Source: Rebecca billardiae RCC1528
Lineage: Eukaryota > Protista > Haptophyta
Direction of reading: 5' to 3'
Assembly (NCBI GenBank): GCA_965240325.2
Contig: OZ251236.1
Span: 1,054,001-1,118,000 of the forward strand
DNA length: 64,000 nucleotides
Shown here: piece by piece, positions 1-64,000 of the stretch
Layout of the letters: each line of letters starts with the position of its first letter
Position numbering within the stretch: the stretch's first letter is position 1
Program-made: the position numbers and the translations under genes
Notes under the pieces: generated by a model
Databases searched by the model: none
The model's input: only the letters and a program-made list of their open reading frames with translations
Told to the model about the DNA's origin: nothing

Positions 1-1292
1 TTGGCCACGTCCGACTCGTCGCAGAAGTAGTGCGCGCTCACGCGCAGCAGCGGCGGCAGCTGGCGGCGCGCGGCGTCGAGCGGCGTGCTCGACGGGTAGC
101 TCACAGAGAGGGACACACCCGCTGCCTGCGCGGCCGCGTGAACGGCCGGGGCGCCGCCGATGCCGTCGACGTCGAGCGCGACGATGCCCGAGCGCCCGCA
201 TCCGCCCGGCCCGTCCGCTGGCAGGTCCGCCACGCGCACCCCGCGCACGCCCACCGCCTCGCGCCGGATCTGCTCCGCGAGGCCGCGCACCCGCTCGGCA
301 ATCGGCTCGAGCCCGAGGCCGAGGGCGTAGTCGACGGCGGCGCCGAGACCGAGCTGCGCGGCGACGCTCGACTCCCAGAACTGGTAGCGCCGCGCGTCGG
401 GGCGCATCTGGTACGCGTCGGGGCCCTGCCACGTCGCCGAGTACATGTCGAGCATCGGCGGCTCGTCGAGCACCTCGGGCGCGCTCCCCTGCAGCAGCGC
501 GCCGCGACAGTAGAGCACACCCACGCCGCGCGGGCCGCGGAGCCACTTGCGCGAGGTGGTCGCGGCAAAGTCGGCGTTGGCGGCGCGCACGTCGACGGGG
601 AGCTGGCCGACGGACTGGCACGCGTCGAGCAGGTACAGCGGACCGCCCTCCTCCGGCGCGCCGCCCACCTCGCGCACCAGCCTGCCCACCGCGACCGCGT
701 CGTACACAGCGCCGCCGTTGGTGGGCACGTGTGTCAAGCACACGGCCTTGGCCGTGCGGCCGGCGCGCTCGAGCTCGCGGCCGAGGGCGTCGAGGTCGCA
801 CCCGCCGCTCGGCGCCGCCGCGACGAACCTGACACGCGCGCCGTGCCGCCGCGCGTGCTGCACCAGCCCGATCGCATTCGCCGCGTACTCGGCGTCGCCT
901 GCCGAGATGAGCACATCCCCGGGCGCAAGCCGGACCGAGTAGATCGCGCGCGCGAGCGCGGTGGTGGACGAGTCGAGGAGGGCGATCTCGGCGGACGACG
1001 CGGCGTTGAACAGCGTGGCACATGACTCGAACACTCGCTCGTGCTCGTCCTTCACCGCCGCCGCCGCGGCGTACCCGCCGATCTCGGCCTCGAGATTCAG
1101 GTGCTGCACCATGCGCTCCAGCACGGGCGCGGGCGGAGGCGACGCGCCGGCGGCGTTGAGGTGCGCGTGGCGGGCGCACGAGGGGGTGGCCGCGCGGACA
1201 GCCTGCACGTCGATGCACAGTGCTCTGCGGTGCGGCAGGAATGGCAGCGAGGCGGCGAGGAGGCGAACGGCGCGATGGGCCGCCGCCGCCAT
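1..1292 (-). CDS. PLP-dependent class V aminotransferase (cysteine desulfurase / EgtE-like C-S lyase); 3' end runs off the window
   Basis: Not in the ORF track because there is no stop inside the window. My translation from ATG 1292 gives HLNAAGASPP, HLNLEAEIGGY, LTHVPTNGG, LLDACQSVGQLPVDV, TSRKWLRGPRGVGVLY (PLP lysine) and LRVSAHYF. The N-terminus is Ala/Arg/Leu-rich, like a targeting peptide. Confidence 0.9.
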   Translation of the reverse strand, partial: MAAAAHRAVRLLAASLPFLPHRRALCIDVQAVRAATPSCARHAHLNAAGASPPPAPVLERMVQHLNLEAEIGGYAAAAAVKDEHERVFESCATLFNAASSAEIALLDSSTTALARAIYSVRLAPGDVLISAGDAEYAANAIGLVQHARRHGARVRFVAAAPSGGCDLDALGRELERAGRTAKAVCLTHVPTNGGAVYDAVAVGRLVREVGGAPEEGGPLYLLDACQSVGQLPVDVRAANADFAATTSRKWLRGPRGVGVLYCRGALLQGSAPEVLDEPPMLDMYSATWQGPDAYQMRPDARRYQFWESSVAAQLGLGAAVDYALGLGLEPIAERVRGLAEQIRREAVGVRGVRVADLPADGPGGCGRSGIVALDVDGIGGAPAVHAAAQAAGVSLSVSYPSSTPLDAARRQLPPLLRVSAHYFCDESDVA

Positions 1293-1567
1293 GATGAATG
1301 AAGCCCGAGCTTGCCAGTGCGGCGACTCTGACAGAATTGTATGATGGCTTGAATGGTACCTGAATAAGAATGTACGACAGCTGCTAGTACAGTACAGTAA
1401 GTACAGTCGTAAACCTCGTCCGCTCTGTGAGTCTGACTCTGCGGCAGGCCACTCTCTTCGACGACGACGTGCGCTGCCGTCGTCCACGAAGACTGCACGT
1501 GCCGCTGCGGCGTTTGACCGCCAGTAATACAGCTGTTCACGGTCAGGTCAGCTTGGATATCCGAATC

Positions 1568-2971
1568 TCAGCACGAGCGCGCCCGCTTCTCGGCTGGCCG
1601 CCCGTCGACCGCCGCGACAGCACTCGCCGGCGCCGCGGCGTCGTGTAGCACAGCGTCCCGGGCCGATTCGGCCGCATCGCACGGCCGCGCGCCATCCGCT
1701 GCGCCGCCATTGCGCACGTGGGCTTCACACGCGCCTCGGGCGCAGCCGCACGATGGGCTGGCTGGCACCGTCCCGGCCGCGGGCAGCGCTCTGGCCTCAG
1801 ACGCGCCGGGCGCGCCGCAGCCGTCAGCGCCCGCCTCAGCCTGCTCGTCGTCGACGACGACGACGATGCGCGCGCGGGGGAGCACGCGCGGAAGCTGCTC
1901 CCCGATCACGGCCGCGCACGAGTCGCAGAGCGGCTTCTTCGACCACAGCGTCACCGTCCCATCGTACCCGTCGCACACGCCCTCGGCCGAGCCGCCCGCG
2001 CGCCCCTGCGCGCCGCCGCCCGCGCGCACGCCGAGCACACGCGCGCACAGCGCAGACACCAGCTTGAACTCGGCGTCGTGGCCGCGCCAGTACACGTCGC
2101 CGTGGGGATCGGCGCACGAGATGGGCTCGAAGAGCTCCGATTCCGCAGCCTCGAGCCGGAGGCCGGGCGCGTTCGCGCCACTCACCGCGTAAGCCGACCA
2201 CACGGTGCCAGTCTCGGATCTGAGTGAGCCGCGCTGCGCGCCGGCCGCGGCGCGCGCGCGCGGGCAGCCGTCCGCTCGCAGGATGGCGACGTTCCGCTTG
2301 ACGTCGGTGAAGTGCTGCGTGCCCGCGAACGAGCGGCCGAACGAGTGCACCGACGGGTCGCTCAGGCGGTAGAAGTCGAGCAGCTGCTCGTACCCTCGCC
2401 GCTCCGGCGGCGGCATCAGCTCGTCCAGCCGGGCGAGCGCGGGCTCGGAAAGGGGCCGCACCGCGCACGCGGCGCGGTAGCTCTCGAGTCGGCGGTTGGT
2501 GAGCTTGAGCCGCGCGCGCACGTCCTCGTCGAGCCCGAGCAGCTCCTTCTGCGCCGCGTGCACGCGGCCCAGCTCGCGCCCGGCGGCGCGCACGTCGTCC
2601 ATCGCACCCGCGGCCTTTGCCGCAGTCAGCAGCTCGTGCGTGGCCGGCTTGAGCGCGCCGAGGCGCTGCACGAGCTCGTCGCGCTCGTGCGCGAGGGCCT
2701 CCTCCTCGGCGGACTTGGTCGAGCCTAGCGCGATGTCCGTCACGGCCGGAGGCTCGGGGGAGAAGAGGTGCGCATCCGCTCGGCCGTAGCGCTCGACGGC
2801 GATCTGCGAGGCCGCGGCGCGGAAGTCCTCGTCACGCTGCGCGCACACGGCGCGCATGCGCTCCAAGCGCGCGGCCCACTCGCTCGTCAGCGGTTGCAGC
2901 CGCGCCCTGAGCGCATCTGCATCCCGTTCGATGGCCTCCCGGGCCGCGCTGAGCTCGTCGAGAGTGGCCAT
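1568..2971 (-). CDS. Helical/coiled-coil N-terminus plus a toxin-type (BURPS668_1122-like) nucleic-acid deaminase domain
   Basis: C-terminal half of ORF 1568..4297, from MATLDEL (ATG 2971). Motifs RNVAIL, YAVSG, RGHDAEFKL (2063-2086) and GTVTLWSKKPLCDSCAAVI (CxxC at 1916-1927). Confidence 0.7.
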   Translation of the reverse strand: MATLDELSAAREAIERDADALRARLQPLTSEWAARLERMRAVCAQRDEDFRAAASQIAVERYGRADAHLFSPEPPAVTDIALGSTKSAEEEALAHERDELVQRLGALKPATHELLTAAKAAGAMDDVRAAGRELGRVHAAQKELLGLDEDVRARLKLTNRRLESYRAACAVRPLSEPALARLDELMPPPERRGYEQLLDFYRLSDPSVHSFGRSFAGTQHFTDVKRNVAILRADGCPRARAAAGAQRGSLRSETGTVWSAYAVSGANAPGLRLEAAESELFEPISCADPHGDVYWRGHDAEFKLVSALCARVLGVRAGGGAQGRAGGSAEGVCDGYDGTVTLWSKKPLCDSCAAVIGEQLPRVLPRARIVVVVDDEQAEAGADGCGAPGASEARALPAAGTVPASPSCGCARGACEAHVRNGGAADGARPCDAAESARDAVLHDAAAPASAVAAVDGRPAEKRARSC

Positions 2972-3094
2972 CCTCGTCTTGTCAGCGCGAGCCCACGCCG
3001 ACGGCCGCCATGGATGATCTGATCTCTGCACGGAGTGCCGAGTTGGCGGAGTTGCATTGCGCATTTGCCCGGATGCGTTGTCGAGACGTGCACG

Positions 3095-4429
3095 ATGGCC
3101 GTCGCCGGCCGGCGGCCACTCGTGGCGGCCATCCTCTCCGCCGCCCTGGTGCGCTCGACGCAGATGGAGGACGACATTGGCGCGTACACGCGCCAATGTG
3201 CCGTCAAGGCCAGGCGATTCCGGCCGGCCCTCGAGCAAGAGCTGTGCCTCGAGGCTGGCGCGAGCTGCGCGTTCCTCGAGCGCGCTCGATTCGACGCGGT
3301 CAAAGCGCGCATCGCAGGGGTGGACGCGGCGACCGTCGGGCTCCTGCTCTCGGACCAGTTCCGCCCGTCTGACTCGCGCGTGCTCCTCGTGGCGGGCGCG
3401 CGCCAGGACGGCTTTTGGGCGATGGTCAACTCGGTGATGCACGCAGCCCTGCTCGCGCGGCTGCTCGGGCACGACTACGCCGTGTGGCGCAACCACTCGG
3501 AGGACGGGATGTGCGAGGCCGAGCCTTCGCGCATGCCGGACTGCTGGTCGGCGCTCTTCGCGCCGCCCGCGCACCGCACCCCCGCGGCCCTCGCGATGGA
3601 GGCCGCGCTGCGCGCGCGCCGGCCGCTGCCCGCCCGGAGCGCGCTCGGCCTGCCGTGCCTCGTCCGGCGGGACCTGTGGTACGCGCACGGCACGCGCGTC
3701 TACCCGGACACGATGGCCAAGGCGGCGGAGCGCGTGCGGCGCGCGGCGCTCGTGCGCGCCGTCGCGCGCCCTCGTGACTCCGTCCTCCGCTTCGTCGACG
3801 CGTGGTGGGACGCGCACGTGCCGCGCGGCCGCGGCGGCGCGCGGCCGCGCGTGCTCGGCGTCCACCTGCGCGGCACGGACAAGCACAAGCGCGCCATCGT
3901 GCGCGCGCACTGCTACTACGGGCTGATCGACGCGTACATCGCGCACCACGGGGCGGAGGTGCGCGTACTCGTCGCGAGCGACGACGCCGGCCTCGAGGCG
4001 GACGTGCTGCGGCGGTACGGCAGCGGGCGGGTGCTGCGGCAGAGCACCAGCCTGGTGCGGGGCAACCGCTCCGAGCCAGTGTGGCGGGCGGGCGGGCGGC
4101 GGTACCAGCGCTCGTTCGAGGCCATGGTGGACACGCTGCTGCTCGCGCGCACGGACTTCCTGCTCAAGACGGCGTCGGCTGTCCCTGAATTTGCGCTCTA
4201 CTACCGGCCGGAGCTGCCGTCCTACGACCTGCAGATCAAGGACATCCCGCTCCCGCCGTGGGCGCGCGCGCGCCATCATCATCAGTCGTCGTCGCACGCA
4301 TCAGCGACGGGCCGAGATGACGAGCCGCGGGCGGTCGCCCCGGGGCTGCGAGGCTGCCCGGCGACGAGCATCGCTTACGATCGTCTTGCACCGCCGCCGC
4401 TGCCAGTGGCTGGACGACGTTTGTCATAG
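3095..4429 (+). CDS. NodZ/GT23-like fucosyltransferase (GT-B fold), secretory pathway
   Basis: Hydrophobic N-terminus. GDP-fucose-binding-type motifs LGVHLRGTDK, VLVASDD and EAMVDTLLLARTDFLLKTASAV. Confidence 0.75.
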   Translation: MAVAGRRPLVAAILSAALVRSTQMEDDIGAYTRQCAVKARRFRPALEQELCLEAGASCAFLERARFDAVKARIAGVDAATVGLLLSDQFRPSDSRVLLVAGARQDGFWAMVNSVMHAALLARLLGHDYAVWRNHSEDGMCEAEPSRMPDCWSALFAPPAHRTPAALAMEAALRARRPLPARSALGLPCLVRRDLWYAHGTRVYPDTMAKAAERVRRAALVRAVARPRDSVLRFVDAWWDAHVPRGRGGARPRVLGVHLRGTDKHKRAIVRAHCYYGLIDAYIAHHGAEVRVLVASDDAGLEADVLRRYGSGRVLRQSTSLVRGNRSEPVWRAGGRRYQRSFEAMVDTLLLARTDFLLKTASAVPEFALYYRPELPSYDLQIKDIPLPPWARARHHHQSSSHASATGRDDEPRAVAPGLRGCPATSIAYDRLAPPPLPVAGRRLS

Positions 4430-4497
4430 CCGGACGAGCTAGCGCCCTATTATCGATGATGCGGATTCGGGATTATCGTCTGTCTATATATATATAT

Positions 4498-7400
4498 CAC
4501 TCCGCCATGCCCGGCTCGTACAAGGCGTCGGGTACGAATGGACTCTGGAGCTGGATGGTCGCGGCGCGCGGCGTCGTGGAGTAGACAGACCACAATGATC
4601 AATCATGGAACGATCAGGTTAGCTATGTTGGGATTTGAGCAACGAACGACAGCGGGCGCTGGCAGCGGCGTGGCGGTTGAGCTGCTGCCCGAGGTCGAGA
4701 GGGCGCCCGCGAGTCGTCAGTCACTGAGCAAGGTCGATTAAGGCTGATGGCTCGCTGACACTGCAGTGCTTCCATATCCGCCAGAGGCCGAGGGTGGGCG
4801 GGCGGGCAAACGATGAAGCGTGCGGGTTGACGCGACAGCGGCGAGAGCAAGAGACCATTGCCTGAGGGGCGACGCGGCGAAGACAGATGATGACGTCGCG
4901 CCGCCGAACGATCAGGCGGGGAGCCGGGCCACACAGACAGCCAGCGACCTTACCGAGCAGAGGGGCTGCGGCGACTGCGGTGCACCTCCTGCAGCGGAGC
5001 GTGCACCCGGCAGTGCCCGATGCAGGCGATTCCCTTGCCCAGCTCGGCGCCTTCGTCGTGAGCAGCCCCATGGCGCCCCCGAGAGTGAAGCCTGATCGAT
5101 CCGATGTGAGCGGTAACCAACCGAGTCCTGCAGGTGCGCCGCTGTGGGCCAGATTGGCAGCGCACCAGGACTCCGCCTGCGCGCGGCGGTGCGCACAGGA
5201 CAACGCAGGAATGCCGTGCGAGCCGGATTCTTGGCGTCGCTCATAGACACTCAGTTATAGGTTCCCTATAACGCCACGTCTAGCCACTCCGCCATGCCCG
5301 GCTCGTACAAGGCGTCGGGTACGAATGGACTCTGGAGCTGGATGGTCGCGGCGCGCGGCGTCGTGGAGTAGACAGACCACAATGATCAATCATGGAACGA
5401 TCAGGTTAGCTATGTTGGGATTTGAGCAACGAACGACAGCGGGCGCTGGCAGCGGCGTGGCGGTTGAGCTGCTGCCCGAGGTCGAGAGGGCGCCCGCGAG
5501 TCCCGTTTATAAGTTGGAGCGGGCGTCCAAGTAGTCGTTGATGAATCCCGTTTAGAAATAGAAGAGACGAGGACTGCGCGGCCGCGCGCGCACGATCGAT
5601 CGCGACGCGCGGCGAGCAGACACGCGTCAGAGTGCGCCGCACCCGCGCGACGCACGGGCGCGAGGCGAGCGCGTATCTCAAACGATGAAGCGTGCGGGTT
5701 GACGCGACAGCGGCGAGAGCAAGAGACCATTGCCTGAGGGGCGACGCGGCGAAGACAGATGATGACGTCGCGCCGCCGAACGATCAGGCGGGGAGCCGGG
5801 CCACACAGACAGCCAGCGACCTTACCGAGCAGAGGGGCTGCGGCGACTGCGGTGCACCTCCTGCAGCGGAGCGTGCACCCGGCAGTGCCCGATGCAGGCG
5901 ATTCCCTTGCCCAGCTCGGCGCCTTCGTCGTGAGCAGCCCCATGGCGCCCCCGAGAGTGAAGCCTGATCGATCCGATGTGAGCGGTAACCAACCGAGTCC
6001 TGCAGGTGCGCCGCTGTGGGCCAGATTGGCAGCGCACCAGGACTCCGCCTGCGCGCGGCGGTGCGCACAGGACAACGCAGGAATGCCGTGCGAGCCGGAT
6101 TCTTGGCGTCGCTCATAGACACTCAGTTATAGGTTCCCTATAACGCCACGTCTAGCCACTCCGCCATGCCCGGCTCGTACAAGGCGTCGGGTACGAATGG
6201 ACTCTGGAGCTGGATGGTCGCGGCGCGCGGCGTCGTGGAGTAGACAGACCACAATGATCAATCATGGAACGAGCAGGTTAGCTATGTTGGGATTTGAGCA
6301 ACGAACGACAGCGGGCGCTGGCAGCGGCGTGGCGGTTGAGCTGCTGCCCGAGGTCGAGAGGGCGCCCGCGAGTCCCGTTTATAAGTTGGAGCGGGCGTCC
6401 AAGTAGTCGTTGATGAATCCCGTTTAGAAATAGAAGAGACGAGGACTGCGCGGCCGCGCGCGCACGATCGATCGCGACGCGCGGCGAGCAGACACGCGTC
6501 AGAGTGCGCCGCACCCGCGCGACGCACGGGCGCGAGGCGAGCGCGTATCTCAAACGATGAAGCGTGCGGGTTGACGCGACAGCGGCGAGAGCAAGAGACC
6601 ATTGCATGAGGGGCGACGCGGCGAAGACAGATGATGACGTCGCGCCGCCGAGCGATCAGGCGGGGAGCCGGGCCACACAGACAGCCAGCGACCTTACCGA
6701 GCAGAGGGGCTGCGGCGACTGCGGTGCACCTCCTGCAGCGGAGCGTGCACCCGGCAGTGCCCGATGCAGGCGATTCCCTTGCCCAGCTCGGCGCCTTCGT
6801 CGTGAGCAGCCCCATGGCGCCCCCGAGAGTGAAGCCTGATCGATCCGATGTGAGCGGTAACCAACCGAGTCCTGCAGGTGCGCCGCTGTGGGCCAGATTG
6901 GCAGCGCACCAGGACTCCGCCTGCGCGCGGCGGTGCGCACAGGACAACGCAGGAATGCCGTGCGAGCCGGATTCTTGGCGTCGCTCATAGACACTCAGTT
7001 ATAGGTTCCCTATAACGCCACATATATATATATATATATACATATATATGTCTAGCCACTCCGCCATGCCCGGCTCGTACAAGGCGTCGGGTACGAATGG
7101 ACTCTGGAGCTGGATGGTCGCGGCGCGCGGCGTCGTGGAGTAGACAGACCACAATGATCAATCATGGAACGATCAGGTTAGCTATGTTGGGATTTGAGCA
7201 ACGAACGACAGCGGGCGCTGGCAGCGGCGTGGCGGTTGAGCTGCTGCCCGAGGTCGAGAGGGCGCCCGCGAGTCGTCAGTCACTGAGCAAGGTCGATTAA
7301 GGCTGATGGCTCGCTGACACTGCAGTGCTTCCATATCCGCCAGAGGCCGAGGGTGGGCGGGCGGGCAAACGTGAAACGATGAAGCGTGCGGGTTGACGCG

Positions 7401-9080
7401 ACAGCGGCGAGAGCAAGAGACCATATTGCATGAGGGGCGACGCGGCGAAGACAGTAGATGATGTCGTCGCGCCGCCGAGCGATCAGGCGGGGAGCCGGGC
7501 CACACAGACAGCCAGCGACCTTACCGAGCAGAGGGGCTGCGGCGACTGCGGTGCACCTCCTGCAGCGGAGAGTGCACCCGGCAGTGCTCGATGCAGGCGA
7601 TTCCCTTGCCCAGCTCGGCGCCTTCGTCGTGAGCAGCCCCATGGCGCCCCCGAGAGCAAAGCCTGATCGATCCGATGTGAGCGGTAACCAACCGAGTCCT
7701 GCAGGTGCGCCGCTGTGGGCCAGATTGGCAGCGCACCAGTAGGACTCCTGCGCGCGGCGGTGCGCACAGGACAACGCAGGAATGCCGTGCGAGCCGGATT
7801 CTTGGCGTCGCTCATAGACACTCAGTTATAGGTTCCCTATAACGCCACGTCTAGCCACTCCGCCATGCCCGGCTCGTACAAGGCGTCGGGTTACGGGTAC
7901 GAATGGACTCTGGAGCTGGATGGTCGCGGCGCGCGGCGTCGTGGAGTAGACAGACCACAATGATCAATCATGGAACGATCAGGTTAGCTATGTTGGGATT
8001 TGAGCAACGAACGACAGCGGGCGCTGGCAGCGGCGTGGCGGTTGAGCTGCTGCCCGAGGTCGAGAGGGCGCCCGCGAGTCCCGTTTATAAGTTGGAGCGG
8101 GCGTCCAAGTAGTCGTTGATGAATCCCGTTTAGAAATAGAAGAGACGAGGACTGCGCGGCCGCGCGCGCACGATCGATCGCGACGCGCGGCGAGCAGACG
8201 TACGCGTCAGAGTGCGCCGCACCCGCGCGACGCACGGGCGCGAGGCGAGCGCGTATCTGAAACGATGAAGCGTGCGGGTTGACGAAACGATGAAGCGTGC
8301 GGGTTGACGCGACAGCGGCGAGAGCAAGAGACCATATATTGCATGAGGGGCGACGCGGCGAAGACAGTAGATGATGTCGTCGCGCCGCCGAGCGATCAGG
8401 CGGGGAGCCGGGCCACACAGACAGCCAGCGACCTTACCGAGCAGAGGGGCTGCGGCGACTGCGGTGCACCTCCTGCAGCGGAGAGTGCACCCGGCAGTGC
8501 TCGATGCAGGCGATTCCCTTGCCCAGCTCGGCGCCTTCGTCGTGAGCAGCCCCATGGCGCCCCCGAGAGCAAAGCCTGATCGATCCGATGTGAGCGGTCA
8601 ACGTGAAACGATGAAGCGTGCGGGTTGACGCGACAGCGGCGAGAGCAAGAGACCATATTGCATGAGGGGCGACGCGGCGAAGACAGTAGATGATGTCGTC
8701 GCGCCGCCGAGCGATCAGGCGGGGAGCCGGGCCACACAGACAGCCAGCGACCTTACCGAGCAGAGGGGCTGCGGCGACTGCGGTGCACCTCCTGCAGCGG
8801 AGAGTGCACCCGGCAGTGCTCGATGCAGGCGATTCCCTTGCCCAGCTCGGCGCCTTCGTCGTGAGCAGCCCCATGGCGCCCCCGAGAGCAAAGCCTGATC
8901 GATCCGATGTGAGCGGTAACCAACCGAGTCCTGCAGGTGCGCCGCTGTGGGCCAGATTGGCAGCGCACCAGTAGGACTCCTGCGCGCGGCGGTGCGCACA
9001 GGACAACGCAGGAATGCCGTGCGAGCCGGATTCTTGGCGTCGCTCATAGACACTCAGTTATAGGTTCCCTATAACGCCAC
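4498..9080. repeat. Head-to-tail array of a ~0.8-0.9 kb hairpin-ended element (putative non-autonomous mobile element)
   Basis: Near-identical units at 4498-5277, 5278-6149, 6150-7021 and 7050-7848, then 7849-9080 (a truncated unit fused at ~8599 to a 5'-truncated unit). Complete units begin GTCTAGCCACTCC and end GTTATAGG-TTC-CCTATAAC-GCCAC. (TA)n lies at 4484-4497, 7022-7049 and 9081-9086. Confidence 0.95.
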
Positions 9081-9086
9081 ATATAT

Positions 9087-11091
9087 GATTGGACTTTCTT
9101 CAGGAATGCGCACCAGAAAAAGCCTTAACAACCCGCTGGAGTTTCGCCGTCAAATCTCGAGCCGGCCCGCCACTGGCGGAAACGCCACGATGCGGGCCTT
9201 CTTCCTCGTCGACCGCACGTGCGCTCTCGCGATCGTGCGACGAGCTGCGGGCAGATCGACCCGCTCTTCCTGATCGGATGCCGATATCACTCTCAGGTAC
9301 GCTCGCTCGCGAGCGCGCACCCGTCTCCTCGCCGCCCTCGTCGAGCACGAGCCGATCTGCAGCAGATGTTGCAGCTCGCGGCTTTGGCCGTGCTCGCGCG
9401 CGCGCGGCACGGGCGACACAAAATATTTGTATCGGGACCTTTGCGCGCATTCCATTCTTTGATGGTGGTACCCTTGATCCCCGGACTAGGTCCCGATAAA
9501 CGCTTTCGCTCGTTGGCGCTGCGTGCGCGCGCAAACGAGCCACTCCAAAGGCAGTGCACAGGCAGTTGCAGTGAGTAGTTCTCCTCCTGGGCGGCCTCCA
9601 TGGCCTCGAGCGTGGTGACGAGCGCGCCGGTGACCACCACGCGGTCCACCTTGGTGGCGCCGGACTGTCCGGCCGACCCTCGCCGGACTCCACCCTTGCC
9701 GCGCGCTGACCGTTTGCCGGTCGTGCAGCTGCGCCGCCAGCCGCTCGGTGCGAGCGGCGAGCGGCCACATGGTGACACAAGATGGTCGAAGACGTGGCAG
9801 CGCGGTGGTGCGTGCGATCGGGGGACCCCACCTGAGCTACGACACGGGCGCGCGCGCTCGTCCGTGCTCATCACGGTGGTGGACGCGCGCCTCACGCGCT
9901 CGTCGGCTGTCGCGCGCTGACCGTTGGGCTGCATTTTGGTGTCTGCGGCGGCCACAGCTCGCCGGTACGGGCCCTATGGTGGCAGCGAGTGGTACGCGGC
10001 GTTGTACTAGGTCCGCGCACGCCACGCACGACGCTCGGCAGGCTCGCCCTCGGACCATTGGCTGAGCCCTACTCGCCGCGCGCGCCGCGCGCAGCCGGCC
10101 GCTCGGCAGCTGCTCCGGGCGCGAAGCGCGCCCCGCGCGCTGCACGTGGGCGCGACGAGGTGGTGTAGCGAGCGTGCGCGAGTGTGTGCGCGTGATGGGC
10201 ACCACCATGGCGCTACTTGCCATGCACATCTGCCTCTCGCCACGCCTTCGACACGATAGCTGCGACTGCTGCTCGGAGGTGCGCTCGAGCGCTCGCACAC
10301 GTTTGAATCTGGGCTCGGTGGCGACCGCGTGGGCGAGGGGCAGCGCGGTGCACGGTGGCGGAGCGCGTGCGGAGCGGAGCCTACACCTCCTACACGCTCC
10401 ATCCAGACACATCGCGCATGCTCGCGCGACCTCCTCGGTCCATCACGCACGCGTGCGCGCGCGAGCAGGTTTGCAGCTGCCGGGCGCGAGCACGGCGCGC
10501 CGCGTTGGCGCGCGCGCACCGATACCCGTGCGCAGCTCGACGAGCGAGCGCGGTGTGTTTCGATGCGTATGGGGAGGCTCGAATTTACGCGCGCGCACGC
10601 GCCGGCCCTCGCCGCCCCTTCGCTCGCCCACGCCTCATCTGCGCGCTTGGCGTTTGCACGCAGCTGCTCATCCTTTCCAACACGTGCACAAACGAGCAGA
10701 TGGCGCTGGGCGAGGTCGATTGGTGCGTCAGATATTCGGCAACGACCAGGCCCGCTTGTGCGCCGCCGCTCGTGCTACTCTCGACGACCACCTCTGGCTC
10801 GGTCGCGCGCACGAGGCTGCTCGCGGCCGAATCGTGCCGTGTACCGTCAAGCTGTACCGTGCGCGGCGAGGCGCATTCAGACGTCGGCGTGGGCTGGCAT
10901 GCAATCGGCCAACAATCAGCGTCGACGAACGAGCATGTCGCGAGCATGGTTTGGCCCACTTCCTGGCGCGCACGAGCCGCTCCAAGGCGCGCAAGGGCGC
11001 ATAACCGCCGTCGTGGCCGCCGACCCCATCTTGGGCCGCGCGGGTTGTTAAGGCTTTTTCTGGTGCGCATTCCTGAAGAAAGTTTAATATC
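9087..11091. mobile_element. ~2.0-kb non-autonomous TIR DNA transposon inserted in (TA)n
   Basis: Perfect 44-bp inverted repeat at 9093-9136 and 11040-11083, GAT...ATC termini, and (AT)n on both sides. No recognisable transposase. Confidence 0.8.
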
Positions 11092-11279
<188 letters not shown>

Positions 11280-12319
11280 TTAACTATAGTTAGTATCAGT
11301 AGCCGCCAGTGTAGATCGCATCGTCAGTGATGAGCAGTACGTATACTACGTAGCGCGCAGTTTTAGTTTCGTCAGGGTCGTCGGAGCAGCTTGCGCATGA
11401 CGAGCGCATATGTCACAGCGCAGTGTCCGAGTGGCCGTCCGATGAGACGACGTAGCGCGGCCGCCCGCCCGCGGCGGAGTCCGCCCTCGGCCGACGACGA
11501 TGCCACTACTGACGGCTACTACTGCACTGAGACTGCAGGCGCGCGCTGCGACTTAAGTATAACTACTGCCACAGACAGGCCACAGCGGGCACAGGGGGGT
11601 CCGCAGATGTCGATGAAGGTTCCCACTTCGGAAAGCAGAGTAGCAGCTTATAGCAGAAGCCGCCATGCATGGCGGGCGTCATGAATCCCCGTCCCACAGC
11701 GATCCAAGGCCCCAGCACCACGACTGGGTCACCGAAGCGTGGCGTAGGCAGGTTGGTGCGTTCGTACGAGCGCATGGGCATGAGTGACTGTGACAGCTAC
11801 TTCCTTTCCGACTTTATTATTTCGACCACTCTCACGAATCCACGTCCACGTCCTCGTGCCGACGTGCGTTCAGGCGCGCGCGTGAGGCTGCGCATGGGTG
11901 GGCAAGTAGCAGGGACCAGGATCACCGTTCTGACGGGCATGATGCCGACCTCTTTATTGGTATACCTTGCGACGGTGCAGACCAGTCATCAATATGTTCG
12001 TCCGTATCGGACCCAACCACACATCACGGACCGTGATGAGTACCTAACGACGATGATGATCAATAATGACCGCGTTCCGCGGTCCTTTTCTGCATAGAAT
12101 CAACGCAGTTGGGGGCCCGCGGTGGCCGTGCAATCGCGGCTCTCCGCCGTAGTGGCAGTTCGCCAGTTGAAGTCGGTTCTGAGATGACTGAAGCTATATT
12201 AGTCCGACCGTCGCCCTGCCTGCGCGACCGCGAGACTCATTCACACTTCACACAATCACAGCAGCGGACCTGAGACCGCACCCGGCACCGGTCGTCAAAT
12301 CGGACGTCCGTCTGACAAC

Positions 12320-12464
12320 TAGCTGCCAAATGTCCAACTGGCTGATCAGCTCGGATCCGACCCGTCCGCGATCGTGCCATCGGCATCGGAATTACTACTA
12401 GTAGCTGCCAAACTGTGTCCAACTCTGGCTGATCAGCTCGGATCCGACCCGTCCGCGATCGTGC
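12320..12464. repeat. ~60-bp imperfect direct repeat, 2 copies
   Basis: TAGCTGCCAAA...GGCTGATCAGCTCGGATCCGACCCGTCCGCGATCGTGC at 12320-12377 and 12402-12464. Confidence 0.85.
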
Positions 12465-13601
12465 TGAGTGAGTCGTGCCGCGGAGCTCGGAGTACTGAAG
12501 GAGTCGGGTGTGACAGCAGGGTGCTTTAGCGCTGCGGCCCGTGCCAGCCAACGACCAGACGTACTCTGGCCACTTGACCCGTTGCACGGGTGAGTGACCG
12601 TACGCCCTGCCTAGTGCCTACCGCGCGCGCCGCGCGACCGGCGACTCGGGGTGATGGAGAGCGGATGGCGACAGCAGCAGCAGTCCTCATGAAGACGATG
12701 AAACTGGCGGCACGGGTGCACGAGGTGGCAGGCGAAAGCGCGCCGACGAGACCGCATTTGACACACCTGAGCCGCACGCGCGTGCCAGTCGCCGAGCGGC
12801 GAGCGCTGCAAACGCGCAACCGTACCGCGCGCGCCACGACGGCGCGGCACTAGCTGATGCAGGCCGTACTGCCGGTACTGCTTCTGCGATCATGCGCCAC
12901 GGTCGCAGCTGACTGCGTGAGCAGCAAGCGGGAGGCGGGTCCGGAGGCACGTGCAGGCGCCGTCCCGCATACAGGCAATCGCGGGCAATAAGAAGTCAGA
13001 GATCTCACGGCTAGCCTCAGTTTCTTAGCCGTTCGGTAGCCCGAGCGCCTACGGAGTCTCAGTTTCTTAGCTAGGTCCGCCCGCCGCGCAGGCGCGGGGG
13101 GCCCAGGGGGGCAGAGCCCCCCGCTGAGTCTTTAGGCCCGGCCGGCGAGGCCGACGAAAATTTTGGGCCTTTTTGGAGCAAATCTGGCGGCATGATGTTG
13201 CATGGATGCTGCGGTGCACTGGCCAGGAGTCAGTCATCAGGAGAAGTCGGGACTTGGCCTGTACTCGTAGTCGGGCCGCGCGCCGCGTCCCCGACGGGCC
13301 GACTGCGCCTCGCCCCTCGGCGGACCACTCGTCAGCCGGGACGACGTACGGTCCCGGTTTCTTAGTGTGACTATGCGTATAGCGAACCAGCCAATCGCTA
13401 GCCTCAGTTTCTAGGCCAGATCCGCAGATAGCAAGCCCCAGTTTCTTAACGTGACAGCTCCTTATTGCCCGCGATGGCCTGTATCCGCCATCGCCCATCG
13501 TGCCGGGGCACGTCACCTCCGACGATCCGGATGTGGCCCAGTCCGGACGTCACGCGATCCGGGAAGACGAGTACGATTCGCTCGTAACGAACCGTTACAC
13601 G

Positions 13602-14139
13602 AATGTCACGTCCAGCTGACGTCCAGATCGCACTTTACTTAAGGGAATCAGCTGGGCGCGGTTTTTTTTGGCCTGATAGACCTCTCAATGCGATCTCAAA
13701 AACTCGAAACTCGGTCTCCGCCAGCCCTAAAAATCGCCCCCCGTCCCTTTTTTTCCGCCGCCCCCCGTCCCTTTTTTCTTGATCAAAGATCTTTTTGAAA
13801 CGTGGTTCGGGCCCGCTGGTGCGGGCTCCACGCTGCGCGCTCCGCCCTGCACCGCGGGCCATAATACACTAATGTCACGTCCAGCTGACGTCCAGATCGC
13901 ACTTTACTTAAGGGAATCAGCTGGGCGCGGTTTTTTTTGGCCTGATAGACCTCTCAATGCGATCTCAAAAACTCGAAACTCGGTCTCCGCCAGCCCTAAA
14001 AATCGCCCCCCGTCCCTTTTTTTCCGCCGCCCCCCGTCCCTTTTTTCTTGATCAAAGATCTTTTTGAAACGTGGTTCGGGCCCGCTGGTGCGGGCTCCAT
14101 CCACGCTGCGCGCTCCGCCCTGCACCGCGGGCCATAATA
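13602..14139. repeat. 269-bp tandem duplication
   Basis: AATGTCACGTCCAGCTGACG starts at 13602 and 13871. The copies are near-identical apart from a 4-bp insertion in copy 2. Confidence 0.95.
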
Positions 14140-14459
14140 TGCTGATGAACATTTATAGACTGACTACTGAGGCGCGGTGCCGGTATAGTCGTGCGACCGG
14201 GCGTCCGACACGACGGGCTGCCGTGCGAATATACGCGTGTCCAGCGCGTCGATCGTGTGCGCGCCTGTCAACGACGAGGCCATCATCGCGCGACCGACAT
14301 GGCTAGCGAGCTGATCGTCAGGACTAGTAACAACCTAGTGTTTGGGACCACGCCGCAGGCGCCAAATCAGTTTGGCAGCGACCGCTCGCCACCGCTCAAT
14401 GCCCGTCCAGAGGCACGGACGTGCCGGCACTACCTGGCCAGCATCCGCCAAAGTGCGGC

Positions 14460-15755
14460 CTACCATCTGGACCCCCCTGTACGTAGGGCGCTGGAATCCG
14501 ACGTGCGCTGCTCAGCGCGCACGCAGCACCCGGTGAGCGCAAGCAGCTCAGGGTCGACTGCCGCGAGCAGGTCGAGCACAGTCCGCTCAGGTTTCGCACC
14601 GTGGGCGGTGCCCAGGTCCACGGCGCGCTCGAGGCCGAGGCGAGAGTAGCGTTCACACTCCGCGTCGCGCCCAGGCTTGGGCTGCTTCTGCGCGAGAAGC
14701 GCCCCGCTCAGCCCGGGCTGCAACTTGTTGAAGGCGCGCACCGTGCGGTCGATCACGCCCTCGAACGCAGCCATGTGCGTGTGGCGGAGGGACGGCACGC
14801 CCCGCCCCGCCAGGCTCAGAGGGCTTGGCCGATCGGCGGGCCCCGTCGCAAGCAGCTTGCACGCCTCGTACCGCCGCAGGCACGCCTTGAGATCCTCGGC
14901 CAAGTTCTCCTGGCGCACCCAGCAGTCGGCGACGGTGAGGGTCCCCTCGGCGAACGCTCTCAGATCCTCGACAATCGTCGCCTCCGAGCTGTCGCGCGTC
15001 GAGACCGCGTGGTGCCAGCACGACTCGGCGAGCTCAGGGGTGCGCGGGGGGCTGTGCCGCGCGGACAGGTAGGTGCACCAGAACCGGCGGCTCCACGCGC
15101 CCACGCGCCGCGCCGATCCTGGCGTGCCAGGGGCAGCCGACACGTTTACTCGTTTCCCGGCGCTGCGCTCGACCCAAGCCTCGAAGCGCCCGCCTGGCGG
15201 TTGGTTGGCAGCGCGCCTGCATCGACCTTTGTGCTCGAGCGGCCCCCACTCGCACCCGTACTCGCGTTGGAACTCCCACTGCGAGACGTACAGGTCGCAC
15301 AAGTTGCGCACGGACGCGATGCTGAACGCGTCGACGGGTGGCTGCGTCACGTTGTCGTCTTTGATCACGTGAAACTCCTGGTGCAACCGACGCACGCTGG
15401 ATCGCTGCCGCTGCGCGGCCATCTTCGCGAGCCGTTGCGTCTCGCGCTCGAGGGCCTCGAAGATGTTCGAAGCGAGCGTGCCTCCCGACTTCGCCAGCCG
15501 CTTGAAGTACACCGTTGGACGCTCGCGCAGCGCTGCCAGCGGCGGACATGCGCGCGGGTGCACCGGCAGCTCGCGGAAGCGCGGCTCGGCCGCACGCCAC
15601 TGCAGCCGGGCGCGCGGGGCGGCTTGCAGCTCGTTGTGCAGCCTCAACACGGCGCCCTCGAGGGGCGCCACGCACATCAGATGGCACATCGCGAGCCCGA
15701 CCCACGGTGAAGTGCGCGGCAGCCAGCGCGAGCGCCCCCATCGCCCCATCGGCAT
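14460..15755 (-). CDS. Golgi/secretory-type sulfotransferase family protein
   Basis: N-terminal hydrophobic anchor, 5'-PSB-like VYFKRLAKSGGT, 3'-PB-like SVRNLCDLYVSQWEF, and DCWVRQENLAEDL. Confidence 0.7.
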   Translation of the reverse strand: MPMGRWGRSRWLPRTSPWVGLAMCHLMCVAPLEGAVLRLHNELQAAPRARLQWRAAEPRFRELPVHPRACPPLAALRERPTVYFKRLAKSGGTLASNIFEALERETQRLAKMAAQRQRSSVRRLHQEFHVIKDDNVTQPPVDAFSIASVRNLCDLYVSQWEFQREYGCEWGPLEHKGRCRRAANQPPGGRFEAWVERSAGKRVNVSAAPGTPGSARRVGAWSRRFWCTYLSARHSPPRTPELAESCWHHAVSTRDSSEATIVEDLRAFAEGTLTVADCWVRQENLAEDLKACLRRYEACKLLATGPADRPSPLSLAGRGVPSLRHTHMAAFEGVIDRTVRAFNKLQPGLSGALLAQKQPKPGRDAECERYSRLGLERAVDLGTAHGAKPERTVLDLLAAVDPELLALTGCCVRAEQRTSDSSALRTGGSRW

Positions 15756-16162
15756 GGCCGGCGCGCTTTACAAGCCCTGGGCCCTGGCCGACTATCGTCG
15801 TCGCACGATTGTACACCGGCGCGGTCTGAAATAGGTCGAAAATGAACTCCGCGTATCTATAATTCTAGACACTCGGTAGACAGTCCGATCACTGCTAAAC
15901 CTGCTCACATTATTCAGTAGTGACAGTAGTAGTATCACAGTGTACGCATGCGCGCAACATGTATTGCACAATGGGGCCCCGCCCGGCGCGGGCGGGCCAC
16001 GGGGGCGCTCGGTGAAGAGTAAAACGCGGCCAGATCGTCCCGGGCCGTGCAGCAGATCAGACGACGTCGTACGGAACGGCTCGTAAGCAGTGTCGATGCT
16101 CATCCGATGATGTGCGGGCGGCTCCTGGTGCAGCCACAGCGGCGCTCCGCAGCGTCAGACGG

Positions 16163-18664
16163 TCAGTAGTCACCGGCGTACTCGACCATGTCGTCGTGCT
16201 CATCGTCCATGCCGTGGTGCGCGCCGCCGTCGTGCACGTACTCGTCGTCGTCCTCGTCGTGCTCGGCGCCGCGCGGCGCATCCAGCAGCAGCGGGCTGGT
16301 CATGCCGAACGGGCGCAGCGCCTGCGTGTGGGCCGAGCGGCCGCGCCCGTCGCGCACGTCGTCGTACTCGTCGTCGAGGTCGGGGTCGAGCGAGGGCGCC
16401 GCGAGCGCGCGTGACGCGGGCGCGCTCGGCGTCACCTCCGACGGAAGCGGCGCGCGCGGCTCCGGCTCGCTGAACGTCACGTGGCGCGAGCGCGCCGGCC
16501 GGGTGCCGCCGTCGTCGTGCGCGTCGCCGGCCGCGCTCGCGCGCGCGGGGCGCGCTCGCGCGCCGGAGGGCATGGTCGGCGCGATACCCAAGCGCGCGGC
16601 GCCGCGCGGCGTGACCGAGGGCGCCGTCGCGAGCGGTTCGCTCGCGGAGCCCGCCGGCACGAGGCCGCGCTGCGCGTCGCCCGCATCGCCGGGCGCAGCG
16701 CCGCCACCGCCCGCGCCCGCGCCGTCGAGGCGCGCGCCGCCGACTCCGCTGCCGCCGCCGCCGCCGCCGCTGAGGATGGCCGGCGTGCCCAGGCCAGCGG
16801 AGAGCGACTGGATGTCCTGCTGGATCCCATCCCGGCTGAGCACGTCGTAGTTGAGGTTGGTGGAGACGCGCTTCCGCCTCAGCTCGCCCTCGACCGCCTC
16901 TGCGGCCGTCGCGGCGGGCGTGCGGTCGCGCTGCTTCCGCTTCCGTGGCTTCTTGCCGCCGTGCTCGTCGGCCGGGCCGGCGGCGGCCGCCTGCGCGTCC
17001 TTCTCGGCGCGGTATGCCAGCCACTCGTGGTTCAGCTCGGTCCACAGCTGGTCGCGCGCGCAGAGCTCGTCCTCGTTCGTAATAATGTAACCGTCGATCT
17101 CGGAGTCTGAGATTGTCTCGAGGTCGTCGGCCGGGTCGGCAACCGCGCCGCCGGCGGCCGCGCCAACCGCGCCGACCACGCCGGGCCGTGGCGGCCCCGC
17201 CGCCTGCGCGGGGTCGGCCGAGGCCGGGGCCGCGTCGTCGGCGGCGAGCGCGGCCGCCTCGAGCGAGCTCACCGCCTGCTCCGCCGCGATGACCAGCCCC
17301 GGGTCGATCGCCGGCGTGAGCGCGCGGCAGCCGCCCGGGCCGCCCGCGCCTGCTCCGCCCGCGCCGCCGTGCGTCGTGGTGGCCACCGCGGGCAGCGCGC
17401 CGCCGCTGCCCGCCGCGGGCTGCTGCGCCGCGCCGTCGGCGGAGGCGCTCGCGGCCGCCGAGGCTGACGCTGCACCAGATGCCTGCGCCGAGACCGCCCC
17501 CGAGCCCCCCGCGGACGCCGACGCCGCAGCCGACCCAACGCACATGACCGTGCCGACCACGGGCGGCGCCGCGGGGCCGGCCGCGGCGCCGGCCGCACCG
17601 CCGCCGTGCGTGAGCAGCGGGCGGGGGATCGCGGCGTGGACGAGGGGCAGCCCGCTCGTCTGCACGGGGCGCAGCTCGGCGAGCGGCAGCCCGGGCATGC
17701 GCCCCGCGCACGGCACCGCGAGCACGGGCTGGCACGCGGTGCCCTGCGGCAGCGCGGCCAGGGCACTCTTCCACGCGCCGATCGCCTCGCGCTGGCGCGC
17801 GGCCACAAACGAGGGCGGGTCGCTCTCCTCGATCTGCTCGAGGTCGACGGTGCCGAGATCGTGCGCGGTGAGCCGGCCGCACTGCGTCTGCTCGAACTCG
17901 GTGAGCCGCTTGCGCAGCGTCACGTCGCAGATGCGCACGACGTGCACGAGCTCGCGCTGCGTTCGCCTGAAGCCGTGCACGCGCGCGGCGATCAGCAGGG
18001 CCGCGCCGCAGATGCCCGACGGGCGGCGGCCGGTGTGGATCCAGTCGCGCTTCATGCGCTGCACGAGGCGGAGCGCGAGCATCGACACGACGTGCATCTT
18101 GTCCCCCAGCTCGAGCCTTGAGGCGAAGCGGTGGATGTACAGGCTCGGGTCGATGAGCGGCAGCTGCAGGTTGAGCAGCCGCGTGAACTTGAGGAACGTC
18201 GCGCCGAGCGCGTACACGTTGGTCTGCAACACGTCGGAGAAGTCGATGAGCATGTGCGCGGTCTTCTCGCGCCGGCACACGATGTACAGGCACGCCGCGA
18301 CCACGTGCTGCGTGCGCCGCCCCTGGATGAAGTTGTGCTGCACAGCGAGCAGGAAGAAGCGCTGCGCCGCCTCAACGTGGTGCGCGTTGAGCGAGAGCGC
18401 GCCAGCGATGTGCGAGATCTTGCGCCGGCCGTTGGAGATGGTGATCTCGCGCGACTCCTTCGCGAAGCTCGAGCTCATCATCCCTGTCCCGCTCGAGCTG
18501 ATGAACTGGCCGACCACAGACGACGCGCCGTTCGCATCCTCCGCAAACTGCACCTCGCTCACGATGGTGTTCTCCTCGATGACGGTGCCGCACTGGATGC
18601 ACACGGTGTCGCCCTTCGCCGGGTCATAGTCCGTCTCGGTCCCGTTGCAGTGCGGGCACACCAT
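16163..18664 (-). CDS. BRF1: Transcription factor IIIB subunit Brf1
   Basis: Zn ribbon MVCPHCNG..CIQCGTVIEEN, TFIIB cyclin folds (VAACLYIVCRREK, IDPSLYIHRFA, RDWIHTGRRPSGICGAALL), and the BRF1 C-terminal block (ISDSEIDGYI, LWTELNHEWL, STNLNYDVL). Confidence 0.95.
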   Translation of the reverse strand: MVCPHCNGTETDYDPAKGDTVCIQCGTVIEENTIVSEVQFAEDANGASSVVGQFISSSGTGMMSSSFAKESREITISNGRRKISHIAGALSLNAHHVEAAQRFFLLAVQHNFIQGRRTQHVVAACLYIVCRREKTAHMLIDFSDVLQTNVYALGATFLKFTRLLNLQLPLIDPSLYIHRFASRLELGDKMHVVSMLALRLVQRMKRDWIHTGRRPSGICGAALLIAARVHGFRRTQRELVHVVRICDVTLRKRLTEFEQTQCGRLTAHDLGTVDLEQIEESDPPSFVAARQREAIGAWKSALAALPQGTACQPVLAVPCAGRMPGLPLAELRPVQTSGLPLVHAAIPRPLLTHGGGAAGAAAGPAAPPVVGTVMCVGSAAASASAGGSGAVSAQASGAASASAAASASADGAAQQPAAGSGGALPAVATTTHGGAGGAGAGGPGGCRALTPAIDPGLVIAAEQAVSSLEAAALAADDAAPASADPAQAAGPPRPGVVGAVGAAAGGAVADPADDLETISDSEIDGYIITNEDELCARDQLWTELNHEWLAYRAEKDAQAAAAGPADEHGGKKPRKRKQRDRTPAATAAEAVEGELRRKRVSTNLNYDVLSRDGIQQDIQSLSAGLGTPAILSGGGGGGSGVGGARLDGAGAGGGGAAPGDAGDAQRGLVPAGSASEPLATAPSVTPRGAARLGIAPTMPSGARARPARASAAGDAHDDGGTRPARSRHVTFSEPEPRAPLPSEVTPSAPASRALAAPSLDPDLDDEYDDVRDGRGRSAHTQALRPFGMTSPLLLDAPRGAEHDEDDDEYVHDGGAHHGMDDEHDDMVEYAGDY

Positions 18665-19151
18665 CGTCACCGCCCGCCTCGCGCCCGTGCAGGAAGATGG
18701 GGCGAGTGTTCCTGGGGCCGCCAGGGGCTGCCTCCCATGGAGGTTTTTCACTTTTTCCAGCTCCAGAAGTCCAATAAGAAAAAAGGGCTGACTCGTCCGT
18801 CCGGCTCCTCAGAATCGTGTCCGGTGGCTCCGCAGTCCTGCTGGAGGGGCTTGAGATCGTGGCGTCGAGAAGTTCTCGCCTTCTCCGAACCCATATCCGG
18901 TTCATCACAGAAGCTTCGGTGAGTGCGGTACCACATCTAAAAAGTCAGCCCAGAAAGCTGCGTGCCCGTTCAAGCAAATCAATAGGTGAAGAACTGTGAT
19001 CGAGCTTTTTCCTTATTGCATTCCGTAATCAATAATGACCGGCCAGTTTGAGCCCACAAGCGAACGACGGCCCCCGGCCCTCCAGCCCCTGTGCGCGCCG
19101 GCTCCGCCTCGCGCACCGACGCTCGTGCCGGCGAGGTGAGCCAGCGGTGGC

Positions 19152-22100
19152 ATGTTCCGTCGGCAGAGCCTCACACCAGGGGTGGGCTCCTCAGCGCCCA
19201 TCCTGCCGTCAAAGCCCGAGGCGGCGTGGGCGGTCACGACATCGCTGTCGTCCTCAATCAGCCGCGTCGTGCGCGCGGAGCGCGCGACGCTCTTCATCGT
19301 CGACCACCGACACAGGCTGCTGTACTCGTGGGTGGCGAAAGGCCTGAACGAGGAGGAGTGCATCAAGATCTCGATGGACACAGGGCTCGCCGGCTACGTC
19401 GCGCGCACCGGGAAGCTCCTCTCCATCGACGACCCATACAACGACCCGCGCTTCAACAAGAAGGTCGACCTCGAGACGGGGTACACGACGCGCAACGTAC
19501 TGTGCGTGCCGGTCGTCGACTCGAACGGGCGCATCTGCGCGGTGCTTCAGCTGGTCAACAAGCTCGGGGCGGAGGGTGGCGACGCCGACGATCCGCCCGG
19601 CGGCTTCGACGCCGCGGATGCCGAGATCCTGCGCACCTTTGCGCCCGTGATCACCGTGCAGCTGCAGAGCGTGCCCACGGACGAGCTGCCCACGCTCGCC
19701 GACGGAGCGGACAAGCAGCGCGGCGTGATCCACAAAGCGGCAGCGCGGCGTGCCTCGATCTCCCGTGGACGCTCGACCAGCAGCGCGAGGATCGGCCCGG
19801 AGGGCAGCGCGCGCACCTCGGGTGGCAGCGTCGCGCCCGGGGCTGCGGTGGACGCTGGCGGCACACCGGCGGCTGTGGACTTTGAGCTCCCAGATCGGAC
19901 GGACAAGCTTCGGCTGCTGGCGCTCGAGCTGGCGGAGGGTGTCAAGTCCGGCCACGTCGAGGTGCGCGCGGCCGAGCCGCCCAACGCCAACCACGGCGGC
20001 GGCGTGCTCGCGAGCCTCGCGCGGCTCCCGGGCGCGGCGCCGCTCCGTCGGTGCCTCGCAGTGGACGGGCCGCGAGACGCCTTCTCCGAGCGCGTCGAGT
20101 CCGTCGACTACGAGGCGCCGGTGACGTACGCCGCGCGGAAGATCCTGCGCAACGCCGAGGAGCTTGCCGCCGCGCGCCGCGAGAAGATGCTCTTTCCGCT
20201 CCTCCTCGTCACGGTGAGCCACGCGCTGGGGCGAGCGTGCTGCGCCCGTCCGCGGCTCCACGCGCGCACGCGCACGCGTGAACGCGCGCGTATGTGCTCA
20301 TCCCCCCGATGGCGAACGTCTCGCGGCACGCAGGTGGGCGTCCTGGTTGGGATTGCAACCTTCGTCGTACACGTGCTCTCGATCGAGCTGCTCGCGGCGA
20401 AGTTTGAGCTGGTCGAGCTCGCGATGAGTGCTGGCGGCCTCGCCGCGGGCGGCTGCACGTTTGTGGCGGCAGGGACAGTCTTTGCGCTGGTCTCCGCGCT
20501 GCTGGTCGAGCTGGTGGCGCCCTCGGCGGCCGGCTCGGGCATGGCGAGCGTGCTTCTGCTGCTCAACGGCACGCACCTGCCCAAGGGCTTCCGCTTCGCC
20601 ACGCTCGTCGTGAAGATGGCCGGCCTCGTGCTGGTCGCAGGCTCAGGGCTGGCGTGCGGGCAGGTGAGCGCCGCGCGCGCGCGCGTGCGCGAGAGGAGGC
20701 CGCGTGCGCGCGCGCGCACGCGCGGCGGCGGCTCATCCGCGCCGAGCGCCTCTGCTCCTCGCCTGCCACGCGCGTTGCCCCCACGTGCCCGACCCCGCCG
20801 CCGCCCGCAGGAAGGGCCGATGATCCACATGGGCGCGATCATCGGCAACCTGGTCGCGAGCGCCGCGCGGCCGATGCTCAGACGCACCTCGCAGCTGGAG
20901 GGCACCGGCCGGCACTGGATCGACCTCGTGGGCTGCGGCGGCGGCGCGGCGCTCTCCGGGGCGTTCCTCGCGCCGATCGCCGGCGTGATGTTCGTGATGG
21001 AGGAGCTCGGCACCTTCTGGTCCAAGTCGCTGCTCATCTCTGTCTTCACGACCTGCCTGGTGGCTGCAAGTGTCGGGATGATCCTGCATGCGATCGAGCA
21101 CGCAGACGAGGAGCACCCGTTCCGCCCGTTCAGCGAGCGCGTGTACTACATCTCGCTGCTCGAGGCGGACGAGGGCGGGAAGGTGCGCGGCGTCTTCCTC
21201 GCCGAGATCCTCGTGTTCGGGCTGATGGGCTGCTGCGGCGGGCTGTTCGGTGCCCTCTTCAACAGAGCGTCGAGCTTAGTGACCGGGCTGCGGCGCACGC
21301 ACGCCTCGCCCGCGCGCTGGCGCCGGCTGCTCGACGTGATCGTGCTCGCCGCGGCGACGGCGCAGCTCACCTGGCTTGTGGTGACGATGTGGCCGTGCAC
21401 CGACTTCGACCCGGACACCGCCCCCGAGCTCGTCGCGCACTACGCCAGCTCGCTGGGCTGCGCGGACGACGACGGCGCCGGCGGCGAGCACGGCGGCGAG
21501 CACGGCGGCACGCGTCAGTGGAACGAGCTGGCGACGCTCTTCCTCTCGCCCGTGCTCAAGACGTCGGGCATGCTGCTGTCGCTCGAGCACAAGGCCTTCT
21601 CGCTCGCCGCGTGCTGCGTGTACGGCTCCGTCTTCGTCTGCCTCGCCGTGCTCACCATCGGCACCACCGTGCCCCACGGGCTGCTGCTGGTGACGATCAC
21701 GGTCGGCGCCGCGTTTGGTCGCGCGTTCGGCATCCTGGCGGAGCGCGCGGTCGGCGTGCCGATCGTGCACGGCGTGTACGCGCTGGTCGGCGCGAGCGCG
21801 TTCGTGAGCGGCTGCTCGCATAACACGAGTGCGCGCCGCGCCGCGCCGCGCCGCGCCGCGCGCCGCGCCGCGCGCGAGCCCGCGCTCAGCAGCGCTGATG
21901 CGCATCATCGGCGCGCGGCGCACACGGCCCCCGGTGTGCGCGCAGTCGCGTTCATGATGATCTTGATCGAGCTGATGAACGACTCGACGGTGCGCGCAGA
22001 GCGCGCACGTGGTCGCAGCGGCCCCGCCACGCCACCTGCGCGCACGACGCAGCCGTGGCTGCCCCCGCCATCTCTGCGGCCGCGGCTCAGCTCGCCCGAC

Positions 22101-23218
22101 TCCGCCCCCGCGCCCAACCCCCGTGGTGTGCACCCACGCGCGCCGCAGTACATGATTCCGTGCATCTTCACGGCCATCTGCGCGCGCGGCATCGGCGTGC
22201 GCCTCGGGCGTGGCTTCTACGAGAACCAAGTGCGCGCACTGCCGCACGCCGCCGTGCCGCCCCCGCGCGCCGCGAGGGCGGGCAGTGACAACACCCGCAG
22301 GCGGCTGGCAGTGGCACTCCTGGCAGCGCGGATGCGGAGGTCGCACGCGCGCATCTCACGCACCGCCGCGCCGCGTGGTGCGCGCAGGTGCTGGCAACCG
22401 GGCACCCATTCCTCCACCAGGAGGACGAGGTGCACCCTGAGCTCAACCTGATCACCGCCGAGGACGTGATGACCCACCATCCGGTCTGCGTGCACGGCAC
22501 CGAGCCAGCGGGCACGCTCGCGCGCACGCTCGCCTCGTGCGCGCACAACGGCTTCCCGATTGTCGACCGCGGGATCTCGGGGAAGGACGCGTTCCTGATC
22601 GGCTTCGTCACGCGCAGCCGGCTGATGACCGTGCTGCACGAGGCCCTCGAGGAGCACCGCGCCGACGACGACGCGCTGCCCCCCTCGCCGCCGCGCGGCG
22701 GCGCCGGGTCGGCCGTGTCGGCCGAGGCTGTGCTCAGCTCTCTCCAGGCCCTTGGCGTCTCCGCGGAGTTGGGGGACGCGGATGCGCTGGCGAGGACGCA
22801 CGTCGACCTGCGGCACTACTCGGACATCTGCCCGCATGTGCTGCGCGAGGTGGCGCCCATCAAGGTCGTGCTGCAGACGTTCCTCCGGCTGGGCGCACGG
22901 CACGTCACGGTCGTCGACGAGAAGGAACGCGCGGTCGGGATCATCTCGCGGGGCGACGTCACGCCAACCGTGCTGCACGGCCTGCTGCAGGGCTTGTCCA
23001 AAGAGACGCGCGAATCCCGCATCACGATCGATTCGTACGCGCGCTTGTCCACGCCCGGCGCCGCGGCGCCGAGCGGGCCGGAGGAGCTCGAGCTCCCGAG
23101 CCGCGTGCGCGAGGACGTGGCCGAGACCCCGGGCGAGACGCGCGCAGAGGACGCCCACGCGGATGGGAGTGTAGTGCCGAGCGCCGAGCCGCCCACCGCC
23201 GGCGAGCCTGCGGCGTGA
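19152..23218 (+). CDS. CLC chloride channel/antiporter with an N-terminal GAF domain and a C-terminal CBS pair; 6 exons
   Basis: GAF at ~19240-19660 (GLAGYVARTG, DPYNDPRFNKKVDLETGYTTRN, QLVNK). CLC motifs GSG, GQ|EGPMIHMG, AFLAPIAGVMFVMEE and GFYE. CBS motifs TAEDVMT, HNGFPIVD and LGARHVTVVD. Predicted GT-AG introns 20214-20333, 20664-20810, 21829-21945, 21990-22148 and 22230-22387. Confidence 0.9.
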
Positions 23219-23477
23219 GCGCTCCGCCGCCCGCGTGCATCGATCGCCCGTCGTGACATCATGCGCGAATCCATGCAAATATGACGAAGCCAGCAGAAAT
23301 TGCGCTCTGGCGATAATAAAACCAATGACCCGTCTGTCTGCCTGCGCCGGCCCCGCACGCGTCATCAGCAGCGTCGATCTGCCGCCGCGATCCACGTGGA
23401 AGGCCGACGGCGGAGCGTGCTGCGCGCTGCCCAGCAGGCGTGCGCGTACGTGCCCGAGCTCGTCGGCTCCCGCAGTG

Positions 23478-26400
23478 ATGTTGGCGCTCCTGCTCGCGAT
23501 CGGCGTATCCGCCGCGGCCGCCGCCGAGGTGTGCTTCCAGACCCGCGAGGGCGCGTCTGCCATCGCGGGCGTCGTGAACACGCCGCGCGTCGAGAGCCGG
23601 CCGGAGACCTTCTACTTTGGCGAGTACTACGAGTCCTCCGGCTGCCAGTCGGCGTGTGAACGCGAGCCCGCGTGCAAAGCCTTCACGTGGTTCTCGCACC
23701 GCGCCAACCGCCGCTTCGCCCGCCAGTGCTACGGGCGCGGAGGGAGCAAGGCCATCTCGCTCGATGCGGACACCACCGCCGTCGCCGGCGTGAAGGTGCC
23801 GTGCCCGCCTGGCGCTGGGGATGGGGCCGGGGCGTCGGAGAAGCCGAGCGCCTCCCGTGACGCTGGCGCGCAGGCGCAGCGCGGGAAGCAGGGCCTCGGC
23901 CTCGACGAGCTGCTTGCGAGCCTGCGCGGCGGCGCGGGCGGCGGCGCCGAGGGCGGCGAGCGCGAGGGCCTTCTCGGCGCGGGCGCCGGCGGCAGCGGCA
24001 GCGCTGGCGGCCAGGGCATGGGCCTCGACGCCTTGCTTCGCTCTGGCGCCGGCGGCGCCGGCACTCGCGCCGGAGCGCGCGCGGGCGCCGAGGGCGCGCC
24101 CGCGGCCGACGCGCCGCAGGGCGGCGGTGGGCGTGGCGCCGCGCCACAGGCCGACGCCGAGAAGGGCGAGATGGACTGGGCGTCCATCCTCGGGCTGGGC
24201 GGCGGGGGCGGCGGGGGCAGCGGCGAGGCTGGCGGCGCCGCCGGCCTGTCCGCCACCGCGCGAGGGGAGCGCGCCAAGCCGACGGCGCCGTCTGCCGACG
24301 GCGCGCGCGCGGGCGGCGCGGGCGGCGCCGTCGACTGGGCGCAGCTGCTGGGCGGTGGCGCGGGCGGCGCGGCACGCGCGCAGGCTGCCGGTGGCGACGC
24401 AGCCGGCGGCGGCGCGGGCGCGCGGCAGCGCGAGCTCGAGGCCCTCCTTCGAGGCTCGGCCGGCGCCGACGGCGGCGGCGGCGCGGGCGCGGACGGCAGC
24501 GGCGGCGGGTCAGACGGGCAGGCGCCGTTTGACCTTGCCACTCTCCTGAGCGGAGTGGGTGCGGGCGGGCCTGGCGCAGGCGGCAACGCCGCGGGCGGCC
24601 GCGCGCCGGGGGGCGGCGGCGGCGCCGCCGCCGACGCGTCGCGCCGCGCCCCCGAATCGCGCATGCAGGCCGGCGCCTCGGCTGGCGAGGCGCCGGACTT
24701 GGCGGCTCTGATGGCGCAGCTGCGCGCGGGCGGCGCGTCGGCCGGTGCCGGCGCGGGCGGCGCGGCCGAGGCGGCCGACGCCCCGGCGGGCGGCGGCGGC
24801 CTCGGCACGGCGCGCCAGCCCGGAGCTGGCGCCAGCGCCGGCCGCGCGGCCGGCGCCGGCGCTGCCGCCGGCTCCCCGGACGACGAGCAGATGGAGCAGA
24901 TGCTGGCTGCCCTGCTCGGCGGCAAGGGCGGCGCGGGCGCGGCCGGGCGCGCCGTCGCCGGAGGCGCCGAGGCGGGCGCAGACGTGAAGGCTCAGGTGCG
25001 CCGCGGCGCCTCTCCGCGCGCGCCGCGCGCCCAGTGGCCGGGTGGCGCTCGTCATGGAGTCGTGCACGCGTGCCCGCGCACGCCGCGTGCGCACGCGCAC
25101 CACGCGGCGCGCCCTCGCCACCGCGCACGGCCGCGCGCCGCGCGCCGCGCGCCGCGCGCCGCGCGCCGCGCCCCGCGCGCCGCGCCCCCCAGTGCACCTT
25201 TCGAGCGAGCGCCCTTGCACGCGCGCCCGGTCCCTCTGCCCCTGCGCGTGTGCGCAGCTGCGCGGCGGCGCGCTCTCGTCGGGTGGCGGTGACGGTGCGG
25301 GCAGCTCTGCCGCGACCGGGGATGGCGCCGCGCCCGACGCACCCAAGCCGGGCGGAAGTCCGGCCGCGGGGATGGCCAGCGGGCGGCGCATCTCGGCTGG
25401 CAGCCAGGGCGGTGCGGCGGGCGCCGTCCCCGCGGCCTCGACCTCCGGGGCGGCGGCAGGCGGCGGGTCCGGGGGCGGCGAGGGCGGCGGGCCCAAGAAG
25501 GTGCGCGCGCGTCGAGGGCCCCCGCGCGTGGCGCTGCGCAGGCGACCCTCGCACGCACCGTTGTGCGCGCCGCGCGTGTGGGCTCATGCCGTTCGCTGCC
25601 CGCGCCCGCGCCGCGAACCGCGCGCGCCCCGCGCCGCGCAGGGCCGCGCTGACGAGAGCCGGCCGTCGCGGCTCTCGCGCACGCACACGCCAGGCAAGCC
25701 GGTGACGATGCCGCAGCCGGACGCCTCGGTGGAGCTGCCGGGCGCGGGGTTCCGCAGGGCCGGGATGGGCGCTGCGCCGGCGCAGCCGGGTGCTGCCGCC
25801 ACGGCCGACGCGGCAGCAGCGGGCGCCGCAGGCGGTGGGAGTGGCTCGCCGGGCACGGTGGGGCGAGCGCGACAGGACACTGCAGCGGCTGCCGCTGGCA
25901 GTGGCATGGGTGGCAGCGGCGGTGGCGCGGGCGGCGGCGGCGGATGGGGCGGCATGTTCGGCGGCATGTTTGGCGGCGGCTCAGATGAGGGGGCGGGGGC
26001 GGCAGGCCCGTCGCACCAGCCGCGTGCCTCTGCGCCGGCGAGCGCGGCAGATGCGTTTGCCGGACGCGCTGCTGCCGGCGGCAGCAGCAGCTCCGGCGTG
26101 GCGGACGGGGTGGCCGCGCGCGAGCTGAGCCCAGAGGAGGCCGCCGAGGTGGCCGCGATCGAGGCTCGGTGGAAGCAGCAGGACGCGTACTGGGCGCAGA
26201 TGATGGGCGGCAGCGGTGCCGCGGCCGCCGCGGCTGGTGGCACCCAGCAGCCTCCGCGTGCGCAGCCACAGCCGCCGCAGCAGCAGCAGCCGCCGCAGCC
26301 GCAGCCGCCCGTGCATGCAACGCCCTCCCAGCAGCACATGTACCCGGGCGACGCCGCCGCTTCGGACGGCACTGGGGCGCACTTCGCTGCGCAGTGGCCA

Positions 26401-26964
26401 TCTCAACAGCCGCCGCCTCGTCACGAGCCGCCGCCGCAGCTTCGGGAGATGCAGCAGCCGCCGCAGCAGCAGCTGTCGCCACAGCAGCAGCTGTATCAGC
26501 AGCCGCCGCAGCAGCAGCAGCCGCCGCAGCAGCAGCAGCCACCGCAGCAGCAGCTGTATCAGCAGCCTCAGCAGCAGCAGCAGCCGCCGCAGCCGCAGCA
26601 GCAGCCGCCGCAGCAGCAGCAGGGCGTTGGTATGGCGGGCTACGGCAGCGGTTATGGCATGCCGGGCGGGTATGGCGGCGGCGCGTATGGCGGCTACGGG
26701 CAGCCCATCGGCGGCTCAGGTGGCGCTGTCGGGGCAGCTGCTGCGGCGGCGGCACCGGCTGGCGCGCGCTGGTACGACCCGTGGCAGCGGCAGCAGCACG
26801 GGCGCGCGCCACAACACGAGCCCGCAGCGATGCCTTCCGCGTCGTACGGGAGCCAAGGCACTGCTGGCGCCGCCGGGCAACCTGGCTACCACACATACGT
26901 CGTGCAGACGCCGCCACGCGGTCTCATCTCCATGCGCAGCTCGGCCATGGACGAGCTCGACTGA
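23478..26964 (+). CDS. Secreted PAN/Apple-domain protein with long Gly/Ala-rich and Gln/Pro-rich low-complexity regions
   Basis: Signal peptide MLALLLAIGVSAAAAA and PAN-like CQSACEREPACKAFTW..CYGR. An intron at 24996-25257 joins ORFs 23235..25292 and 25042..26964. A second intron probably starts at 25501, with an uncertain acceptor. PQQQ repeats at ~26250-26620. Confidence 0.7.
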
Positions 26965-28352
26965 CGAGCTGCCCCGGGGACGAGTGACGAGGCCCGCACC
27001 CAGGCCACCGGATGACCGGAGCAGCTTGTCAGAGTGCCAGCAGCAGTCACAGTGTGGCGACGACGCGGACGGTCAGACCGTAGTCAGACCGGGTCCGGGC
27101 GGACCGATTCCTGAGCCTGAGGCCCCGTCATGGCCACTCTCACTTCTGCGCGCAGTAGTTATTCGGATAGGCGCAGTCCAGGGCAGTGCGCGTACAGAAT
27201 TTATAACTGGCTAATGATTTACTAATGCCGAATGATTGTTTTAACTCGGCTGACAGCGGCACGCAGCCGATAACGTGCCGCCCGGGCAGGTCCCGCCTCC
27301 CGGCGGGGCAATCATGGGCATAACCGTGGTGGGTATGATGAGTGCCAGTTCCGAGTTCCGACTCCGGCGCACGGCCACTCGCCCTCGGAGCGCGGCACTA
27401 GCGCGAGAAGCGCGGTCACGCGGAATGGCCGGCGCGGGCGCGGCGGCACTCGGGCTGCCGGCTCACGCCGAGCCCGGGGCACTCTGGCAGTCTCACTCTG
27501 AGTCACCCTCCCCTCAGCAGTGTAAATACAGTGTATTGGCTGAGTGTGCGGCGGACTGGACGCCGTTTGAGCCTGCTCGTCAGCTCGGACTCACAGTCAC
27601 GCGCACTCGGAGTCGGTCACACAGGCGCCGCGGACTCGGAGACCATGCGGCGCCCCCCGGCCCCCCGGCCCCCGGCCTGATGGCTGATGATCAAGTTGCC
27701 AGTCCAGGCGGTAGCCCCTGTGGCACCGGTAGGGCGCGGAAAGTGCCTCTGCCCTCGCGGATCGCCTTCGCTGATGAACAGCGACAGGTTGATGACGACG
27801 CGGACGGAGGTCACCGATGACGACGATGTCGTGATGGGTTTGGTTTGTCTACCAACGAAGTAGATTCCTTTCATCGTCGTTCTATGATCGTGTTCTCAGA
27901 TCCCTGGTTGGTCGGAACGTTAACGAATCGCGGGCGCATATGGTTCATACGGTTAAGTTACCGGTACATTGATTATACGAGGTTAAATGACTTTGTATAC
28001 GTCGCTTACTCGCTTGGTCGTACTTTAATAAGAGTGTACAATATGATCATGTTTGAACTCATATGACGTATTCCTTTTTAGTATATTTCCCGGGCCACCC
28101 GCCCGGAACGGCACGCCGCGCGTACCCGGTACGGGGGCCGCCGGGGGCGGGTGGCCATCAAGCGCGGTTTCTCGCGTGTCCCTTGAGCTGTGGCGAGCTG
28201 CCTGGGGGGCAGCGAAGGGGCCCTAAGCCTCGTGATTCGCTGCGAGCGCTGCCGAGGGCGGGCGCAGTTAGGGAGCACCGCAGCGCGGCCGAGGGCGACG
28301 ACCGCAGGCGTCGCACGAGCCAGTGCGCGCGGGCCGCTCGGTCTGTGCCGCG

Positions 28353-29240
28353 ATGACGGCGCCTCCCACAGAGCGAAATGTAGCGGGCGGCGCGAAGGAC
28401 TCGGAGAGCGCCTCGACGACCGCGGCGGGGAAGCAGCCTGCCAGCAGCAGCGGGGGTGGCGGCGGCGGCGGCGGCGGCGGCAAGCCTAGCGGCGAGAAGC
28501 TCGCTCCGGGCGTCGAGAAGGGCGACCTGACGATGGCCGACCTCGACGTGAACGTCGTGATCACGGGCTTTTGCCACGCGCTGATTCGGCACCTGCACGC
28601 CTTCCACGTCGTCGCGAATGGGCAGGGCGTCTGGTCCACGGAGGTGCCGCCGTGCGAGACGCCCGAGTTCTCCGAGCTCGAGCGACGCTTCTACCTCGGC
28701 GACGACGGGCCGTGGACCTGCGGCGACCGCGTGCCGCCGCCGACCGACGCGCTCGCGCTCGTGTACTCGTTTGTGAAGAAGCTGTACATCGGCGTGGACC
28801 TCGAGCAGCCCGTCGTCGTGTACGCACTGGTGCTGATCGAGCGCTTCGCGCGGTGCGCGTCGCAGGTGCGCGGCGCGATCCGCATGCACACGCTGCGCCC
28901 GCTCGTGATCACCGCGTTCGTCATCTCGTGCAAGATGTACTTCGACGAGGACGTGTATGTGGGCGACTTCACGCGGCTCGCGCTCGGCGACGACGAGCGA
29001 TCCGTCGGCCCGCTGGTGAACTGCGAGAGGTCATTCCTGTACCGCATCTCGTACGTGATGGTCGTGCGGCCGCGCACGTTCGCGCAGTACTTCCGCGCGA
29101 TGAAAGACCTGACGGAGGAGACTAAGGCGGCCGCGGCCAAGCAGGAGGAGAAACGGCGGGCCTCGATGGCGGCCAGCGGCGGCGCGGACGCGTCGAAAGC
29201 GGCCTCGAGCGTCGCGGCACCGCCAGCAAAGGGAGCATGA
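28353..29240 (+). CDS. Cyclin Y/PHO80-like cyclin
   Basis: Cyclin box: VVYALVLIERF, RPLVITAFVISCKMYFDED and ERSFLYRISYVMVVRPRTFAQYF. Confidence 0.8.
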   Translation: MTAPPTERNVAGGAKDSESASTTAAGKQPASSSGGGGGGGGGGKPSGEKLAPGVEKGDLTMADLDVNVVITGFCHALIRHLHAFHVVANGQGVWSTEVPPCETPEFSELERRFYLGDDGPWTCGDRVPPPTDALALVYSFVKKLYIGVDLEQPVVVYALVLIERFARCASQVRGAIRMHTLRPLVITAFVISCKMYFDEDVYVGDFTRLALGDDERSVGPLVNCERSFLYRISYVMVVRPRTFAQYFRAMKDLTEETKAAAAKQEEKRRASMAASGGADASKAASSVAAPPAKGA

Positions 29241-29894
29241 CATCGCGGGGCGACCACCACAGGCAGCGATCCGTCCTGGATGGGAGCGCGCGTCGGTCAC
29301 GCGCGCCGCTTCTCACCGCGCCAGCTCCACCTCAGCGCGGCCGGATCGCCCCCCCCCCCCCCCGCCGACGAAGCACTGGCCGGCTGGCTGCCGCTATCGC
29401 CGGGCCGGCCAAGTCGTTCGGCACGGTCGTGCCGCGGGCACGGGCCCCGTTGGGCGGCGCGCGCCGATGTACCAGCAGACAGGCTACTACGATACGCCGC
29501 GCACGAGCGCTGTCAGCGCGGGCGGTGGCTATCCACTGTATCAGATCAAATGCTGTCAGAAGAATCGCGGCCTTAAGTCCTCGGAGCCCTCCGACTACTG
29601 GCAGTACTCCGCGAGCACGAAAGTGGCGAGATTCCGGAGCTCAGCGCAGGCCGCCAGCCGGCGTGCCTGACGCGTGCTCGCCCGGGAGATCTCAACTGAC
29701 GAAAAGGCTGATGGTGTGCAAGCATCATCAGCTGCACATTCGCGGGCATCAGAACTTATTGGAGACCGGGCGTCGAACGAATCTCGTCGAATCATACGGG
29801 GTGAAAGCGGCAGAATCTCTAATCTGTCCCAGGAATCGTTTTGATATCTCCTCGCCCGCCCTCCCGATCTCTCGACGGTGCGTTCTACCGGCAG

Positions 29895-30979
29895 CAAGGG
29901 TGGTCAGGGTCGCCGACTCCAGCGGAGCCCGGCGCCGGAGGTTCACCTCCGATTTTTTGCAGCGGCGCGGCGCGCGGGGCCGCCGCCGCTGTGGCGGGCC
30001 GCTCGGGGCGTGCACGGCGTGGGCTCGTGCGGCCGCTGCCGCGCACGCCGAGCGATCCGGCGCGGGCTCGCGGCTTGTCGATGGCCTTGCGCGCCGCAGC
30101 GCGGCGCGCGCCTTGCCTAGCTTCGCCTGTCTCGCGCCTTGGCCGCCGTGCACGCGTGCGCCGCCAAACCGCAAGCTCTGCATAGCTCTCAGCCGAGCGT
30201 GCACGTGCCTTGCGCGACGCGACGCGGGCATTGCCGGCGGGTGATGTAGCCGTAGTGCGAGCGCGCGTCGTGAAGCCTCGACGCGGATCGTGAGTGTCTT
30301 CAACGTCTCGGTCAGCTGTCGACAACAGCTGACGGCACCAACCACCAATGGACACCACGGTCCGCTCCGTTGAACGACTCTCAGGGCTATCGCGACGCTG
30401 CAACTCGTGAAGACTAGTCGAGCGTTGTTGTCAAGAAGACACACGCCACTATGACATGCGTGCGGGCCTTGCGTGACGATGCGACATGACGATCGCCCCG
30501 GCAAGAGAGTCAGTCGTCAAGCTTTGAGCACTGCTCAACGCACAGATGGTCCACGCGCGTACGCGGCATCGTCTCATTGCTCTCGATCCGCGCCGAGGCT
30601 TCACGACGCGCGCTCGCACTACGGCTACATCGCCCGCTGGCAATGCCCGCGTCGCGTCGCGCAAGGCACGTGCACGCTCGGCTGAGAGCTATGCCGAGCT
30701 TGCGGTTTGGCGGCGCACGCGTGCACGGCGGCCAAGGCGCGAGACAGGCGAAGCTAGGCAAGGCGCGCGCCGCGCTGCGGCGCGCGAGGCCATCGACAAG
30801 CCGCGAGCCCGCGCCGGATCGCTCGGCGTGCGCGGCAGCGGCCGCACGAGCCCACGCCGTGCACGCCCCGAGCGGCCCGCCACAGCGGCGGCGGCCCCGC
30901 ACGCCGCGCCGCCGCAAAAAATCGGAGGTGAAGTTCCGGCGCCGGACTCCGCTGGAGTCGGCGACCCTGACCACCCTTG
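29895..30979. mobile_element. Foldback element copy 1 (396-bp inverted arms, 293-bp spacer, 7-bp TSD)
   Basis: Arms at 29895-30290 and 30584-30979 with termini CAAGGG...CCCTTG. Direct repeat CCGGCAG at 29888-29894 and 30980-30986. Confidence 0.85.
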
Positions 30980-31219
30980 CCGGCAGCGTGGTTTGCCGTG
31001 CGTGCGGACTCCTGACCACCAATCGCTGGGCAGTGGTTCCGGAATCCGGGTGAGAGAGCCATGGAGTTTTCTCGGCAAGACGACGCGCGTGACGAATCAC
31101 GAACGGGCCCATGGCCCCCGGGCGTAACCCCTCCGCGGGCGTGGGCGCGTGAATCCCACCCAGGCCGATCCTGCGGCAGTGCCCGCGCCGGCACGGCGCG
31201 CCAGCGCACGCAGCTCGGG

Positions 31220-34200
31220 ATGGAGTCTGACGGCGAGCTGCCCGAGCGGCGCCAGGTCCTCACCTTCGCCGCCGGCGCGCGCGCGATCCGGCTGTCGTTG
31301 CCTCCGGCGCGGACGAGCGTCGCGAGCAGCGACGAGGACGGGGGCGGACCGAGCGAGCCTGAGAGCGTGCCGAAGCGGCGTGGGCGGCCGTTTGAGCTTG
31401 ACGTCGACGACACCGACGACACCGACGAGCTGCTGCCCCCGCGCCGCGGCAGCGACACCGGCTGGCTGCAAGGGCCGGAGGCGGACGGCCGCACGCGCCG
31501 CAGCAGCTGGCAGCTCGCGCGGGATGCCGGGCCGACATCGAAGCGCGCGGCGATGCGCGCGCTCGGCCACTTTGACAGCCGGCGGCGGCGCCCCTCGCGC
31601 ACCCCTTCCGAGCGCGAGTCCGAGCGCCGCGCGCGCGACTCCGTCGACCTCGCGAGCGTCGGCTCGTCGGGCGCCGGGCTGCGTGCGGACCGGGCTGATC
31701 ACGACGGCACGGGCGTGCGCTCGCCCTTCTTCAGCGAGCTGCAGGGCGGGCTCGAGGCGGGCGCGCGCTCGCTCGCGTACGCGCCGGACGGCTCGTTCCT
31801 CGTCGCCGCCGGCGCCGACGGCTCCGTCGCCGTGTGGCGCCCGCCGCTCCAGCCGCGCTCGGCGCGCTCGTCGGGCGAATCGGCAGCCGACAACCGGCGC
31901 AGCTTTGCGGCGGGCGAGCGCGGCTCGGGCGCCACGCCGCGCCGGCCGCGCACGCCGGGCAGCGCGCGCAGCAGCGCGCGCAGCTCGATGAGCGGCGGCG
32001 CGCCCGCCGCGCGCAACTCGACGGGCGTCGCCGCCGGCGCCTCCGCCCCGCCGCCCGTCGCCACCGGGCCGGCGGAGGACTCGGCGCACTCTCTGGCGCT
32101 GGCGATGCGGCTCTTCACGACGGCGCCGCTCGCGCCGCCCACGGACGACCCGGCGCTGGGCGCGGCGATGCCGCTCTCGCCGGTGAAGGAGGTGCGCCGC
32201 TCGGGCCCGCCGCGCCCCGCGCGCTTCGGCGCGGCCGCCACCGCCGCCGCCGTCGACGAGGGCCCGCTCCCCGAGCGCGCGGAGGCGGCAGTGCTCTCGG
32301 TCGCCGCCGTGCCCGACAGCCGTCGGTTCTGCGCGGCGCGCGCCGACGGCTCGGTGGCGGTGGTGAACGCGATGGACGGGCGCGTGGTGCAGGTGCTGTG
32401 CGGCCGGGAGGAGGCGGGGCACCACAACGGCCGGGCGAACGCGGTGGCCGTCGACGCGCGCGCCGAGCTCGTCGCCTCCGCGGGCGAGGACGGCACGGTG
32501 GCCGTGTGGCGGCTCGGCCGAATGAGCTCGGCGCTCGGCGGCGGTGCGTCGATGGGCGGGCGGCAGAAGACTGCGGGCGGAGGCGGCGGCCTTGGCGGCC
32601 TGCTGCGCGCGCGCACGAGCGCGCCGCCCACGCCGAGCGGCGCGGTGCCGCCGGCGCCGCCCGGCTCGTCGAAGAGCACGCGCCCGAGCTTCGCCGACGG
32701 CGGGCCGCGGTTTGGCGGTGTGCGGCGCACGCTCGCACACCCCGCGGGCGGCGCCGAGGGCGGCGCGCGCCGCCCGACCGCGCTCAGCGACACCGGCGGC
32801 GGCGCGCCGCCTCCGGGCGAGGACGCCGACGCGGTCGAGGTGCTCGGCGGCGAGGGCGGCGCGTGCGCGTGCGCCGAGGCGGCGCCCATGCGCACGCGCT
32901 CCGTCGTCGCGCCGCCGCCGCCGCCGCTGCGCAGCTTCGGGTTTGGGGGCGTCCGCGCCACCTCGTCCGCGGAGCTCTCGGCAGCGGGCGGCGGCGCAGA
33001 CTCGGAGCTGGCGAGCGCCGAGGGCGGCGGGACCGCGACGGCGGGGAGCTCGTGCGAGCGGCTGGGCGAGGGCACGGAGGAGGGCTCGGGCGGCGGCGCC
33101 GCCGAGCTGCTCGTCGCGAGCATGACGCGCACGCCGCTGCACTCGCACGGATGGCACTCTCGGCGCGTGCTGGCTGTGGCCTTCGCGCCTGACGGGCGGC
33201 TGGCGTCGGGCGGCGCGGACGCGCGCGTGTTCGTGTGCGACGCGCAGGGCGGCGCGCTGCTGCACATGCTCGAGCTGGCGCACGACGAGGAGGAGGTCGC
33301 GCAGACGCCCTCGCGCCTCGGCGCCACCCCGTCCCACTCGCCCGACGGCCCGAGCCCCGGCGGCGGGCGCGCGCGGCTCCGCCGCCCGTCGCGCACGAAC
33401 TCTCGCGCTGCGCGCGCGTCGCCGCGCGCGGCCGCGCTCGCCGAGGTGGAGTCGGAAGTGCTGCCGACGGCGGGGTCGGGCGTGCAGCGCGCGGACTCGG
33501 TGCTCAAGCCGAGCGCGCTGCCGATGCGCCGCAAGTCCTCCGCCGCCTCCGCCTCGCCGCCGCGCGTCGACTCGTCCGGCGCGCGCGTCTCGCCGTTGCG
33601 TAGCCGCTCGGGCGGCGGTCCTGATCCGGACTATTTTGCGTCCGGTGGCGCCGACGGCGGCGGCGGCGCGCAGCGGCGCTCGACGAGCGGCGGCGGGCGG
33701 AGCACGAGCGGCGGGCGCGGCGTCGCGAGCGGCGGCGGCGGCGGCGCCGGCGCCGCCGCGCGCACCAGCCGCGCGCGCGACTCGGACGCGGACGGCGTCG
33801 CCTCCCTCGCGTTTGCTCCAGACGACGGCGGCACGTTGCTCGCGGTCGGGTGCATGGACGGGCTTGTGATTCTTTTTAATTCGCGGCTGGGCGAGCGGCT
33901 GCGCACGCTGGACGGGCACCTCTCCGCGGTGACGTCGGTCGACTGGAGCGGCCACGCGCCCACGCTGCTCGCCTCGGGCTCGGCGGACAAGCAGGTCCTT
34001 CTGTGGGATCCGCACACGGGCACGCTGCTGCGGCGGCTCTCCCCGCGGCCCTCCGCTGTGCTGGCGGTGCGGTTCGCGCCGCCGCCGATCCGGCTGCACC
34101 TCGCGGTGGCGACGGACGGCTCGTCGCCGTGCCTCTTCGACCTGGCGAGCCCGGCGCAGCTCGAGACGCTCCAGCCCGAGATGGGCGCGGGCGGCTGGGT

Positions 34201-37200
34201 CTGGTCCATCGCCTTCTCCGCCGACGGCCTCCGCGTCGCCACCGCGTCGGCGCCCGATGAGTTTGTTCAACTCTGGGACGGCCGCACCGGCGCGCGCGAC
34301 AAGGAGCTCTTCGGGCACACGGACGCGGTGACGGCGGTGGCGTTCTCGGCGGAGGCGGGCTCGGCGCTGCTCGCGTCCGCCTCGCGCGACGCCACCGTCG
34401 CGCTGTGGGACGCCGCCACCGGCGTGCGCCACGGCGCGCTCGAGGGCCACACCGAGCCCGTGTACGCGATCGCCTTTGCGCCAGACGGCCGGCGGCTCGC
34501 GTCCGCGTCGAAAGACACCACGGTGCGGGTGTGGGACGCGTGGGCGCGCGTGTGCGTGTGCACGTGCCGCGGGCACACGCACCGCGTGTGGGGCGTCGCG
34601 TGGGCGCCCGACGCCTCCGTCCTCGCCTCCGCCTCGTGGGACATGTCCCTCATCGTCTGGGAGATGCGCCAGGCGCCGACGGCGCGCCGGCAGAAGGGCC
34701 GCGGCGGCGCGCGGCGCGGCGCGCAGCCGGGCGCGCGCGCCGCGGGCGCGTCGGGCTCGTCCGAGTCGGCGAGCTCGGAGTCGGAGGAGGAGGCGGGCGC
34801 GCCGGCGTCGGAGGTGGCGCCGCTCGATCTCGACGCGCTCTCCGAGCCCGCAGCCGCCGCCGCGCCGCCGCCCACCGAGCCGCGCGCCGCCGCCGTTGGC
34901 GGCGGCGGCGGCGCCGCGGCCGCGGCCGCGGCCGCGGCCGCGGGCGTCGGCTCGCGCCGGCGCTCCTCGCAGCGCGGCGGCGTGAGCGAGCTGCCGCAGC
35001 TCGAGGCGCTGGCGCTCGTGCTCGATGGGCACGCGGGGCAGCTCAAGGCGGTCGCGTTCGCCCCCGACTGCGTCCACGTCGCCACCGGCGGGTGGGACCG
35101 CGCCGTCACGATTTGGGACTTTCGGCGCGGCGAGCGCGTGCGCACGCTCGGCGGCCTGCGCGCGTACGTGAGCGAGATCGCGTTCTCGCCAGATGGCGAT
35201 CTGCTCGCGATCGGCTCGCACGACCGCGCGGCGCTGCTCGTCGACTGGCGGCGCGGCCGACTCCAGCGCACGCTCCGCGCGCGCGGCCGCTCGCGCGTCA
35301 CCGCCCTCGCCTTTGAGCCGGACGGGCGCAGCCTCGCCGTCGGCACCGACGGCGGCGAGGTCACGCGCTGGCACTCGCCTGTGCTCGCCCACCCGCTGCC
35401 CTCGTTCGTCTCGCTCGCGTACGCGCTCGACGCGGACAGCGCGACGCGGCACGTGGGGTACGACGACTACCCGTGGCCGCTCGTCTCCGAGGTCGCCGCG
35501 CGGCTGCACCCGCAGGCCATCGCCGAGCCGGACGGCGCGGACGCGGCGCGGCGCGCGCTCGTGCATCGCGCGGCCGCGGCGGGCCACGCGTCCTTCTGCC
35601 GCCGCTTCCTCGCGCTGTTCCCCGCGGCGGCGCTCGCGCTCGACGCGGACGGGCGCTCGGTGCTCTCGTACGCGCTCGAGGCCAACTCCGCCGCCGTCGC
35701 CTCCGCCGTCGTCGACGGCATCGTCCGCGCCGCCGAGGTCGACCGGCGGGACGCGCACTCAGACCGAGGCTCGGCGCGGCTCGTCGATAATCTCGACGTG
35801 GGAGATTTGCCCGGGCTGGCCAAGGTGGCGCCCAAGGCGCTGGCGCGGCTGGCGCAGCTCGAGCCGGTGCAGGCGTTCGCGTTCGTGCGCGGCTCGGTCA
35901 CCACCGCGCACTTCCCCTCGATCGCGCGCAACCACCTCCTCCGCGACGCGCCCTCGTCCGCGCCGCGCGAGCTTTGGGCGGCCGAGCGGCGCGTGCGCGC
36001 CGGGCCAACGCCGGTGGGGGCTTACGTGCTGCCGCTGCAGCGCATCCTCGCGCCGCACGGCTTCCTCGCGGCGTGCGTGACGGCGAGCGCGGAGCTCGCC
36101 GACTCGAAGGTCTTCACCCACTCCCTCCCCAAGTACTGCGTGCAGCACAAGTGGGAGTCCTTCGGCGCGCGGCTGTACAACATCGAGCTCGGGTTTTATG
36201 CCGCGCTGCTCGCGGCCAACTTGGCGCTCGTTTTGGCGCTGCGGGTGGTGCGCGCGGACTCGCTGGCGGAGGGCGGCGCGGCGGCGGTGCGCGGGGTGGA
36301 GACGCCGGAGGAGGCGCGGTTCGACGTGCCGCGCATCGTGCGCGCCGCGCTCCACGCCGACGCCGCCGCCGCGCTCGAGGACGGCGCGGGCGACGACGCG
36401 GCGATCGCGCTCCCAACCCTTTGTGCGTGCACGGCCGCCCTCACACTCGGCTTCAGCGCGCGGGAGACGGTGCAGCTCTGGTTCGAGGGGCTGGAGTACC
36501 TCTCGGACGGGTGGAACTGGATCGCGCTGACGACGTACGTGCAGCAGCTCCTCCTCGCCGCGCTCGCCGCCACGATGCCCGCCGCGCCCATCGTGCGCGA
36601 TCTCGTGCTGATCTCGCAGCCGATGCTGTGGATCAACGCACTGTTCTTCATGCGCGCGCGCGAGGGGATGGGGCAGCTGGTGCGCATGATCGTCGTGATC
36701 ATCCAGGACATCGGCTTCCTGATCTTCATCTTCATGTGGCTGCTCGTGCCCTTCACCATCGCCTTCTACCTCGCGCTCGGCGGCGCGGCCGACGAGTACG
36801 CCGTCGCCACCGGCCTGCACGCCGCGGGCGGCTCGGGCGACTTCCACGAGTACGCACCCTACGCCAACCTGTGGCGCGCGTTTGTGCAAACGTTCAGGGG
36901 CGCGCTCGGCTCGTTCGAGTCGCTCGAGCTGCTGTTCGGCGCGGGCACGGTGGCGGTGTTCATGTACACGCTCTTCACGGTGATGCAGATGATCGTCCTC
37001 CTCAACATGCTCGTCGCGCTCATGTCCGACTCGTACGAGAAGATCAAGGAGGACGAGACGGCCGAGTTCACGCGGCAGCGCGCCATCGTCTGCCTGGAGT
37101 ATGAGCGCATGTTTGGGCACGTGTTGCGCACGCCAGGGCCGTGGCTGCACGTGCTGAGGCCGCTGGCGTACGCCGAGCTCGACGCGTACGACGTGTGGCG

Positions 37201-37578
37201 CGGCCTCGCGGGCAAGGTCGAGAACCTCGAGCGCCACGTCTCCGCCACCTCCGACGGCCTCGGCGCCAAGGTGGACGCCATGGCCGCCGCGCTCTCCGCT
37301 CGTGACGAGCACGTGGAGCGCATGATGGCGATGCTCACGCAGCGCGTCGTGCGGCTCGGGCGGAGCCAGGAGCGCATCGTGAGCGCGCTCGCGACCGTGC
37401 CGCTCGACGAGGCGGGCAGCGCCGCGCGCGACGCCGCGCTCGGCTCGCCCGCCTCGAGCGAGCGGCAGGGCCCGCTGACGCTCGCGCGGAACCGGCGCCG
37501 CTCGTCAGCGGGTGGGCCGGCCGCCGGCATCGGACACGTGGCCGCGGCCGCGCTCGCCGCGACGCACCACGCGGGCGG

Positions 37579-37609
<31 letters not shown>

Positions 37610-37753
37610 TGCGGCGGCGCGGGCGGCGGCGCGGGCCGTGGCGACGCGCTCGCCACAGCCAACAGCGCGATGAGCATGGGTGCCATGTCGAGCGATTCCT
37701 TCTATGTGCCCGGCGCCGTCTCGAGCGACATCACCGTGCCCAAGTGGCTCTGA
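31220..37753 (+). CDS. Large WD40-repeat protein with a C-terminal TRP-like 6TM cation channel
   Basis: More than 10 WD40 repeats (e.g. GHTDAVTAVAFS..LASASRDATVALWD), an ankyrin-like stretch (~35560-35720), VQHKWESFG, YLSDGWNWI, S5-pore-S6 ending IVLLNMLVALMSDSYEKIKE, and a C-terminal coiled coil. The start could be 31061 or 31220. Confidence 0.85.
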
Positions 37754-38465
37754 CGAGATCTGACGAGATGAAGATCCGTGACGCGACGAGATCTGCTGAC
37801 AGTGGTGCTGGCAGCCTGGAGGGTCCCAGCCTGCGCACTACGGACCGGCGGTGCACACGGCGGCGGCAGCAGCACACGGTGGCAGCCAGCACGTCTGCAC
37901 GACGATCGAGTCACCAAGAAGGGCTGCATGCGCAGGGCGCTGTCCACTCAGACTCAGTCTCGGTCAGTCAGTCTGCTGCAGCTACTGTACACTGTACAGT
38001 ACAGTACAGCCTGGATACAGTACAGTACTGATGCCGATGGATACAGTACGACGCAGCCACGCTCCCTTGCAGCGCAGCAGCGCGCGAATCTTCGCATCGT
38101 CGTCGGCCGCGCGGCGGATGGATTCGAGGAGCATAGTCGTTGCTGATGGCTCGTCGAGGAACACCGACGCGTCCTCGGCCGCGCTCGGTGCCGGCGGCCG
38201 TCGCGCGTCCTGCGCGTCGTCGAGCATGGCGGGCGGTGGCGGCCGCGATTCCTCACGGTGGCAGGAAATAAAACTCTGCCCTGGCGGGCGGGGGGGGGTC
38301 GGCGGGCCGTGCCAGTGCTGTCGCAATATTTCCCCAGCGGGTTCGCGTCTTTTATTTAGCGGTTTGACGGGCAGGATGACGAATAACAATGCGACACACG
38401 TAGATGATGGTGAGCTACCTGACTCACTGACGAATAATAACGCGACAGATGACTCTGGTGCGAGC

Positions 38466-39097
38466 TCACCGACAGTGTGCGTACGCGCTGCATGTGCCGC
38501 ATCTCGACCGCGATGACGTAGTCGAGCGCCTCGCCGCCGACGAATCCGCCAGAGGAGATTGTGAGCATCTCCTCGTGCTGCCAGCTGAGATCGTGTGTCG
38601 CGAGGATGCCAATGTCCGCTCCGCCGGCACGATGGGCTCGGCGAAGGTCGCGTCGGCGTCGTGCACGGCCGCCACGCTGCGCAACAGCGCGTCCAGGTCC
38701 AAGCGCTCGTCGGCGCTCGCCGCTCCGCGCGACAGGTCCGGCACTCGCACGTTCGGCGGTATCAGGAGCTCTCGGTGGTGCGCGCGCGCGCAGTGCGAGA
38801 GCGTGTGCCACTCGCGATCGAGGGTGGGCACGCGCTGTTCGAGCAGGCACAGGAAGCGCAGCGCATGCGCCACTGGCTTCACGACGTTGGCCTCGTCCCG
38901 CAGCGACCGTGCCATGGACAAGGATGGTGCGGCGATCTTGCACGCGCGAGATCGGTTATAGCGCGCTGTCGCCTCATTGTCGCCGACTCGCGAAGACGCG
39001 ATTCCGGCCACGGCGGCAGAACCGGCAGGTGCGTGCGGTGCGCCTCGTACGCCGCTTCGCGCTGCGCCTCCGTCGCACTGGCCACCGTCGACGCCAT
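38466..39097 (-). pseudogene. Possible frameshifted gene relic of unknown family
   Basis: Protein-like segments are spread across three overlapping minus-strand ORFs (MASTVASATEAQREAAYE; LRDEANVVKPVAHALRFLCLLE; EEMLTISSGGFVGGEALDYVIAVEM). Confidence 0.25.
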
Positions 39098-39967
39098 GCA
39101 GGCTGGACGTGGGCCCTCAGGCGCCGAGCGATCTTTGGTCGCGAGCTCGCGAGCGTGAAAGATGATCGCTCGCTCTGGAAAACCACCGATCGTAGCAAAC
39201 GGATTTGCATGCGCCCGACCTTGCCAACCGGGGCACGCGACAGTCCGGTGTGTGGATTCCGGCGATCGAGTTCAGAAGGCCGCGCCAAAGCTTGCGTCGC
39301 GTGCGATGGCGCTTCCCGCCCGCGAGACGCCTCGTGATGAATGCGTTTCCGCACCGAGCCCGACGCGCGACGGTGGATCGCGCGAGGCGGCCATCGTGCG
39401 CAGCGCATGATGCTATGGCCGGTGCGAGCTTTCGACGTGCACGTCGGGCGAGGATCGCCCCAGGTCGCACGATCGTGTCGACGCGCCGAGCGTACCGCTC
39501 CAAACGCGTCGATTCAGCCCCCGTTCGACCTGCACGCGAGACGACGAGGGCAGCAATCGCGAATCGGGCGAAAACACGTCTCGGGAATCCTCGCGCGATG
39601 TCCGCGCCGGCGTTGGATTCGGCGCACGCCGCCCATGCGCTCCGCGCCATGGCCAAGATGGTTTTCAGCCGAGCGTCCCCAGTGGGAGCTGCGAGGGCGC
39701 CCGGTAGTGAGCGAAGCGGCGACGATTTTCTTTTCTCTGCGAGGCGATTTTCTTTTTCCTTTTTCTTTTTCTTATCTTTTTCCCGGGCACTACAAGGGGC
39801 GGACCTACGGCCCGCCATAAGCAGGCAGTTCCACGAAGATGGGGGTAGCGGGCGTCAATCTCGCCTGCCTGAGCTGTGTGCGTCTCTTATTCTTAGTAAA
39901 CTGTACAGTTTCTATGTTCTAACGTGCACACTTGGTTAAGACCGCCCTTGGTTAAGGCGTGATTGTA

Positions 39968-40532
39968 CAGTTTACTAAGAATAAGAGACGCACACAGCTC
40001 AGGCAGGCGACAGTCGTTTACTAAGAATAAGAGACGCACACAGCTCAGGCAGGCGAGATTGTCAAATCATAGAATGAGTAGAATGAGTGTACGACAGTTT
40101 CATCAGTTTACTGCTGCACCGCCCATGAAGCCAGCCATCCGCCTGCGAGGCCTGGATGAGGGCTGCGGTCACCTCGTCGTCCTCGCCCGTCGTCCTCGCC
40201 CCACCGCCGTCCACAAAACGTCGTCGTCTGAACTCTCCGACTGGGTGCCGATGCGACAGCGCGCCGACAGGATGAGGATGTGGTAACTGGTATGGAAACC
40301 GCGAACCGGCGCGCGCGCCCGCGACGCGAGGCGTCCTCTGCTCCGCGGTACATAGAAGAAGGGGACTAGTTCCAAAGTGCTTCCTTGGACCCCTTGCACG
40401 AATGCATGCATGGAGGCGTCGGCACCACAACTGAGACAGCGAGAGCTTAGATAGTGATGACGTGCACTAGCTATTGCACTACTGTAATGTCGACTGCCTG
40501 AGCTGTGTGCGTCTCGTATTCTTAGTAAACTG
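39968..40532. mobile_element. Tc1/mariner-like MITE
   Basis: TA|CAGTTTACTAAGAATAAGAGACGCACACAGCTCAGGCAG ... CTGCCTGAGCTGTGTGCGTCTCGTATTCTTAGTAAACTG|TA. Extra TIR copies at ~40017-40056 (internal) and ~39859-39904 (adjacent, opposite orientation). Confidence 0.7.
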
Positions 40533-41664
40533 TAATACTACTCTATCACTGTACATAGCTGCACTGCAAGCCTAGTCAACTAATAGCTGGCGACGCCACT
40601 GAATTCTGAAATGATCAGACTTACGTGAGTCTTGAGACTCCGATAATTAAGGCTTAGGCTACCATCACCCACTGCCCGACGTGACGGCGACGGCGTGCGC
40701 CCGGCAGCGCCAGTTGATGGGCAGCTGTATACGGTATATTAAGTTCCGGCGGCCCAAGGCCCAGCCCCCGGCCGGGGCGACCAGGTTTGGCCCCGCGATT
40801 CGCGACGGCATGCCGGCGGTGGCGCCGGACTGGCTGCAGTCCCACTCAGGGCCCGGGGCGGCCCCAAGCGAAGAGAGGGCGGAGCGGGTAGCGGCGCTGT
40901 GTGGCCGCCCAGGCGCCGCCATGACGTGAGCCGCGTGAGGCGCGGGCTCCCATCCGGTACCGTGGCACTACTGACGGTGGTGATGACCGAGCGGGGTGTG
41001 ATCTACATACGAATTCTACCGGATGCTAACCGGATCACGCGGAGTCAGAACACAGTGCCATCTGATTCTGAAGACTGGCATAGAATAGCACCTATTCTGC
41101 TTAGCCTACTCTAATAATTGTTATTTAACACAATTAGCAGACAAGTCTGTTCACGTGGGTGCACGCTCACGCTGAGTGACGACGACGCTGTCAGGCCTCG
41201 GCTAGTAGTCTTAGTGTAGCACGCGACGTCACCGATCGTCAGTCCATCAATCAGCGTACGGTCTACGCCAAAGTAAGCTAGTCCGAGCTAGTAAAGACTT
41301 ATATATGACTAGCAGATTTGATGGCACGCTTCGGACTTCGCGGTTACAACACTATAGCTAACACTACGATATTAAACACGCGGGCCCGGGTCTGACAGTG
41401 ACACGGCACGGCACTGGCCGACTCGGCGACTGGCGCTGCTGTGCAGCCGCCAGCTGCGAAACGGCCGCCGGGCCTCCGTGCGCAGTAGTATGAGAGGCTC
41501 CGTCAGATTCGTCAACGAGACTGCCGTACATGATGCTGCCACTAGCTAAAGTCTACGACGTGCATCTGACTCTGAGTCGGTAAGCAATAAGCATGAAGCC
41601 AGTGGCGCTGACCATGCATGTATGAACATGATGCGGCGCAGTAGGTGTTGATTGAGGAGAGCCG

Positions 41665-42162
41665 TCAGGCTTCGCTCGGCAAAACATGGTAGAAGTGGTA
41701 CAGGCCGTCGTGAACATCTTGTACGCCGACATCTGTGCCACATGCATCGCACGAGACGCGGTAATACTCGTCGCTCTCCGCGCCGCCCTCGGTTGTGAAG
41801 CCATCGGCGTCGCGACTTGCTCGTGGGTCACGCAGCCGCTCCTCCGAGTGCACCTTCACATTGTCTGCAAGTGGAGCACGATACTGATGGCGATAGTGGA
41901 CGTGGCGCTGGCTGCCAAATGAGCACACCGTCTGGAAGCACCCTGGGCATGACAAGATGGCATCTGTTTTGATCTCCGCGACAGCAGCGATGGAGATGCC
42001 GAGCGCCTCCGCGCGCAGACGGCTGAGCTCCTCGAGGTCTTGCGCGTCGCCCTGTGGGTCATAGTGGTCTTCAAACTCGTCCTCACCTACCGAGCCGAGC
42101 GCGTCCGAGGAGTCATCTTCGTTGCACCCTCCACCCCACATCAGACCGCCGACTGCCGCCAT
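41665..42162 (-). CDS. EAPP: E2F-associated phosphoprotein (Eapp_C domain)
   Basis: Acidic N-terminus, TDAILSCPGCFQTVC..QRH..YRHQYRA, and VSCDACGTDVGV..YHFYHVLPS. Confidence 0.88.
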   Translation of the reverse strand: MAAVGGLMWGGGCNEDDSSDALGSVGEDEFEDHYDPQGDAQDLEELSRLRAEALGISIAAVAEIKTDAILSCPGCFQTVCSFGSQRHVHYRHQYRAPLADNVKVHSEERLRDPRASRDADGFTTEGGAESDEYYRVSCDACGTDVGVQDVHDGLYHFYHVLPSEA

Positions 42163-42168
42163 CGTCAA

Positions 42169-43302
42169 GCCAAGGGCGGTAAGGGCTGTCAACTCCCAGT
42201 GGCGCCGAGTGGCGGAGGTTGGTTGCCCCTCAACTCGTGCGGCCTCGCGGCGCAGCGGCTAAGTCTCCTGGGGCGCCGCCCAGGAGGGCGCGTGGGGTGC
42301 GCACGCCGCGGGCTCCTGCGGCCGCGGCAGCGGCCGCGGACACGGCGCGCGTGGTTGGTCGCATGCTAGACAGTATGTAGTACCCTCCCACGCCGCGCGC
42401 CGTGCTCGCCGGTGCCCTCGCCGTGCCTCAGGCCAGCCGCGCACGCGCGCCGCACCAATGGCCAGCCGTGGCCACGCGCCAGCCGCCGGCGCGCGCGCGG
42501 TGCGCGGTGCGGTCGGCGCGGGTCGGGCGCGCGCCCGGGGCGAGGCTTGTGTATGATGGGCGCGCGTCATGCCGCCTCGCGCCGCCGCACACGAGCTTGA
42601 TCACGTTCCACGCGGCTGCTGAAGGGTGCTCGTCGAGCATTCCTCGGCCATCAGAAATGAGCTTGGACAAGCGGCTGTGAGCGCACTGAGTGCGAGGAAC
42701 GCGAGCACTTGGGGGCTCGCGTGCCATAGTATGATGCTAGTCGTGCTCATATCAGTGGTCTGCGCTTGTCTATCACGCGTCGCTGCCTTCCCATGATCGT
42801 CTCAACATGAGCATTTTCAAACATGGCAATGCACACTCGACAGCATGAGAACGCGTGCGCGCCGACCCATGCGGGCTCCAGCGCGGCGGCGCGAGGCGGC
42901 ATGACGCGCGCCCATCATACACAAGCCTCGCCCCGGGCGCGCGCCCGACCCGCGCCGACCGCACCGCGCACCGCGCGCGCGCCGGCGGCTGGCGCGTGGC
43001 CACGGCTGGCCATTGGTGCGGCGCGCGTGCGCGGCTGGCCTGAGGCACGGCGAGGGCACCGGCGAGCACGGCGCGCGGCGTGGGAGGGTACTACATACTG
43101 TCTAGCATGCGACCAACCACGCGCGCCGTGTCCGCGGCCGCTGCCGCGGCCGCAGGAGCCCGCGGCGTGCGCACCCCACGCGCCCTCCTGGGCGGCGCCC
43201 CAGGAGACTTAGCCGCTGCGCCGCGAGGCCGCACGAGTTGAGGGGCAACCAACCTCCGCCACTCGGCGCCACTGGGAGTTGACAGCCCTTACCGCCCTTG
43301 GC
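42169..43302. mobile_element. Foldback element copy 2 (420-bp inverted arms, 294-bp spacer)
   Basis: Arms at 42169-42588 and 42883-43302 look identical by eye. CAAGGG...CCCTTG termini and internal blocks are shared with copy 1. No TSD is visible. Confidence 0.85.
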
Positions 43303-43540
43303 GGTGGCGAGCGACAAAGAAATAGAGGGGGGCGAGGCCACTGGCAGTGGCGGACGCTTTCAGCTTGGCGCACAGCTCCAGGGCGTCCCTCGGCCAGCTG
43401 AGCGCGCCGTCAGCGCGGTCGGCCGGACCGAGCCCGCGCCCGCCGGCCTCGGGCGCGAGGCGCAGCGCGCGCTTCCTCCGCCGCGCCTGCGCCGGCGCCG
43501 CCCAGCAGCCCTTGCTCCCGCCACCCTGCGTCCGGCGCCG

Positions 43541-46171
43541 ATGGAGTTTGTGTACGGCGGCAGCTACCTCGACGGCGAGATACAGTCGCAGTTCAAGGCG
43601 TACCTGCAGAAGCACAGCGCCGACGTGGTCGAGGCGATCCTGGCCGAGCTCGACGTGAGCAGGCACTACGCGGTCGAGGTGCACGCGCTCGACCTGTACG
43701 CGAGCAACATGCTGCTGGGCGACCTGCTCGTGCACCAGCCCGAGCGCACGCTGCGCCTCTTCGACGGCGCCATCTACGACTACCAGGCGGAGATGCTCGA
43801 CGAGCTGCGGCAGATGGGCGACACGCTGGCGTTCCAGATGATTGTCAAGCCCCACGTCCACGCGCGCGTGTACGCGCTCCCGCGCTGCGCCGAGCTCTCG
43901 AAGCCGACGATCACGGCCGTGCTGAACACAGACGTGGGCCATCTCCTCTCCATCTCGGGCACGGTCACGCGCGCGGCGACGGTGCGCATCCTTCACGCGG
44001 AGAAGAAGGTGGAGTGCACCAAGTGCGGCAAGGCGCACAAGGTGCGCGCGCACCGCACCGCACCGCACCGCACCGCACCGCACCGCCGCCGGCGTGCGCG
44101 CGCGCGCCGCCGGCCGAGCGGCGCGTGCCCAGCGCGCGCGGCGCAGGTGTACGCGGAGCTCGAGCGGCGGCACGAGATGGCGATGCCCCCAGAGTGCGGC
44201 AACGACGACGGCGTGCGGCGCTGCACGTGCACCGCCTTCAAGGACGTCGACGGCTCCGAGCTCTGCCGCGACATCCGCGAGCTGCGCGTGCAGGAGCAGG
44301 TGACCAAGCTGGGCGTGGGCAGCGTGCCGCGCTCGATCACCGTGGTGCTGCAGGACGACCTGGTGGAGGCGGCGAAGCCGGGGGACGACGTGATCATCAC
44401 GGGCGTCGTCGTGCGCCGCTGGAAGCCCGTGCGCGCGGACACGCGCCCCGACATCGACTTTGCCCTCCGCGCGAACCACGTGACGGTGTGCAACCAACTG
44501 GTGGGCGCGGGGCTGGTGACCACAGAGGCGCGCGCGCAGTTCGAGGCGTTCTGGCAGAGCTGGGGCGCGGGCGAGGGGCGGGTCGAGGGGCGCGACGTGA
44601 TCCTGCGCTCGGTGTGCCCCTCGCTCGACGGCCTCTTCTTCGTCAAGCTCGCCCTCGCGCTCACGCTGCTCGGCGGCGTGACGTGTGTCGACTCGAACGG
44701 GCAGCAGGTGCGCGGAGAGTCGCACTTGCTGCTGATCGGCGACCCGGGCACGGGCAAGTCGCAGGCGCTCAAGTTCGCGGCGGCGCTCTCGCCGCGCTCG
44801 GTGGTGACCACGGGGATCGGCTCGACCAGCGCGGGCCTCACCGTCACCGCGAACAAGGACGCCTCGGGCGAGTGGGTGCTCGAGGCGGGCGCGCTCGTCC
44901 TCGCGGACGGCGGCGTGTGCTGCATCGACGAGTTTGAGACGATGAAGGAGGCGGACCGGGCGACCATCCACGAGGCGATGGAGCAGCAGACGCTCTCGGT
45001 GGCGAAGGCGGGGCTGGTGTGCAAGCTGCGCACGAAGACCACCATCATCGCCGCCACCAACCCGAAGGGCGGGCGGCAGGTCGACCTCGCCTTCAACCTG
45101 GGCGCCAACACGGGCCTCGCCTCGCCCCTGCTCTCTCGCTTCGACATTGTGCTCGTGCTCTCCGACGAGGCGGACGAGGAGTGGGACGAGCAGATCGCGC
45201 ACTTCATCCTCGAGCGCGACCGGAAGCGGCGCCGCGCGGACGCCGACGCGCCGCTCGACGCGCTCGACGCGCAGCCGAGCGCGCTCGGCGCGGCGGCCGC
45301 GCGCGCCGACGACGCCGACACCGCGCGCGCCGCGCCGGGCGCGGAGGAGCCGGGCGGCGGCGCTGAGCTGTGGGACGAGGAGACGCTGCGCGCGTACATC
45401 GAGTGCGCGCGCCGCGATTTCGACCCGGTGATGACGCCGCGCGCCGACCGCGTGCTCTCCGCGTACTTTGCGCGGCAGCGCCAGGCCGAGATGCGCAACG
45501 CCGCGCGCACCACCATCCGCCTCCTCGAGTCGCTCATCCGGCTCGCGCAGGCGCACGCGCGGCTCATGTGGCGGCAGACGGTCGAGCAGCTCGACGCGGT
45601 GTACGCGATCGTGCTCATCGAGCTCGGCGCGGACGGCTGCTCCGACGGGCCGCTGCGCGCGTCGGGCCGGCGCACCAGCGTGTGCCGCTCGCAGGTGCCC
45701 GCGCCGGGCGCGTCGCACGTCGTGGCCAGCGGCTTTGAGCACGACATCCTGTGCTGGCTCGGGCTGGGCGCGGACGAGGACGAGGACGGCGGCGGCGGGG
45801 CGGCCGGCGGCGCTGCCGCGGCCGGCGAGGGCGGCGGCGCGCACGCCCACCGAGCGGCGCATCCGCCGCCGCTCGCGCCGCCTCCGCGCGCGCAGCCCGC
45901 GACGCTCGCCGAGGCGTTCCCACCCGCGCCGGGCGCCGACGGGGGCGTGCCGCTCCTCGGCGGCTACGGCGACGGCCTGCCTGCCGGCCCGGCCAAGGAC
46001 GCGCACGGCGACGGGCTGGACGGGCCGGGCGCGGGCTGGGCACCCTCGCGCGCGCCCGGTCCAGCCGTGGCCCCGCCCCGCCAACCGCTCGCTGGGAGCA
46101 ACCACCTCGACCCGGCGCTCGGCTTCGGCGCGGGCGCCACCGACGACGCCGACGAGCCTTGGCTCTGGTAG
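43541..46171 (+). CDS. MCM9: DNA helicase MCM9
   Basis: RGESHLLLIGDPGTGKSQ, TTGIGSTSAGLTVTA, LEAGALVLADGGVCCIDEF, IHEAMEQQTLSVAKAGLVCKL and RTTIRLLESLIRLAQAHARLM. In-frame intron at 44042-44146. Confidence 0.93.
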   Translation: MEFVYGGSYLDGEIQSQFKAYLQKHSADVVEAILAELDVSRHYAVEVHALDLYASNMLLGDLLVHQPERTLRLFDGAIYDYQAEMLDELRQMGDTLAFQMIVKPHVHARVYALPRCAELSKPTITAVLNTDVGHLLSISGTVTRAATVRILHAEKKVECTKCGKAHKVRAHRTAPHRTAPHRRRRARARRRPSGACPARAAQVYAELERRHEMAMPPECGNDDGVRRCTCTAFKDVDGSELCRDIRELRVQEQVTKLGVGSVPRSITVVLQDDLVEAAKPGDDVIITGVVVRRWKPVRADTRPDIDFALRANHVTVCNQLVGAGLVTTEARAQFEAFWQSWGAGEGRVEGRDVILRSVCPSLDGLFFVKLALALTLLGGVTCVDSNGQQVRGESHLLLIGDPGTGKSQALKFAAALSPRSVVTTGIGSTSAGLTVTANKDASGEWVLEAGALVLADGGVCCIDEFETMKEADRATIHEAMEQQTLSVAKAGLVCKLRTKTTIIAATNPKGGRQVDLAFNLGANTGLASPLLSRFDIVLVLSDEADEEWDEQIAHFILERDRKRRRADADAPLDALDAQPSALGAAAARADDADTARAAPGAEEPGGGAELWDEETLRAYIECARRDFDPVMTPRADRVLSAYFARQRQAEMRNAARTTIRLLESLIRLAQAHARLMWRQTVEQLDAVYAIVLIELGADGCSDGPLRASGRRTSVCRSQVPAPGASHVVASGFEHDILCWLGLGADEDEDGGGGAAGGAAAAGEGGGAHAHRAAHPPPLAPPPRAQPATLAEAFPPAPGADGGVPLLGGYGDGLPAGPAKDAHGDGLDGPGAGWAPSRAPGPAVAPPRQPLAGSNHLDPALGFGAGATDDADEPWLW

Positions 46172-46282
46172 CACACCGCTGGCAGCACCGCGGCACCGAC
46201 GCGCCCGTGACTGGCCACAACTCATATAAAATCGCACCATTGCAGCAGTCGCTGTACTACCGTACATGTGTATGATACAATA

Positions 46283-46392
46283 TCGCCTGCCTGAGCTGTG
46301 TGCGTCCCGCGTATTCTTAGTCAACTGTACACAGTTCAGATCACTGATCTCGCCTGCCTGAGCTGTGTGCGTCTCTTATTCTTAGTAAACTG
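46283..46392. repeat. Two tandem copies of the Tc1/mariner-like TIR seen at 39859-40532
   Basis: TCGCCTGCCTGAGCTGTGTGCGTC..TATTCTTAGT(C/A)AACTG-TA at ~46283-46329 and ~46348-46394. Confidence 0.85.
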
Positions 46393-46533
46393 TAGTTGGC
46401 GCGCACCGCCAACCCATATTATTGCGTCCTGCGCCCAACTGGGCTGGGTACGCACCCAGCCGCCTTGGCGTCCGGACTCCTGGCCTCCTCAGCCGCCAAG
46501 GCGCCCACCCGGCATGGGCCCGATTCCATCACG

Positions 46534-47850
46534 ATGGCGGCCGACGACTTCGACAGCGCTCTGGGGTGGTGGGCACAGCTCCTCGACGCGCTGCCGGCGC
46601 TCATCGTCGTGTCCGACGAGGATGGCGAGCGCATCGCGCACGCGACGGCCCCCGCTCTCGCTCTCTCCGCGCACACCGCCGAGCAGGTCCGCGATCTGTA
46701 CGACCCGCGCACGCTCGTGCTCGGCGGACCTCGCGAGACGCCCGTGCGCGCGTGGGCCGGCGAGGCGCGCGTGCAGCGCGGCAGCGGGCAGCCGGCGCTC
46801 CCCGTGCTGCTCGTCGTGCAGCCACTCAGGCCACCCGCCGGCGCGAGCGCGCGCGACGACGCGCTCTCGCTCTGGGCCATCGTGCAGCGCGCGCCCGCCG
46901 CCTCGCCGGCGCGCGCCGAGCGCATCGCAGACATCCTCGAGCACTGGCGGCCGCTGCTCGCCGAGCTGGCCCAAGGCGTCGGCGTGCTCGACGCAGACAA
47001 CGCGTCCGACCTGAGCCGAGCCGTCCTCGCCCCAGCCCTCGACGCCGCGCTCGGCGGGCACACGTCTGCGGCTGCGGCCGCGTGGAGCGCGCACGTGCGC
47101 GCGCGCGCGCGCAGCGGCGCGCGCGCTGCCAGCCTGCGCCTGCCAGGCGTCGGCGTCGGCGCGGAGCGCGAGCTGGCCGTCTCGTTGCTGCCCCTCTGGG
47201 ACGAGCGCGGGCGCACCGAGCGGTGGTGCGCCCTCACGGTCGACGTCACCGAGCGCAGCCCGGTGCTTGCGCGCGCCTGGCGCCTTGCCGGCGCCGCGGG
47301 CGCGGGCGCTCGCGGCACGCAGTCAGCTGTCCTGGGGAGCGGCGCGCAGGGCACGGTGTGTGCGGCGCGCAGCCTCGCCGACGGCACGCTCGCCGCGGTG
47401 AAGAGCGTCGACGTCCGCACCACGCCCGCCGCCGAGCTCGAGCGCGTGCGGCGCGAGGCCGTGGCAGTCGCGCGCGTGCACGTCAGCGAGGCCGCGAACG
47501 CGGCAGCCGCGGACGCACCAGGCGGGTCGAGGCCGCTTCAAAACGGCGGCGGTGGCGGCGGCGCCGGCGGGCTCGACGGCGGCGGCGCGGCGCACGTGCC
47601 GCCGCTGCTGGGCGCGTACGAGGGCTCGCGCGCGCTCCGCCTCGTCTTCGCGCTCGCGCCCGGCGAGCCGCTGCAGCGCGTGCTCGACCGATCGGAGCGC
47701 GAGGGTGTGCCCCTGCCGGTAGATGTGGGCGCGTCCCTGGCCGCGCAGATCTTCATCTCGGTCTCGAATCTGCATGCCGCGGGCGTGTACCACTGGGACG
47801 TGAAGCCGGCGAATATCGTGCTCGATCTGGGCGCGCGGCGGCTCGCGCTC
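46534..47850 (+). pseudogene. PAS-PAS-Ser/Thr kinase, apparently truncated before the DFG motif
   Basis: Two PAS/PAC-like segments (LLDALPALIVVSDEDG; LPLWDERGRTERWCALTVDVTER), then kinase motifs LGSGAQGTV, AAVK and HWDVKPANIVL. The sequence then switches abruptly to (CTGAATATACGG)3 and lower-GC DNA. Confidence 0.7.
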
Positions 47851-48592
47851 TCTCTGAATATACGGCTGAATATACGGCTGAATATACGTGGTTTTACGCG
47901 CTTGTGTGCCACTGACAGATCGATTCAGCGACCTCGATTTATTAGGGTATACCAACTTCGGATGTCACGTATGTCACATATATAGCCGTCACTGAGTCCG
48001 GATAGGTCCGGATTGGGCGCCGAATTCCGAAGCCCCGGACCCGGGGCTTCACTTTAGTACACCGCAAACGAGCTACTGCTAGCCATTGCGCGTGCTGTGA
48101 CTCGATGTCAATTGCCCCAGCGTGGCCTGTCTGTGGGTGCCCCAATCGGCGGCGGCGACCCCTTCTCTGCCTGTAGTTCGACTCAGATGCATGCATTCAA
48201 ACCAGAAAATCCGACGAATTTCCGGACAGGTTACCGTGACGCTTTTTTATTTGCTTTTCTTTTATGTGCTTCTGCTACAATAAGATGATGACTATATAGC
48301 AGTCGCGTCACAGTCGTAAGTGAGTACAGTAGTAGATCGTCAGGCTATATAGATCATATACAGCGCAACTGGCGGGCGCTAGTAGACTCTGCTACATGCA
48401 CGATACTACTTTAATAGTAGTCTGCTGACAGGATGTGATGGCAGGCGGATGGACTGCATCAATATAATAGTTATTAATAAGACGGGACCGACGATGCATG
48501 GTGCGGGACCTCGTCGCCGCTACTGTCCGAAGAGACCCCGTGGTGCACGCACGGTGCGCCTACGCCGAGCGCGTGCCCGGGGCCGAAGGAAG

Positions 48593-50314
48593 CTAGCCGA
48601 AAATGTCGTCGCGGTCTAACTTCCTTCCCCGGTGGCGCCCGACAAACGTGCGCAGGTTCCACGGGTTGGACTCGAGCCTGTCGCGAAACAAGTTGGCGAT
48701 GCGCTCCTCAAAGCCTTGGTCGTTCATGAGGCGACTGGTGAAGGGGCTCGAGCCAAAGATGGACGCAAAGCACACGTGGTCCTCATCGCCGTGCGCCTGC
48801 AGCACATCGAGCCAGTGCTGGAAGCGCGCGTGCGCACGGTCGTCGAGCAAGCGCGCGGCCGTGCTGTTGCTCATGAATGTGACGAAGGGCTGCGCGCCGA
48901 GCACACCGAGCCAGTACTGAAAGCGCGCATGCGCATGGTCGTCGAGCAAGCGCGCGGCCACGGTGCCGCTCATGAATGTGACGAAGAGCTGCGCGCCGAG
49001 CACACCGAGCCAGTACTGAAAGCGCGCATGCGCATGGTCGTCGAGCAAGCGCGCGGCCACGCTGTTGCTCATGAATGTGACGAAGAGCTGCGCGTCGTCG
49101 AGCAAAACGAGCCAGTACTGAAAGCGCGCATGCGCATGGTCGTCGAGCAAGCGCGCGGCCACGCTGTTGCTCATGAATGTGACGAAGAGCTGCGCGTCGT
49201 CGAGCAACTCGAGCCAGTACTGAAAGCGCGCATGCACATGGTCGTCGAGCAAGCGCGCGGCCACGCTGTCGCACATGAATGTGACGAAGAGCTGCGCGCC
49301 GAGCACACCGAGCCAGTACTGAAAGCGCGCATGCGCATGGTCGTCGAGCAAGCGCGCGGCCACGCTGTTGCTCATGAATGTGACGAAGAGCTGCGCGCCG
49401 AGCACCTTGAACCAGTACTCGAGCCGGTCGTCGTGAGCGGAGAGGTCCAAGTACATCGCCCCATGCGTGAGCACGGCGCGCAGCACGGCGCCTCCGCGCG
49501 CGTGCCACTTGCGCAGCAGACCTTCCACCGCGGGCACGTGCGCGTCCATGTGCCGCAGGTGAGCGTGCTCGCGCAAGAATCGGCCGCTGTCGTTGTCGTA
49601 GAGCAGTCGTGTGAGCATCACGCGCGCCTTGGCTCTGGCTTCCACCTCCGCGGCCAGGTCACCCAGCGCAGCGTCGATGCGCGCGTCGACCTGCGAGTAG
49701 TCGTCCGGTGTCTTAAGCGCGCGCATGCCGTTGAGCCTGCACATCGTCAGCTTGAACAGCTTCACGGCGCCTGGGGCTCGCGCGGCGACGAGGTGCGCCG
49801 AGGGATGCGGCGCGCCTTCGAGCGCGAGGAAGCGGTGTTGGCCGAGCTCGTAGAGCGAGACGAGGTGCTGCTCGGAGATGAATGCGATGCGCTTCACGAG
49901 ACCCAGCTCGATGGCCTTGTCGAATGCCGCCTGGCATGTGCGCCCCGCCACGTACGCGCATGCGGGGAAGCGCGCGCACATCGAGTCCAGGTGCTCGTTG
50001 AAGCGCGTGAGCCAGGCGGACACGAGCTCGACGTCGCTCGCAAAGCTCGCGAGCACGCGCTGGTCAATCGCAGCATTCGTTGTGGTTGAGCTGAGCGTGC
50101 ACAGGTCCACCCAGGTGATGGGCGGCACGGGCGTAAGCAGCTCGCGCATCTCGATCTCGGTGCGGCTCACGTTCGTGACGCTCGCGTTGGCTTGCGGGTA
50201 CAGGCCCAGCACAAAGAGAGCATTGGTTCCCCGCGGCGTGAGCGGGGGCTCCCAAGACTTGGCATCGAAGCCTTGGCGCAAACACGTCCGTTGGCGCTTC
50301 ACGAGATCGTTCAT
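48593..50314 (-). CDS. 573-aa protein: putative UDG-like N-terminal domain plus six 33-34-aa tandem helical repeats
   Basis: Intact intronless ORF from ATG 50314. Repeats at 48818-49417, consensus YWLGVLG-AQLFVTFM[SNS]VAARLLDDHAHARFQ. N-terminal motifs LFVLGLYP, WVDLC, YVAGR and PHPS. Confidence 0.85.
   Translation of the reverse strand: MNDLVKRQRTCLRQGFDAKSWEPPLTPRGTNALFVLGLYPQANASVTNVSRTEIEMRELLTPVPPITWVDLCTLSSTTTNAAIDQRVLASFASDVELVSAWLTRFNEHLDSMCARFPACAYVAGRTCQAAFDKAIELGLVKRIAFISEQHLVSLYELGQHRFLALEGAPHPSAHLVAARAPGAVKLFKLTMCRLNGMRALKTPDDYSQVDARIDAALGDLAAEVEARAKARVMLTRLLYDNDSGRFLREHAHLRHMDAHVPAVEGLLRKWHARGGAVLRAVLTHGAMYLDLSAHDDRLEYWFKVLGAQLFVTFMSNSVAARLLDDHAHARFQYWLGVLGAQLFVTFMCDSVAARLLDDHVHARFQYWLELLDDAQLFVTFMSNSVAARLLDDHAHARFQYWLVLLDDAQLFVTFMSNSVAARLLDDHAHARFQYWLGVLGAQLFVTFMSGTVAARLLDDHAHARFQYWLGVLGAQPFVTFMSNSTAARLLDDRAHARFQHWLDVLQAHGDEDHVCFASIFGSSPFTSRLMNDQGFEERIANLFRDRLESNPWNLRTFVGRHRGRKLDRDDIFG
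48818..49417 (-). repeat. Coding tandem repeat, 6 units of 99 or 102 bp
   Basis: Units of 33, 33, 34, 34, 33 and 33 aa total 600 bp and are near-identical at the DNA level. Confidence 0.97.
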
Positions 50315-51453
50315 GGCCAGGCCGCCGCCGACGACACAACCACGAGCGCGGACTGCGTCGGCGGATGGCGGTTGGCGGATCTCATTCGTACGACCAGTAA
50401 AACGGAATACCCGTCTTCTGATCAAGGGTACTGTACACTACAGTTTACCCCGCAAGGCCGCAGAATTCCGGATTTCGCGTGGTCCACCGGAAACTGACCG
50501 GCAAGCGAGCCCGTTGGCCGGCGGGACGAGAAATGGCGGGAGCTGTGGGCGCGAGATCCCGTGTCAGATGGACTGCTGCCCTTGACGAGCGCCGAGCCGC
50601 AAATGTAGAATGCCGTGGTTCGCCCCCTGGTCGAAGCCGTCGTGGATGGCACGAGATCTGCGATTCGAACGGTGCGGGCTGGCCACTCGGGTCCGACGAG
50701 CCCACGGACTCCTGTCCGCACCGAGATCGAGCTGACGCATCTTGTCTCTTCTCGGCGTGGCCACTCCTTGCCATTCAGTCGTGAACTCACGAGCGACGAC
50801 GAGGAGAATGACTTTGTAAGATACGAGAGCTGTGCGCCCTTGTAAGAGCTCGTCCAGATTGTGGAAATCACGCAGCTTGTCCTGCTCGGGAGAGGCGTCA
50901 ACGTGGAGCAGCAGTGGATCAGAGCCAGGTTCACCTAAACCATGAAACACATGCTGTAGAGGGTGGCAAAGAACCTGAGCGTTGGGCATCCACCGGTACG
51001 CACGAGGCGCACAAAAGCGTGGGCGTGCCTGAGCCTGTGATGGACTGCTCCTCATGCGTGCTGCTGGCCATTGTGCGTGCGCGTGTGTGCGTGTGAGCGT
51101 GTGCACACTGCGCATACGCATACATACAGCTTGTCCTTCCTTCTCTACGAGATCGTGTCGTCGCGCGGGCTCGGAGGCCGCGCCTCTTCCGCGCAGGCAA
51201 ATACCGGCTGGTCAATGTCACCTTGCCCCGTGCGGGCACACCATCGCGCAGCGCGTGACGAGCCGCCGCCCTGGGTGCGAGGCGGCGCTCGGACGAGCCG
51301 CCGCCGATCCAAGCGTCGTGGCCATGCAAGGTACAGTAGTGTGGCAAGGAGGGAGCGAAGATTCGAATACTGTAAGAACGATTCGGAGTCCACGAGGTGG
51401 TGGTGAGCTTGGGGGCGCGCGCCCACGCGATCATCGATGGCGCCGCGAGAGCC

Positions 51454-52590
51454 ATGATGAACGACGAGCTCGCCCGCCTGCTCGCCGCCGGCGACGTCGA
51501 TGCCTTGCGCAGTGCGCTCAAGCAACAGCAGGCGCGTGAGCAGGACGCTGTGCCCGCGAACGATGGCCCGGAGCTGCCGCAGCCGCCGCGTGCGACCATT
51601 CAGACCGAAGCAGCGATTGTTCCGGAGCTCATTGCGCTGCGCAAGCGGCACGCGGTGCACTTCCGACTGCTCCTTCCAGCAGATGCCGACGACTTGGCCG
51701 TGGGTGCACGTGAATACCATCTGGTCGACTCGCGCGTCATGGGCAAAATCTGCTGGCCGGCAGCAGAGGCACTCGCCGCGCATGTCCTGACCACGGCCTC
51801 GCGTTGGCAGCTCCCGGCGCCGGCTGTTTTCCTGGAGCTGGCCGCGGGCTGCGCACTGCCCAGCCTTGTGGCAGCGAAGATGCGCGTTTTCTCCCGCGTG
51901 GTTACGACAGATGTCACCGCCGAGCGCGTGGCCATCGCCGCGCACAACGCCGAGCTCAACGGCGTCGCCCTTGAGGCCCGCGAGCTCGAGTTCGCGGACT
52001 GCGAGAAGCTCGTGCAGCTTGCCCTGCGCAGCTCGAGCCACGCGGAGGGGGGCGCGCGCAGCTTCGTGGTATGCGCGGCGGACGTGCACTACAACCCGAC
52101 ATCTCTCGAAGACTTCTTCGCCGCCGGCGCTGCCCTCGTGCAGCGCGCCACAGCGCGCGATGACCTGTCGGACCCTCTCGAATGCCGGCTCGTGCTGGCT
52201 CGATCCTCAACCTTCGCACACAACGATGAGCATATGTGGGCGGCCGCGCGCGCGAACCGTTTCGATGCCGTGTCCACGACAGAATACGGAGCAGCCGGCG
52301 TCCTCCATTCCGCGAGTGCGACGCTCTTCGAGCCCAACAATGACGAGAGCGTGCACATCTTCACCTTTGCGCCCCAGGATGCTCCAGAAGCGGCTGCACC
52401 AGAGGCCGCCCCTGCACGCGCGCAAGAGGCGCAGGGTGCGGAGGCTCCATCGAGCGCGCCAGATCCAGAGGCAGCTAGTGCCGTCTCTCGCTTCCCGGGG
52501 GTGGATGAAGCGGCTACTCTGATGGCGGGGGCATCCCTGGAGCAGCAGCTGCACCCGCATCAATCCTCCAGCACTCTCCCTTACGCGTGA
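51454..52590 (+). CDS. Seven-beta-strand protein-lysine methyltransferase (METTL21/family 16-like)
   Basis: GKICWPAAEALA, VFLELAAGCALPSLVAA, VVTTD, NAELN and CAADVHY. Confidence 0.8.
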   Translation: MMNDELARLLAAGDVDALRSALKQQQAREQDAVPANDGPELPQPPRATIQTEAAIVPELIALRKRHAVHFRLLLPADADDLAVGAREYHLVDSRVMGKICWPAAEALAAHVLTTASRWQLPAPAVFLELAAGCALPSLVAAKMRVFSRVVTTDVTAERVAIAAHNAELNGVALEARELEFADCEKLVQLALRSSSHAEGGARSFVVCAADVHYNPTSLEDFFAAGAALVQRATARDDLSDPLECRLVLARSSTFAHNDEHMWAAARANRFDAVSTTEYGAAGVLHSASATLFEPNNDESVHIFTFAPQDAPEAAAPEAAPARAQEAQGAEAPSSAPDPEAASAVSRFPGVDEAATLMAGASLEQQLHPHQSSSTLPYA

Positions 52591-54262
52591 GGCGCGGGCC
52601 GCTGAAATCAAGCGCCGAGCAGTGTCAGAAATGCCTCGTATCGTCAGTTTCAATCCGCAATCGACGCGCTGACAATCCACAATCGGTGCGCTTGGCGCCC
52701 TCGGCGTGCGCCCAGTCAATCGCCGACTGAATTGCGGTGTCATAATAACCGGGCTGCGGGACCTAGCTAGTAGCTGATCGCCCGTCGCCACAGCCTGGAC
52801 TGCTGGAGTCGCTGCCCGGCCCGCGCTTCAAGCTGATCAGCTTCACTGACTGCACCGTCCTGACTGTGCGGCAGGACGAGCGAGTGCCCATTGCAATCAC
52901 TCAATCAGGGATACGGAGACTATATATATATATGGGTGTCCGTTGCACAGCTTCGTGATGCGCTCTTCGTCCGCGCCCTCTCGCAGGACTAGCCAGGTCC
53001 TGGATCCCTTTGCGGATCCGGTCGAGACAGAGAGTCTAACTAACTACTGTCATACCCGGATCCGGGGGGGGGGGGGCACATTGCCCGCCTAGTTACTAGT
53101 AGGGCTCATGGCGGCACTGGCTGCATACCGTACGGTACACCGGCGGCAAGTGGTGGTCGGCCTCCGCCCCACGACGAGCGGCCGGCCATCCCCGTCTAAC
53201 GCACTACAGTATGACCTAGCTACCCGGGTACAGGAGTGGATACGGGCTAACTCACTTAACTGTTTATAACTTAACTGGACCGACAGGGGCTATCTGGACA
53301 CTCAGCGGGCCGGCGGCCTCTTGGCGAGGGCTCGTGGGCGAACGAGCACGAGCGCCCACTGGCGGGTCCCCACGACGGCGCACGATGTTTGCAGACCTCA
53401 CCTGGTCGTGGGGCGTCGTCTGCGCACGCGCCAGGTCGCGCTTCTCGACACCTTCGCCTTGTTTCGTGAGTTCCGCGCATTAAGGCCGAACGCTAGCGTT
53501 TCAAGCCGCAATGCGCGTGCGCGGACTCAGGAAGGGCGGACTCCGAGGCAAGGCGCGGTTGCGCTGGCGTGGGTAGGTCCCAGAGCAACCGTCCGAGCCG
53601 CTGCACACGCTTTTCCTCCGTGCGCGCGTCTCTGAGTTCGATTCCCATGCCTCAGCCAGTGCTAGGGGCTAATTGGACAGTGCCATTGCGGCCGCCACGC
53701 GTGGAGACGGGCCCGCAGCGCAGAAAGCGCGCTGCGGCGGAACTCCGGGGACCCCCTGAAGTCCATCCCTGGCGTCCCTTCGACCCCGATGCTCCCAAAC
53801 AGGCCTCCACGTGAGTTGGGTCGGCCACCGGGTCCAGTTTCACCCACCTGTCGTGTCCACGAGGACCAGGGCGGTGTTCACAGCAGCTTGATCTGGTTCA
53901 AGCCCGAAGCCTGCGGAAGCCCGCGAAGCTCCGGCCGGGATTTCATGAATACTCGCGGGAAATCAAAGCTGCTCCGATTTCTCAAACGTTGGAATCAGTA
54001 GGGAAAACCACAAATAGTGAGGGTTGAAAGGCTCCTACGAGAGATCGCGCGCCAATTGAAGGCTTTCATCACGGATGGAGCTTATTGGAGCTACTCCCAC
54101 CGTTCGATTCTTTCGGTCAATGAAAGTCGATTTGCCCGCGCGCGCCTGCCGGTGAGCGGGCCTCTCGTTTGCAACCCGGGACGAAGCTCGGCGCGTGCGG
54201 GCGAGACCCCGCAGTCCGCACGACCGCGAAAGGCAGGAAGTTGCCCTCCTCCCCCCGCCTCG

Positions 54263-55453
54263 ATGGCCCCGCTCACCGCCGACCGCCCGCTCCGCTGGGG
54301 GCTCCTTGGGACGGGTCGCGTTGCCCATGACTTCGCGGCCGCTATCTACTCTGCACCCAACAACGAGATCACGCTTGTCGCCGGTCGTTCGCCCTCCGGC
54401 GCGCAGAAGATGGCATCGATCTACGGCGGTCGCGGCACGACGCGCGAGGGTACCGACGCCTACCAGGAGCTCGTCGAGTCGCCAGATGTGGATGTCGTGT
54501 ACGTCGGAACTTACCAGCGGGACCACGCGGCGCACGTCCTCCTCTGCCTGCGCCACGGCAAGCACGTCGTCTGCGAGAAGCCCATGTGCATGACTGCGTC
54601 CGAGGCTCGCCAGTGCGTAGCGGAGGCGCGCAAGAACCGCGTGCTGCTCGTGGAGGGTCACTGGACGCACTGCTGGCCCGCCGCGCGTGCTGCCACCCGG
54701 CTCATCCAGGAGGAGGGCAAGATCGGCGAGGTCCAGAACGTCACGTCCGACTTCTCGTTCCCATACCCCACCGACCCGAGCAAGCCCGAGTTCCAGAATG
54801 CGATGGGAGGCGGTGCGACCATGCTGGTGGGTGTCTACCCTCTCTGCATGGTCATGCGCCACCTGGGCAAGCCGTTGAGCGTCCAGGCCGCGGGCATCAC
54901 CGAGTCCACGTCGAAGGAGGGCTGCGTGGACACCTCGGCCTCCGTCGTGATGAAGTTCGATGGCGGCAAGACGGGCGTCGCGACGTACGGCTGGAAGGGC
55001 GAGGGGCGGCAGGAGACGGTCATCACCGGGGACAAGGGGTTCATCATCCTAAACAACCCGGCGCACGCGCCCATCCAGCTCACGCTCGTCGTGCAGGCGG
55101 GCGAGCGCAACAAGTACACGACCGAGGTGATGGAGTTCCCGATGCCAAAGCACCCAGAGGGCCTGCCGCCGATCATCCACCCCCACTCGGAGGGCTTCCT
55201 GTACGAGGTTCAGGCCGTGGAGGCGGCGCTTCGCGCGGGTCACGCCGAGTGCGAGTCCATGCCCATGTCCGCCACCGTGCACCTGGCCGAGACGGTCGAC
55301 AAGATCCGCATGGCCCTGGGGGTGCATTGGCACACGGACAGCCGCTGGCCCCGACTCCTGGCTCGCATGCCCGCGACCGCGCCGACCGCGCTCGCTGCCG
55401 CTGTCGGGGTGGTCGGCGCCGGCCTGACTCTTGTGATGGCTGCTGGCGGCTGA
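54263..55453 (+). CDS. Gfo/Idh/MocA oxidoreductase (dihydrodiol / D-xylose dehydrogenase-like) with a hydrophobic C-terminal tail
   Basis: LRWGLLGTGRVA, DVDVVYVGT, GKHVVCEKP and GGGATMLVGVYP. Confidence 0.9.
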   Translation: MAPLTADRPLRWGLLGTGRVAHDFAAAIYSAPNNEITLVAGRSPSGAQKMASIYGGRGTTREGTDAYQELVESPDVDVVYVGTYQRDHAAHVLLCLRHGKHVVCEKPMCMTASEARQCVAEARKNRVLLVEGHWTHCWPAARAATRLIQEEGKIGEVQNVTSDFSFPYPTDPSKPEFQNAMGGGATMLVGVYPLCMVMRHLGKPLSVQAAGITESTSKEGCVDTSASVVMKFDGGKTGVATYGWKGEGRQETVITGDKGFIILNNPAHAPIQLTLVVQAGERNKYTTEVMEFPMPKHPEGLPPIIHPHSEGFLYEVQAVEAALRAGHAECESMPMSATVHLAETVDKIRMALGVHWHTDSRWPRLLARMPATAPTALAAAVGVVGAGLTLVMAAGG

Positions 55454-55890
55454 ATCTAGTACGAGTGCTGCTTCCTCTCGGCGCGGACGCTTTGCCAGCT
55501 GCTGCATGCAGCCGGCACGCGGGCCGGCAGACGAGCGTGACTACGTACGAAGTACGGGCCCGGCGACGGACCTAATCAGTCATGAGACTCGTGGGCTGAT
55601 GCGCGGGCGGCCTCGTCGCGGGCGGCCACTGTGAAGCCTGTGCCCTGACTGGCCACGGCCCACTCCCGCAGCCTGGCAGTCACTGTCACTATTCCAGTGG
55701 CACGGTCTGCGCGTGGATCAATTACATCCAATATCCATACTCGTTTTACCTGAAGTCTTCATAAAGTCTGTGAGTCCGAAGAACGCGACCGTCGCGGTTT
55801 AGTGAATATTAGACGCGCAGCCGCAGAGACCGTGAGAGAGTCAATAGTCATCACTCGGACTCGGAGTCACTGGCAGTGAGTCGCAGACGG

Positions 55891-56157
55891 CCCCCCCGAA
55901 AGCCAAAGCCAAAGGTCTCGTCAGAGTGAGTCACTACAGTAGGAGCGTGAGCGAAAGCCGGGCCCGGGGGGCCGGGGGGGGGGGGGGGGGCAAGTACTCC
56001 GCAAAATCGTCAATAAAAAGATCGCGATATAATGGCGCGCGTGATTTTGGGCGCGGTACTACGACTTATGGCGCACGCCCCCCCCCCGAAAGGTCTGAGC
56101 GTGAGCGAAAGCCGGGGGGGGGGGGCGGCGCACGTGCTCCGCAAAATCAAAAAGAGG
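55891..56157. repeat. Degenerate direct repeat with poly-C/poly-G tracts
   Basis: Two copies of CCCCCCCGAAAG...GAGCGTGAGCGAAAGCCGGG-(G)n-...CTCCGCAAAATC. Confidence 0.7.
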
Positions 56158-57973
56158 ATGCGCGCAGGATTTTGGGGATTTTTGTAGCAGATGTGACCGG
56201 ACCCCTAGTGGACGCATTTCGCTGCCAATGATTGCGTTTGTAGTAGATGCTAATTTTAACGATAGTAACACTTAGGGGAATGCAGGGTGGAATAGCACAT
56301 AACACCAGCCGTGTGTTCGAACATTCCGTCATAGTAAGATGCTTGAATTGTAAGAGCCTGAAACAGCTCGCCAACCATAGAAAAGAGAGATTCGGTCGGC
56401 TTTTATGTCGCTTGAAGTAAAGTATTGCCGGCATCTGAAGTCATGAACCGTCGCTTCTCAGTGGCGGATATCATCAGGTTATGGCGCGATGTTCTAGGGC
56501 ACGCGATCCGCATCGTTTCGCACGAACCCTCGCGGGCGACGAGATATATCATTGTCAAAGTCCAAGGCAGCCATCGGCGCCATTCCCCAGCTCGAGACTT
56601 TAATTCCAAGGCGCTGAGCAATTTCAGCCGCCAAGCTACAGACTTTCATCATGCAATTCAATCGGTTTCACCATTCAAGAGCAAGGCCAACAGCAGCCAT
56701 TGTTCATGCAAGTTACTACTCCAAAGATAAGGAGCATCGGCACACACATCACATGAGGTCTTCGGACTACACATCCAAGGGTCCAGGGATTCTTCACCAC
56801 TTGGGAAGGTACCCTGAACTGGACCAGAGACTACCATGCAGTCATCAGAACTTTCTTTTCATTTCGAGGAGACGTCCCGATCATCACAGGAAGCTTTCGT
56901 GCAATGACCCGAAGGCAATCAACGGAATTCCGAGAGCATTCCGACCGAGGAAAGCAGGCACACGAAGATTCCAAAATCTTCGATGCCACTTCCATCAGCT
57001 TTCACCAGACTGAAACATCAGCCAACCTGAAACCACCGCCAGCAAGGGGGACGCCCCTTCGCCCCACGAAACACAGTAAGGACCGCACGACACGCGCGAA
57101 GCGCCAATCATGAGCTCACGGGTGCAAAACGTCGTCCGATCCTACGATCAGCGCAAGCGGACCCGCATCGATCGGCTCCGCCACCACGGGAGCCCCATGC
57201 TCCTCGACATTGACTTCGGCGACAACGCCGGATCGGCACGGAACGACACCGGCCGCAAGGAAGACATCGAGTTCCCATCCTCGCGATGGTACGACCAGGG
57301 CGGGAGCCCGCGTACCTTCTACGAGGACTGTCGCAGCTCCATCGAGAACCGCGACCGCCACGACGGACACTACCCGCGTGGCGAGCAAGGCCCCAGTCGC
57401 CAAGGCAACGGCGGCGGCCGGCATCACGCACCGACCGAGTACAAGCACCACCGGCGGAGCGACGACAACCTCGTACCCTACGACGGGACGTGGTTCGCGG
57501 AGAGCACAAGGCCATCCAACTCCACGCATGCGCACTGGCACCCGCCCCACTCGCGGGGCCACCGATACCATCCCTCGCAACACAGCGAGGCCGAGCGCGC
57601 CGCGCCGCGCACCGGCGCGCGCGCAACTGAACCCATGACGATCCCCAGCGCGCAGGAGCGATCGTCGGCGCACGACAAGTACCCAAACGGCCCGCGGCCC
57701 TCCGGCACGCTGGGCTGGGACTACAAGCAGCCCGTCGTGCTCCCTGAGCAATGGCGAGTGCCCCCGTCCTCGCAGAAGGACGACTCGCCGTCGTCGCAGT
57801 CGCTGCATCGCGACGCTACGACACAGACGGAATCCCCGGACTCGGCGTCGCCGACTGCGACTGGACACGACCAGCATGGAGGCAGCAGCGTCGCAGCGCC
57901 GGAGGCGGGCGCGATGGCGGGCGACCTCCCGAGACGACTGGCCTACAGTAGTGGCCTTGACCCCGACCGCTTG

Positions 57974-59566
57974 ATGACGATGAGCGTGTCGGCAGCGCGC
58001 CGCCTGGCGCTCGTGGCGGCGCTCGCGCTGCTCGCGCCGGCCGGGGCGCGGCGGCCTGCCCTCGCATCGCGCGCTGAGCGCGCGGCAGAGCGCCCGCCGG
58101 CGCCGCCGTCCAGCCGGCTGCCGCGATTAGGCCTCGCGAGGCGGCTGTGGGGCGAGCGCAGGCGCGGCGCGGCGCCGTCCAGCGCCGACGCGGCCGACGT
58201 GGCGCCGCCGACGCGGGCGAGCGAGTGGTCGCTCCGCGCGGCGGCGTTCCTGCTCATCCTCTCCCTCGGCGTGGTCTCGCTCGCGCCCGCGCCCGCGCTG
58301 ATCGCGCGGCTTGGCACGGAGCCGGCGATGACGCGGCTGCAGTGGCTCTCCGCCACCTCCGCCGTCACCGAGATCGGGCTGACGCCGCTCGTGGGCGCGC
58401 TGGTGGACGACGTGGGCCGGAAGCCGATCCTGATGCTCACCCTCCTCTCCGTCGCGCTGATCAACGGCGCCGTCGCCGCCTCGCCCGTCACGCCGCTCGT
58501 GTGCGCGTCCAAGTTTTGGAACGCGCTCGTGATCGGTCTTTTCTTCCTCACGGCGCAGGCGACGCTCGCGGACATGTACCGCGCGCACCCGCGCGCGCTC
58601 GCGGCGGCGTCGGGCGTGATCTTCGCGCTGGTCAACGGCGGCTTCGCCGCGGGCGTGCAGCTCTCCGCCGCGCTGCCCAAGGGCCTGCACGCGCCGTACG
58701 CGGTCTCGGCGCTCGCGGCGGCGTGCGCGCTGCTCATCGTGAGCCGCGGCACGCTCGAGACGATGCCGCCGTCGGAGCGCAAGGTGTTCCGCGCGCGCAA
58801 GGCGCTCGCCTCGCCGCTCTCGTGCCTGCTCCTCTTCCGCACCTCGCCCAAGCTCTCCGCGCTCTCCGCCCTCGTCGTGCTCCAGCTGCTCCCCCTCTTC
58901 ATGGGCGACGTGCTGCAGGTGCACGCGCTCGAGGTCTGGAGCCTGCGCCCGACGGAGGTTGTCTTCTTCTTCTCCATCCTCGGCGCGTCGGGCGTGCTGG
59001 CGAACACGGCGGGCGGGCACCTGGTGCGCCGGCTGGGGATCCGCGGGTTCACCGTCATCGCCACCGTCTCGCACCTCCTCTTCTGGGCGGGCATGTGCAC
59101 GTCGCACCGCGCGGCCGTCGCGCTCTCGGTGGTTGGCGCGCTCGGCGCCGCGCGCTCGCTCGGCGTGTCCACGCTCATCACGGCGGAGGGCACGCGCGCG
59201 GGGCGGCCGCAGGGCGAGCTGTCGGGCGCGCGGGCGAACCTGATCGCCGTGCTCAAGGTGATCGGCCCGGTGCTCTACTCGCAGCTCTTCGTCCGCGGCC
59301 GCGCGCTCGGCGCCGCGCAGCTGCCCTTCACGTTCAACGTGGCGCTGATGGTGGCCGCGCTCGCGCTCGCGCACACCGTCCTTTCTGACGAGTCGGGCGC
59401 GGCGGGCGGCGCGGCGGAGGGCGGCGCGCTCGCCGCGATGGGGATGGCGCCGGGGGGCGAGGGCGGGGGCGATGCCAAGGCCGCCGCGCGCCGCCGCCGC
59501 GCCGAGCCGAGGTCGCGCGCGGTGCGGGCAGCGAGCGCGCACGCCACGGCGGCGCGCGCCCCCTAG
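57974..59566 (+). CDS. MFS transporter (TetA/MFSD14-like) with a signal plus transit-like presequence
   Basis: Motif A GALVDDVGRKPIL, AQATLADMY, QGELSGA..VIGP and about 12 hydrophobic segments. A signal-peptide-like RRLALVAALALLAPAGA suggests a start at 57974 or 57980 rather than 57110. Confidence 0.85.
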   Translation: MTMSVSAARRLALVAALALLAPAGARRPALASRAERAAERPPAPPSSRLPRLGLARRLWGERRRGAAPSSADAADVAPPTRASEWSLRAAAFLLILSLGVVSLAPAPALIARLGTEPAMTRLQWLSATSAVTEIGLTPLVGALVDDVGRKPILMLTLLSVALINGAVAASPVTPLVCASKFWNALVIGLFFLTAQATLADMYRAHPRALAAASGVIFALVNGGFAAGVQLSAALPKGLHAPYAVSALAAACALLIVSRGTLETMPPSERKVFRARKALASPLSCLLLFRTSPKLSALSALVVLQLLPLFMGDVLQVHALEVWSLRPTEVVFFFSILGASGVLANTAGGHLVRRLGIRGFTVIATVSHLLFWAGMCTSHRAAVALSVVGALGAARSLGVSTLITAEGTRAGRPQGELSGARANLIAVLKVIGPVLYSQLFVRGRALGAAQLPFTFNVALMVAALALAHTVLSDESGAAGGAAEGGALAAMGMAPGGEGGGDAKAAARRRRAEPRSRAVRAASAHATAARAP

Positions 59567-60598
59567 GCTCATGGCAGCGCGAGCACTTATTGGTCCATTC
59601 GACAGATCCAGACCAACCAACAGGCTCTCATGCTGATCGACTGCTGGTGCGGATGAGCGCGCAGGACAAGCCGCCGTGGGTCGTCCGCTAAGGCCACGCC
59701 GGGATCGTCGCTGATGTCTGGCTGTCTGCGGCTACTGCTGGCCCGCCCGACGAGCCCGCGCGAACTCAATAGTCAATAATTTCGTCAGCAAACTGCAAAG
59801 TCGTCAAACTGCAGCAATCATCACTAAGCTATATATATATCGCCGGCGGGCTGGGCTGCGACATCGACTACCACCTCATCTGCTTCATCGCCCAGAGCGC
59901 GCTAGGCGGCGCGCTCACTCTCCAAGCCCCTCTTCTGCAGCTGCGCGCCGCTTGGCCGGCGCGCGGCGACGCGTACTACGACCTCATCCTCATCCAGGCG
60001 CCCACGCGGGCGCACGGGGGCGACAGCCGCGGCTGCCGCTTGCCGGAGCTGCTCGCCGCTAGGTCGGCGGGCGGCGACATCGACTACGACCTCACCCTCA
60101 TCCAAGTGCTCCGGAAGGCGCTCGGCCGCGGCGGCATCTGCCGTCGCCGCCGCGTGCCCCAGGCCGAGGCGGTGCTCCATCCCGGCCCCGCTCCCGTAGG
60201 GGGGCAGGGCTGCGGGTGGCGCACTGTCTGACCTGGACGGAAGGCGGGGACGCATTCTATGTGTCTGTTGCACTCTGAGCCTGACGCTTGTCCGATGCTG
60301 CCACGCGTCGTTAAATATATATATATATTATTGCGCGCATCAGGAATAATCACAATGATATGGCGGCGTCATAGGAGTGGCGTACTCTGATGATTGATGC
60401 GTCGAGTATAGCAGCTGCTTACATACGACACCGACATTCGACTCGCGCGTGCGAATTTAAGATATATATATCTTTGGCGATGAATAATAAGCAAGCCCCC
60501 GCGAGCCCCGCCGGCTCGGACAGTGACACTGGACCGCGACGATGACGATCGACAAGTGCGCTACTGCAGACGCGCATGGGCAGTCGTCGTGCCGGCCA

Positions 60599-63500
60599 TC
60601 AGCACCGATTGCGGCTGCTGCCGCCCGCCGCCGCCGCCGCCGCCGAGCCGGCGCGTTGGCGCGCGATCGCGCTCATCACGCTGGTGATCTTGGCGGGGCG
60701 CGCGGCCGCATCGCCCGCGCGCAGCACGACGGCCGCGTCCTCCGCACCGTTGGCGCCGATCGCGCGCGCCGGCCAGGTCTGGCCCTTGGCGCCGCCGCCG
60801 CCGGCGGGGGGCGTGACGGTGGCGGGCGCGCCGACGACGGTGGCGGCGTCCGAGAGCGTGGCGGCCGAGACGTCCACGCCGCCCACAGGCGCACGCGCCG
60901 CCGCCGCCGGCCCCGCGCCGCTGCTCCGCTCGGCGGCGCGCGCCTCGGCCTCGGCGCCGGCCTCCGCCGCCGCGCCGGCCGCCAGCGCGCTCCGCACCCG
61001 GGGCAGGTACGCGCGCACCACCTCGTTGAAGTGCGCGACGTTGCTCAGCTCGACGAAGCGGAGCAGCGCGGAGGGCACGCGCGCGCCCGGCCCGTCGACG
61101 GTGTACCCACTTGAGTAAGACGAGTACATCGAGTGGTACGTGTCCACCGCCGTCACCACGTCGGCGCGCGCGCTCGCGCCTCCGCCGAGCAGGACGGCGT
61201 CTGCGGCGTCGACCGAGCCGCCGACGACGCGCCACGCGTACAGCGCGACGGCGTGCTGCAGCGTCTCGAAGAGCGCCGGGCTGCACAGCAGCACGAGGCG
61301 GCGGCACCGGCCCAGCCGCGCGGGCAGCTGCGCGAGCTGCTCGGACGCTGAGAGCCCCGGGTCCTCGCACATGTCGTCGAGCCACACGCGCGGCACGCGC
61401 GCGTGCTGCGCCTCAAACGCGGCCGCCCACGCGCACAGCGCGCGCGCGCGCGCGCCCACGTCGTCCGACGCGGCGTGCAGCACGTACGCGTCCGCCCACG
61501 GCGCGGCGTCCGCGGCGGCGCGCGCGAGGCCGCCGAGAGGCGCCGCACCGCCGCTTGGCCGGAGACTGCCGCCCGCGCGCCGCGCCTCCCAGCCGAGATG
61601 GCGCGCGGCCTTGGGCGAGGGCGGCGGCGGCGGCGGCGCGCTCGTGCGCGAGCGGCGGCGCAGCCGTAGCTCGCCGCCGCCGCCGCCGCCGCCCCCGCCG
61701 CCGCCCGCCGAGCCGAGCGGCCCGGCCGCGCCGCCGAGCCGGCGGCGCACGAAGGAGCCGCGAGGCGAGGCGACGCTCGCCAACGGGTGCGCGTGCTGCG
61801 AGGCGGCGTGGACGAGCTCGGCGCGCTCGGCGGCGCCCAGGGGCTCCGCGTGGAAGAGGGCCAGGGAGTCTCGCACCACGTGCCGCGCGCGCCGCGCGCT
61901 CGTCGCGCCGCCCTCGCCGAGCAGCACGGCGAGCGGCGCGAGCCCCGAGTTCTGCGCGTCGGGCGCGCAGAGGCGGAGACGCATCAGCAGCAGCAGCGCG
62001 TGCTCCCGCGTCGAGCGCGGCGAGCGCCAGAGCAGCGAGGCGGCGGTGGCGAGCTGCACGGCAGCGAGCAGCAGCTGCACGCCGAGCACCGGCCCCAGCC
62101 TCACCTGCACCGTGCAGCAGCGGAGCGCCGTGATCAGGTTGAGCGTGCCGGCGAGCAGCGCGCGGGCCCCAAACACGCGCCACACCGTGCCCAGCAGCCG
62201 ATGCAGCTCGCGCGAGCGCGCCGGGCCGAGCAGCACGCCGCCCAAGACGCAGACGGCGTGCACCGAGCACGCGCAGGTGCACAGGTACGTGGCGCCGACG
62301 GCGCGCGTGAGCCCCACGTGCGCGCGCGCGGCGGGGCACATGTCGACGAGCGCGGCGCCCGCGGGCGCGGGCCTCAGCTCGGTGAGTACCAGCCCTGGGC
62401 GCAGGGTGCCGTATGCCGTCGTCGCCGAGATGGTGAGCAGGGCGAGCGCGAGCGCGAGGATGGGCGGGCGGTGGCGGCGGATCGGGAGCAGCGCGACGCC
62501 CGCGCACGCAAAGGCGATGTTGAGCGCGAGCGCGGAGAGCGGGCGCACGAGCCACAGCCACGGCGGCGGCGGCCCCGCCTTGGAGCCCAGGTTGAGCCGC
62601 AGCCCGAGCGAGCCGAGCCACAGCGCGTACGCAAGAACAGACAACAGACCGAGCAGCCGGGTCGGCGTGGCGAACGCCGAGTGCGCCGAGTCGATGGCGC
62701 ACTCGCAGAGCTGCTCGATGGCGCGCGGGTGGAGCAGCTGCGCGCTGCCGGCCTCGGCGCGCGCCGCGGCCGCCGCGGCCGCCGAGTCGCACCGCGCGGG
62801 CTCGCCGCCGCCGGCCGCGTCCGCGGCGGGCGGCCGCGGCGACTTGGCGGAGAGGGTCCGCCCGCTGCCGTCTCCGTTGCAGCTGAGCGCGCCGCCGGGC
62901 ACTGGGAGCGCCGTGTGCGCGCCGAGCGCATACGAGTCGCGCGCCGGGCGGTGCGCGGGCGGCGTCGCGCTGTGCGCGAGCCGATCGCGCACCTGCCGCC
63001 GCACGTCCGGGCTGCCGGGCGCGCCGCCGTCGGCCGCCGCGCCCACGCCCTCGCTGCCCGTCGTCGCGAGCACGACCGCGTGGTACGTCTCGCGCAGCAG
63101 CTCGAGCACCGGCTGGGGCGGGAGCGCGTGCTCGGCGCTGAGGAGCAGCAGGTGCGGCACGGGGCGCCCGCCGCCGCGCGCGCCGCGCGCGGTGGGGCGC
63201 ACGCTCACCAGCGCGTCGGGCGAGTGCAGCAGGTGCGCGGTGTGCGGCAGCGCAGCCATCAGCGCGACCACTGCGCGCGCGGCGCGGCGGAGGGCGGCGG
63301 CGACGTGAGCGCGCGCGGGTGCGCTGGCGGGCGGGCGCGCCTGCGCGCGGTGCGGCGCGGTGCGGCGGCGTGCGCTGGCGCGCAGTCGCCCGCGCAGCCG
63401 TGCGGTGCGGCGCGCGCACCGTCGTACGGCTTGACGTAGCCGTTGAGGTGCTGCGCGATGTGCGCGCTCTGGTCGAGGTCCTCGTACGCGCAGACGTCAA

Positions 63501-64000
63501 ACTCGGCGCGCTCGACGCCGCAGAAGGTCTCGAAGTACCACTGCTTGGTGCAGCGCGGCGGGAGGCGGCCCTCGCACAGCTTGAGCCACAGCCCCTCCAG
63601 CCCGAGGAACTGCGCGTCCGCCAGGTACCGCATGATCGGGCACTTGAAGCGCAGCGCGAACGAGCGCGCAAGCTGCATCGGCAGCATCGGGATCGCGTGC
63701 CGCGAGACGACCGTCATCGGGATGCCGCGCGAGAAGCAGAAGCGGTACACCGCGTCCGCGGCGGGCGGGTCGTAGCCGCAGTTGACCGAGCTGTCCGCCC
63801 GGTACGCGCCCGGCGCGGACGCGTCCGCCTCCAGCCCGCCCTGCACGCACACGCGCGCCACCTTGGCGCACACGAGCGCCGGCTCGTCGTGGATCACGTC
63901 GGCGAGATCGGTGAAGCCCGAGATGATGACGACGGTGAGCCCGTGGTGCGGCGCGGCGCGGAGGACGCGGCGCAGCAGCGCCGAGCCCTCGTGCAGCCGG
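60599..64000 (-). CDS. HopQ1/XopQ-like nucleoside-hydrolase-fold domain, multi-TM region and degenerate TIR-like domain; 5' end outside the window
   Basis: Exon 64000-63420 reads LTVVIISGFTDLA, VCVQGG, NCGYDPPAADAVY, GIPMTVVSRHA, YLADAQFLGLEGLW, WYFETFC. Intron 63419-63271 (GT-AG) gives KPYDV-VALMAALP. Hydrophobic segments lie at ~62660-62030 and the TIR-like segment at ~61500-61000. Confidence 0.75.

Follow-up and report, generated by a model that had tools for sequence, protein, structure and literature searches.

Does the haptophyte alga Rebecca billardiae RCC1528 encode a modular protein that reads DNA repeat by repeat and carries an enzyme domain to the site it reads? We analyzed a minus-strand gene that raises this question, within a 64,000-nucleotide stretch of contig OZ251236.1 (hereafter the window). 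The open reading frame spans positions 48593..50425, and its first ATG at 50314 gives a protein of 573 aa (Table 1). This start is backed by alignment, in which the homologous proteins share their N-terminal start point, and the homologues align across about 90% of the length of the protein. Searches with the whole 573-aa protein gave zero matches among PDB sequences and only spurious repeat-driven matches in Pfam (PRY, DUF4149). Literature searches with motif strings, and with TALE-like combined with algae, glycosylase or giant virus, did not return a description of the family. The gene is intact and algal, with a predicted enzyme-fold front half and a back half of repeats modeled in the shape of a TAL effector (TALE). 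In our best reading, which we consider fairly probable, a modular DNA-reading array aims a glycosylase-like domain.

The neighbors of the gene are ordinary cellular genes (MCM, PAS-kinase, oxidoreductase, and MFS transporter). The preliminary description had placed it in rearranged, possibly mobile DNA, a claim that found no support: repeats do not flank it, and the window contains a single copy. We dropped the mobile-element reading for lack of evidence, as neither terminal nor inverted repeats surround the gene.

Table 1. Features of the repeat-array gene, with positions in the window
Feature	Position	Strand	Residues and evidence
Complete CDS	48593..50314	-	573 aa plus TAG stop (48593-48595); no intron needed; ORF list and sequence
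N-terminal domain, predicted UDG-superfamily fold	49655..50314	-	Residues 1-220; AlphaFold2 model, pLDDT 93.9
Motif A equivalent, G-L-Y-P	50195..50206	-	Residues 37-40; end of strand 1 (33-37) in the model
Invariant Asp70 in W-V-D	50105..50107	-	End of strand 2 (66-70 in the model); 27/27 relatives
Motif B equivalent, H-P-S	49799..49807	-	Residues 170-172; just past the last core strand (160-165) in the model
Helical linker plus degenerate repeats capping the array on its N-terminal side	49397..49654	-	Residues 221-306; conserved HLR motif; model pLDDT >93
Six core repeats, 33/34 aa	48797..49396	-	Residues 307-506; Tandem Repeats Finder, repeat coordinates, codon comparison, predicted TALE/BurrH/mTERF-like fold
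Degenerate repeat capping the array on its C-terminal side (FASIF-GSS-PFTSRL), plus tail	48596..48796	-	Conserved G-R-K-L-D motif at the end; sequence; pLDDT 46-73

The N-terminal domain

The front of the protein had been described as a putative enzyme domain, and the predicted model bears this out by giving it the enzyme fold of the uracil-DNA-glycosylase (UDG) superfamily, whose families have in common an alpha/beta architecture built on a central parallel sheet. The top Foldseek match is the family 4 UDG 4zbx (probability 1.0), and the best nine matches found by VIA are all chains of the UDG superfamily, with Z from 10.4 to 6.7, including the family 4 UDG of T. maritima and UdgX (10.4), TDG (9.6), and family 5 (8.3). 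At the sequence level the domain shares 9-14% identity with the superfamily, and none of the sequence models recognizes it. Pfam gave no UDG match for the protein of the window or for any of 13 relatives, the profile of the domain gave only chance matches against the PDB, and a profile search for stand-alone UDG-like relatives returned only five short or fragmentary proteins, with no tie to a named family. As judged from its sequence, the domain would add a new family to the UDG superfamily.

UDG families 1, 3, and 5 have a G-x-x-P motif following strand 1 and, past the last core strand, an H-P-S motif; the domain has an equivalent of each. Across the 27 relatives compared, P40, H170, and S172 never change, and residue 39 is Tyr in 23, Phe in three, and Asp in one; hhalign placed G-L-Y-P onto the G-Q-D-P of E. 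coli Ung, in a weak alignment. The pocket residues scored as fully conserved are Y39 (with the substitutions just given), P40, T52, W68, D70, G124, H170, and S172. By topology, Asp70 may occupy the place of the base-reading Asn of UDGs, and an Asp that is invariant at such a putative base-reading site prompts one to ask what base the domain would act on. The domain differs from known UDGs in its G-L-Y-P motif A, its invariant Asp, and its fusion to a repeat array.

At the motif-A position where family 1 UDGs have their catalytic Asp, and families 1-3 a catalytic, water-activating Asp or Asn, the protein of the window has Tyr. This replacement by Tyr or Phe, together with the failure of all sequence models of UDG families to match, would fit an array that targets DNA but carries no glycosylase, the UDG-like domain being a non-catalytic module that flips bases or reads lesions, or one that performs some other chemistry. 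Non-glycosylase roles are found for some UDG-fold domains, such as the one within the phage family-A polymerase 9qhs, a VIA match. However, UDG families 4 and 5 are active without a polar residue at the same motif-A position, and the 27 relatives all keep the motif-B His and the pocket residues unchanged. We regard the non-glycosylase alternative as possible but rather doubtful, and retain a glycosylase-like domain in the preferred reading.

The repeat array and its relatives

The back of the protein had been described as a TALE-like array of 33-34-aa repeats with a variable loop. Six repeats of 33 or 34 aa were confirmed, the loop triplets (SNS, CDS, SNS, SNS, SGT, SNS) and the linkers (GVLG versus ELLDD/VLLDD) were re-read exactly as given, and degenerate capping repeats are present at both ends. 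Tandem Repeats Finder reported a period of 99 nt at 48801-49419 (6.2 copies, 92% matches, score 1028), and the repeat period in the gene is 99-102 nt. The claimed near-identity of the repeats in DNA also holds, the repeats differing only in loop codons 11-13 and in the linker. Among the five internal repeats, for which 29 gap-free codons were compared, there are zero synonymous differences, and all differences except one Ala/Val change fall in loop codons 11-13; repeat six is more diverged. Outside the core repeats, an Arg of the HLR region (R34 of the alignment) is nearly invariant, and the tail G(R/K)KLDxI likewise ends relatives from Tribonema and from metagenomes.

At E<=1e-3, a repeat-profile search identified 463 cluster representatives, of which 230 passed E<=1e-10; they come from algae (Tribonema, Pavlovales), from metagenomes of marine origin, and from giant viruses, with a repeat period of 32-38 aa across the family. 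On this sequence evidence, the repeats are part of a large family without a name. A scan of viral contigs with a degenerate DNA pattern for F-V-T-F-M-x3-V-A-A gave one match, a chance one, in an inovirus-like contig.

The preliminary description proposed that an entropy peak at the loop among homologues, with shuffled order and number of repeats, would support a code, and this is the pattern we observed. Across 25 relatives with at least five repeats each, within-protein entropy reached 1.41-1.45 bits at the loop, compared with at most 0.79 elsewhere. The middle loop residue varies within the protein in all 25, while its flanking positions are nearly fixed. It is among the three most variable positions in 20 of the 25 proteins, though not always the most variable one, and further positions vary in individual proteins. 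Of 476 repeats, 440 (92%) have N, D, or G as this residue, whereas S and T together account for ten (2%). Between three and five loop types are used in 17 of 23 long arrays, and one protein mixes SNS with CNG, so that positions 11 and 13 also vary. Repeat types are shuffled in order and number between paralogues, and their order differs, for example, within the close pair P0002/P0003.

AlphaFold models each repeat of the array with three helical segments (pLDDT 86.9), and the variable residue falls at the first turn of a short helix. With two independent aligners, the proposed structural comparison with TALE and mTERF proteins gave TAL effectors and BurrH as the best PDB matches of this predicted model, followed by mTERF; all three are superhelices that wrap nucleic acid. 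Foldseek listed dHax3, BurrH, AvrBs3, and PthXo1 among its top matches with a probability of 0.99 and weak E-values (>=0.15). With VIA, the leading Z values were 11.2, 10.8, 10.2, and 10.2, and only five chains, all TALE or mTERF, had Z>=8; the best of them aligned 318 of 353 residues of the predicted model with an rmsd of 5.8, although a Z of 10-11 is within reach of helical repeats by common arrangement alone. The VIA alignment to 4hpz, a TALE structure that includes the extended DNA-binding region at the N-terminus, starts at residue 1 of the array model.

Some relatives carry other partners. In 16 of them we found a shared (E/D)-Y-D-G-x-x-x-H ... E-R-D-x-x-K ... V-V-R-V-R pattern with invariant D, H, D, and R, for which the reference was the core of DUF559/Vsr-like PD-(D/E)xK endonucleases, with E-x-D-G-x-x-H ... 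D-x-x-R ... V-x-R-F in order. Alignment of this nuclease-like domain with the DUF559 profile by hhalign puts the core in register (E 5.8e-4, probability 29%); an endonuclease here would give the array a second kind of DNA-acting partner. Its profile gave only chance matches against the PDB, and Pfam on each member, PADLOC, and PHROGs gave nothing useful; Pfam also found no family in the non-repeat parts of ten long relatives. Still other proteins (P0009, P0011, P0016-P0019, and P0021) have N-termini resembling organelle leaders and lack an enzyme domain, and with them RNA or organellar targets would also fit.

Such leaders, the place of mTERF among the best fold matches, and a main loop alphabet of three letters instead of four would suit an array that binds nucleic acid otherwise than by one base per repeat on double-stranded DNA, either as an organelle-type repeat for RNA or single-stranded DNA (in the manner of PPR, OPR, HPR, or mTERF) or as a reader of DNA shape or composition. 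We consider this unlikely. The protein of the window has no leader and bears a UDG-fold domain, and the UDG superfamily acts on DNA; TAL effectors and BurrH outscore mTERF with both aligners; and arrays reach four or more types because positions 11 and 13 add types to N, D, and G.

It is also improbable that the array lacks a code and is a solenoid for structure or protein binding, its N, D, and G being tolerated helix-cap polymorphism and the rest being homogenized by unequal crossing-over, since the site varies in every one of the 25 proteins between nearly fixed flanks, S and T, which cap helices equally well, hardly occur there, the five core repeats differ at the loop codons despite zero synonymous change, and the fusion partners bear folds or motifs of DNA enzymes. 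Part of the N/D/G alphabet could nevertheless be structural, because the variable residue starts a helix and all three are good helix-cap formers. The indecisive Z of about 10 and the simplicity of the array in the window, where SNS occupies four of six loops, point the same way.

Proposed function

In the preferred reading, that of a DNA-reading array aiming a glycosylase-like domain, the C-terminal two thirds of the protein would form a TALE-like helical solenoid of about eight repeats, including the six near-identical ones. Each repeat would expose one residue, the middle of an S/C-[N/D/G]-S/G loop between the FVTFM and VAARL helices, and this residue, together with its two neighbors, may read one nucleotide of double-stranded DNA. 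Because each repeat would read one nucleotide, the order of repeat types would spell the target sequence. The N-terminal third, as a diverged member of the UDG superfamily with a retained motif-B histidine, could flip out a base beside the site bound by the array, and would probably excise it. Candidate roles include locus-specific base excision or demethylation, host-virus conflict, and a homing-type selfish function. DNA binding, the one-repeat-one-base code, catalysis, substrate, and biological role are all putative.

We scanned the loci of four relatives and the window, with arrays in both orientations, for sites spelled by the arrays under a code modeled on that of TALEs, with C for D, T for G, and a purine for N, and found no more than the counts for shuffled arrays. 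The result carries little weight, as the scan assumed a TALE-like code and targets near the genes.

To our knowledge, modular DNA readers with one base per repeat have so far been known only from TAL effectors and a few bacterial relatives. According to a 2024 survey, the first TALE-like protein from a eukaryote is a fungal one (PMC11417379). If the present family reads DNA, then algae and giant viruses, too, use this architecture, and do so on a large scale. The family would then offer a second scaffold and code, independent in sequence, for testing how recognition works, and, as far as is known, the first natural array joined to DNA-processing domains.

Comparison with known systems

The closest architectural parallels are the TALE-likes (Xanthomonas TALEs, RipTALs, Burkholderia Bat/BurrH, and MOrTL1/2), which likewise consist of tandem 33-35-aa helical repeats, nearly identical in DNA except for a short loop between two helices, with degenerate caps. 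The loop alphabet overlaps the base-specifying residues of TALEs (D, N, G, S). The first helix of a TALE repeat reads L-T-P-D-Q-V-V-A-I-A-S-H-D, and some relatives have a resembling M-T-T-D-Q-V-V-T-F-M-S-D-S, in which Val7 is common. De Lange et al. 2015 (PMC4787788) defined the TALE-like motif as X6-V-X6-G-X13-L (Val7, Gly14, Leu29). The repeats of the window keep Val7 (F-V-T-F-M), but position 14 is Val or Ile and never Gly, and positions 29-31 are Y/W/L, so that Leu29 is not kept and the motif is absent. The earlier statement that the primary sequence is not TALE agrees with this absence of Gly14. Without Gly14-Gly15 the loop is shorter than that of TALEs, and V-A-A-R-L follows it directly; the main variable site of the algal family corresponds to TALE position 12, not 13, and the three helical segments modeled per repeat set it further apart. 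The Pfam TAL_effector model (PF03377) had zero matches in the protein of the window at E<=10. In two relatives it was found only by summing sub-threshold repeats (38 bits in P0017 and 23 bits in P0011), with no single stretch passing. The hosts also differ, the algal family occurring in eukaryotic algae and giant viruses and TALEs in bacteria with type III secretion, and the algal family differs further from TALE-likes in its natural fusion to enzyme-type domains.

The mTERF proteins also have helical repeats of about 30 residues that wrap nucleic acid, with three segments per unit, and form the second tier of fold matches of the array model (Z 10.2, 7.7, and 7.4). Their repeats lack the near-identity seen in the algal array, as well as its one hypervariable residue. 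The Pfam mTERF model (PF02536) gave no match to the protein of the window, and the likeness is at the level of fold only.

Taken at its widest, our proposal is that algae and giant viruses may carry an undescribed natural platform for programmable DNA targeting, a suggestion that we find quite conceivable but put forward tentatively. Such a platform would combine a TALE-fold array and a compact N/D/G code tuned by two neighboring positions with base-excising or DNA-cutting domains, and would serve locus-specific modification, homing, or host-virus conflict as a natural counterpart of TALENs and TALE-guided base modifiers. Engineered TALENs and TALE-linked base-modifying enzymes follow the same plan, with a modular array and a nuclease-type or base-processing domain. 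They are laboratory constructs, whereas the algal fusions are natural and have the enzyme domain at the N-terminus, and the algal partner domains come from other families than those of TALENs, namely a predicted UDG fold in the protein of the window and a DUF559/Vsr-like motif in its relatives.

Gene structure and genomic setting

The protein is encoded by an uninterrupted minus-strand reading frame, and its first ATG is the likely start because homologues begin at the equivalent position. Its C-terminal part consists of tandem repeats, in which the core units are joined by GVLG or ELLDD/VLLDD linkers and flanked on both sides by degenerate cap repeats. In a codon-level comparison of the core repeats, which spans 29 gap-free codons, the five internal ones have zero synonymous differences, and their differences are confined to loop codons 11-13 and one Ala/Val site; the sixth core repeat is more diverged. 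The array noted in the preliminary description, with its loop triplets and linkers, is therefore borne out by the reading frame, Tandem Repeats Finder and the codon comparison. The extreme C-terminal motif G-(R/K)-K-L-D-x-I is also conserved in relatives P0001-P0005 and P0027, and it terminates proteins of the uracil-DNA glycosylase (UDG) type in several lineages.

The same description had placed the gene in possibly mobile DNA, which we do not uphold. No direct or inverted repeats were found flanking the gene, no second copy was found within the 64-kb window, and the neighbours are ordinary cellular genes (MCM helicase, PAS-kinase, GFO/IDH/MocA oxidoreductase and MFS transporter). The surrounding stretch is about ten points lower in G+C than the DNA on both sides, and its genes look ordinary and cellular. 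The kinase domain of the PAS-kinase is cut short at a short tandem repeat, which suggests an intron or the gene end.

Features of the repeat gene and its surroundings (window positions unless residues are stated)
Feature	Position	Strand	Details
Open reading frame	50425 to 48593	-	uninterrupted
Repeat protein gene	48593-50314	-	first ATG at 50314; 573 aa
Tandem repeat (Tandem Repeats Finder)	48801-49419		unit 99 nt; 6.2 copies; 92% matches; score 1028
Six core repeats	residues 307-506	-	loops SNS, CDS, SNS, SNS, SGT, SNS
C-terminal motif	48596-48640		G-(R/K)-K-L-D-x-I
Low-G+C stretch	48001-58000		G+C 0.59-0.65 vs 0.71-0.77 on both sides
Perfect 12-nt tandem repeat	47854-47888		CTGAATATACGG; 2.9 copies; at the end of the PAS-kinase reading frame
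MCM-family helicase gene	43298-46171	+	MCM OB, P-loop and lid domains; long low-complexity high-GC tail

The repeat family and the location of its variation

A whole-protein search with the window protein returned 24 relatives, including four paralogues from the yellow-green alga Tribonema minus (38-45% identity over 88-94% of the length) and one protein from a Pavlovales haptophyte; the remainder are metagenome proteins. The repeat-bearing relatives have in common a 32-38-aa repeat with the core F-V-T-F-M, three loop residues and V-A-A-R-L, whereas the Pavlovales protein (P0008) matches the N-terminal domain only and is without F-V-T-F-M-type repeats. A profile built from 73 repeats was scored against 1.84 billion representative proteins and retrieved 463 cluster representatives at E<=1e-3, 230 at E<=1e-10 and 45 at E<=1e-30. 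Judged from these sequence matches, the repeats are members of a large unnamed family. One relative derives from a marine eukaryote transcriptome, and the family is therefore expressed somewhere. The repeat is not covered by any Pfam model, and literature searches on its motif strings, or on TALE-like proteins combined with algae, glycosylases or giant viruses, found no description of the family. Pfam matches to other families were rejected as artefacts of summed weak repeats, as was a TAL_effector match of 38 bits in one relative, where none of the individual stretches passes by itself.

To locate the variation, we took 25 proteins with five or more repeats and delimited the repeats with a profile HMM that imposed no residue at any position. 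Within-protein entropy averages 1.41 bits at the middle loop residue and does not exceed 0.79 bits elsewhere, and this residue is variable in 25 of 25 proteins; the predicted concentration of variation at the loop is thus supported, and a motif-anchored count gives the same peak. The loop residue is not first in every protein (it ranks first to third for variability in 20 of 25), and each protein also varies at one or two additional, protein-specific sites in the second helix or linker. Highly variable positions of this kind are profile position 24 in P0002 and P0003, position 17 in P0014 and linker position 30 in the window protein, and the Tribonema paralogues vary in the second helix as A-A-R/S/C-L. 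In a set of 476 repeats drawn from 124 proteins, 92% have N (160), D (154) or G (126) as the middle loop residue, 85% have C or S before it, and 95% have S or G after it. Of 23 long arrays, 17 use three to five loop types. Their order differs among close paralogues such as Tribonema P0002 and P0003, in agreement with the shuffling anticipated for a modular array.

Domains joined to the array and host range

The putative enzyme domain reported at the N terminus is predicted to have a UDG-superfamily fold. The model of residues 1-220 (pLDDT 93.9) was matched best by Foldseek to family 4 UDG (probability 1.0, E 1.5e-3), followed by family 5, TDG, UdgX, SMUG1 and UNG. The nine top VIA matches are all chains of this superfamily, namely family 4 (Z 10.4), UdgX (Z 10.4), BdiUNG (Z 9.7), TDG (Z 9.6), a phage-polymerase UDG-like domain (Z 9.0), family 5 (Z 8.3), two MUG-family chains (Z 7.9 and 7.6) and SMUG1 (Z 6.7). 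In Pfam and PDB profile searches the domain is recognised by none of the UDG-family sequence models, and by sequence it forms a new family within the superfamily. G-L-Y-P after strand 1 and H-P-S after the last core strand occupy the positions of UDG motifs A and B. Residues P40, D70, G124, H170 and S172 are invariant in 27 relatives, and T52 and W68 are nearly so. In a weak hhalign alignment, G-L-Y-P falls opposite G-Q-D-P of E. coli Ung, and the motif A Tyr would then occupy the place of the family 1 catalytic Asp; position 39 is Tyr in 23 relatives, Phe in three and Asp in one. The Asp occurs in P0014 (G-L-D-P, residues 21-24), as in family 1 UDGs, and this protein sits on a giant-virus-like contig. 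UDGs carry a base-reading Asn at the end of strand 2, where Asp70 lies, and the topology suggests that the two are equivalent.

The UDG-like domain is present in at least 26 of the best 165 family members, while at least 14 of these instead carry an N-terminal domain of the pattern S-x-x-E ... D ... (E/D)-Y-D-G-x-x-x-H ... E-R-D-x-x-K ... V-V-R-V-R. Proteins of the latter type (alignment A3) include P0015, P0022, P0035, P0040, P0042, P0050, P0051, P0067, P0068 and P0089, among others, and have a putative DUF559/Vsr-like endonuclease motif with invariant D, H, D and R. When compared by hhalign with a DUF559 profile made from YcjD of E. coli together with eight homologues from plasmids, the catalytic core is in register (E 5.8e-4, probability 29%; E 0.014 with a single sequence instead of the profile), which is suggestive of a DUF559/Vsr-like endonuclease. 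If this assignment is true, these proteins represent a natural nuclease-plus-array architecture. Seven further members (P0009, P0011, P0016-P0019 and P0021) are without an enzyme domain and have N-termini that resemble leaders for mitochondria or plastids. They may represent forms of the array directed to organelles, and they have a conserved C-terminal region in common after the array.

The family is shared by algae and giant viruses, because the contigs of three relatives (L003:1-12297, L002:1-14006 and L005:1-21320) are compact and rich in ORFans and because of matches to Megaviridae proteins. In a viral structure library, the array model matches a 'Megaviridae environmental sample' protein (E 1.4e-8, 30% identity), and the BFVD entries of this description matched by the family are A0A5J6VK61 and A0A5J6VJA4. 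Genes on the three contigs include ribonucleotide reductase, C1 peptidase, NADAR and KilA-N. The contig of a fourth relative looks cellular.

Predicted fold, function and relation to TALE repeats

Residues 221-573 were modelled by AlphaFold2 with 24 aligned relatives (mean pLDDT 86.9, above 90 through most repeats). Each modelled repeat comprises a helix with F-V-T-F at its end, separated by a break of two residues from a short helix that starts at the variable residue, and then, past a three-residue loop, a long helix. Against 350,542 PDB chains, Foldseek placed the TAL effector dHax3 first (probability 0.99, TM 0.46-0.48, 17-19% identity), followed by BurrH, PthXo1, AvrBs3 and mTERF1/3/4, with weak E-values of 0.15 and above. 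VIA-align, which is independent of Foldseek, gave the TALE 4hpz as top match among 48,161 chains (Z 11.2, 318 of 353 residues aligned, rmsd 5.8). Only four other chains reached Z of at least 8, namely BurrH (Z 10.8), mTERF1 (Z 10.2), AvrBs3 (Z 10.2) and PthXo1 (Z 8.8), although Z below about 13 may come from a shared arrangement among helical repeats. The tops of both lists hold only TALE-type and mTERF proteins and no ARM, HEAT, TPR or PPR, though these are far commoner. The proposed structural likeness thus holds for the predicted model with two aligners. TALE-type and mTERF proteins are, to our knowledge, the two helical solenoids known to wrap nucleic acid.

In the most economical reading, a modular array would read DNA and bring a glycosylase-like domain to specific sites. 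We consider DNA reading by the array rather probable, while an active glycosylase is plausible but falls somewhat short of probable. TAL effectors read bases with small polar residues and Gly. DNA reading is favoured because the loop alphabet is of the same kind, because selection retains loop-residue differences in otherwise homogenised arrays, and because the modelled fold resembles that of TALEs. The main rival explanation holds that helix capping, at the start of the short helix, dictates the alphabet and that the array binds something else; the near absence at the variable residue of Ser and Thr, which are good helix caps, argues for DNA reading. A second rival, that the array binds RNA or single strands as organellar repeat proteins do, would suit the leader-bearing members, but the recurrence of the array on two domains of DNA-enzyme type again favours DNA.

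The first helix of some relatives (M-T-T-D-Q-V-V-T-F-M-S-D-S) is close to that of TALE repeats, L-T-P-D-Q-V-V-A-I-A-S-H-D. In the TALE register, the repeat of this family keeps Val7 and has its variable residue at position 12. The definition of TALE-like repeats demands Val7, Gly14 and Leu29 (PMC4787788). In this family, however, Val or Ile occupies position 14 and Leu29 is not conserved, in line with the initial view that the primary sequence is not TALE. Since Gly14 and Leu29 are absent, we do not file the family as TALE-like despite its architecture: it works like a TALE in architecture without membership of the TALE-like family.

Follow-up and report, generated by a model that had tools for sequence, protein, structure and literature searches.

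The UDG superfamily is made up of families that differ in the polar residue of motif A, which is Asp in family 1, Asn in families 2 and 3, and Glu in family 4. In family 4, motif A takes the form GE(A/G)PG and strand 2 ends in Asn. The fold can also act on bases other than uracil, since TDG excises 5fC, 5caC and mismatched T. As regards sequence recognition by tandem repeats, known arrays are those of TALEs and TALE-like proteins (AvrBs3/PthA, RipTALs, Bat1/BurrH, MOrTL1/2), which are built of near-identical 33-35-aa units. TALENs and the glycosylase base editors tethered to TALE or Cas9, in which DNA recognition is joined to a DNA-processing head, are laboratory constructs. Here we analyse a gene of the haptophyte Rebecca billardiae RCC1528 whose product is predicted to carry a UDG-like head in front of a repeat array. 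The gene lies in a stretch of 64,000 nucleotides of contig OZ251236.1, called the window below, and all positions are those of this stretch.

Organization of the gene

A complete intronless ORF of 573 aa, counted from its first ATG, occupies 48596..50314 on the minus strand, with the stop codon at 48593-48595. Its GC3 of 0.86 is similar to that of the neighbouring cellular genes. The order of parts, identical in full-length homologues, is a predicted UDG-fold head, a helical linker, six repeats of 33/34 aa and a C-terminal cap. The head (residues 1-200; 49715..50314, minus strand) was identified with an AlphaFold2 model and structure searches. The conserved linker that follows (residues 201-304; 49403..49714, minus strand) contains an HLR motif and is kept in relatives, including the viral homologue; its C-terminal end is a degenerate repeat-like unit (AVLTHGAMYLDL...LEYWFKV), which, from its sequence, may be a cap repeat. 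The six tandem repeats (99/102 bp; 48803..49402, minus strand) were defined by TRF and by aligned units. The C-terminal cap (48596..48802, minus strand) is composed of a degenerate repeat (FASIFGSSPFTSRL...) and a basic tail ending in ...GRKLD, and it is kept in JGI, Tribonema and viral homologues. The 573-aa protein shows no obvious organelle transit peptide, its predicted fold beginning at residue 3. Neither terminal inverted repeats flanking the gene nor a paralogue within the 64-kb window was found. The Pfam matches of the full protein to PRY and DUF4149 were rejected as artefacts, as they are short, partial (15 of 49 profile positions) and multiplied by the repeats.

The N-terminal head domain

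The first-pass annotation had recognized in the N-terminal part of this protein a set of motifs in the order typical of the UDG superfamily. The four strings LFVLGLYP (50195-50218), WVDLC (50099-50113), YVAGRTCQA (49928-49954) and PHPSAHL (49790-49810) indeed follow each other in the stated order, all on the minus strand, between 49790 and 50218 of one intact ORF. A profile search with the head domain retrieved 97 relatives at E<=1e-3 among 1.84 billion representatives. Conservation was counted in a 64-sequence alignment of head relatives, some columns of which hold 61-62 sequences. These relatives are very divergent (20-47% identity), and the most conserved columns of their alignment are the motif residues. 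On the evidence of this alignment, the motif order of the head is no chance pattern.

The motif A equivalent, GLYPQA (G37-A42; 50189..50206, minus strand), is located at the end of strand 1. Position 37 is G or A in 59/61 sequences, L38 and P40 are found in 53/62 and 60/62, respectively, and position 39 is Tyr in 57 and Phe in 5 of 62. W68-V-D70 (50105..50113, minus strand) forms the end of strand 2, with the Trp present in 61/64 and the Asp in 63/64 sequences. The segment YVAGRTCQ (49931..49954, minus strand) comprises strand 3, the invariant G124 (64/64) and T126-C127 (45/64 and 40/64). The PHPSAHL string (P169-L175; 49790..49810, minus strand) is the motif B equivalent and comes after the last strand, with H170 in 64/64, P171 in 58/64, S172 in 61/64 and H174 in 49/64 sequences. 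T52 (62/64), W68, R104 (59/64), P171 and S172 are thus conserved at 90% or more, and the conserved residues N50, T52, N80, D84, Q85 and R104 surround the predicted pocket. A polar catalytic residue is absent from motif A, where L38-Y39 occupy the site of the Asp, Asn or Glu of other UDG families. By strand and motif register, from which all residue equivalences to Ung and Mug were drawn in place of superposition, Y39 takes the place of the Asp in E. coli Ung LGQDPYH and of the Asn in Mug CGINPG. The alignment indicates that Y39 is not an essential hydroxyl, since Phe replaces it in 5 of the 62 sequences. From the same register, we infer that the near-invariant D70 sits topologically where E. 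coli Ung has the Asn of LLLN. A conserved set of four Cys for a 4Fe-4S cluster was looked for in the alignment and is absent, no column exceeding 63% Cys (C127 as above, C72 20/64, C119 15/64).

With the 64-sequence alignment, AlphaFold2 produced a model of the head with a pLDDT of 95.4 and a pTM of 0.92. In this model, as in UDGs, every motif is placed where a beta strand ends on its C-terminal side: GLYP comes after strand 33-37, strand 66-70 ends in D70, strand 118-123 is followed by G124, and strand 160-168 is followed by HPS and then by helix 173-176. As modelled, the head would keep the strand-end loops of the UDG active site, with GLYP at strand 1, Asp at strand 2, Gly at strand 3 and His-Pro-Ser at strand 4. 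A VIA-align comparison with 48,161 chains placed nine members of the UDG superfamily first (Z 11.2 to 7.5), the first non-UDG chain having a Z of 6.8. In a second VIA-align look, the best match was 4zby, a family 4 UDG (Z 12.8, 163 residues, 3.4 A), and the top 50 were all UDGs, UdgX, TDG or MUG. Foldseek of the head model against PDB gave an E of 3.8e-4 and a probability of 1.0, the matches in BFVD were phage UDGs and UDG-like polymerase domains, an Atlas shape match (TM 0.62) led to a cluster with PF03167, and language-model features of the head pointed to 'UDG superfamily protein' (0.92). The UDG-superfamily fold of the head, an alpha/beta fold around a central parallel sheet, is therefore predicted with high confidence, and GxxP and HPS are kept in its homologues; neither of the two observations that could have contradicted the first-pass annotation on this point, another predicted fold or loss of these motifs in relatives, was seen.

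Sequence searches gave no significant link between the head and UDGs. The window protein had no PF03167 match in Pfam up to an E of 10, and among the 64 relatives PF03167 was the commonest weak match, with 2/64 at E 0.012. Searches of PDB were blank, both by phmmer with the window protein and by profiles of the head built from 5 and from 64 sequences. The family HMM gave no significant score against E. coli Ung, Mug and Vsr; it aligned only the APHPS of Ung, at a non-significant score. These blank searches, together with the poor quality of the first AlphaFold model obtained from 5 sequences (pLDDT 55.6), are what could speak for a head of another fold that resembles UDGs in motif order by chance. 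The best TM-scores of even this first model were to UDGs. We regard such a chance resemblance as extremely improbable, because the high-confidence model and four independent structure and feature searches all lead to UDGs and because conservation within the family is concentrated in the motif columns. The UDG fold, the blank Pfam and PDB sequence searches and the differences in motif A and in cysteines lead us to read residues 1-200, on the basis of the model, as a new, Pfam-invisible family of the UDG superfamily.

Several known glycosylases can be compared with this predicted domain. Family 4 UDGs are the best matches (S. tokodaii 4zby/4zbx and T. maritima 1l9g; Z 12.8, 12.1 and 11.2 over 160-165 residues) and share with the head the strand order, the G-x-x-P that follows strand 1, a hairpin ahead of the last strand and the H-P-S/A behind it. 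However, identity is about 8-11%, and the head is without the four-Cys set and is fused to a repeat array; its motif A, GLYP(P/Q)A, differs from that of family 4, and an Asp replaces the family 4 Asn at the end of strand 2. UdgX of M. smegmatis (6ail/6ioc; Z 10.7-11.0) and the family 5 UDGb of T. thermophilus (2d3y; Z 9.1-9.4) also match the fold, whereas the head is without their iron-sulfur cysteines and differs in the conserved residues outside motif B. Human TDG (4jgc) and E. coli Mug (1mug), of family 2, match it with Z of 10.9 and 8.5; Mug has Asn in motif A (GINPG), and motif B of the family, NPSGLS, is without His, in contrast to the Tyr and the invariant His of the head. Finally, the UDG-like N-terminal domains of phage family-A DNA polymerases (phiLo 9qhs; Z 9.6) are likewise UDG folds fused to a DNA enzyme, but they differ from the head in fusion partner and in conserved residues.

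This last comparison bears on whether the head is a catalyst at all. It could instead bind DNA, lesions or modified bases, as a reader or anchor attached to the array, by analogy with UDG-fold domains that have structural roles in viral replication proteins. The Leu-Tyr of motif A in place of Asp, Asn or Glu would fit such a role, as would the neighbours 9qhs, a phage polymerase domain, and 8q3r, a vaccinia D4 holoenzyme subunit (Z 5.9), and the many polymerase fusions among the BFVD neighbours. However, the invariance or near-invariance of H170, D70 and G124 and the conserved pocket residues are more typical of an enzyme, and the alternative head carried by the same repeats looks catalytic with its invariant D, D, H, D and K (see below). 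Moreover, family 5 UDGs are active although their motif A (GLAPA) has no polar catalytic residue, which is a precedent for catalysis with GLYP. We consider a non-catalytic head unlikely, while giving it more weight than any of the other alternatives discussed in this work.

The repeat array

TRF described the array as 6.2 copies of a period of 99 with 92% nucleotide identity, and units 1-5 differ by non-synonymous changes only. The variable di-residue at positions 12-13 is NS in repeat 1 (49364..49369), DS in repeat 2 (49265-49270), NS in repeat 3 (49163-49168), NS in repeat 4 (49061-49066), GT in repeat 5 (48962-48967) and NS in repeat 6 (48863-48868), all on the minus strand. The window protein has six repeats only, so that four NS, one DS and one GT are its entire set; in relatives the number of units, each 32-36 aa long, ranges from 2 to 23 or more, with 10-11 in Tribonema, 23 on the viral contig and just 2-3 in some arrays. 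The repeat consensus and its variability were counted over 72 aligned units. Across the family, the repeats of one protein differ most at position 12 (variability 0.69) and next at position 13 (0.44), all other positions staying at 0.40 or below. The residue alphabets are restricted to N/D/G/S at position 12 and to S/G at position 13. Members that have diverged strongly still keep these alphabets, and it is these two positions that most consistently escape homogenisation. The viral 23-repeat array gave non-synonymous and synonymous fractions of 0.66 and 0.14 at position 12 and of 0.51 and 0.04 at position 13; ten of its scaffold codons have zero non-synonymous change, with synonymous fractions of 0-0.55, seven of them at least 0.17. 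The same pattern was seen in Tribonema P0013, with 26 non-synonymous and 3 synonymous pairs at position 12. Codon comparison indicates that the repeat scaffold is under purifying selection. Positions 4-5, 16, 28 and 32 vary too in the viral array, where the variable surface is thus wider than the di-residue.

Like TALE repeats, those of the window are tandem near-identical units whose differences are concentrated at positions 12-13, behind a hydrophobic segment that looks helical; the residues D, N, G and S are common to both. However, hhalign of the 72-unit profile against the 16 PthA repeats of pXAC64 gave a probability of 0.05-0.14%, and a profile of the repeat unit found no match among PDB chains. 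The TALE-like consensus X6-V-X6-G-X13-L-X4-6 (PMC4787788) is not followed either: position 7 is V in 46/72 units, position 14 is V or I in 70/72 and never G, and the conserved Leu stands two residues early, at position 27 (55/72) in place of 29. As far as can be told from these alignments, the repeats have a TALE-like pattern without TALE sequence similarity. A target search for the viral 23-repeat array with a TALE-type code (D=C, G=T, N=R, S=A) in L012 and the window reached 17/23, against a maximum of 17-18 for shuffled controls, an uninformative outcome.

These results are also where one may ask if the array reads DNA base by base. The head could be a real glycosylase and the repeats a protein-binding or structural solenoid, or a DNA binder without a per-repeat code, the whole being an ordinary repair or chromatin factor. 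The missing similarity to TALE repeats, the departure from the published motif, the target search that did no better than its controls, the variation at other repeat positions and the arrays of down to 2-3 repeats are all in keeping with this. On the other side, the alphabets at positions 12-13 are maintained in divergent members and these positions escape homogenisation most, repeat number is highly variable, and the heads are interchangeable and DNA-directed. On balance an array without a code seems to us improbable, and more so than a head without catalysis.

Relatives and alternative heads

Family members were found in algae and giant viruses. Among 158 collected proteins, 45 combine a UDG-like head with at least 2 repeats. 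The full homologue with 23 repeats is encoded by a giant-virus contig (L012, 9959-13432), and since full homologues are carried on giant-virus-like contigs, a purely host-defence reading is not favoured. A scan of the viral contigs with P0090 found nothing.

The repeats seen in the window also stand behind a second type of head, which is charged and has the residues D, D, H, D, K, R and R invariant. Its pattern D...(E/D)YDG..H...D..K suggests that this head (alignment A6) is possibly a nuclease, which we mention as a lead only. It had no significant match in PDB and Pfam, the sole hint being PF18741 REase_MTES_1575 at an E of 0.025-0.045. In other fusions, the UDG head and repeats are located downstream of helicases of Ski2/Sec63 type. 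Many helicases of this Ski2/Brr2 (Sec63) type act on RNA, and in algae RNA is commonly read by helical repeats 33-38 aa long in which some residues vary. The array could then read RNA as PPR, OPR and HPR repeats do, and the protein could act on RNA or RNA-DNA hybrids. This is very unlikely in our opinion: to our knowledge, the characterised UDG-fold proteins all act on DNA, the lack of an evident transit peptide does not point to an organelle, and the N-termini of the viral and Tribonema homologues are basic and NLS-like.

Proposed function

The gene product may be a repeat-guided DNA base-excision (or base-flipping) enzyme, a prediction to which we give an even chance. The first-pass annotation had put forward an enzyme of this type, with antiviral or anti-element defence as an example of its use. 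The guidance part of this idea has gained support from the hypervariable di-residue, the conserved scaffold, the second head and the helicase fusions. Its catalytic part has to accommodate the replacement of the canonical motif A residue by Leu-Tyr. In the mechanism that we propose, the array would lie along DNA with about one repeat per base, read through positions 12-13 as by TALE repeats, and would thereby place the head on particular sequences. The head would flip out the base and cleave the glycosidic bond, and the motif-B His170 would stabilise the leaving base. As the usual Asp, Asn or Glu of motif A is replaced, D70, or perhaps N50, N80, D84 or Q85, may recognise the base or activate water. 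In Ung, the site that corresponds by register to D70 holds the Asn that reads uracil; an Asp there may indicate a base of cytosine type, or a modified one, instead of uracil, for which the work on UNG N204D reportedly provides the basis. Given that the family is common to algae and giant viruses, this repeat-guided enzyme would probably act in conflicts of virus with host or of element with genome, or in modifying or demodifying DNA at specific sites.

A wider proposal, which we make tentatively and with somewhat less than even confidence, is that in this family a natural 'one repeat, one base' code arose for a second time, independently. In this code, N/D/G/S at position 12 would be modulated by S/G at position 13, and the arrays would aim interchangeable heads, a UDG-fold glycosylase and a putative PD-(D/E)xK-type nuclease, sometimes together with a helicase, in algae and giant viruses. 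Whereas TALE arrays belong to bacteria and carry an activation domain, those described here belong to eukaryotic algae and giant viruses and carry enzyme heads, and DNA reading by them is a prediction. The plan predicted here, of a DNA-reading array with a cutting or base-removing head, is that of engineered TALENs and tethered glycosylase base editors, and the window protein, with its head at the N-terminus, is a candidate natural counterpart. Literature searches that paired TALE-like with glycosylase, algae or giant viruses, or phaeovirus with DNA glycosylase, found no description of such proteins, nor were they reported by a 2017 screen for TALE-like architectures (PMC5472282).

If these predictions are correct, the UDG superfamily would gain a eukaryotic and giant-virus family with an atypical active site, in which motif A has a Tyr and the position that reads the base is occupied by an Asp; its substrate may be of cytosine type, either a normal base or a modified one. 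Programmable arrays fused to DNA-processing heads, an architecture so far known only from engineering, would then also occur in nature, as counterparts of TALENs and of the base editors that carry a glycosylase. They would offer a compact new recognition scaffold with a code that could be solved from many natural variants. The question raised is what sequence-aimed base excision would serve for, both in the giant viruses that integrate into stramenopile and haptophyte algae and in these hosts; the choice of integration sites, silencing or reactivation, and attack on rival genomes are candidates.

UDG-like head domain

The four motif strings in which the first-pass annotation recognized the motif order of the uracil-DNA glycosylase (UDG) superfamily are all located, in the order claimed, on the minus strand of one ORF: LFVLGLYP (50195-50218), WVDLC (50099-50113), YVAGRTCQA (49928-49954) and PHPSAHL (49790-49810). 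This uninterrupted ORF (48596-50314, minus strand) encodes 573 amino acids when counted from the first ATG. The protein comprises the UDG-fold domain under study (residues 1-200), a helical linker that is conserved, contains an HLR motif and finishes with a degenerate repeat-like unit (residues 201-304), six tandem repeats of 33/34 amino acids (99/102 bp, 92% nucleotide identity; residues 305-504), and a degenerate repeat followed by a basic tail (residues 505-573). Pfam matches to PRY (PF13765) and DUF4149 were rejected for annotation, as these partial matches of 15-26 residues exceed the cut-off only because they recur in each repeat.

Four relatives were found by a word search: two JGI metagenome proteins and proteins from Tribonema minus and Pavlovales sp. 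CCMP2436, Pavlovales being where the closest named relative falls. Searched against 1.84 billion representatives, a profile built from the first relatives then brought up 97 proteins with E≤1e-3, and for 46 of these the E value was 1e-10 or lower. In an alignment of 64 sequences (which share 20-47% identity with the window protein), the best-conserved columns are those of the motifs seen at first pass. These are G/A37, L38, Y39 (57 Tyr, 5 Phe) and P40 (60/62) in motif A, and H170 (64/64), P171, S172 and H174 in motif B. W68 is kept in 61 and D70 in 63 of the 64 sequences, T52 in 62 and R104 in 59, and G124 is invariant (64/64). GxxP and HPS are thus conserved among the homologues, and the proposal withstands a test that could have overturned it. 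The deposited Pavlovales protein (P0004) matches the family through PHPSW and diverges completely beyond, probably owing to a frameshift or gene-model error rather than to a different architecture.

Sequence searches with the head against Pfam and the PDB (phmmer and profiles) found no match at all, to UDGs or otherwise, and PF03167 is weakly matched in only 2 of the 64 relatives. The AlphaFold model obtained with five sequences was poor (pLDDT 55.6), and that obtained with the 64-sequence alignment reached a pLDDT of 95.4 and a pTM of 0.92. When the head model was compared with 48,161 representative chains using VIA-align, the top nine belonged to the UDG superfamily: Thermotoga maritima UDG (Z 11.2), UdgX (10.7), BdiUNG (9.8), the UDG-like domain of a phage polymerase (9.6), TDG (9.6), Tth UDG (9.4), MUG (8.2), SMUG2 (7.6) and D. 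radiodurans MUG (7.5). The best-scoring chain with an unrelated fold had a Z of 6.8. In a second comparison, over the Foldseek top 1000, the best 50 listed were all of the UDG superfamily, with a Z of 12.8 (163 residues, 3.4 Å) to the S. tokodaii family 4 UDG. Foldseek on the PDB also retrieved UDGs (E 3.8e-4, probability 1.0). The same answer came from BFVD, from language-model features, which reached 0.92 for 'UDG superfamily protein', and from the Atlas, where a PF03167-bearing cluster was matched by shape at TM 0.62. The predicted structure therefore bears out the UDG-like fold, and the probability that the resemblance arose by chance is negligible. In the model, strand 33-37 precedes GLYP, strand 66-70 ends in D70, strand 118-123 precedes G124 and strand 160-168 precedes HPS, which places every conserved motif at a UDG active-site-loop position.

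Active site

Residue equivalences with E. coli Ung (LGQDPYH, LLLN, LWG, APHPSPLS) and Mug (CGINPG, ILG, LPNPSGLS) are based on strand-plus-motif register rather than on superposition. By this register, Y39 would occupy the position of the catalytic Asp of Ung (Asn in Mug), D70 that of the uracil-reading Asn of Ung, and H170 that of its motif-B His. The family thus appears to keep the leaving-group His and to lack the usual water-activating residue. As 5 of 62 sequences have Phe in place of Tyr39, its hydroxyl would be dispensable. The 64-sequence alignment contains no four-cysteine iron-sulfur pattern. Family 4, the closest structural neighbour, was ruled out on the missing cysteines and a different motif A, and families 1-3 on the missing water-activating residue. 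The most fitting label for the head is that of a new family within the UDG superfamily.

Family 5 UDGs are active although their motif A has no polar residue, and replacing Asn with Asp at the base-reading position of Ung moves specificity toward cytosine. By these precedents, catalysis on a base other than uracil is plausible. That the head is a non-catalytic reader, in line with the missing water-activating residue, seems to us less probable, at perhaps one chance in four, given the conserved His.

Distribution and genomic context

Both the codon use of the window copy (third-codon-position GC of 0.86, matching the neighbour genes) and its neighbourhood are host-like; the genes around it are ordinary cellular ones (MCM, PAS-kinase, GFO/IDH/MocA oxidoreductase, MFS transporter). 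Neither inverted repeats around the gene nor a second copy within the 64-kb window were found. The neighbouring PAS and protein-kinase ORF (46396-47985, plus strand) breaks off past subdomain VI of the kinase and gives way to a short tandem repeat, LNIRLNIRLNIR in translation, that is probably an intron; this neighbour would thus be spliced and the repeat gene not.

A full homologue of 1157 amino acids is encoded on the IMG/VR contig IMGVR_UViG_3300045973_001241 (locus L012, 9959-13432, plus strand), with head, linker and tail as in the window protein and at least 23 repeats of 33 amino acids. Its neighbours (SNF2 and UvrD-like helicases, a hybrid histidine kinase and a GT2 glycosyltransferase) make the contig look phaeovirus-like. 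Two further relatives lie on dense, orphan-rich contigs with ankyrin, FNIP, RING and SNF2 genes, which look viral. T. minus has at least seven copies. One of them, P0003 (JAFCMP010000112.1; 6001-8322 of locus L004), lies about 3 kb from a poxvirus-type Pox_VLTF3 gene (11513-12340 of L004) and near DUF5767 and DUF5901 genes, probably within an integrated giant-virus region. Such a location agrees with PMC12993054, which mentions integrated 'xanthoviruses'. Roughly 125 kb from P0003, still on that contig, lies a second copy, P0006; its gene model looks truncated, because repeats run on beyond the annotated end (to about 11871 of locus L007). The family is therefore common to stramenopile algae, haptophyte algae and giant viruses.

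Among 158 proteins gathered, 45 combine the UDG-like head with at least two repeats, and 23 have repeats without this head. Most of the latter carry another N-terminal domain of about 150 amino acids with invariant D, D, H, D, K, R and R (...EYDGG.YH...D..KT...V.RVR), followed by variable-di-residue repeats (alignment A6: P0127, P0135, P0136, P0139-P0141, P0144, P0146-P0148, P0150-P0157). We take this second head to resemble Vsr/DUF559-type PD-(D/E)xK nucleases; its sole database support is a weak PF18741 match (E 0.025-0.045). P0127 is labelled 'Megaviridae environmental sample'. P0107/P0112 (locus L005, 10001-15121) and P0131 are helicase fusions, with a Ski2/Sec63-type enzyme ahead of the UDG-like head and a small number of repeats. 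The repeats of P0107/P0112 are followed by some five cysteine-rich units of 36 amino acids (CTVKGCSK..QSGCNGMC.AH) that resemble EsV-1-7 repeats.

Repeat array

Alignment of 72 units, drawn from 14 relatives as well as the window protein, gives the consensus LG...F.TFMC-xx-VAARL.D..F...L..W.., where xx denotes positions 12 and 13. Within one protein the repeats are near-identical outside these two positions (mean pairwise difference 0.69 at position 12, 0.44 at position 13, at most 0.40 at all others). Family-wide, N, G and D make up nearly all residues at position 12, and G and S all of those at position 13; positions 24 and 29 are uniform within a protein and very diverse between proteins. 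The window di-residues are NS, DS, NS, NS, GT and NS; among repeats 1-5 all differences are non-synonymous and none synonymous. At position 12 of the Tribonema protein P0013, 26 pairs are non-synonymous versus 3 synonymous. The clearest codon case is the 23 exact-period repeats of the 1157-residue viral homologue (position 12 G/D/S/N, position 13 S/G). Ten scaffold codons there show no amino-acid change, most having synonymous differences (up to 0.55), and non-synonymous versus synonymous differences are 0.66 versus 0.14 at position 12 and 0.51 versus 0.04 at position 13. Positions 4-5, 16, 28 and 32 also vary. The scaffold is under purifying selection, with diversification at a few fixed sites.

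Repeat-variable di-residues of TALEs carry the same signature, by analogy and not homology. Alignment of the repeats with Xanthomonas PthA repeats by hhalign gave a probability near zero, a PDB search with the repeat unit was blank, and the algal and viral repeats do not contain the TALE-like motif X6-V-X6-G-X13-L (PMC4787788). TAL-effector clusters rank 2-3 (0.79-0.80) in language-model features of one relative's array, a lead only. With this signature on one side and these blank comparisons on the other, we regard it as rather unlikely that a real glycosylase head is joined to a non-coding or protein-binding array. A protein directed at RNA is very unlikely.

Proposed function

Our preferred reading, to which we give an even chance, is an enzyme that excises or flips out bases under the guidance of its repeats. 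The array would bind DNA, possibly through a per-repeat code, and set the head onto particular sequences, where a UDG-type pocket would act by means of His170 and Asp70. The fold, the conservation, the pattern of variable sites and the alternative heads are established by the analysis; catalysis, substrate and biological role are all putative. No account of a natural glycosylase with a repeat array attached, or of such an array in algae or giant viruses, came up in full-text literature searches, and a less specific query on genome editing yielded nothing but reviews. These proteins are not reported in a 2017 screen for TALE-like architectures (PMC5472282). The head alone is a variant of the known UDG superfamily, and is itself new. 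If it works as proposed, the full architecture of head and array would be new in nature.

Follow-up and report, generated by a model that had tools for sequence, protein, structure and literature searches.

A haptophyte gene combining a HopQ1/XopQ-like hydrolase domain, a membrane bundle and a predicted TIR-like domain

XopQ and HopQ1, type III effectors of Xanthomonas and Pseudomonas syringae, respectively, feature a nucleoside-hydrolase fold (PDB entries 4KL0, 4P5F, 7JLU). No substrate was known for these proteins for twenty years, until XopQ was found to hydrolyse 2'cADPR to ADPR (bioRxiv 10.64898/2026.06.15.732069). The D120N and D399N changes abolish the activity, which is highly specific: 2'cADPR is cleaved, 3'cADPR and pRib-AMP are not. 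HopQ1/XopQ have been reported to be inactive on standard nucleosides, and 2'cADPR cleavage is known for bacterial XopQ only. HopQ1-like (HLP) proteins are described also from algae, fungi and mosses (PMC6019455). As far as its accessible text goes, that study analyses the hydrolase domain alone, mentions neither transmembrane regions nor TIR fusions, and does not list Pavlovales among the algae named.

Multi-pass membrane TIR proteins, expressed during virus infection, have been described in the haptophyte Gephyrocapsa (Emiliania) huxleyi (PMC12489294). In these proteins, identified by Pfam TIR models, N-terminal membrane helices are followed by an intracellular TIR domain which retains the catalytic Glu; they are reported without additional domains, and no hydrolase is mentioned. 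In the bacterial type VI Thoeris system, a TIR protein producing 2'cADPR and the membrane effector ThsG are separate polypeptides.

The gene described here resides at one end of a 64,000-nucleotide stretch of contig OZ251236.1 from the haptophyte Rebecca billardiae RCC1528 (the window). Its features are listed in Table 1. An earlier note, made from the sequence alone, had proposed that the region encodes a HopQ1/XopQ-like domain fused through a membrane bundle to a TIR-like domain. The peptides which had suggested the first domain (VIISGFTDLA, VQGG, NCGYDPPAADAVY, GIPMTVVSRHA, YLADAQFLGLEGLW, WYFETF) are all found in the minus-strand frame starting at 63999, those which had suggested the second (DAYVLHAASDD, VWLDDMC, LPARLGRCRRLVLLCSP, ETLQHAVAL) in the 889-codon frame starting at 63268. 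The surroundings of the gene are eukaryotic, and a neighbouring ORF encodes an MFS protein, for which no identical product was on record.

Table 1. Coordinates of the gene and of its predicted domains in the window. Residues are numbered along exon B.
Feature	Position	Strand	Remarks
Exon A	63420..64000	-	193 codons from 63999; cut by the window end
HLP domain, middle and C-terminal part	63420..64000	-	content of exon A; HopQ1/XopQ-like, nucleoside-hydrolase fold
Intron	63271..63419	-	149 nt, GT-AG, phase 1
Exon B	60599..63270	-	2.67 kb, single open frame; 889 codons from 63268; HLP domain end, linkers, membrane bundle, TIR-like domain, tail
HLP domain, C-terminal end	63059..63270	-	residues 1-70; aligns right after KPYD in a dozen relatives
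Low-complexity linker	62714..63058	-	residues 71-185; Ala/Gly/Pro-rich; unconserved, aligned in P0001 alone; coding periodicity retained
Six-helix membrane bundle (predicted)	62030..62713	-	residues 186-413; from hydropathy and AF2
Juxtamembrane segment	61793..62017	-	residues 418-492; small, mostly helical; model helices 234-308
Disordered linker	61544..61783	-	residues 496-575; Gly run and Pro run; pLDDT <50, model residues 312-391
TIR-like domain (predicted)	60947..61534	-	residues 579-774; ~190 residues
C-terminal tail	60602..60946	-	residues 775-889; Ala/Gly-rich; unconserved, relatives stop near residue 783
Stop codon	60601-60599	-	ends the exon B frame

The intron is located precisely where the earlier note had placed it, and is bounded by GT at 63419-63418 and AG at 63272-63271. 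The codon split by the intron specifies V, and the protein reads KPYD-V-VALMAALP across the junction. GC3 is 0.93-0.99 along exon A and in every segment of exon B, flat at 0.86-0.90 in the intron, where no codon periodicity is seen, and about 0.5 past the stop codon. The Ala/Gly-rich tail (GC3 0.95) is probably translated. The two exons were searched apart, and the junction was judged from the coordinates of the separate alignments. In at least 8 relatives, the alignments to the two exons are separated by exactly one residue, which falls between residue 193 of exon A and residue 1 of exon B. At the intron position, contig L001 has a gap of ~150 nt together with a change of frame. Uninterrupted ORFs carrying both domains occur in transcript-like contigs and in MMETSP transcripts of relatives, and P0001, the closest relative, is collinear with exon B residues 30-783. 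The alignments of relatives, transcript-derived ORFs included, are collinear over the junction, and on this basis exon A and exon B are parts of one nuclear gene, in agreement with the fusion originally proposed. The N-terminus lies beyond base 64000.

Exon A is, by its database matches, a HopQ1-like domain of the nucleoside-hydrolase fold, which fits the HLP clan of algae, fungi and mosses (PMC6019455), and is not the effector itself. This conclusion is drawn because XopQ entries only are matched in the PDB (7jlu_B, 4kl0, 4p5f; E 2e-15 to 5e-15, no other match below E 0.1), and the NCBIfam score is far below the equivalog cut-off. The best NCBIfam match is to the XopQ model NF041355 (E 7.4e-21), at 74.3 bits versus the 500 bits which define XopQ equivalogs, a class to which exon A hence does not belong; the RihC model is matched at 1.4e-3. 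According to both PDB and NCBIfam, classical nucleoside hydrolases are less close to the domain than XopQ is, and the HopQ1/XopQ likeness proposed in the earlier note is borne out. The sole Pfam family matched, PF01156, scores 24.3 bits (E 3e-5) in the truncated exon A domain, under the gathering score of 34.2, and 45.5 bits in the full-length relative P0005. Exon A is 50-63% identical to at least 13 relatives, 63% being the highest value in the family. One distant relative, L004 (46%), was found in a metagenome scan with exon A, which did not retrieve the contig of the window or the missing N-terminus.

The comparison with XopQ/HopQ1 is drawn from the named matches to the window protein and to P0055, a full-length relative which matches XopQ at E 3e-25 with the N-terminal Asp motif aligned. 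The stretch of P0055 matching exon B residues 1-70 also aligns with XopQ. The last residue of exon A is an Asp (codon 63423-63421, D of KPYD) corresponding to P0055 D287, which is aligned with the Asp of the XopQ YD motif; its equivalence to D399, a catalytic/Ca-binding residue of XopQ, follows from the P0055 alignment and chain-index arithmetic. This Asp is present in 13 of 14 sequences, window copy included. The first ~100 residues of the hydrolase domain, where the non-canonical Ca-binding Asp motif including the XopQ D120 equivalent is expected, lie beyond base 64000; among the relatives covering the region, 10-11 out of 11 feature the motif. In contrast to the bacterial effectors, the window domain is encoded by an intron-bearing eukaryotic gene, lacks a secretion-signal context, and shares its polypeptide with a membrane bundle and a TIR-like domain. 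Identity to XopQ/HopQ1 is ~25-35%, a level at which the substrate choice of XopQ would not be transferable to the window domain.

The C-terminal domain is predicted to be a divergent TIR-like fold, an assignment based on structural comparison. The AF2 model of the domain (pLDDT 92, pTM 0.87) was compared by Foldseek to the PDB, and TIR domains account for nearly all of the top 50 matches (E 2.4e-3 to 0.1, probability 0.9-1.0; TM-score by target ~0.4-0.53 for the TIR matches). They include MyD88, RPS4, MAL, RUN1, RPV1, SPARTA (TIR-APAZ), AbTir, Roq1 and SARM1. The same fold matches were obtained with a longer AF2 model, and the structural elements, a parallel sheet with helices on its flanks, follow the TIR order. 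When the family profile was compared to the PDB, the top three matches were to TIR domains, with the WC..E motif in register, at E 0.07-0.11. TLR and SIGIRR TIRs can be aligned to the family at its DxxxSHSxxD-type first strand and at the WC..E motif following strand C. The earlier note had made its reading depend on the domains matching the NH/XopQ and TIR folds, and both folds were matched.

The sequence of the domain is beyond the reach of Pfam. Curated TIR models (Pfam PF01582 and PF13676, PADLOC, NCBIfam) gave no match to the window copy at E<=1, and scans of exon B against Pfam, PADLOC and NCBIfam families were all empty. Exon B matched in PDB sequences nothing but low-complexity noise against antibody linkers. 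Word-index protein searches with whole exon B or with residues 588-770 were blank, with Ala/Gly-rich words dominating the 8000 candidates; as relatives were later found by an exhaustive HMMER scan, these blanks are uninformative. Among relatives, the weak Pfam match seen most often is to TIR_2, in 3 out of 35 (best E 0.0031). Fungal HET domains are regarded as TIR-related, and the three blocks of the TIR-like family presumably resemble the three blocks of the HET domain (PF06985). HET matches were faint and not significant in 2 of the 35 relatives (E 0.16), and absent in the window copy. Matches in a viral structure library were to generic folds only (TIR, deoxyribosyltransferase and SLOG-type, E 0.016 or worse), and therefore point to no close viral relative.

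The window domain differs from known TIRs also for an extra C-terminal helical extension, and for the replacement of the catalytic Glu by Ala at exon B residue 675. Of 151 aligned family domains, 72% have Glu at this column, as do 16 of the 19 relatives which carry a hydrolase domain; P0001 has Ala, as the window copy. The W and C residues of the WC..E motif are likewise replaced in the window copy. Other conserved columns are retained (D14, H19, D23, W35, W50, D52, C55, D57, W100, GG104-105).

Six helices are predicted between the two soluble domains. They span residues 2-46, 54-75, 80-112, 134-163, 168-202 and 208-229 of the AF2 model (pLDDT mostly 75-93), and Kyte-Doolittle peaks occur across the same region of exon B. 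Thus, of the 6-7 transmembrane segments previously suggested, the hydrophobic stretch is real, and hydropathy and model support six helices, not seven. Relatives feature 5-6 hydrophobic segments at this position, but the bundle is poorly conserved in sequence, about 7 of the 150 best relatives aligning there. Fold searches with the bundle model gave no significant or credible match, and no known channel. The number of helices being even, the hydrolase and TIR-like domains are predicted to share one side of the membrane. K and R residues number 10 on the even loops plus the segment past helix 6, versus 5 on the odd loops; this weak positive-inside bias suggests that the shared side is cytosolic.

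In an exhaustive HMMER scan of 1.84 billion representatives, 569 relatives of the C-terminal domain were found at E<=1e-3. This number, as the E value of the exon A match to XopQ, shows that the similarities first noted are not due to chance. The hydrolase-membrane-TIR-like layout was recognized in at least 19 of the 150 best relatives. Fused relatives include proteins from Diacronema lutheri and Pavlovales sp. CCMP2436, as well as MMETSP transcripts, in all of which the sequence is continuous over the splice junction. By these comparisons, the gene is a member of a haptophyte family with multiple copies, which share the three-part layout. The MCM9 protein encoded in the window is 63% identical to a D. 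lutheri protein; along with the named family members, it points to Pavlovales-type haptophytes, as anticipated by the algal origin initially assumed. The Pavlovales sp. CCMP2436 locus L003 has a GC content of 46%, versus ~70% in the window. We found no description of a hydrolase-membrane-TIR fusion in the searchable literature.

Each structural claim of the earlier note survived when tested on the window's own sequence, and its structural reading is supported. Concerning function, we infer, with moderate confidence, that the protein is a membrane-anchored module facing the cytosol, involved in signalling by NAD-derived nucleotides of the cADPR type, in which the TIR-like domain of the window copy acts as a scaffold. 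The family as a whole may be viewed as a module, anchored in the membrane, for signalling by NAD-derived nucleotides. Most members have the catalytic Glu in their TIR-like domain, which would make a cyclic-ADPR-type signal upon protein clustering. By homology to XopQ, the hydrolase domain would remove the signal, either setting a threshold or ending the response. In the window copy, the TIR-like domain may be a scaffold for assembly or regulation, in a paralogue which would erase or modulate the signal. The term scaffold, used already in the earlier note, fits this copy because the catalytic Glu is missing; since this copy retains the Asp matching D399 and has Ala in place of the TIR Glu, a scaffold/eraser paralogue is likelier than a signal producer. 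We know of no haptophyte TIR product. The idea of a receptor or immune module had been based on XopQ being the ligand of Roq1; it is better motivated by the report on 2'cADPR cleavage, and stays conjectural. TIR, 2'cADPR handling and a membrane component are combined also in type VI Thoeris, but there in separate bacterial proteins rather than in a single algal one, and the likeness is by analogy only.

Alternatively, the XopQ-like domain may bind a ribosyl nucleotide and gate the six-helix bundle, acting as a channel or a membrane-disrupting effector comparable to ThsG, with the TIR-like domain promoting clustering. A membrane-spanning effector activated by 2'cADPR has been described (bioRxiv 10.64898/2026.06.15.732069), the position of the bundle is conserved across relatives, and the window copy, lacking the TIR Glu, is unlikely to be a producer. 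We consider this sensor role unlikely, as the conservation of the catalytic Asp residues in the family speaks for an enzymatic role instead of simple ligand binding, and the bundle resembles no known channel and varies in sequence.

It is more doubtful that the protein is a housekeeping, membrane-tethered nucleoside hydrolase involved in purine/pyrimidine salvage, with an unrelated C-terminal interaction domain and no TIR signalling. PF01156 is the only Pfam match, and one D. lutheri relative is named in UniRef inosine/uridine-preferring nucleoside hydrolase domain protein; against this, the domain resembles XopQ far more than it does classical hydrolases, the Asp motif found in relatives is of the HopQ1 type, and HopQ1/XopQ are reported not to act on standard nucleosides. 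Salvage would also leave the recurrent fusion to a TIR fold unexplained.

The replacement of the Glu, as of the W and C residues of WC..E, along with the long low-complexity linkers and tail, might be taken as signs of a decaying, non-functional paralogue under relaxed constraint. This is quite improbable: 889 codons are open with uniformly high GC3, the other conserved columns are intact, the AF2 model is confident, and the Ala is shared with P0001, and hence was inherited within a sub-branch, rather than being a private lesion. That exon A and exon B are two adjacent genes, a notion favoured by the gene start falling outside the window, is hardly tenable, as the hydrolase domain extends into exon B (residues 1-70), at least 8 relatives span both exons with a single residue at the junction, and continuous two-domain ORFs occur on transcript-like contigs.

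The recurrent fusion of XopQ-like and TIR-fold domains provides independent genomic evidence, of the "Rosetta stone" type, for a functional link between XopQ and TIR. Antiviral immunity has barely been charted in haptophytes, a major group of marine phytoplankton. The TIR-like family (at least 569 cluster representatives) is large and undetected by Pfam, and surveys based on Pfam TIR models, as that carried out in G. huxleyi, would overlook it. The fusion suggests that nucleotide signalling derived from TIRs may exist in haptophytes and include its own off-switch. Tentatively, these algae could run an endogenous 2'cADPR-like TIR pathway, in which the TIR-like domain as producer and the XopQ-like glycohydrolase as eraser reside on one membrane protein. 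If true, XopQ-type enzymes would be regulators of ancient origin, built into eukaryotic TIR signalling, and the bacterial effectors would have branched off from this enzyme family as secreted forms, rather than being an invention of pathogens.

The gene is encoded on the minus strand and occupies the right-hand edge of the window, from base 64000, beyond which it starts, to 60599. One intron interrupts it there, and residues are numbered per exon. The open frame running downward from 63999 contains the peptide strings quoted in an earlier note on this DNA, and the GT-AG, phase 1 intron has exactly the limits proposed there; the split codon encodes Val, in the junction peptide KPYD-V-VALMAALP. 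The window is ~70% G+C and long ORFs arise in all frames, and codon periodicity was examined for this reason. GC3 is 0.93–0.99 in all segments of both exons, low-complexity linkers and tail included, flat (0.86–0.90) in the intron, and ~0.5 in the 3' flank.

Exons A and B were searched separately, and the junction was judged from the coordinates of the separate alignments. Exon A is also matched by 19 of the 150 best exon B relatives (E down to 1e-72, 50–63% identity), and in at least 8 of them the positions aligned to residue 193 (exon A) and residue 1 (exon B) flank exactly one residue, that of the split codon. The junction residues align at positions 287 and 289 of the relative P0055, whose 969 codons run without a break in one ORF of a 3.3-kb JGI contig. 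P0055 and the MMETSP transcripts P0042 and P0137 each carry the layout on a single uninterrupted coding sequence. A gene-model artefact is the rival reading at this point; relatives are collinear over the junction, MMETSP transcripts included, which argues for a single gene across both exons, and not for the separate transcripts considered in the earlier note. In contig L001 pieces resembling exon A and exon B lie in different frames ~150 nt apart, which indicates that this relative, too, probably has an intron at the position of the window intron. Given this intron-sized gap, the called L001 protein P0001 is a fused-gene model cut short at the 5' end. Its alignment to exon B is collinear over residues 30–783, so that no further intron is needed.

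Coordinates of the gene, its neighbours and the contig of the closest relative
Feature	Position	Strand	Remarks
Exon A	63420-64000	-	frame from 63999 until GT at 63419-63418
Intron	63271-63419	-	149 nt, GT 63419-63418, AG 63272-63271, phase 1
Exon B	60599-63270	-	889 codons counted from 63268; stop 60601-60599
MCM9-type helicase ORF	43298-46168	+	MCM, MCM_OB, MCM_lid domains
PAS fold + partial protein kinase ORF	46396-47982	+	probably one exon of larger gene
GFO/IDH/MocA oxidoreductase ORF	54017-55450	+	
MFS transporter ORF	57110-59563	+	convergent with studied gene; MFS_1 at residues 378-720 only
L001 (Logan run ERR14847148)	1-2700		71.5% GC genomic contig with closest relative P0001, 36-40% identity

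Neighbouring genes (MCM9, PAS-kinase, GFO/IDH/MocA oxidoreductase, MFS transporter) are ordinary eukaryotic ones, and the best named relative of MCM9 is found in Diacronema lutheri (63% identity). MCM9 and the named family members place the window in a haptophyte of Pavlovales type other than D. lutheri. The exact product of the MFS ORF has no match on record; the low-complexity N-terminal stretch of ~370 residues preceding MFS_1 may not be coding, or may form an exon of its own. Several repeats mark the window. A 99-nt tandem repeat (48801-49419, 6.2 copies, 92% identity), encoding 33-residue protein repeats, resides in a minus-strand ORF (48596-50425) whose Pfam matches, to PRY and DUF4149, are odd and fragmentary and give no clean domain. 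Near-perfect two-copy tandem duplications at 8284-8917 and 13596-14139 have units of 319 and 269 nt, 98–99% identical. A (CT)57 microsatellite is found at 11162-11275, and a (GCA)n / 63-nt repeat at 26451-26622. G+C content is extreme at 24001-26000 (83%) and 32001-36000 (78–80%), with short GC-rich tandem arrays.

Family members were identified in D. lutheri (KAG8460936.1, KAG8465511.1, KAG8466208.1), Pavlovales sp. CCMP2436 (KAJ1636960.1, KAJ1640798.1), and MMETSP transcripts. Annotation of the named members goes no further than hypothetical protein or nucleoside-hydrolase-domain protein.

The only Pfam match of exon A is to PF01156, sub-threshold in this truncated piece (E 3e-5). Among all PDB sequences, significant matches are restricted to three XopQ entries, 7JLU_B (2e-15), 4KL0 and 4P5F. 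The top NCBIfam model is XopQ (7.4e-21), and RihC scores 1.4e-3, a comparison that speaks against the rival reading of the gene as a salvage hydrolase. The HopQ1/XopQ likeness first noticed in the raw sequence thus holds. Since XopQ is the best match in both collections, but its NCBIfam score (74 bits) is far below the 500-bit cut-off, the N-terminal domain is classified by sequence in the HopQ1-like (HLP) branch of the nucleoside-hydrolase fold, and not as an XopQ equivalog. XopQ and the full-length relative P0055 can be aligned across 307 residues (E 3e-25), the N-terminal Asp motif being matched. This motif is kept in 10–11 of 11 relatives covering its region, which in the window gene lies beyond base 64000. 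The Asp of KPYD, the last exon A residue, corresponds via P0055 D287 to the Asp of XopQ 'YD', D399 by chain-index arithmetic; 13 of 14 sequences, window copy included, retain it. D399 and D120 are the two residues at which mutation abolishes XopQ activity (bioRxiv 10.64898/2026.06.15.732069).

The membrane bundle recognized earlier stands; its count, given as ~6–7 segments, is put at six and not seven, as hydropathy peaks and an AF2 model (exon B residues 185-775; pLDDT 80, pTM 0.75) agree on six long helices. Relatives feature 5–6 hydrophobic segments at the corresponding place. In the model, helix 6 leads into a small helical segment; a disordered Gly/Pro linker of 80 residues then connects to the C-terminal domain. 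As the helices number six, both soluble domains would lie on one membrane side; the distribution of K+R (10 on even loops and the post-helix-6 stretch vs 5 on odd loops) weakly favours the cytosol. A fold search with the bundle found no match among solved structures.

The C-terminal domain matches no curated model in Pfam, PADLOC or NCBIfam. Two word-index searches with exon B found no relatives, because of Ala-rich words, whereas an exhaustive HMMER scan found 569 at E<=1e-3 (106 at E<=1e-10), the best only 40% identical to the window protein, which is itself absent from the collections; word-index blanks on GC-rich algal proteins are therefore not proof of absence. Nearly all 569 align to exon B residues 585-770 only, and the domain is thus real and widespread. 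Its AF2 model, from an alignment of 34 relatives, has pLDDT 92 and pTM 0.87. TIR domains make up nearly all of the top 50 fold matches in the PDB (probability 0.9–1.0, but modest E-values of 2.4e-3 to 0.1 and TM-scores of ~0.4–0.5), and include MyD88, MAL, RPS4, RPV1, RUN1, Roq1, RPP1, SNC1, SARM1, AbTir, SPARTA, and TIR-STING. Among PDB sequences, the family profile ranks SIGIRR and TLR15/TLR2 TIRs top (E 0.07–0.11), aligned at the first-strand and WC..E motifs. Weak Pfam matches in relatives are most commonly to TIR_2 (3/35, best E 0.0031), then to HET (2/35, E 0.16). The TIR-like domain suspected earlier is hence supported at fold level by model and fold matches, curated sequence models being silent on this copy, and is filed as TIR-like at fold level, beyond current sequence models. 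One sub-branch (alignment A1; P0103, P0115, P0130) features a WxDKxCIDQ-type second block and a RLWC..E third block; these recall the fungal HET domain, to which matches are faint only.

At the alignment position of the catalytic Glu of TIR domains, 72% of 151 family domains have Glu, as do 16 of the 19 relatives fused to a hydrolase. The window copy and P0001 have Ala there; in the window copy the adjacent W and C have changed as well, while other conserved columns are kept. A decaying paralogue is the rival to be weighed against this pattern of lost and kept residues.

HLPs in algae (PMC6019455) and multi-pass-membrane TIR proteins of G. huxleyi (PMC12489294) were already known. Neither the HLP-membrane-TIR-like fusion nor the TIR-like family of this gene was found described in the full-text literature searched. 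Algae and fusions are unmentioned in the preprint that reports cleavage of the TIR product 2'cADPR by XopQ (bioRxiv 10.64898/2026.06.15.732069).

The structural description of the gene (architecture, recurrence, residue states) is put forward with high confidence. Its mechanism is a tentative proposal, somewhat more open to doubt than to belief, with a ligand-gated membrane effector as rival. Recurrent fusion of an XopQ-like domain to a TIR fold is expected if both act on the same small molecule, and for this reason the family may be read as a membrane-anchored TIR-signalling module carrying its own signal eraser. The window copy, Asp kept and Glu lost, would then be a paralogue that modulates or erases the signal, and its TIR-like domain may serve assembly.
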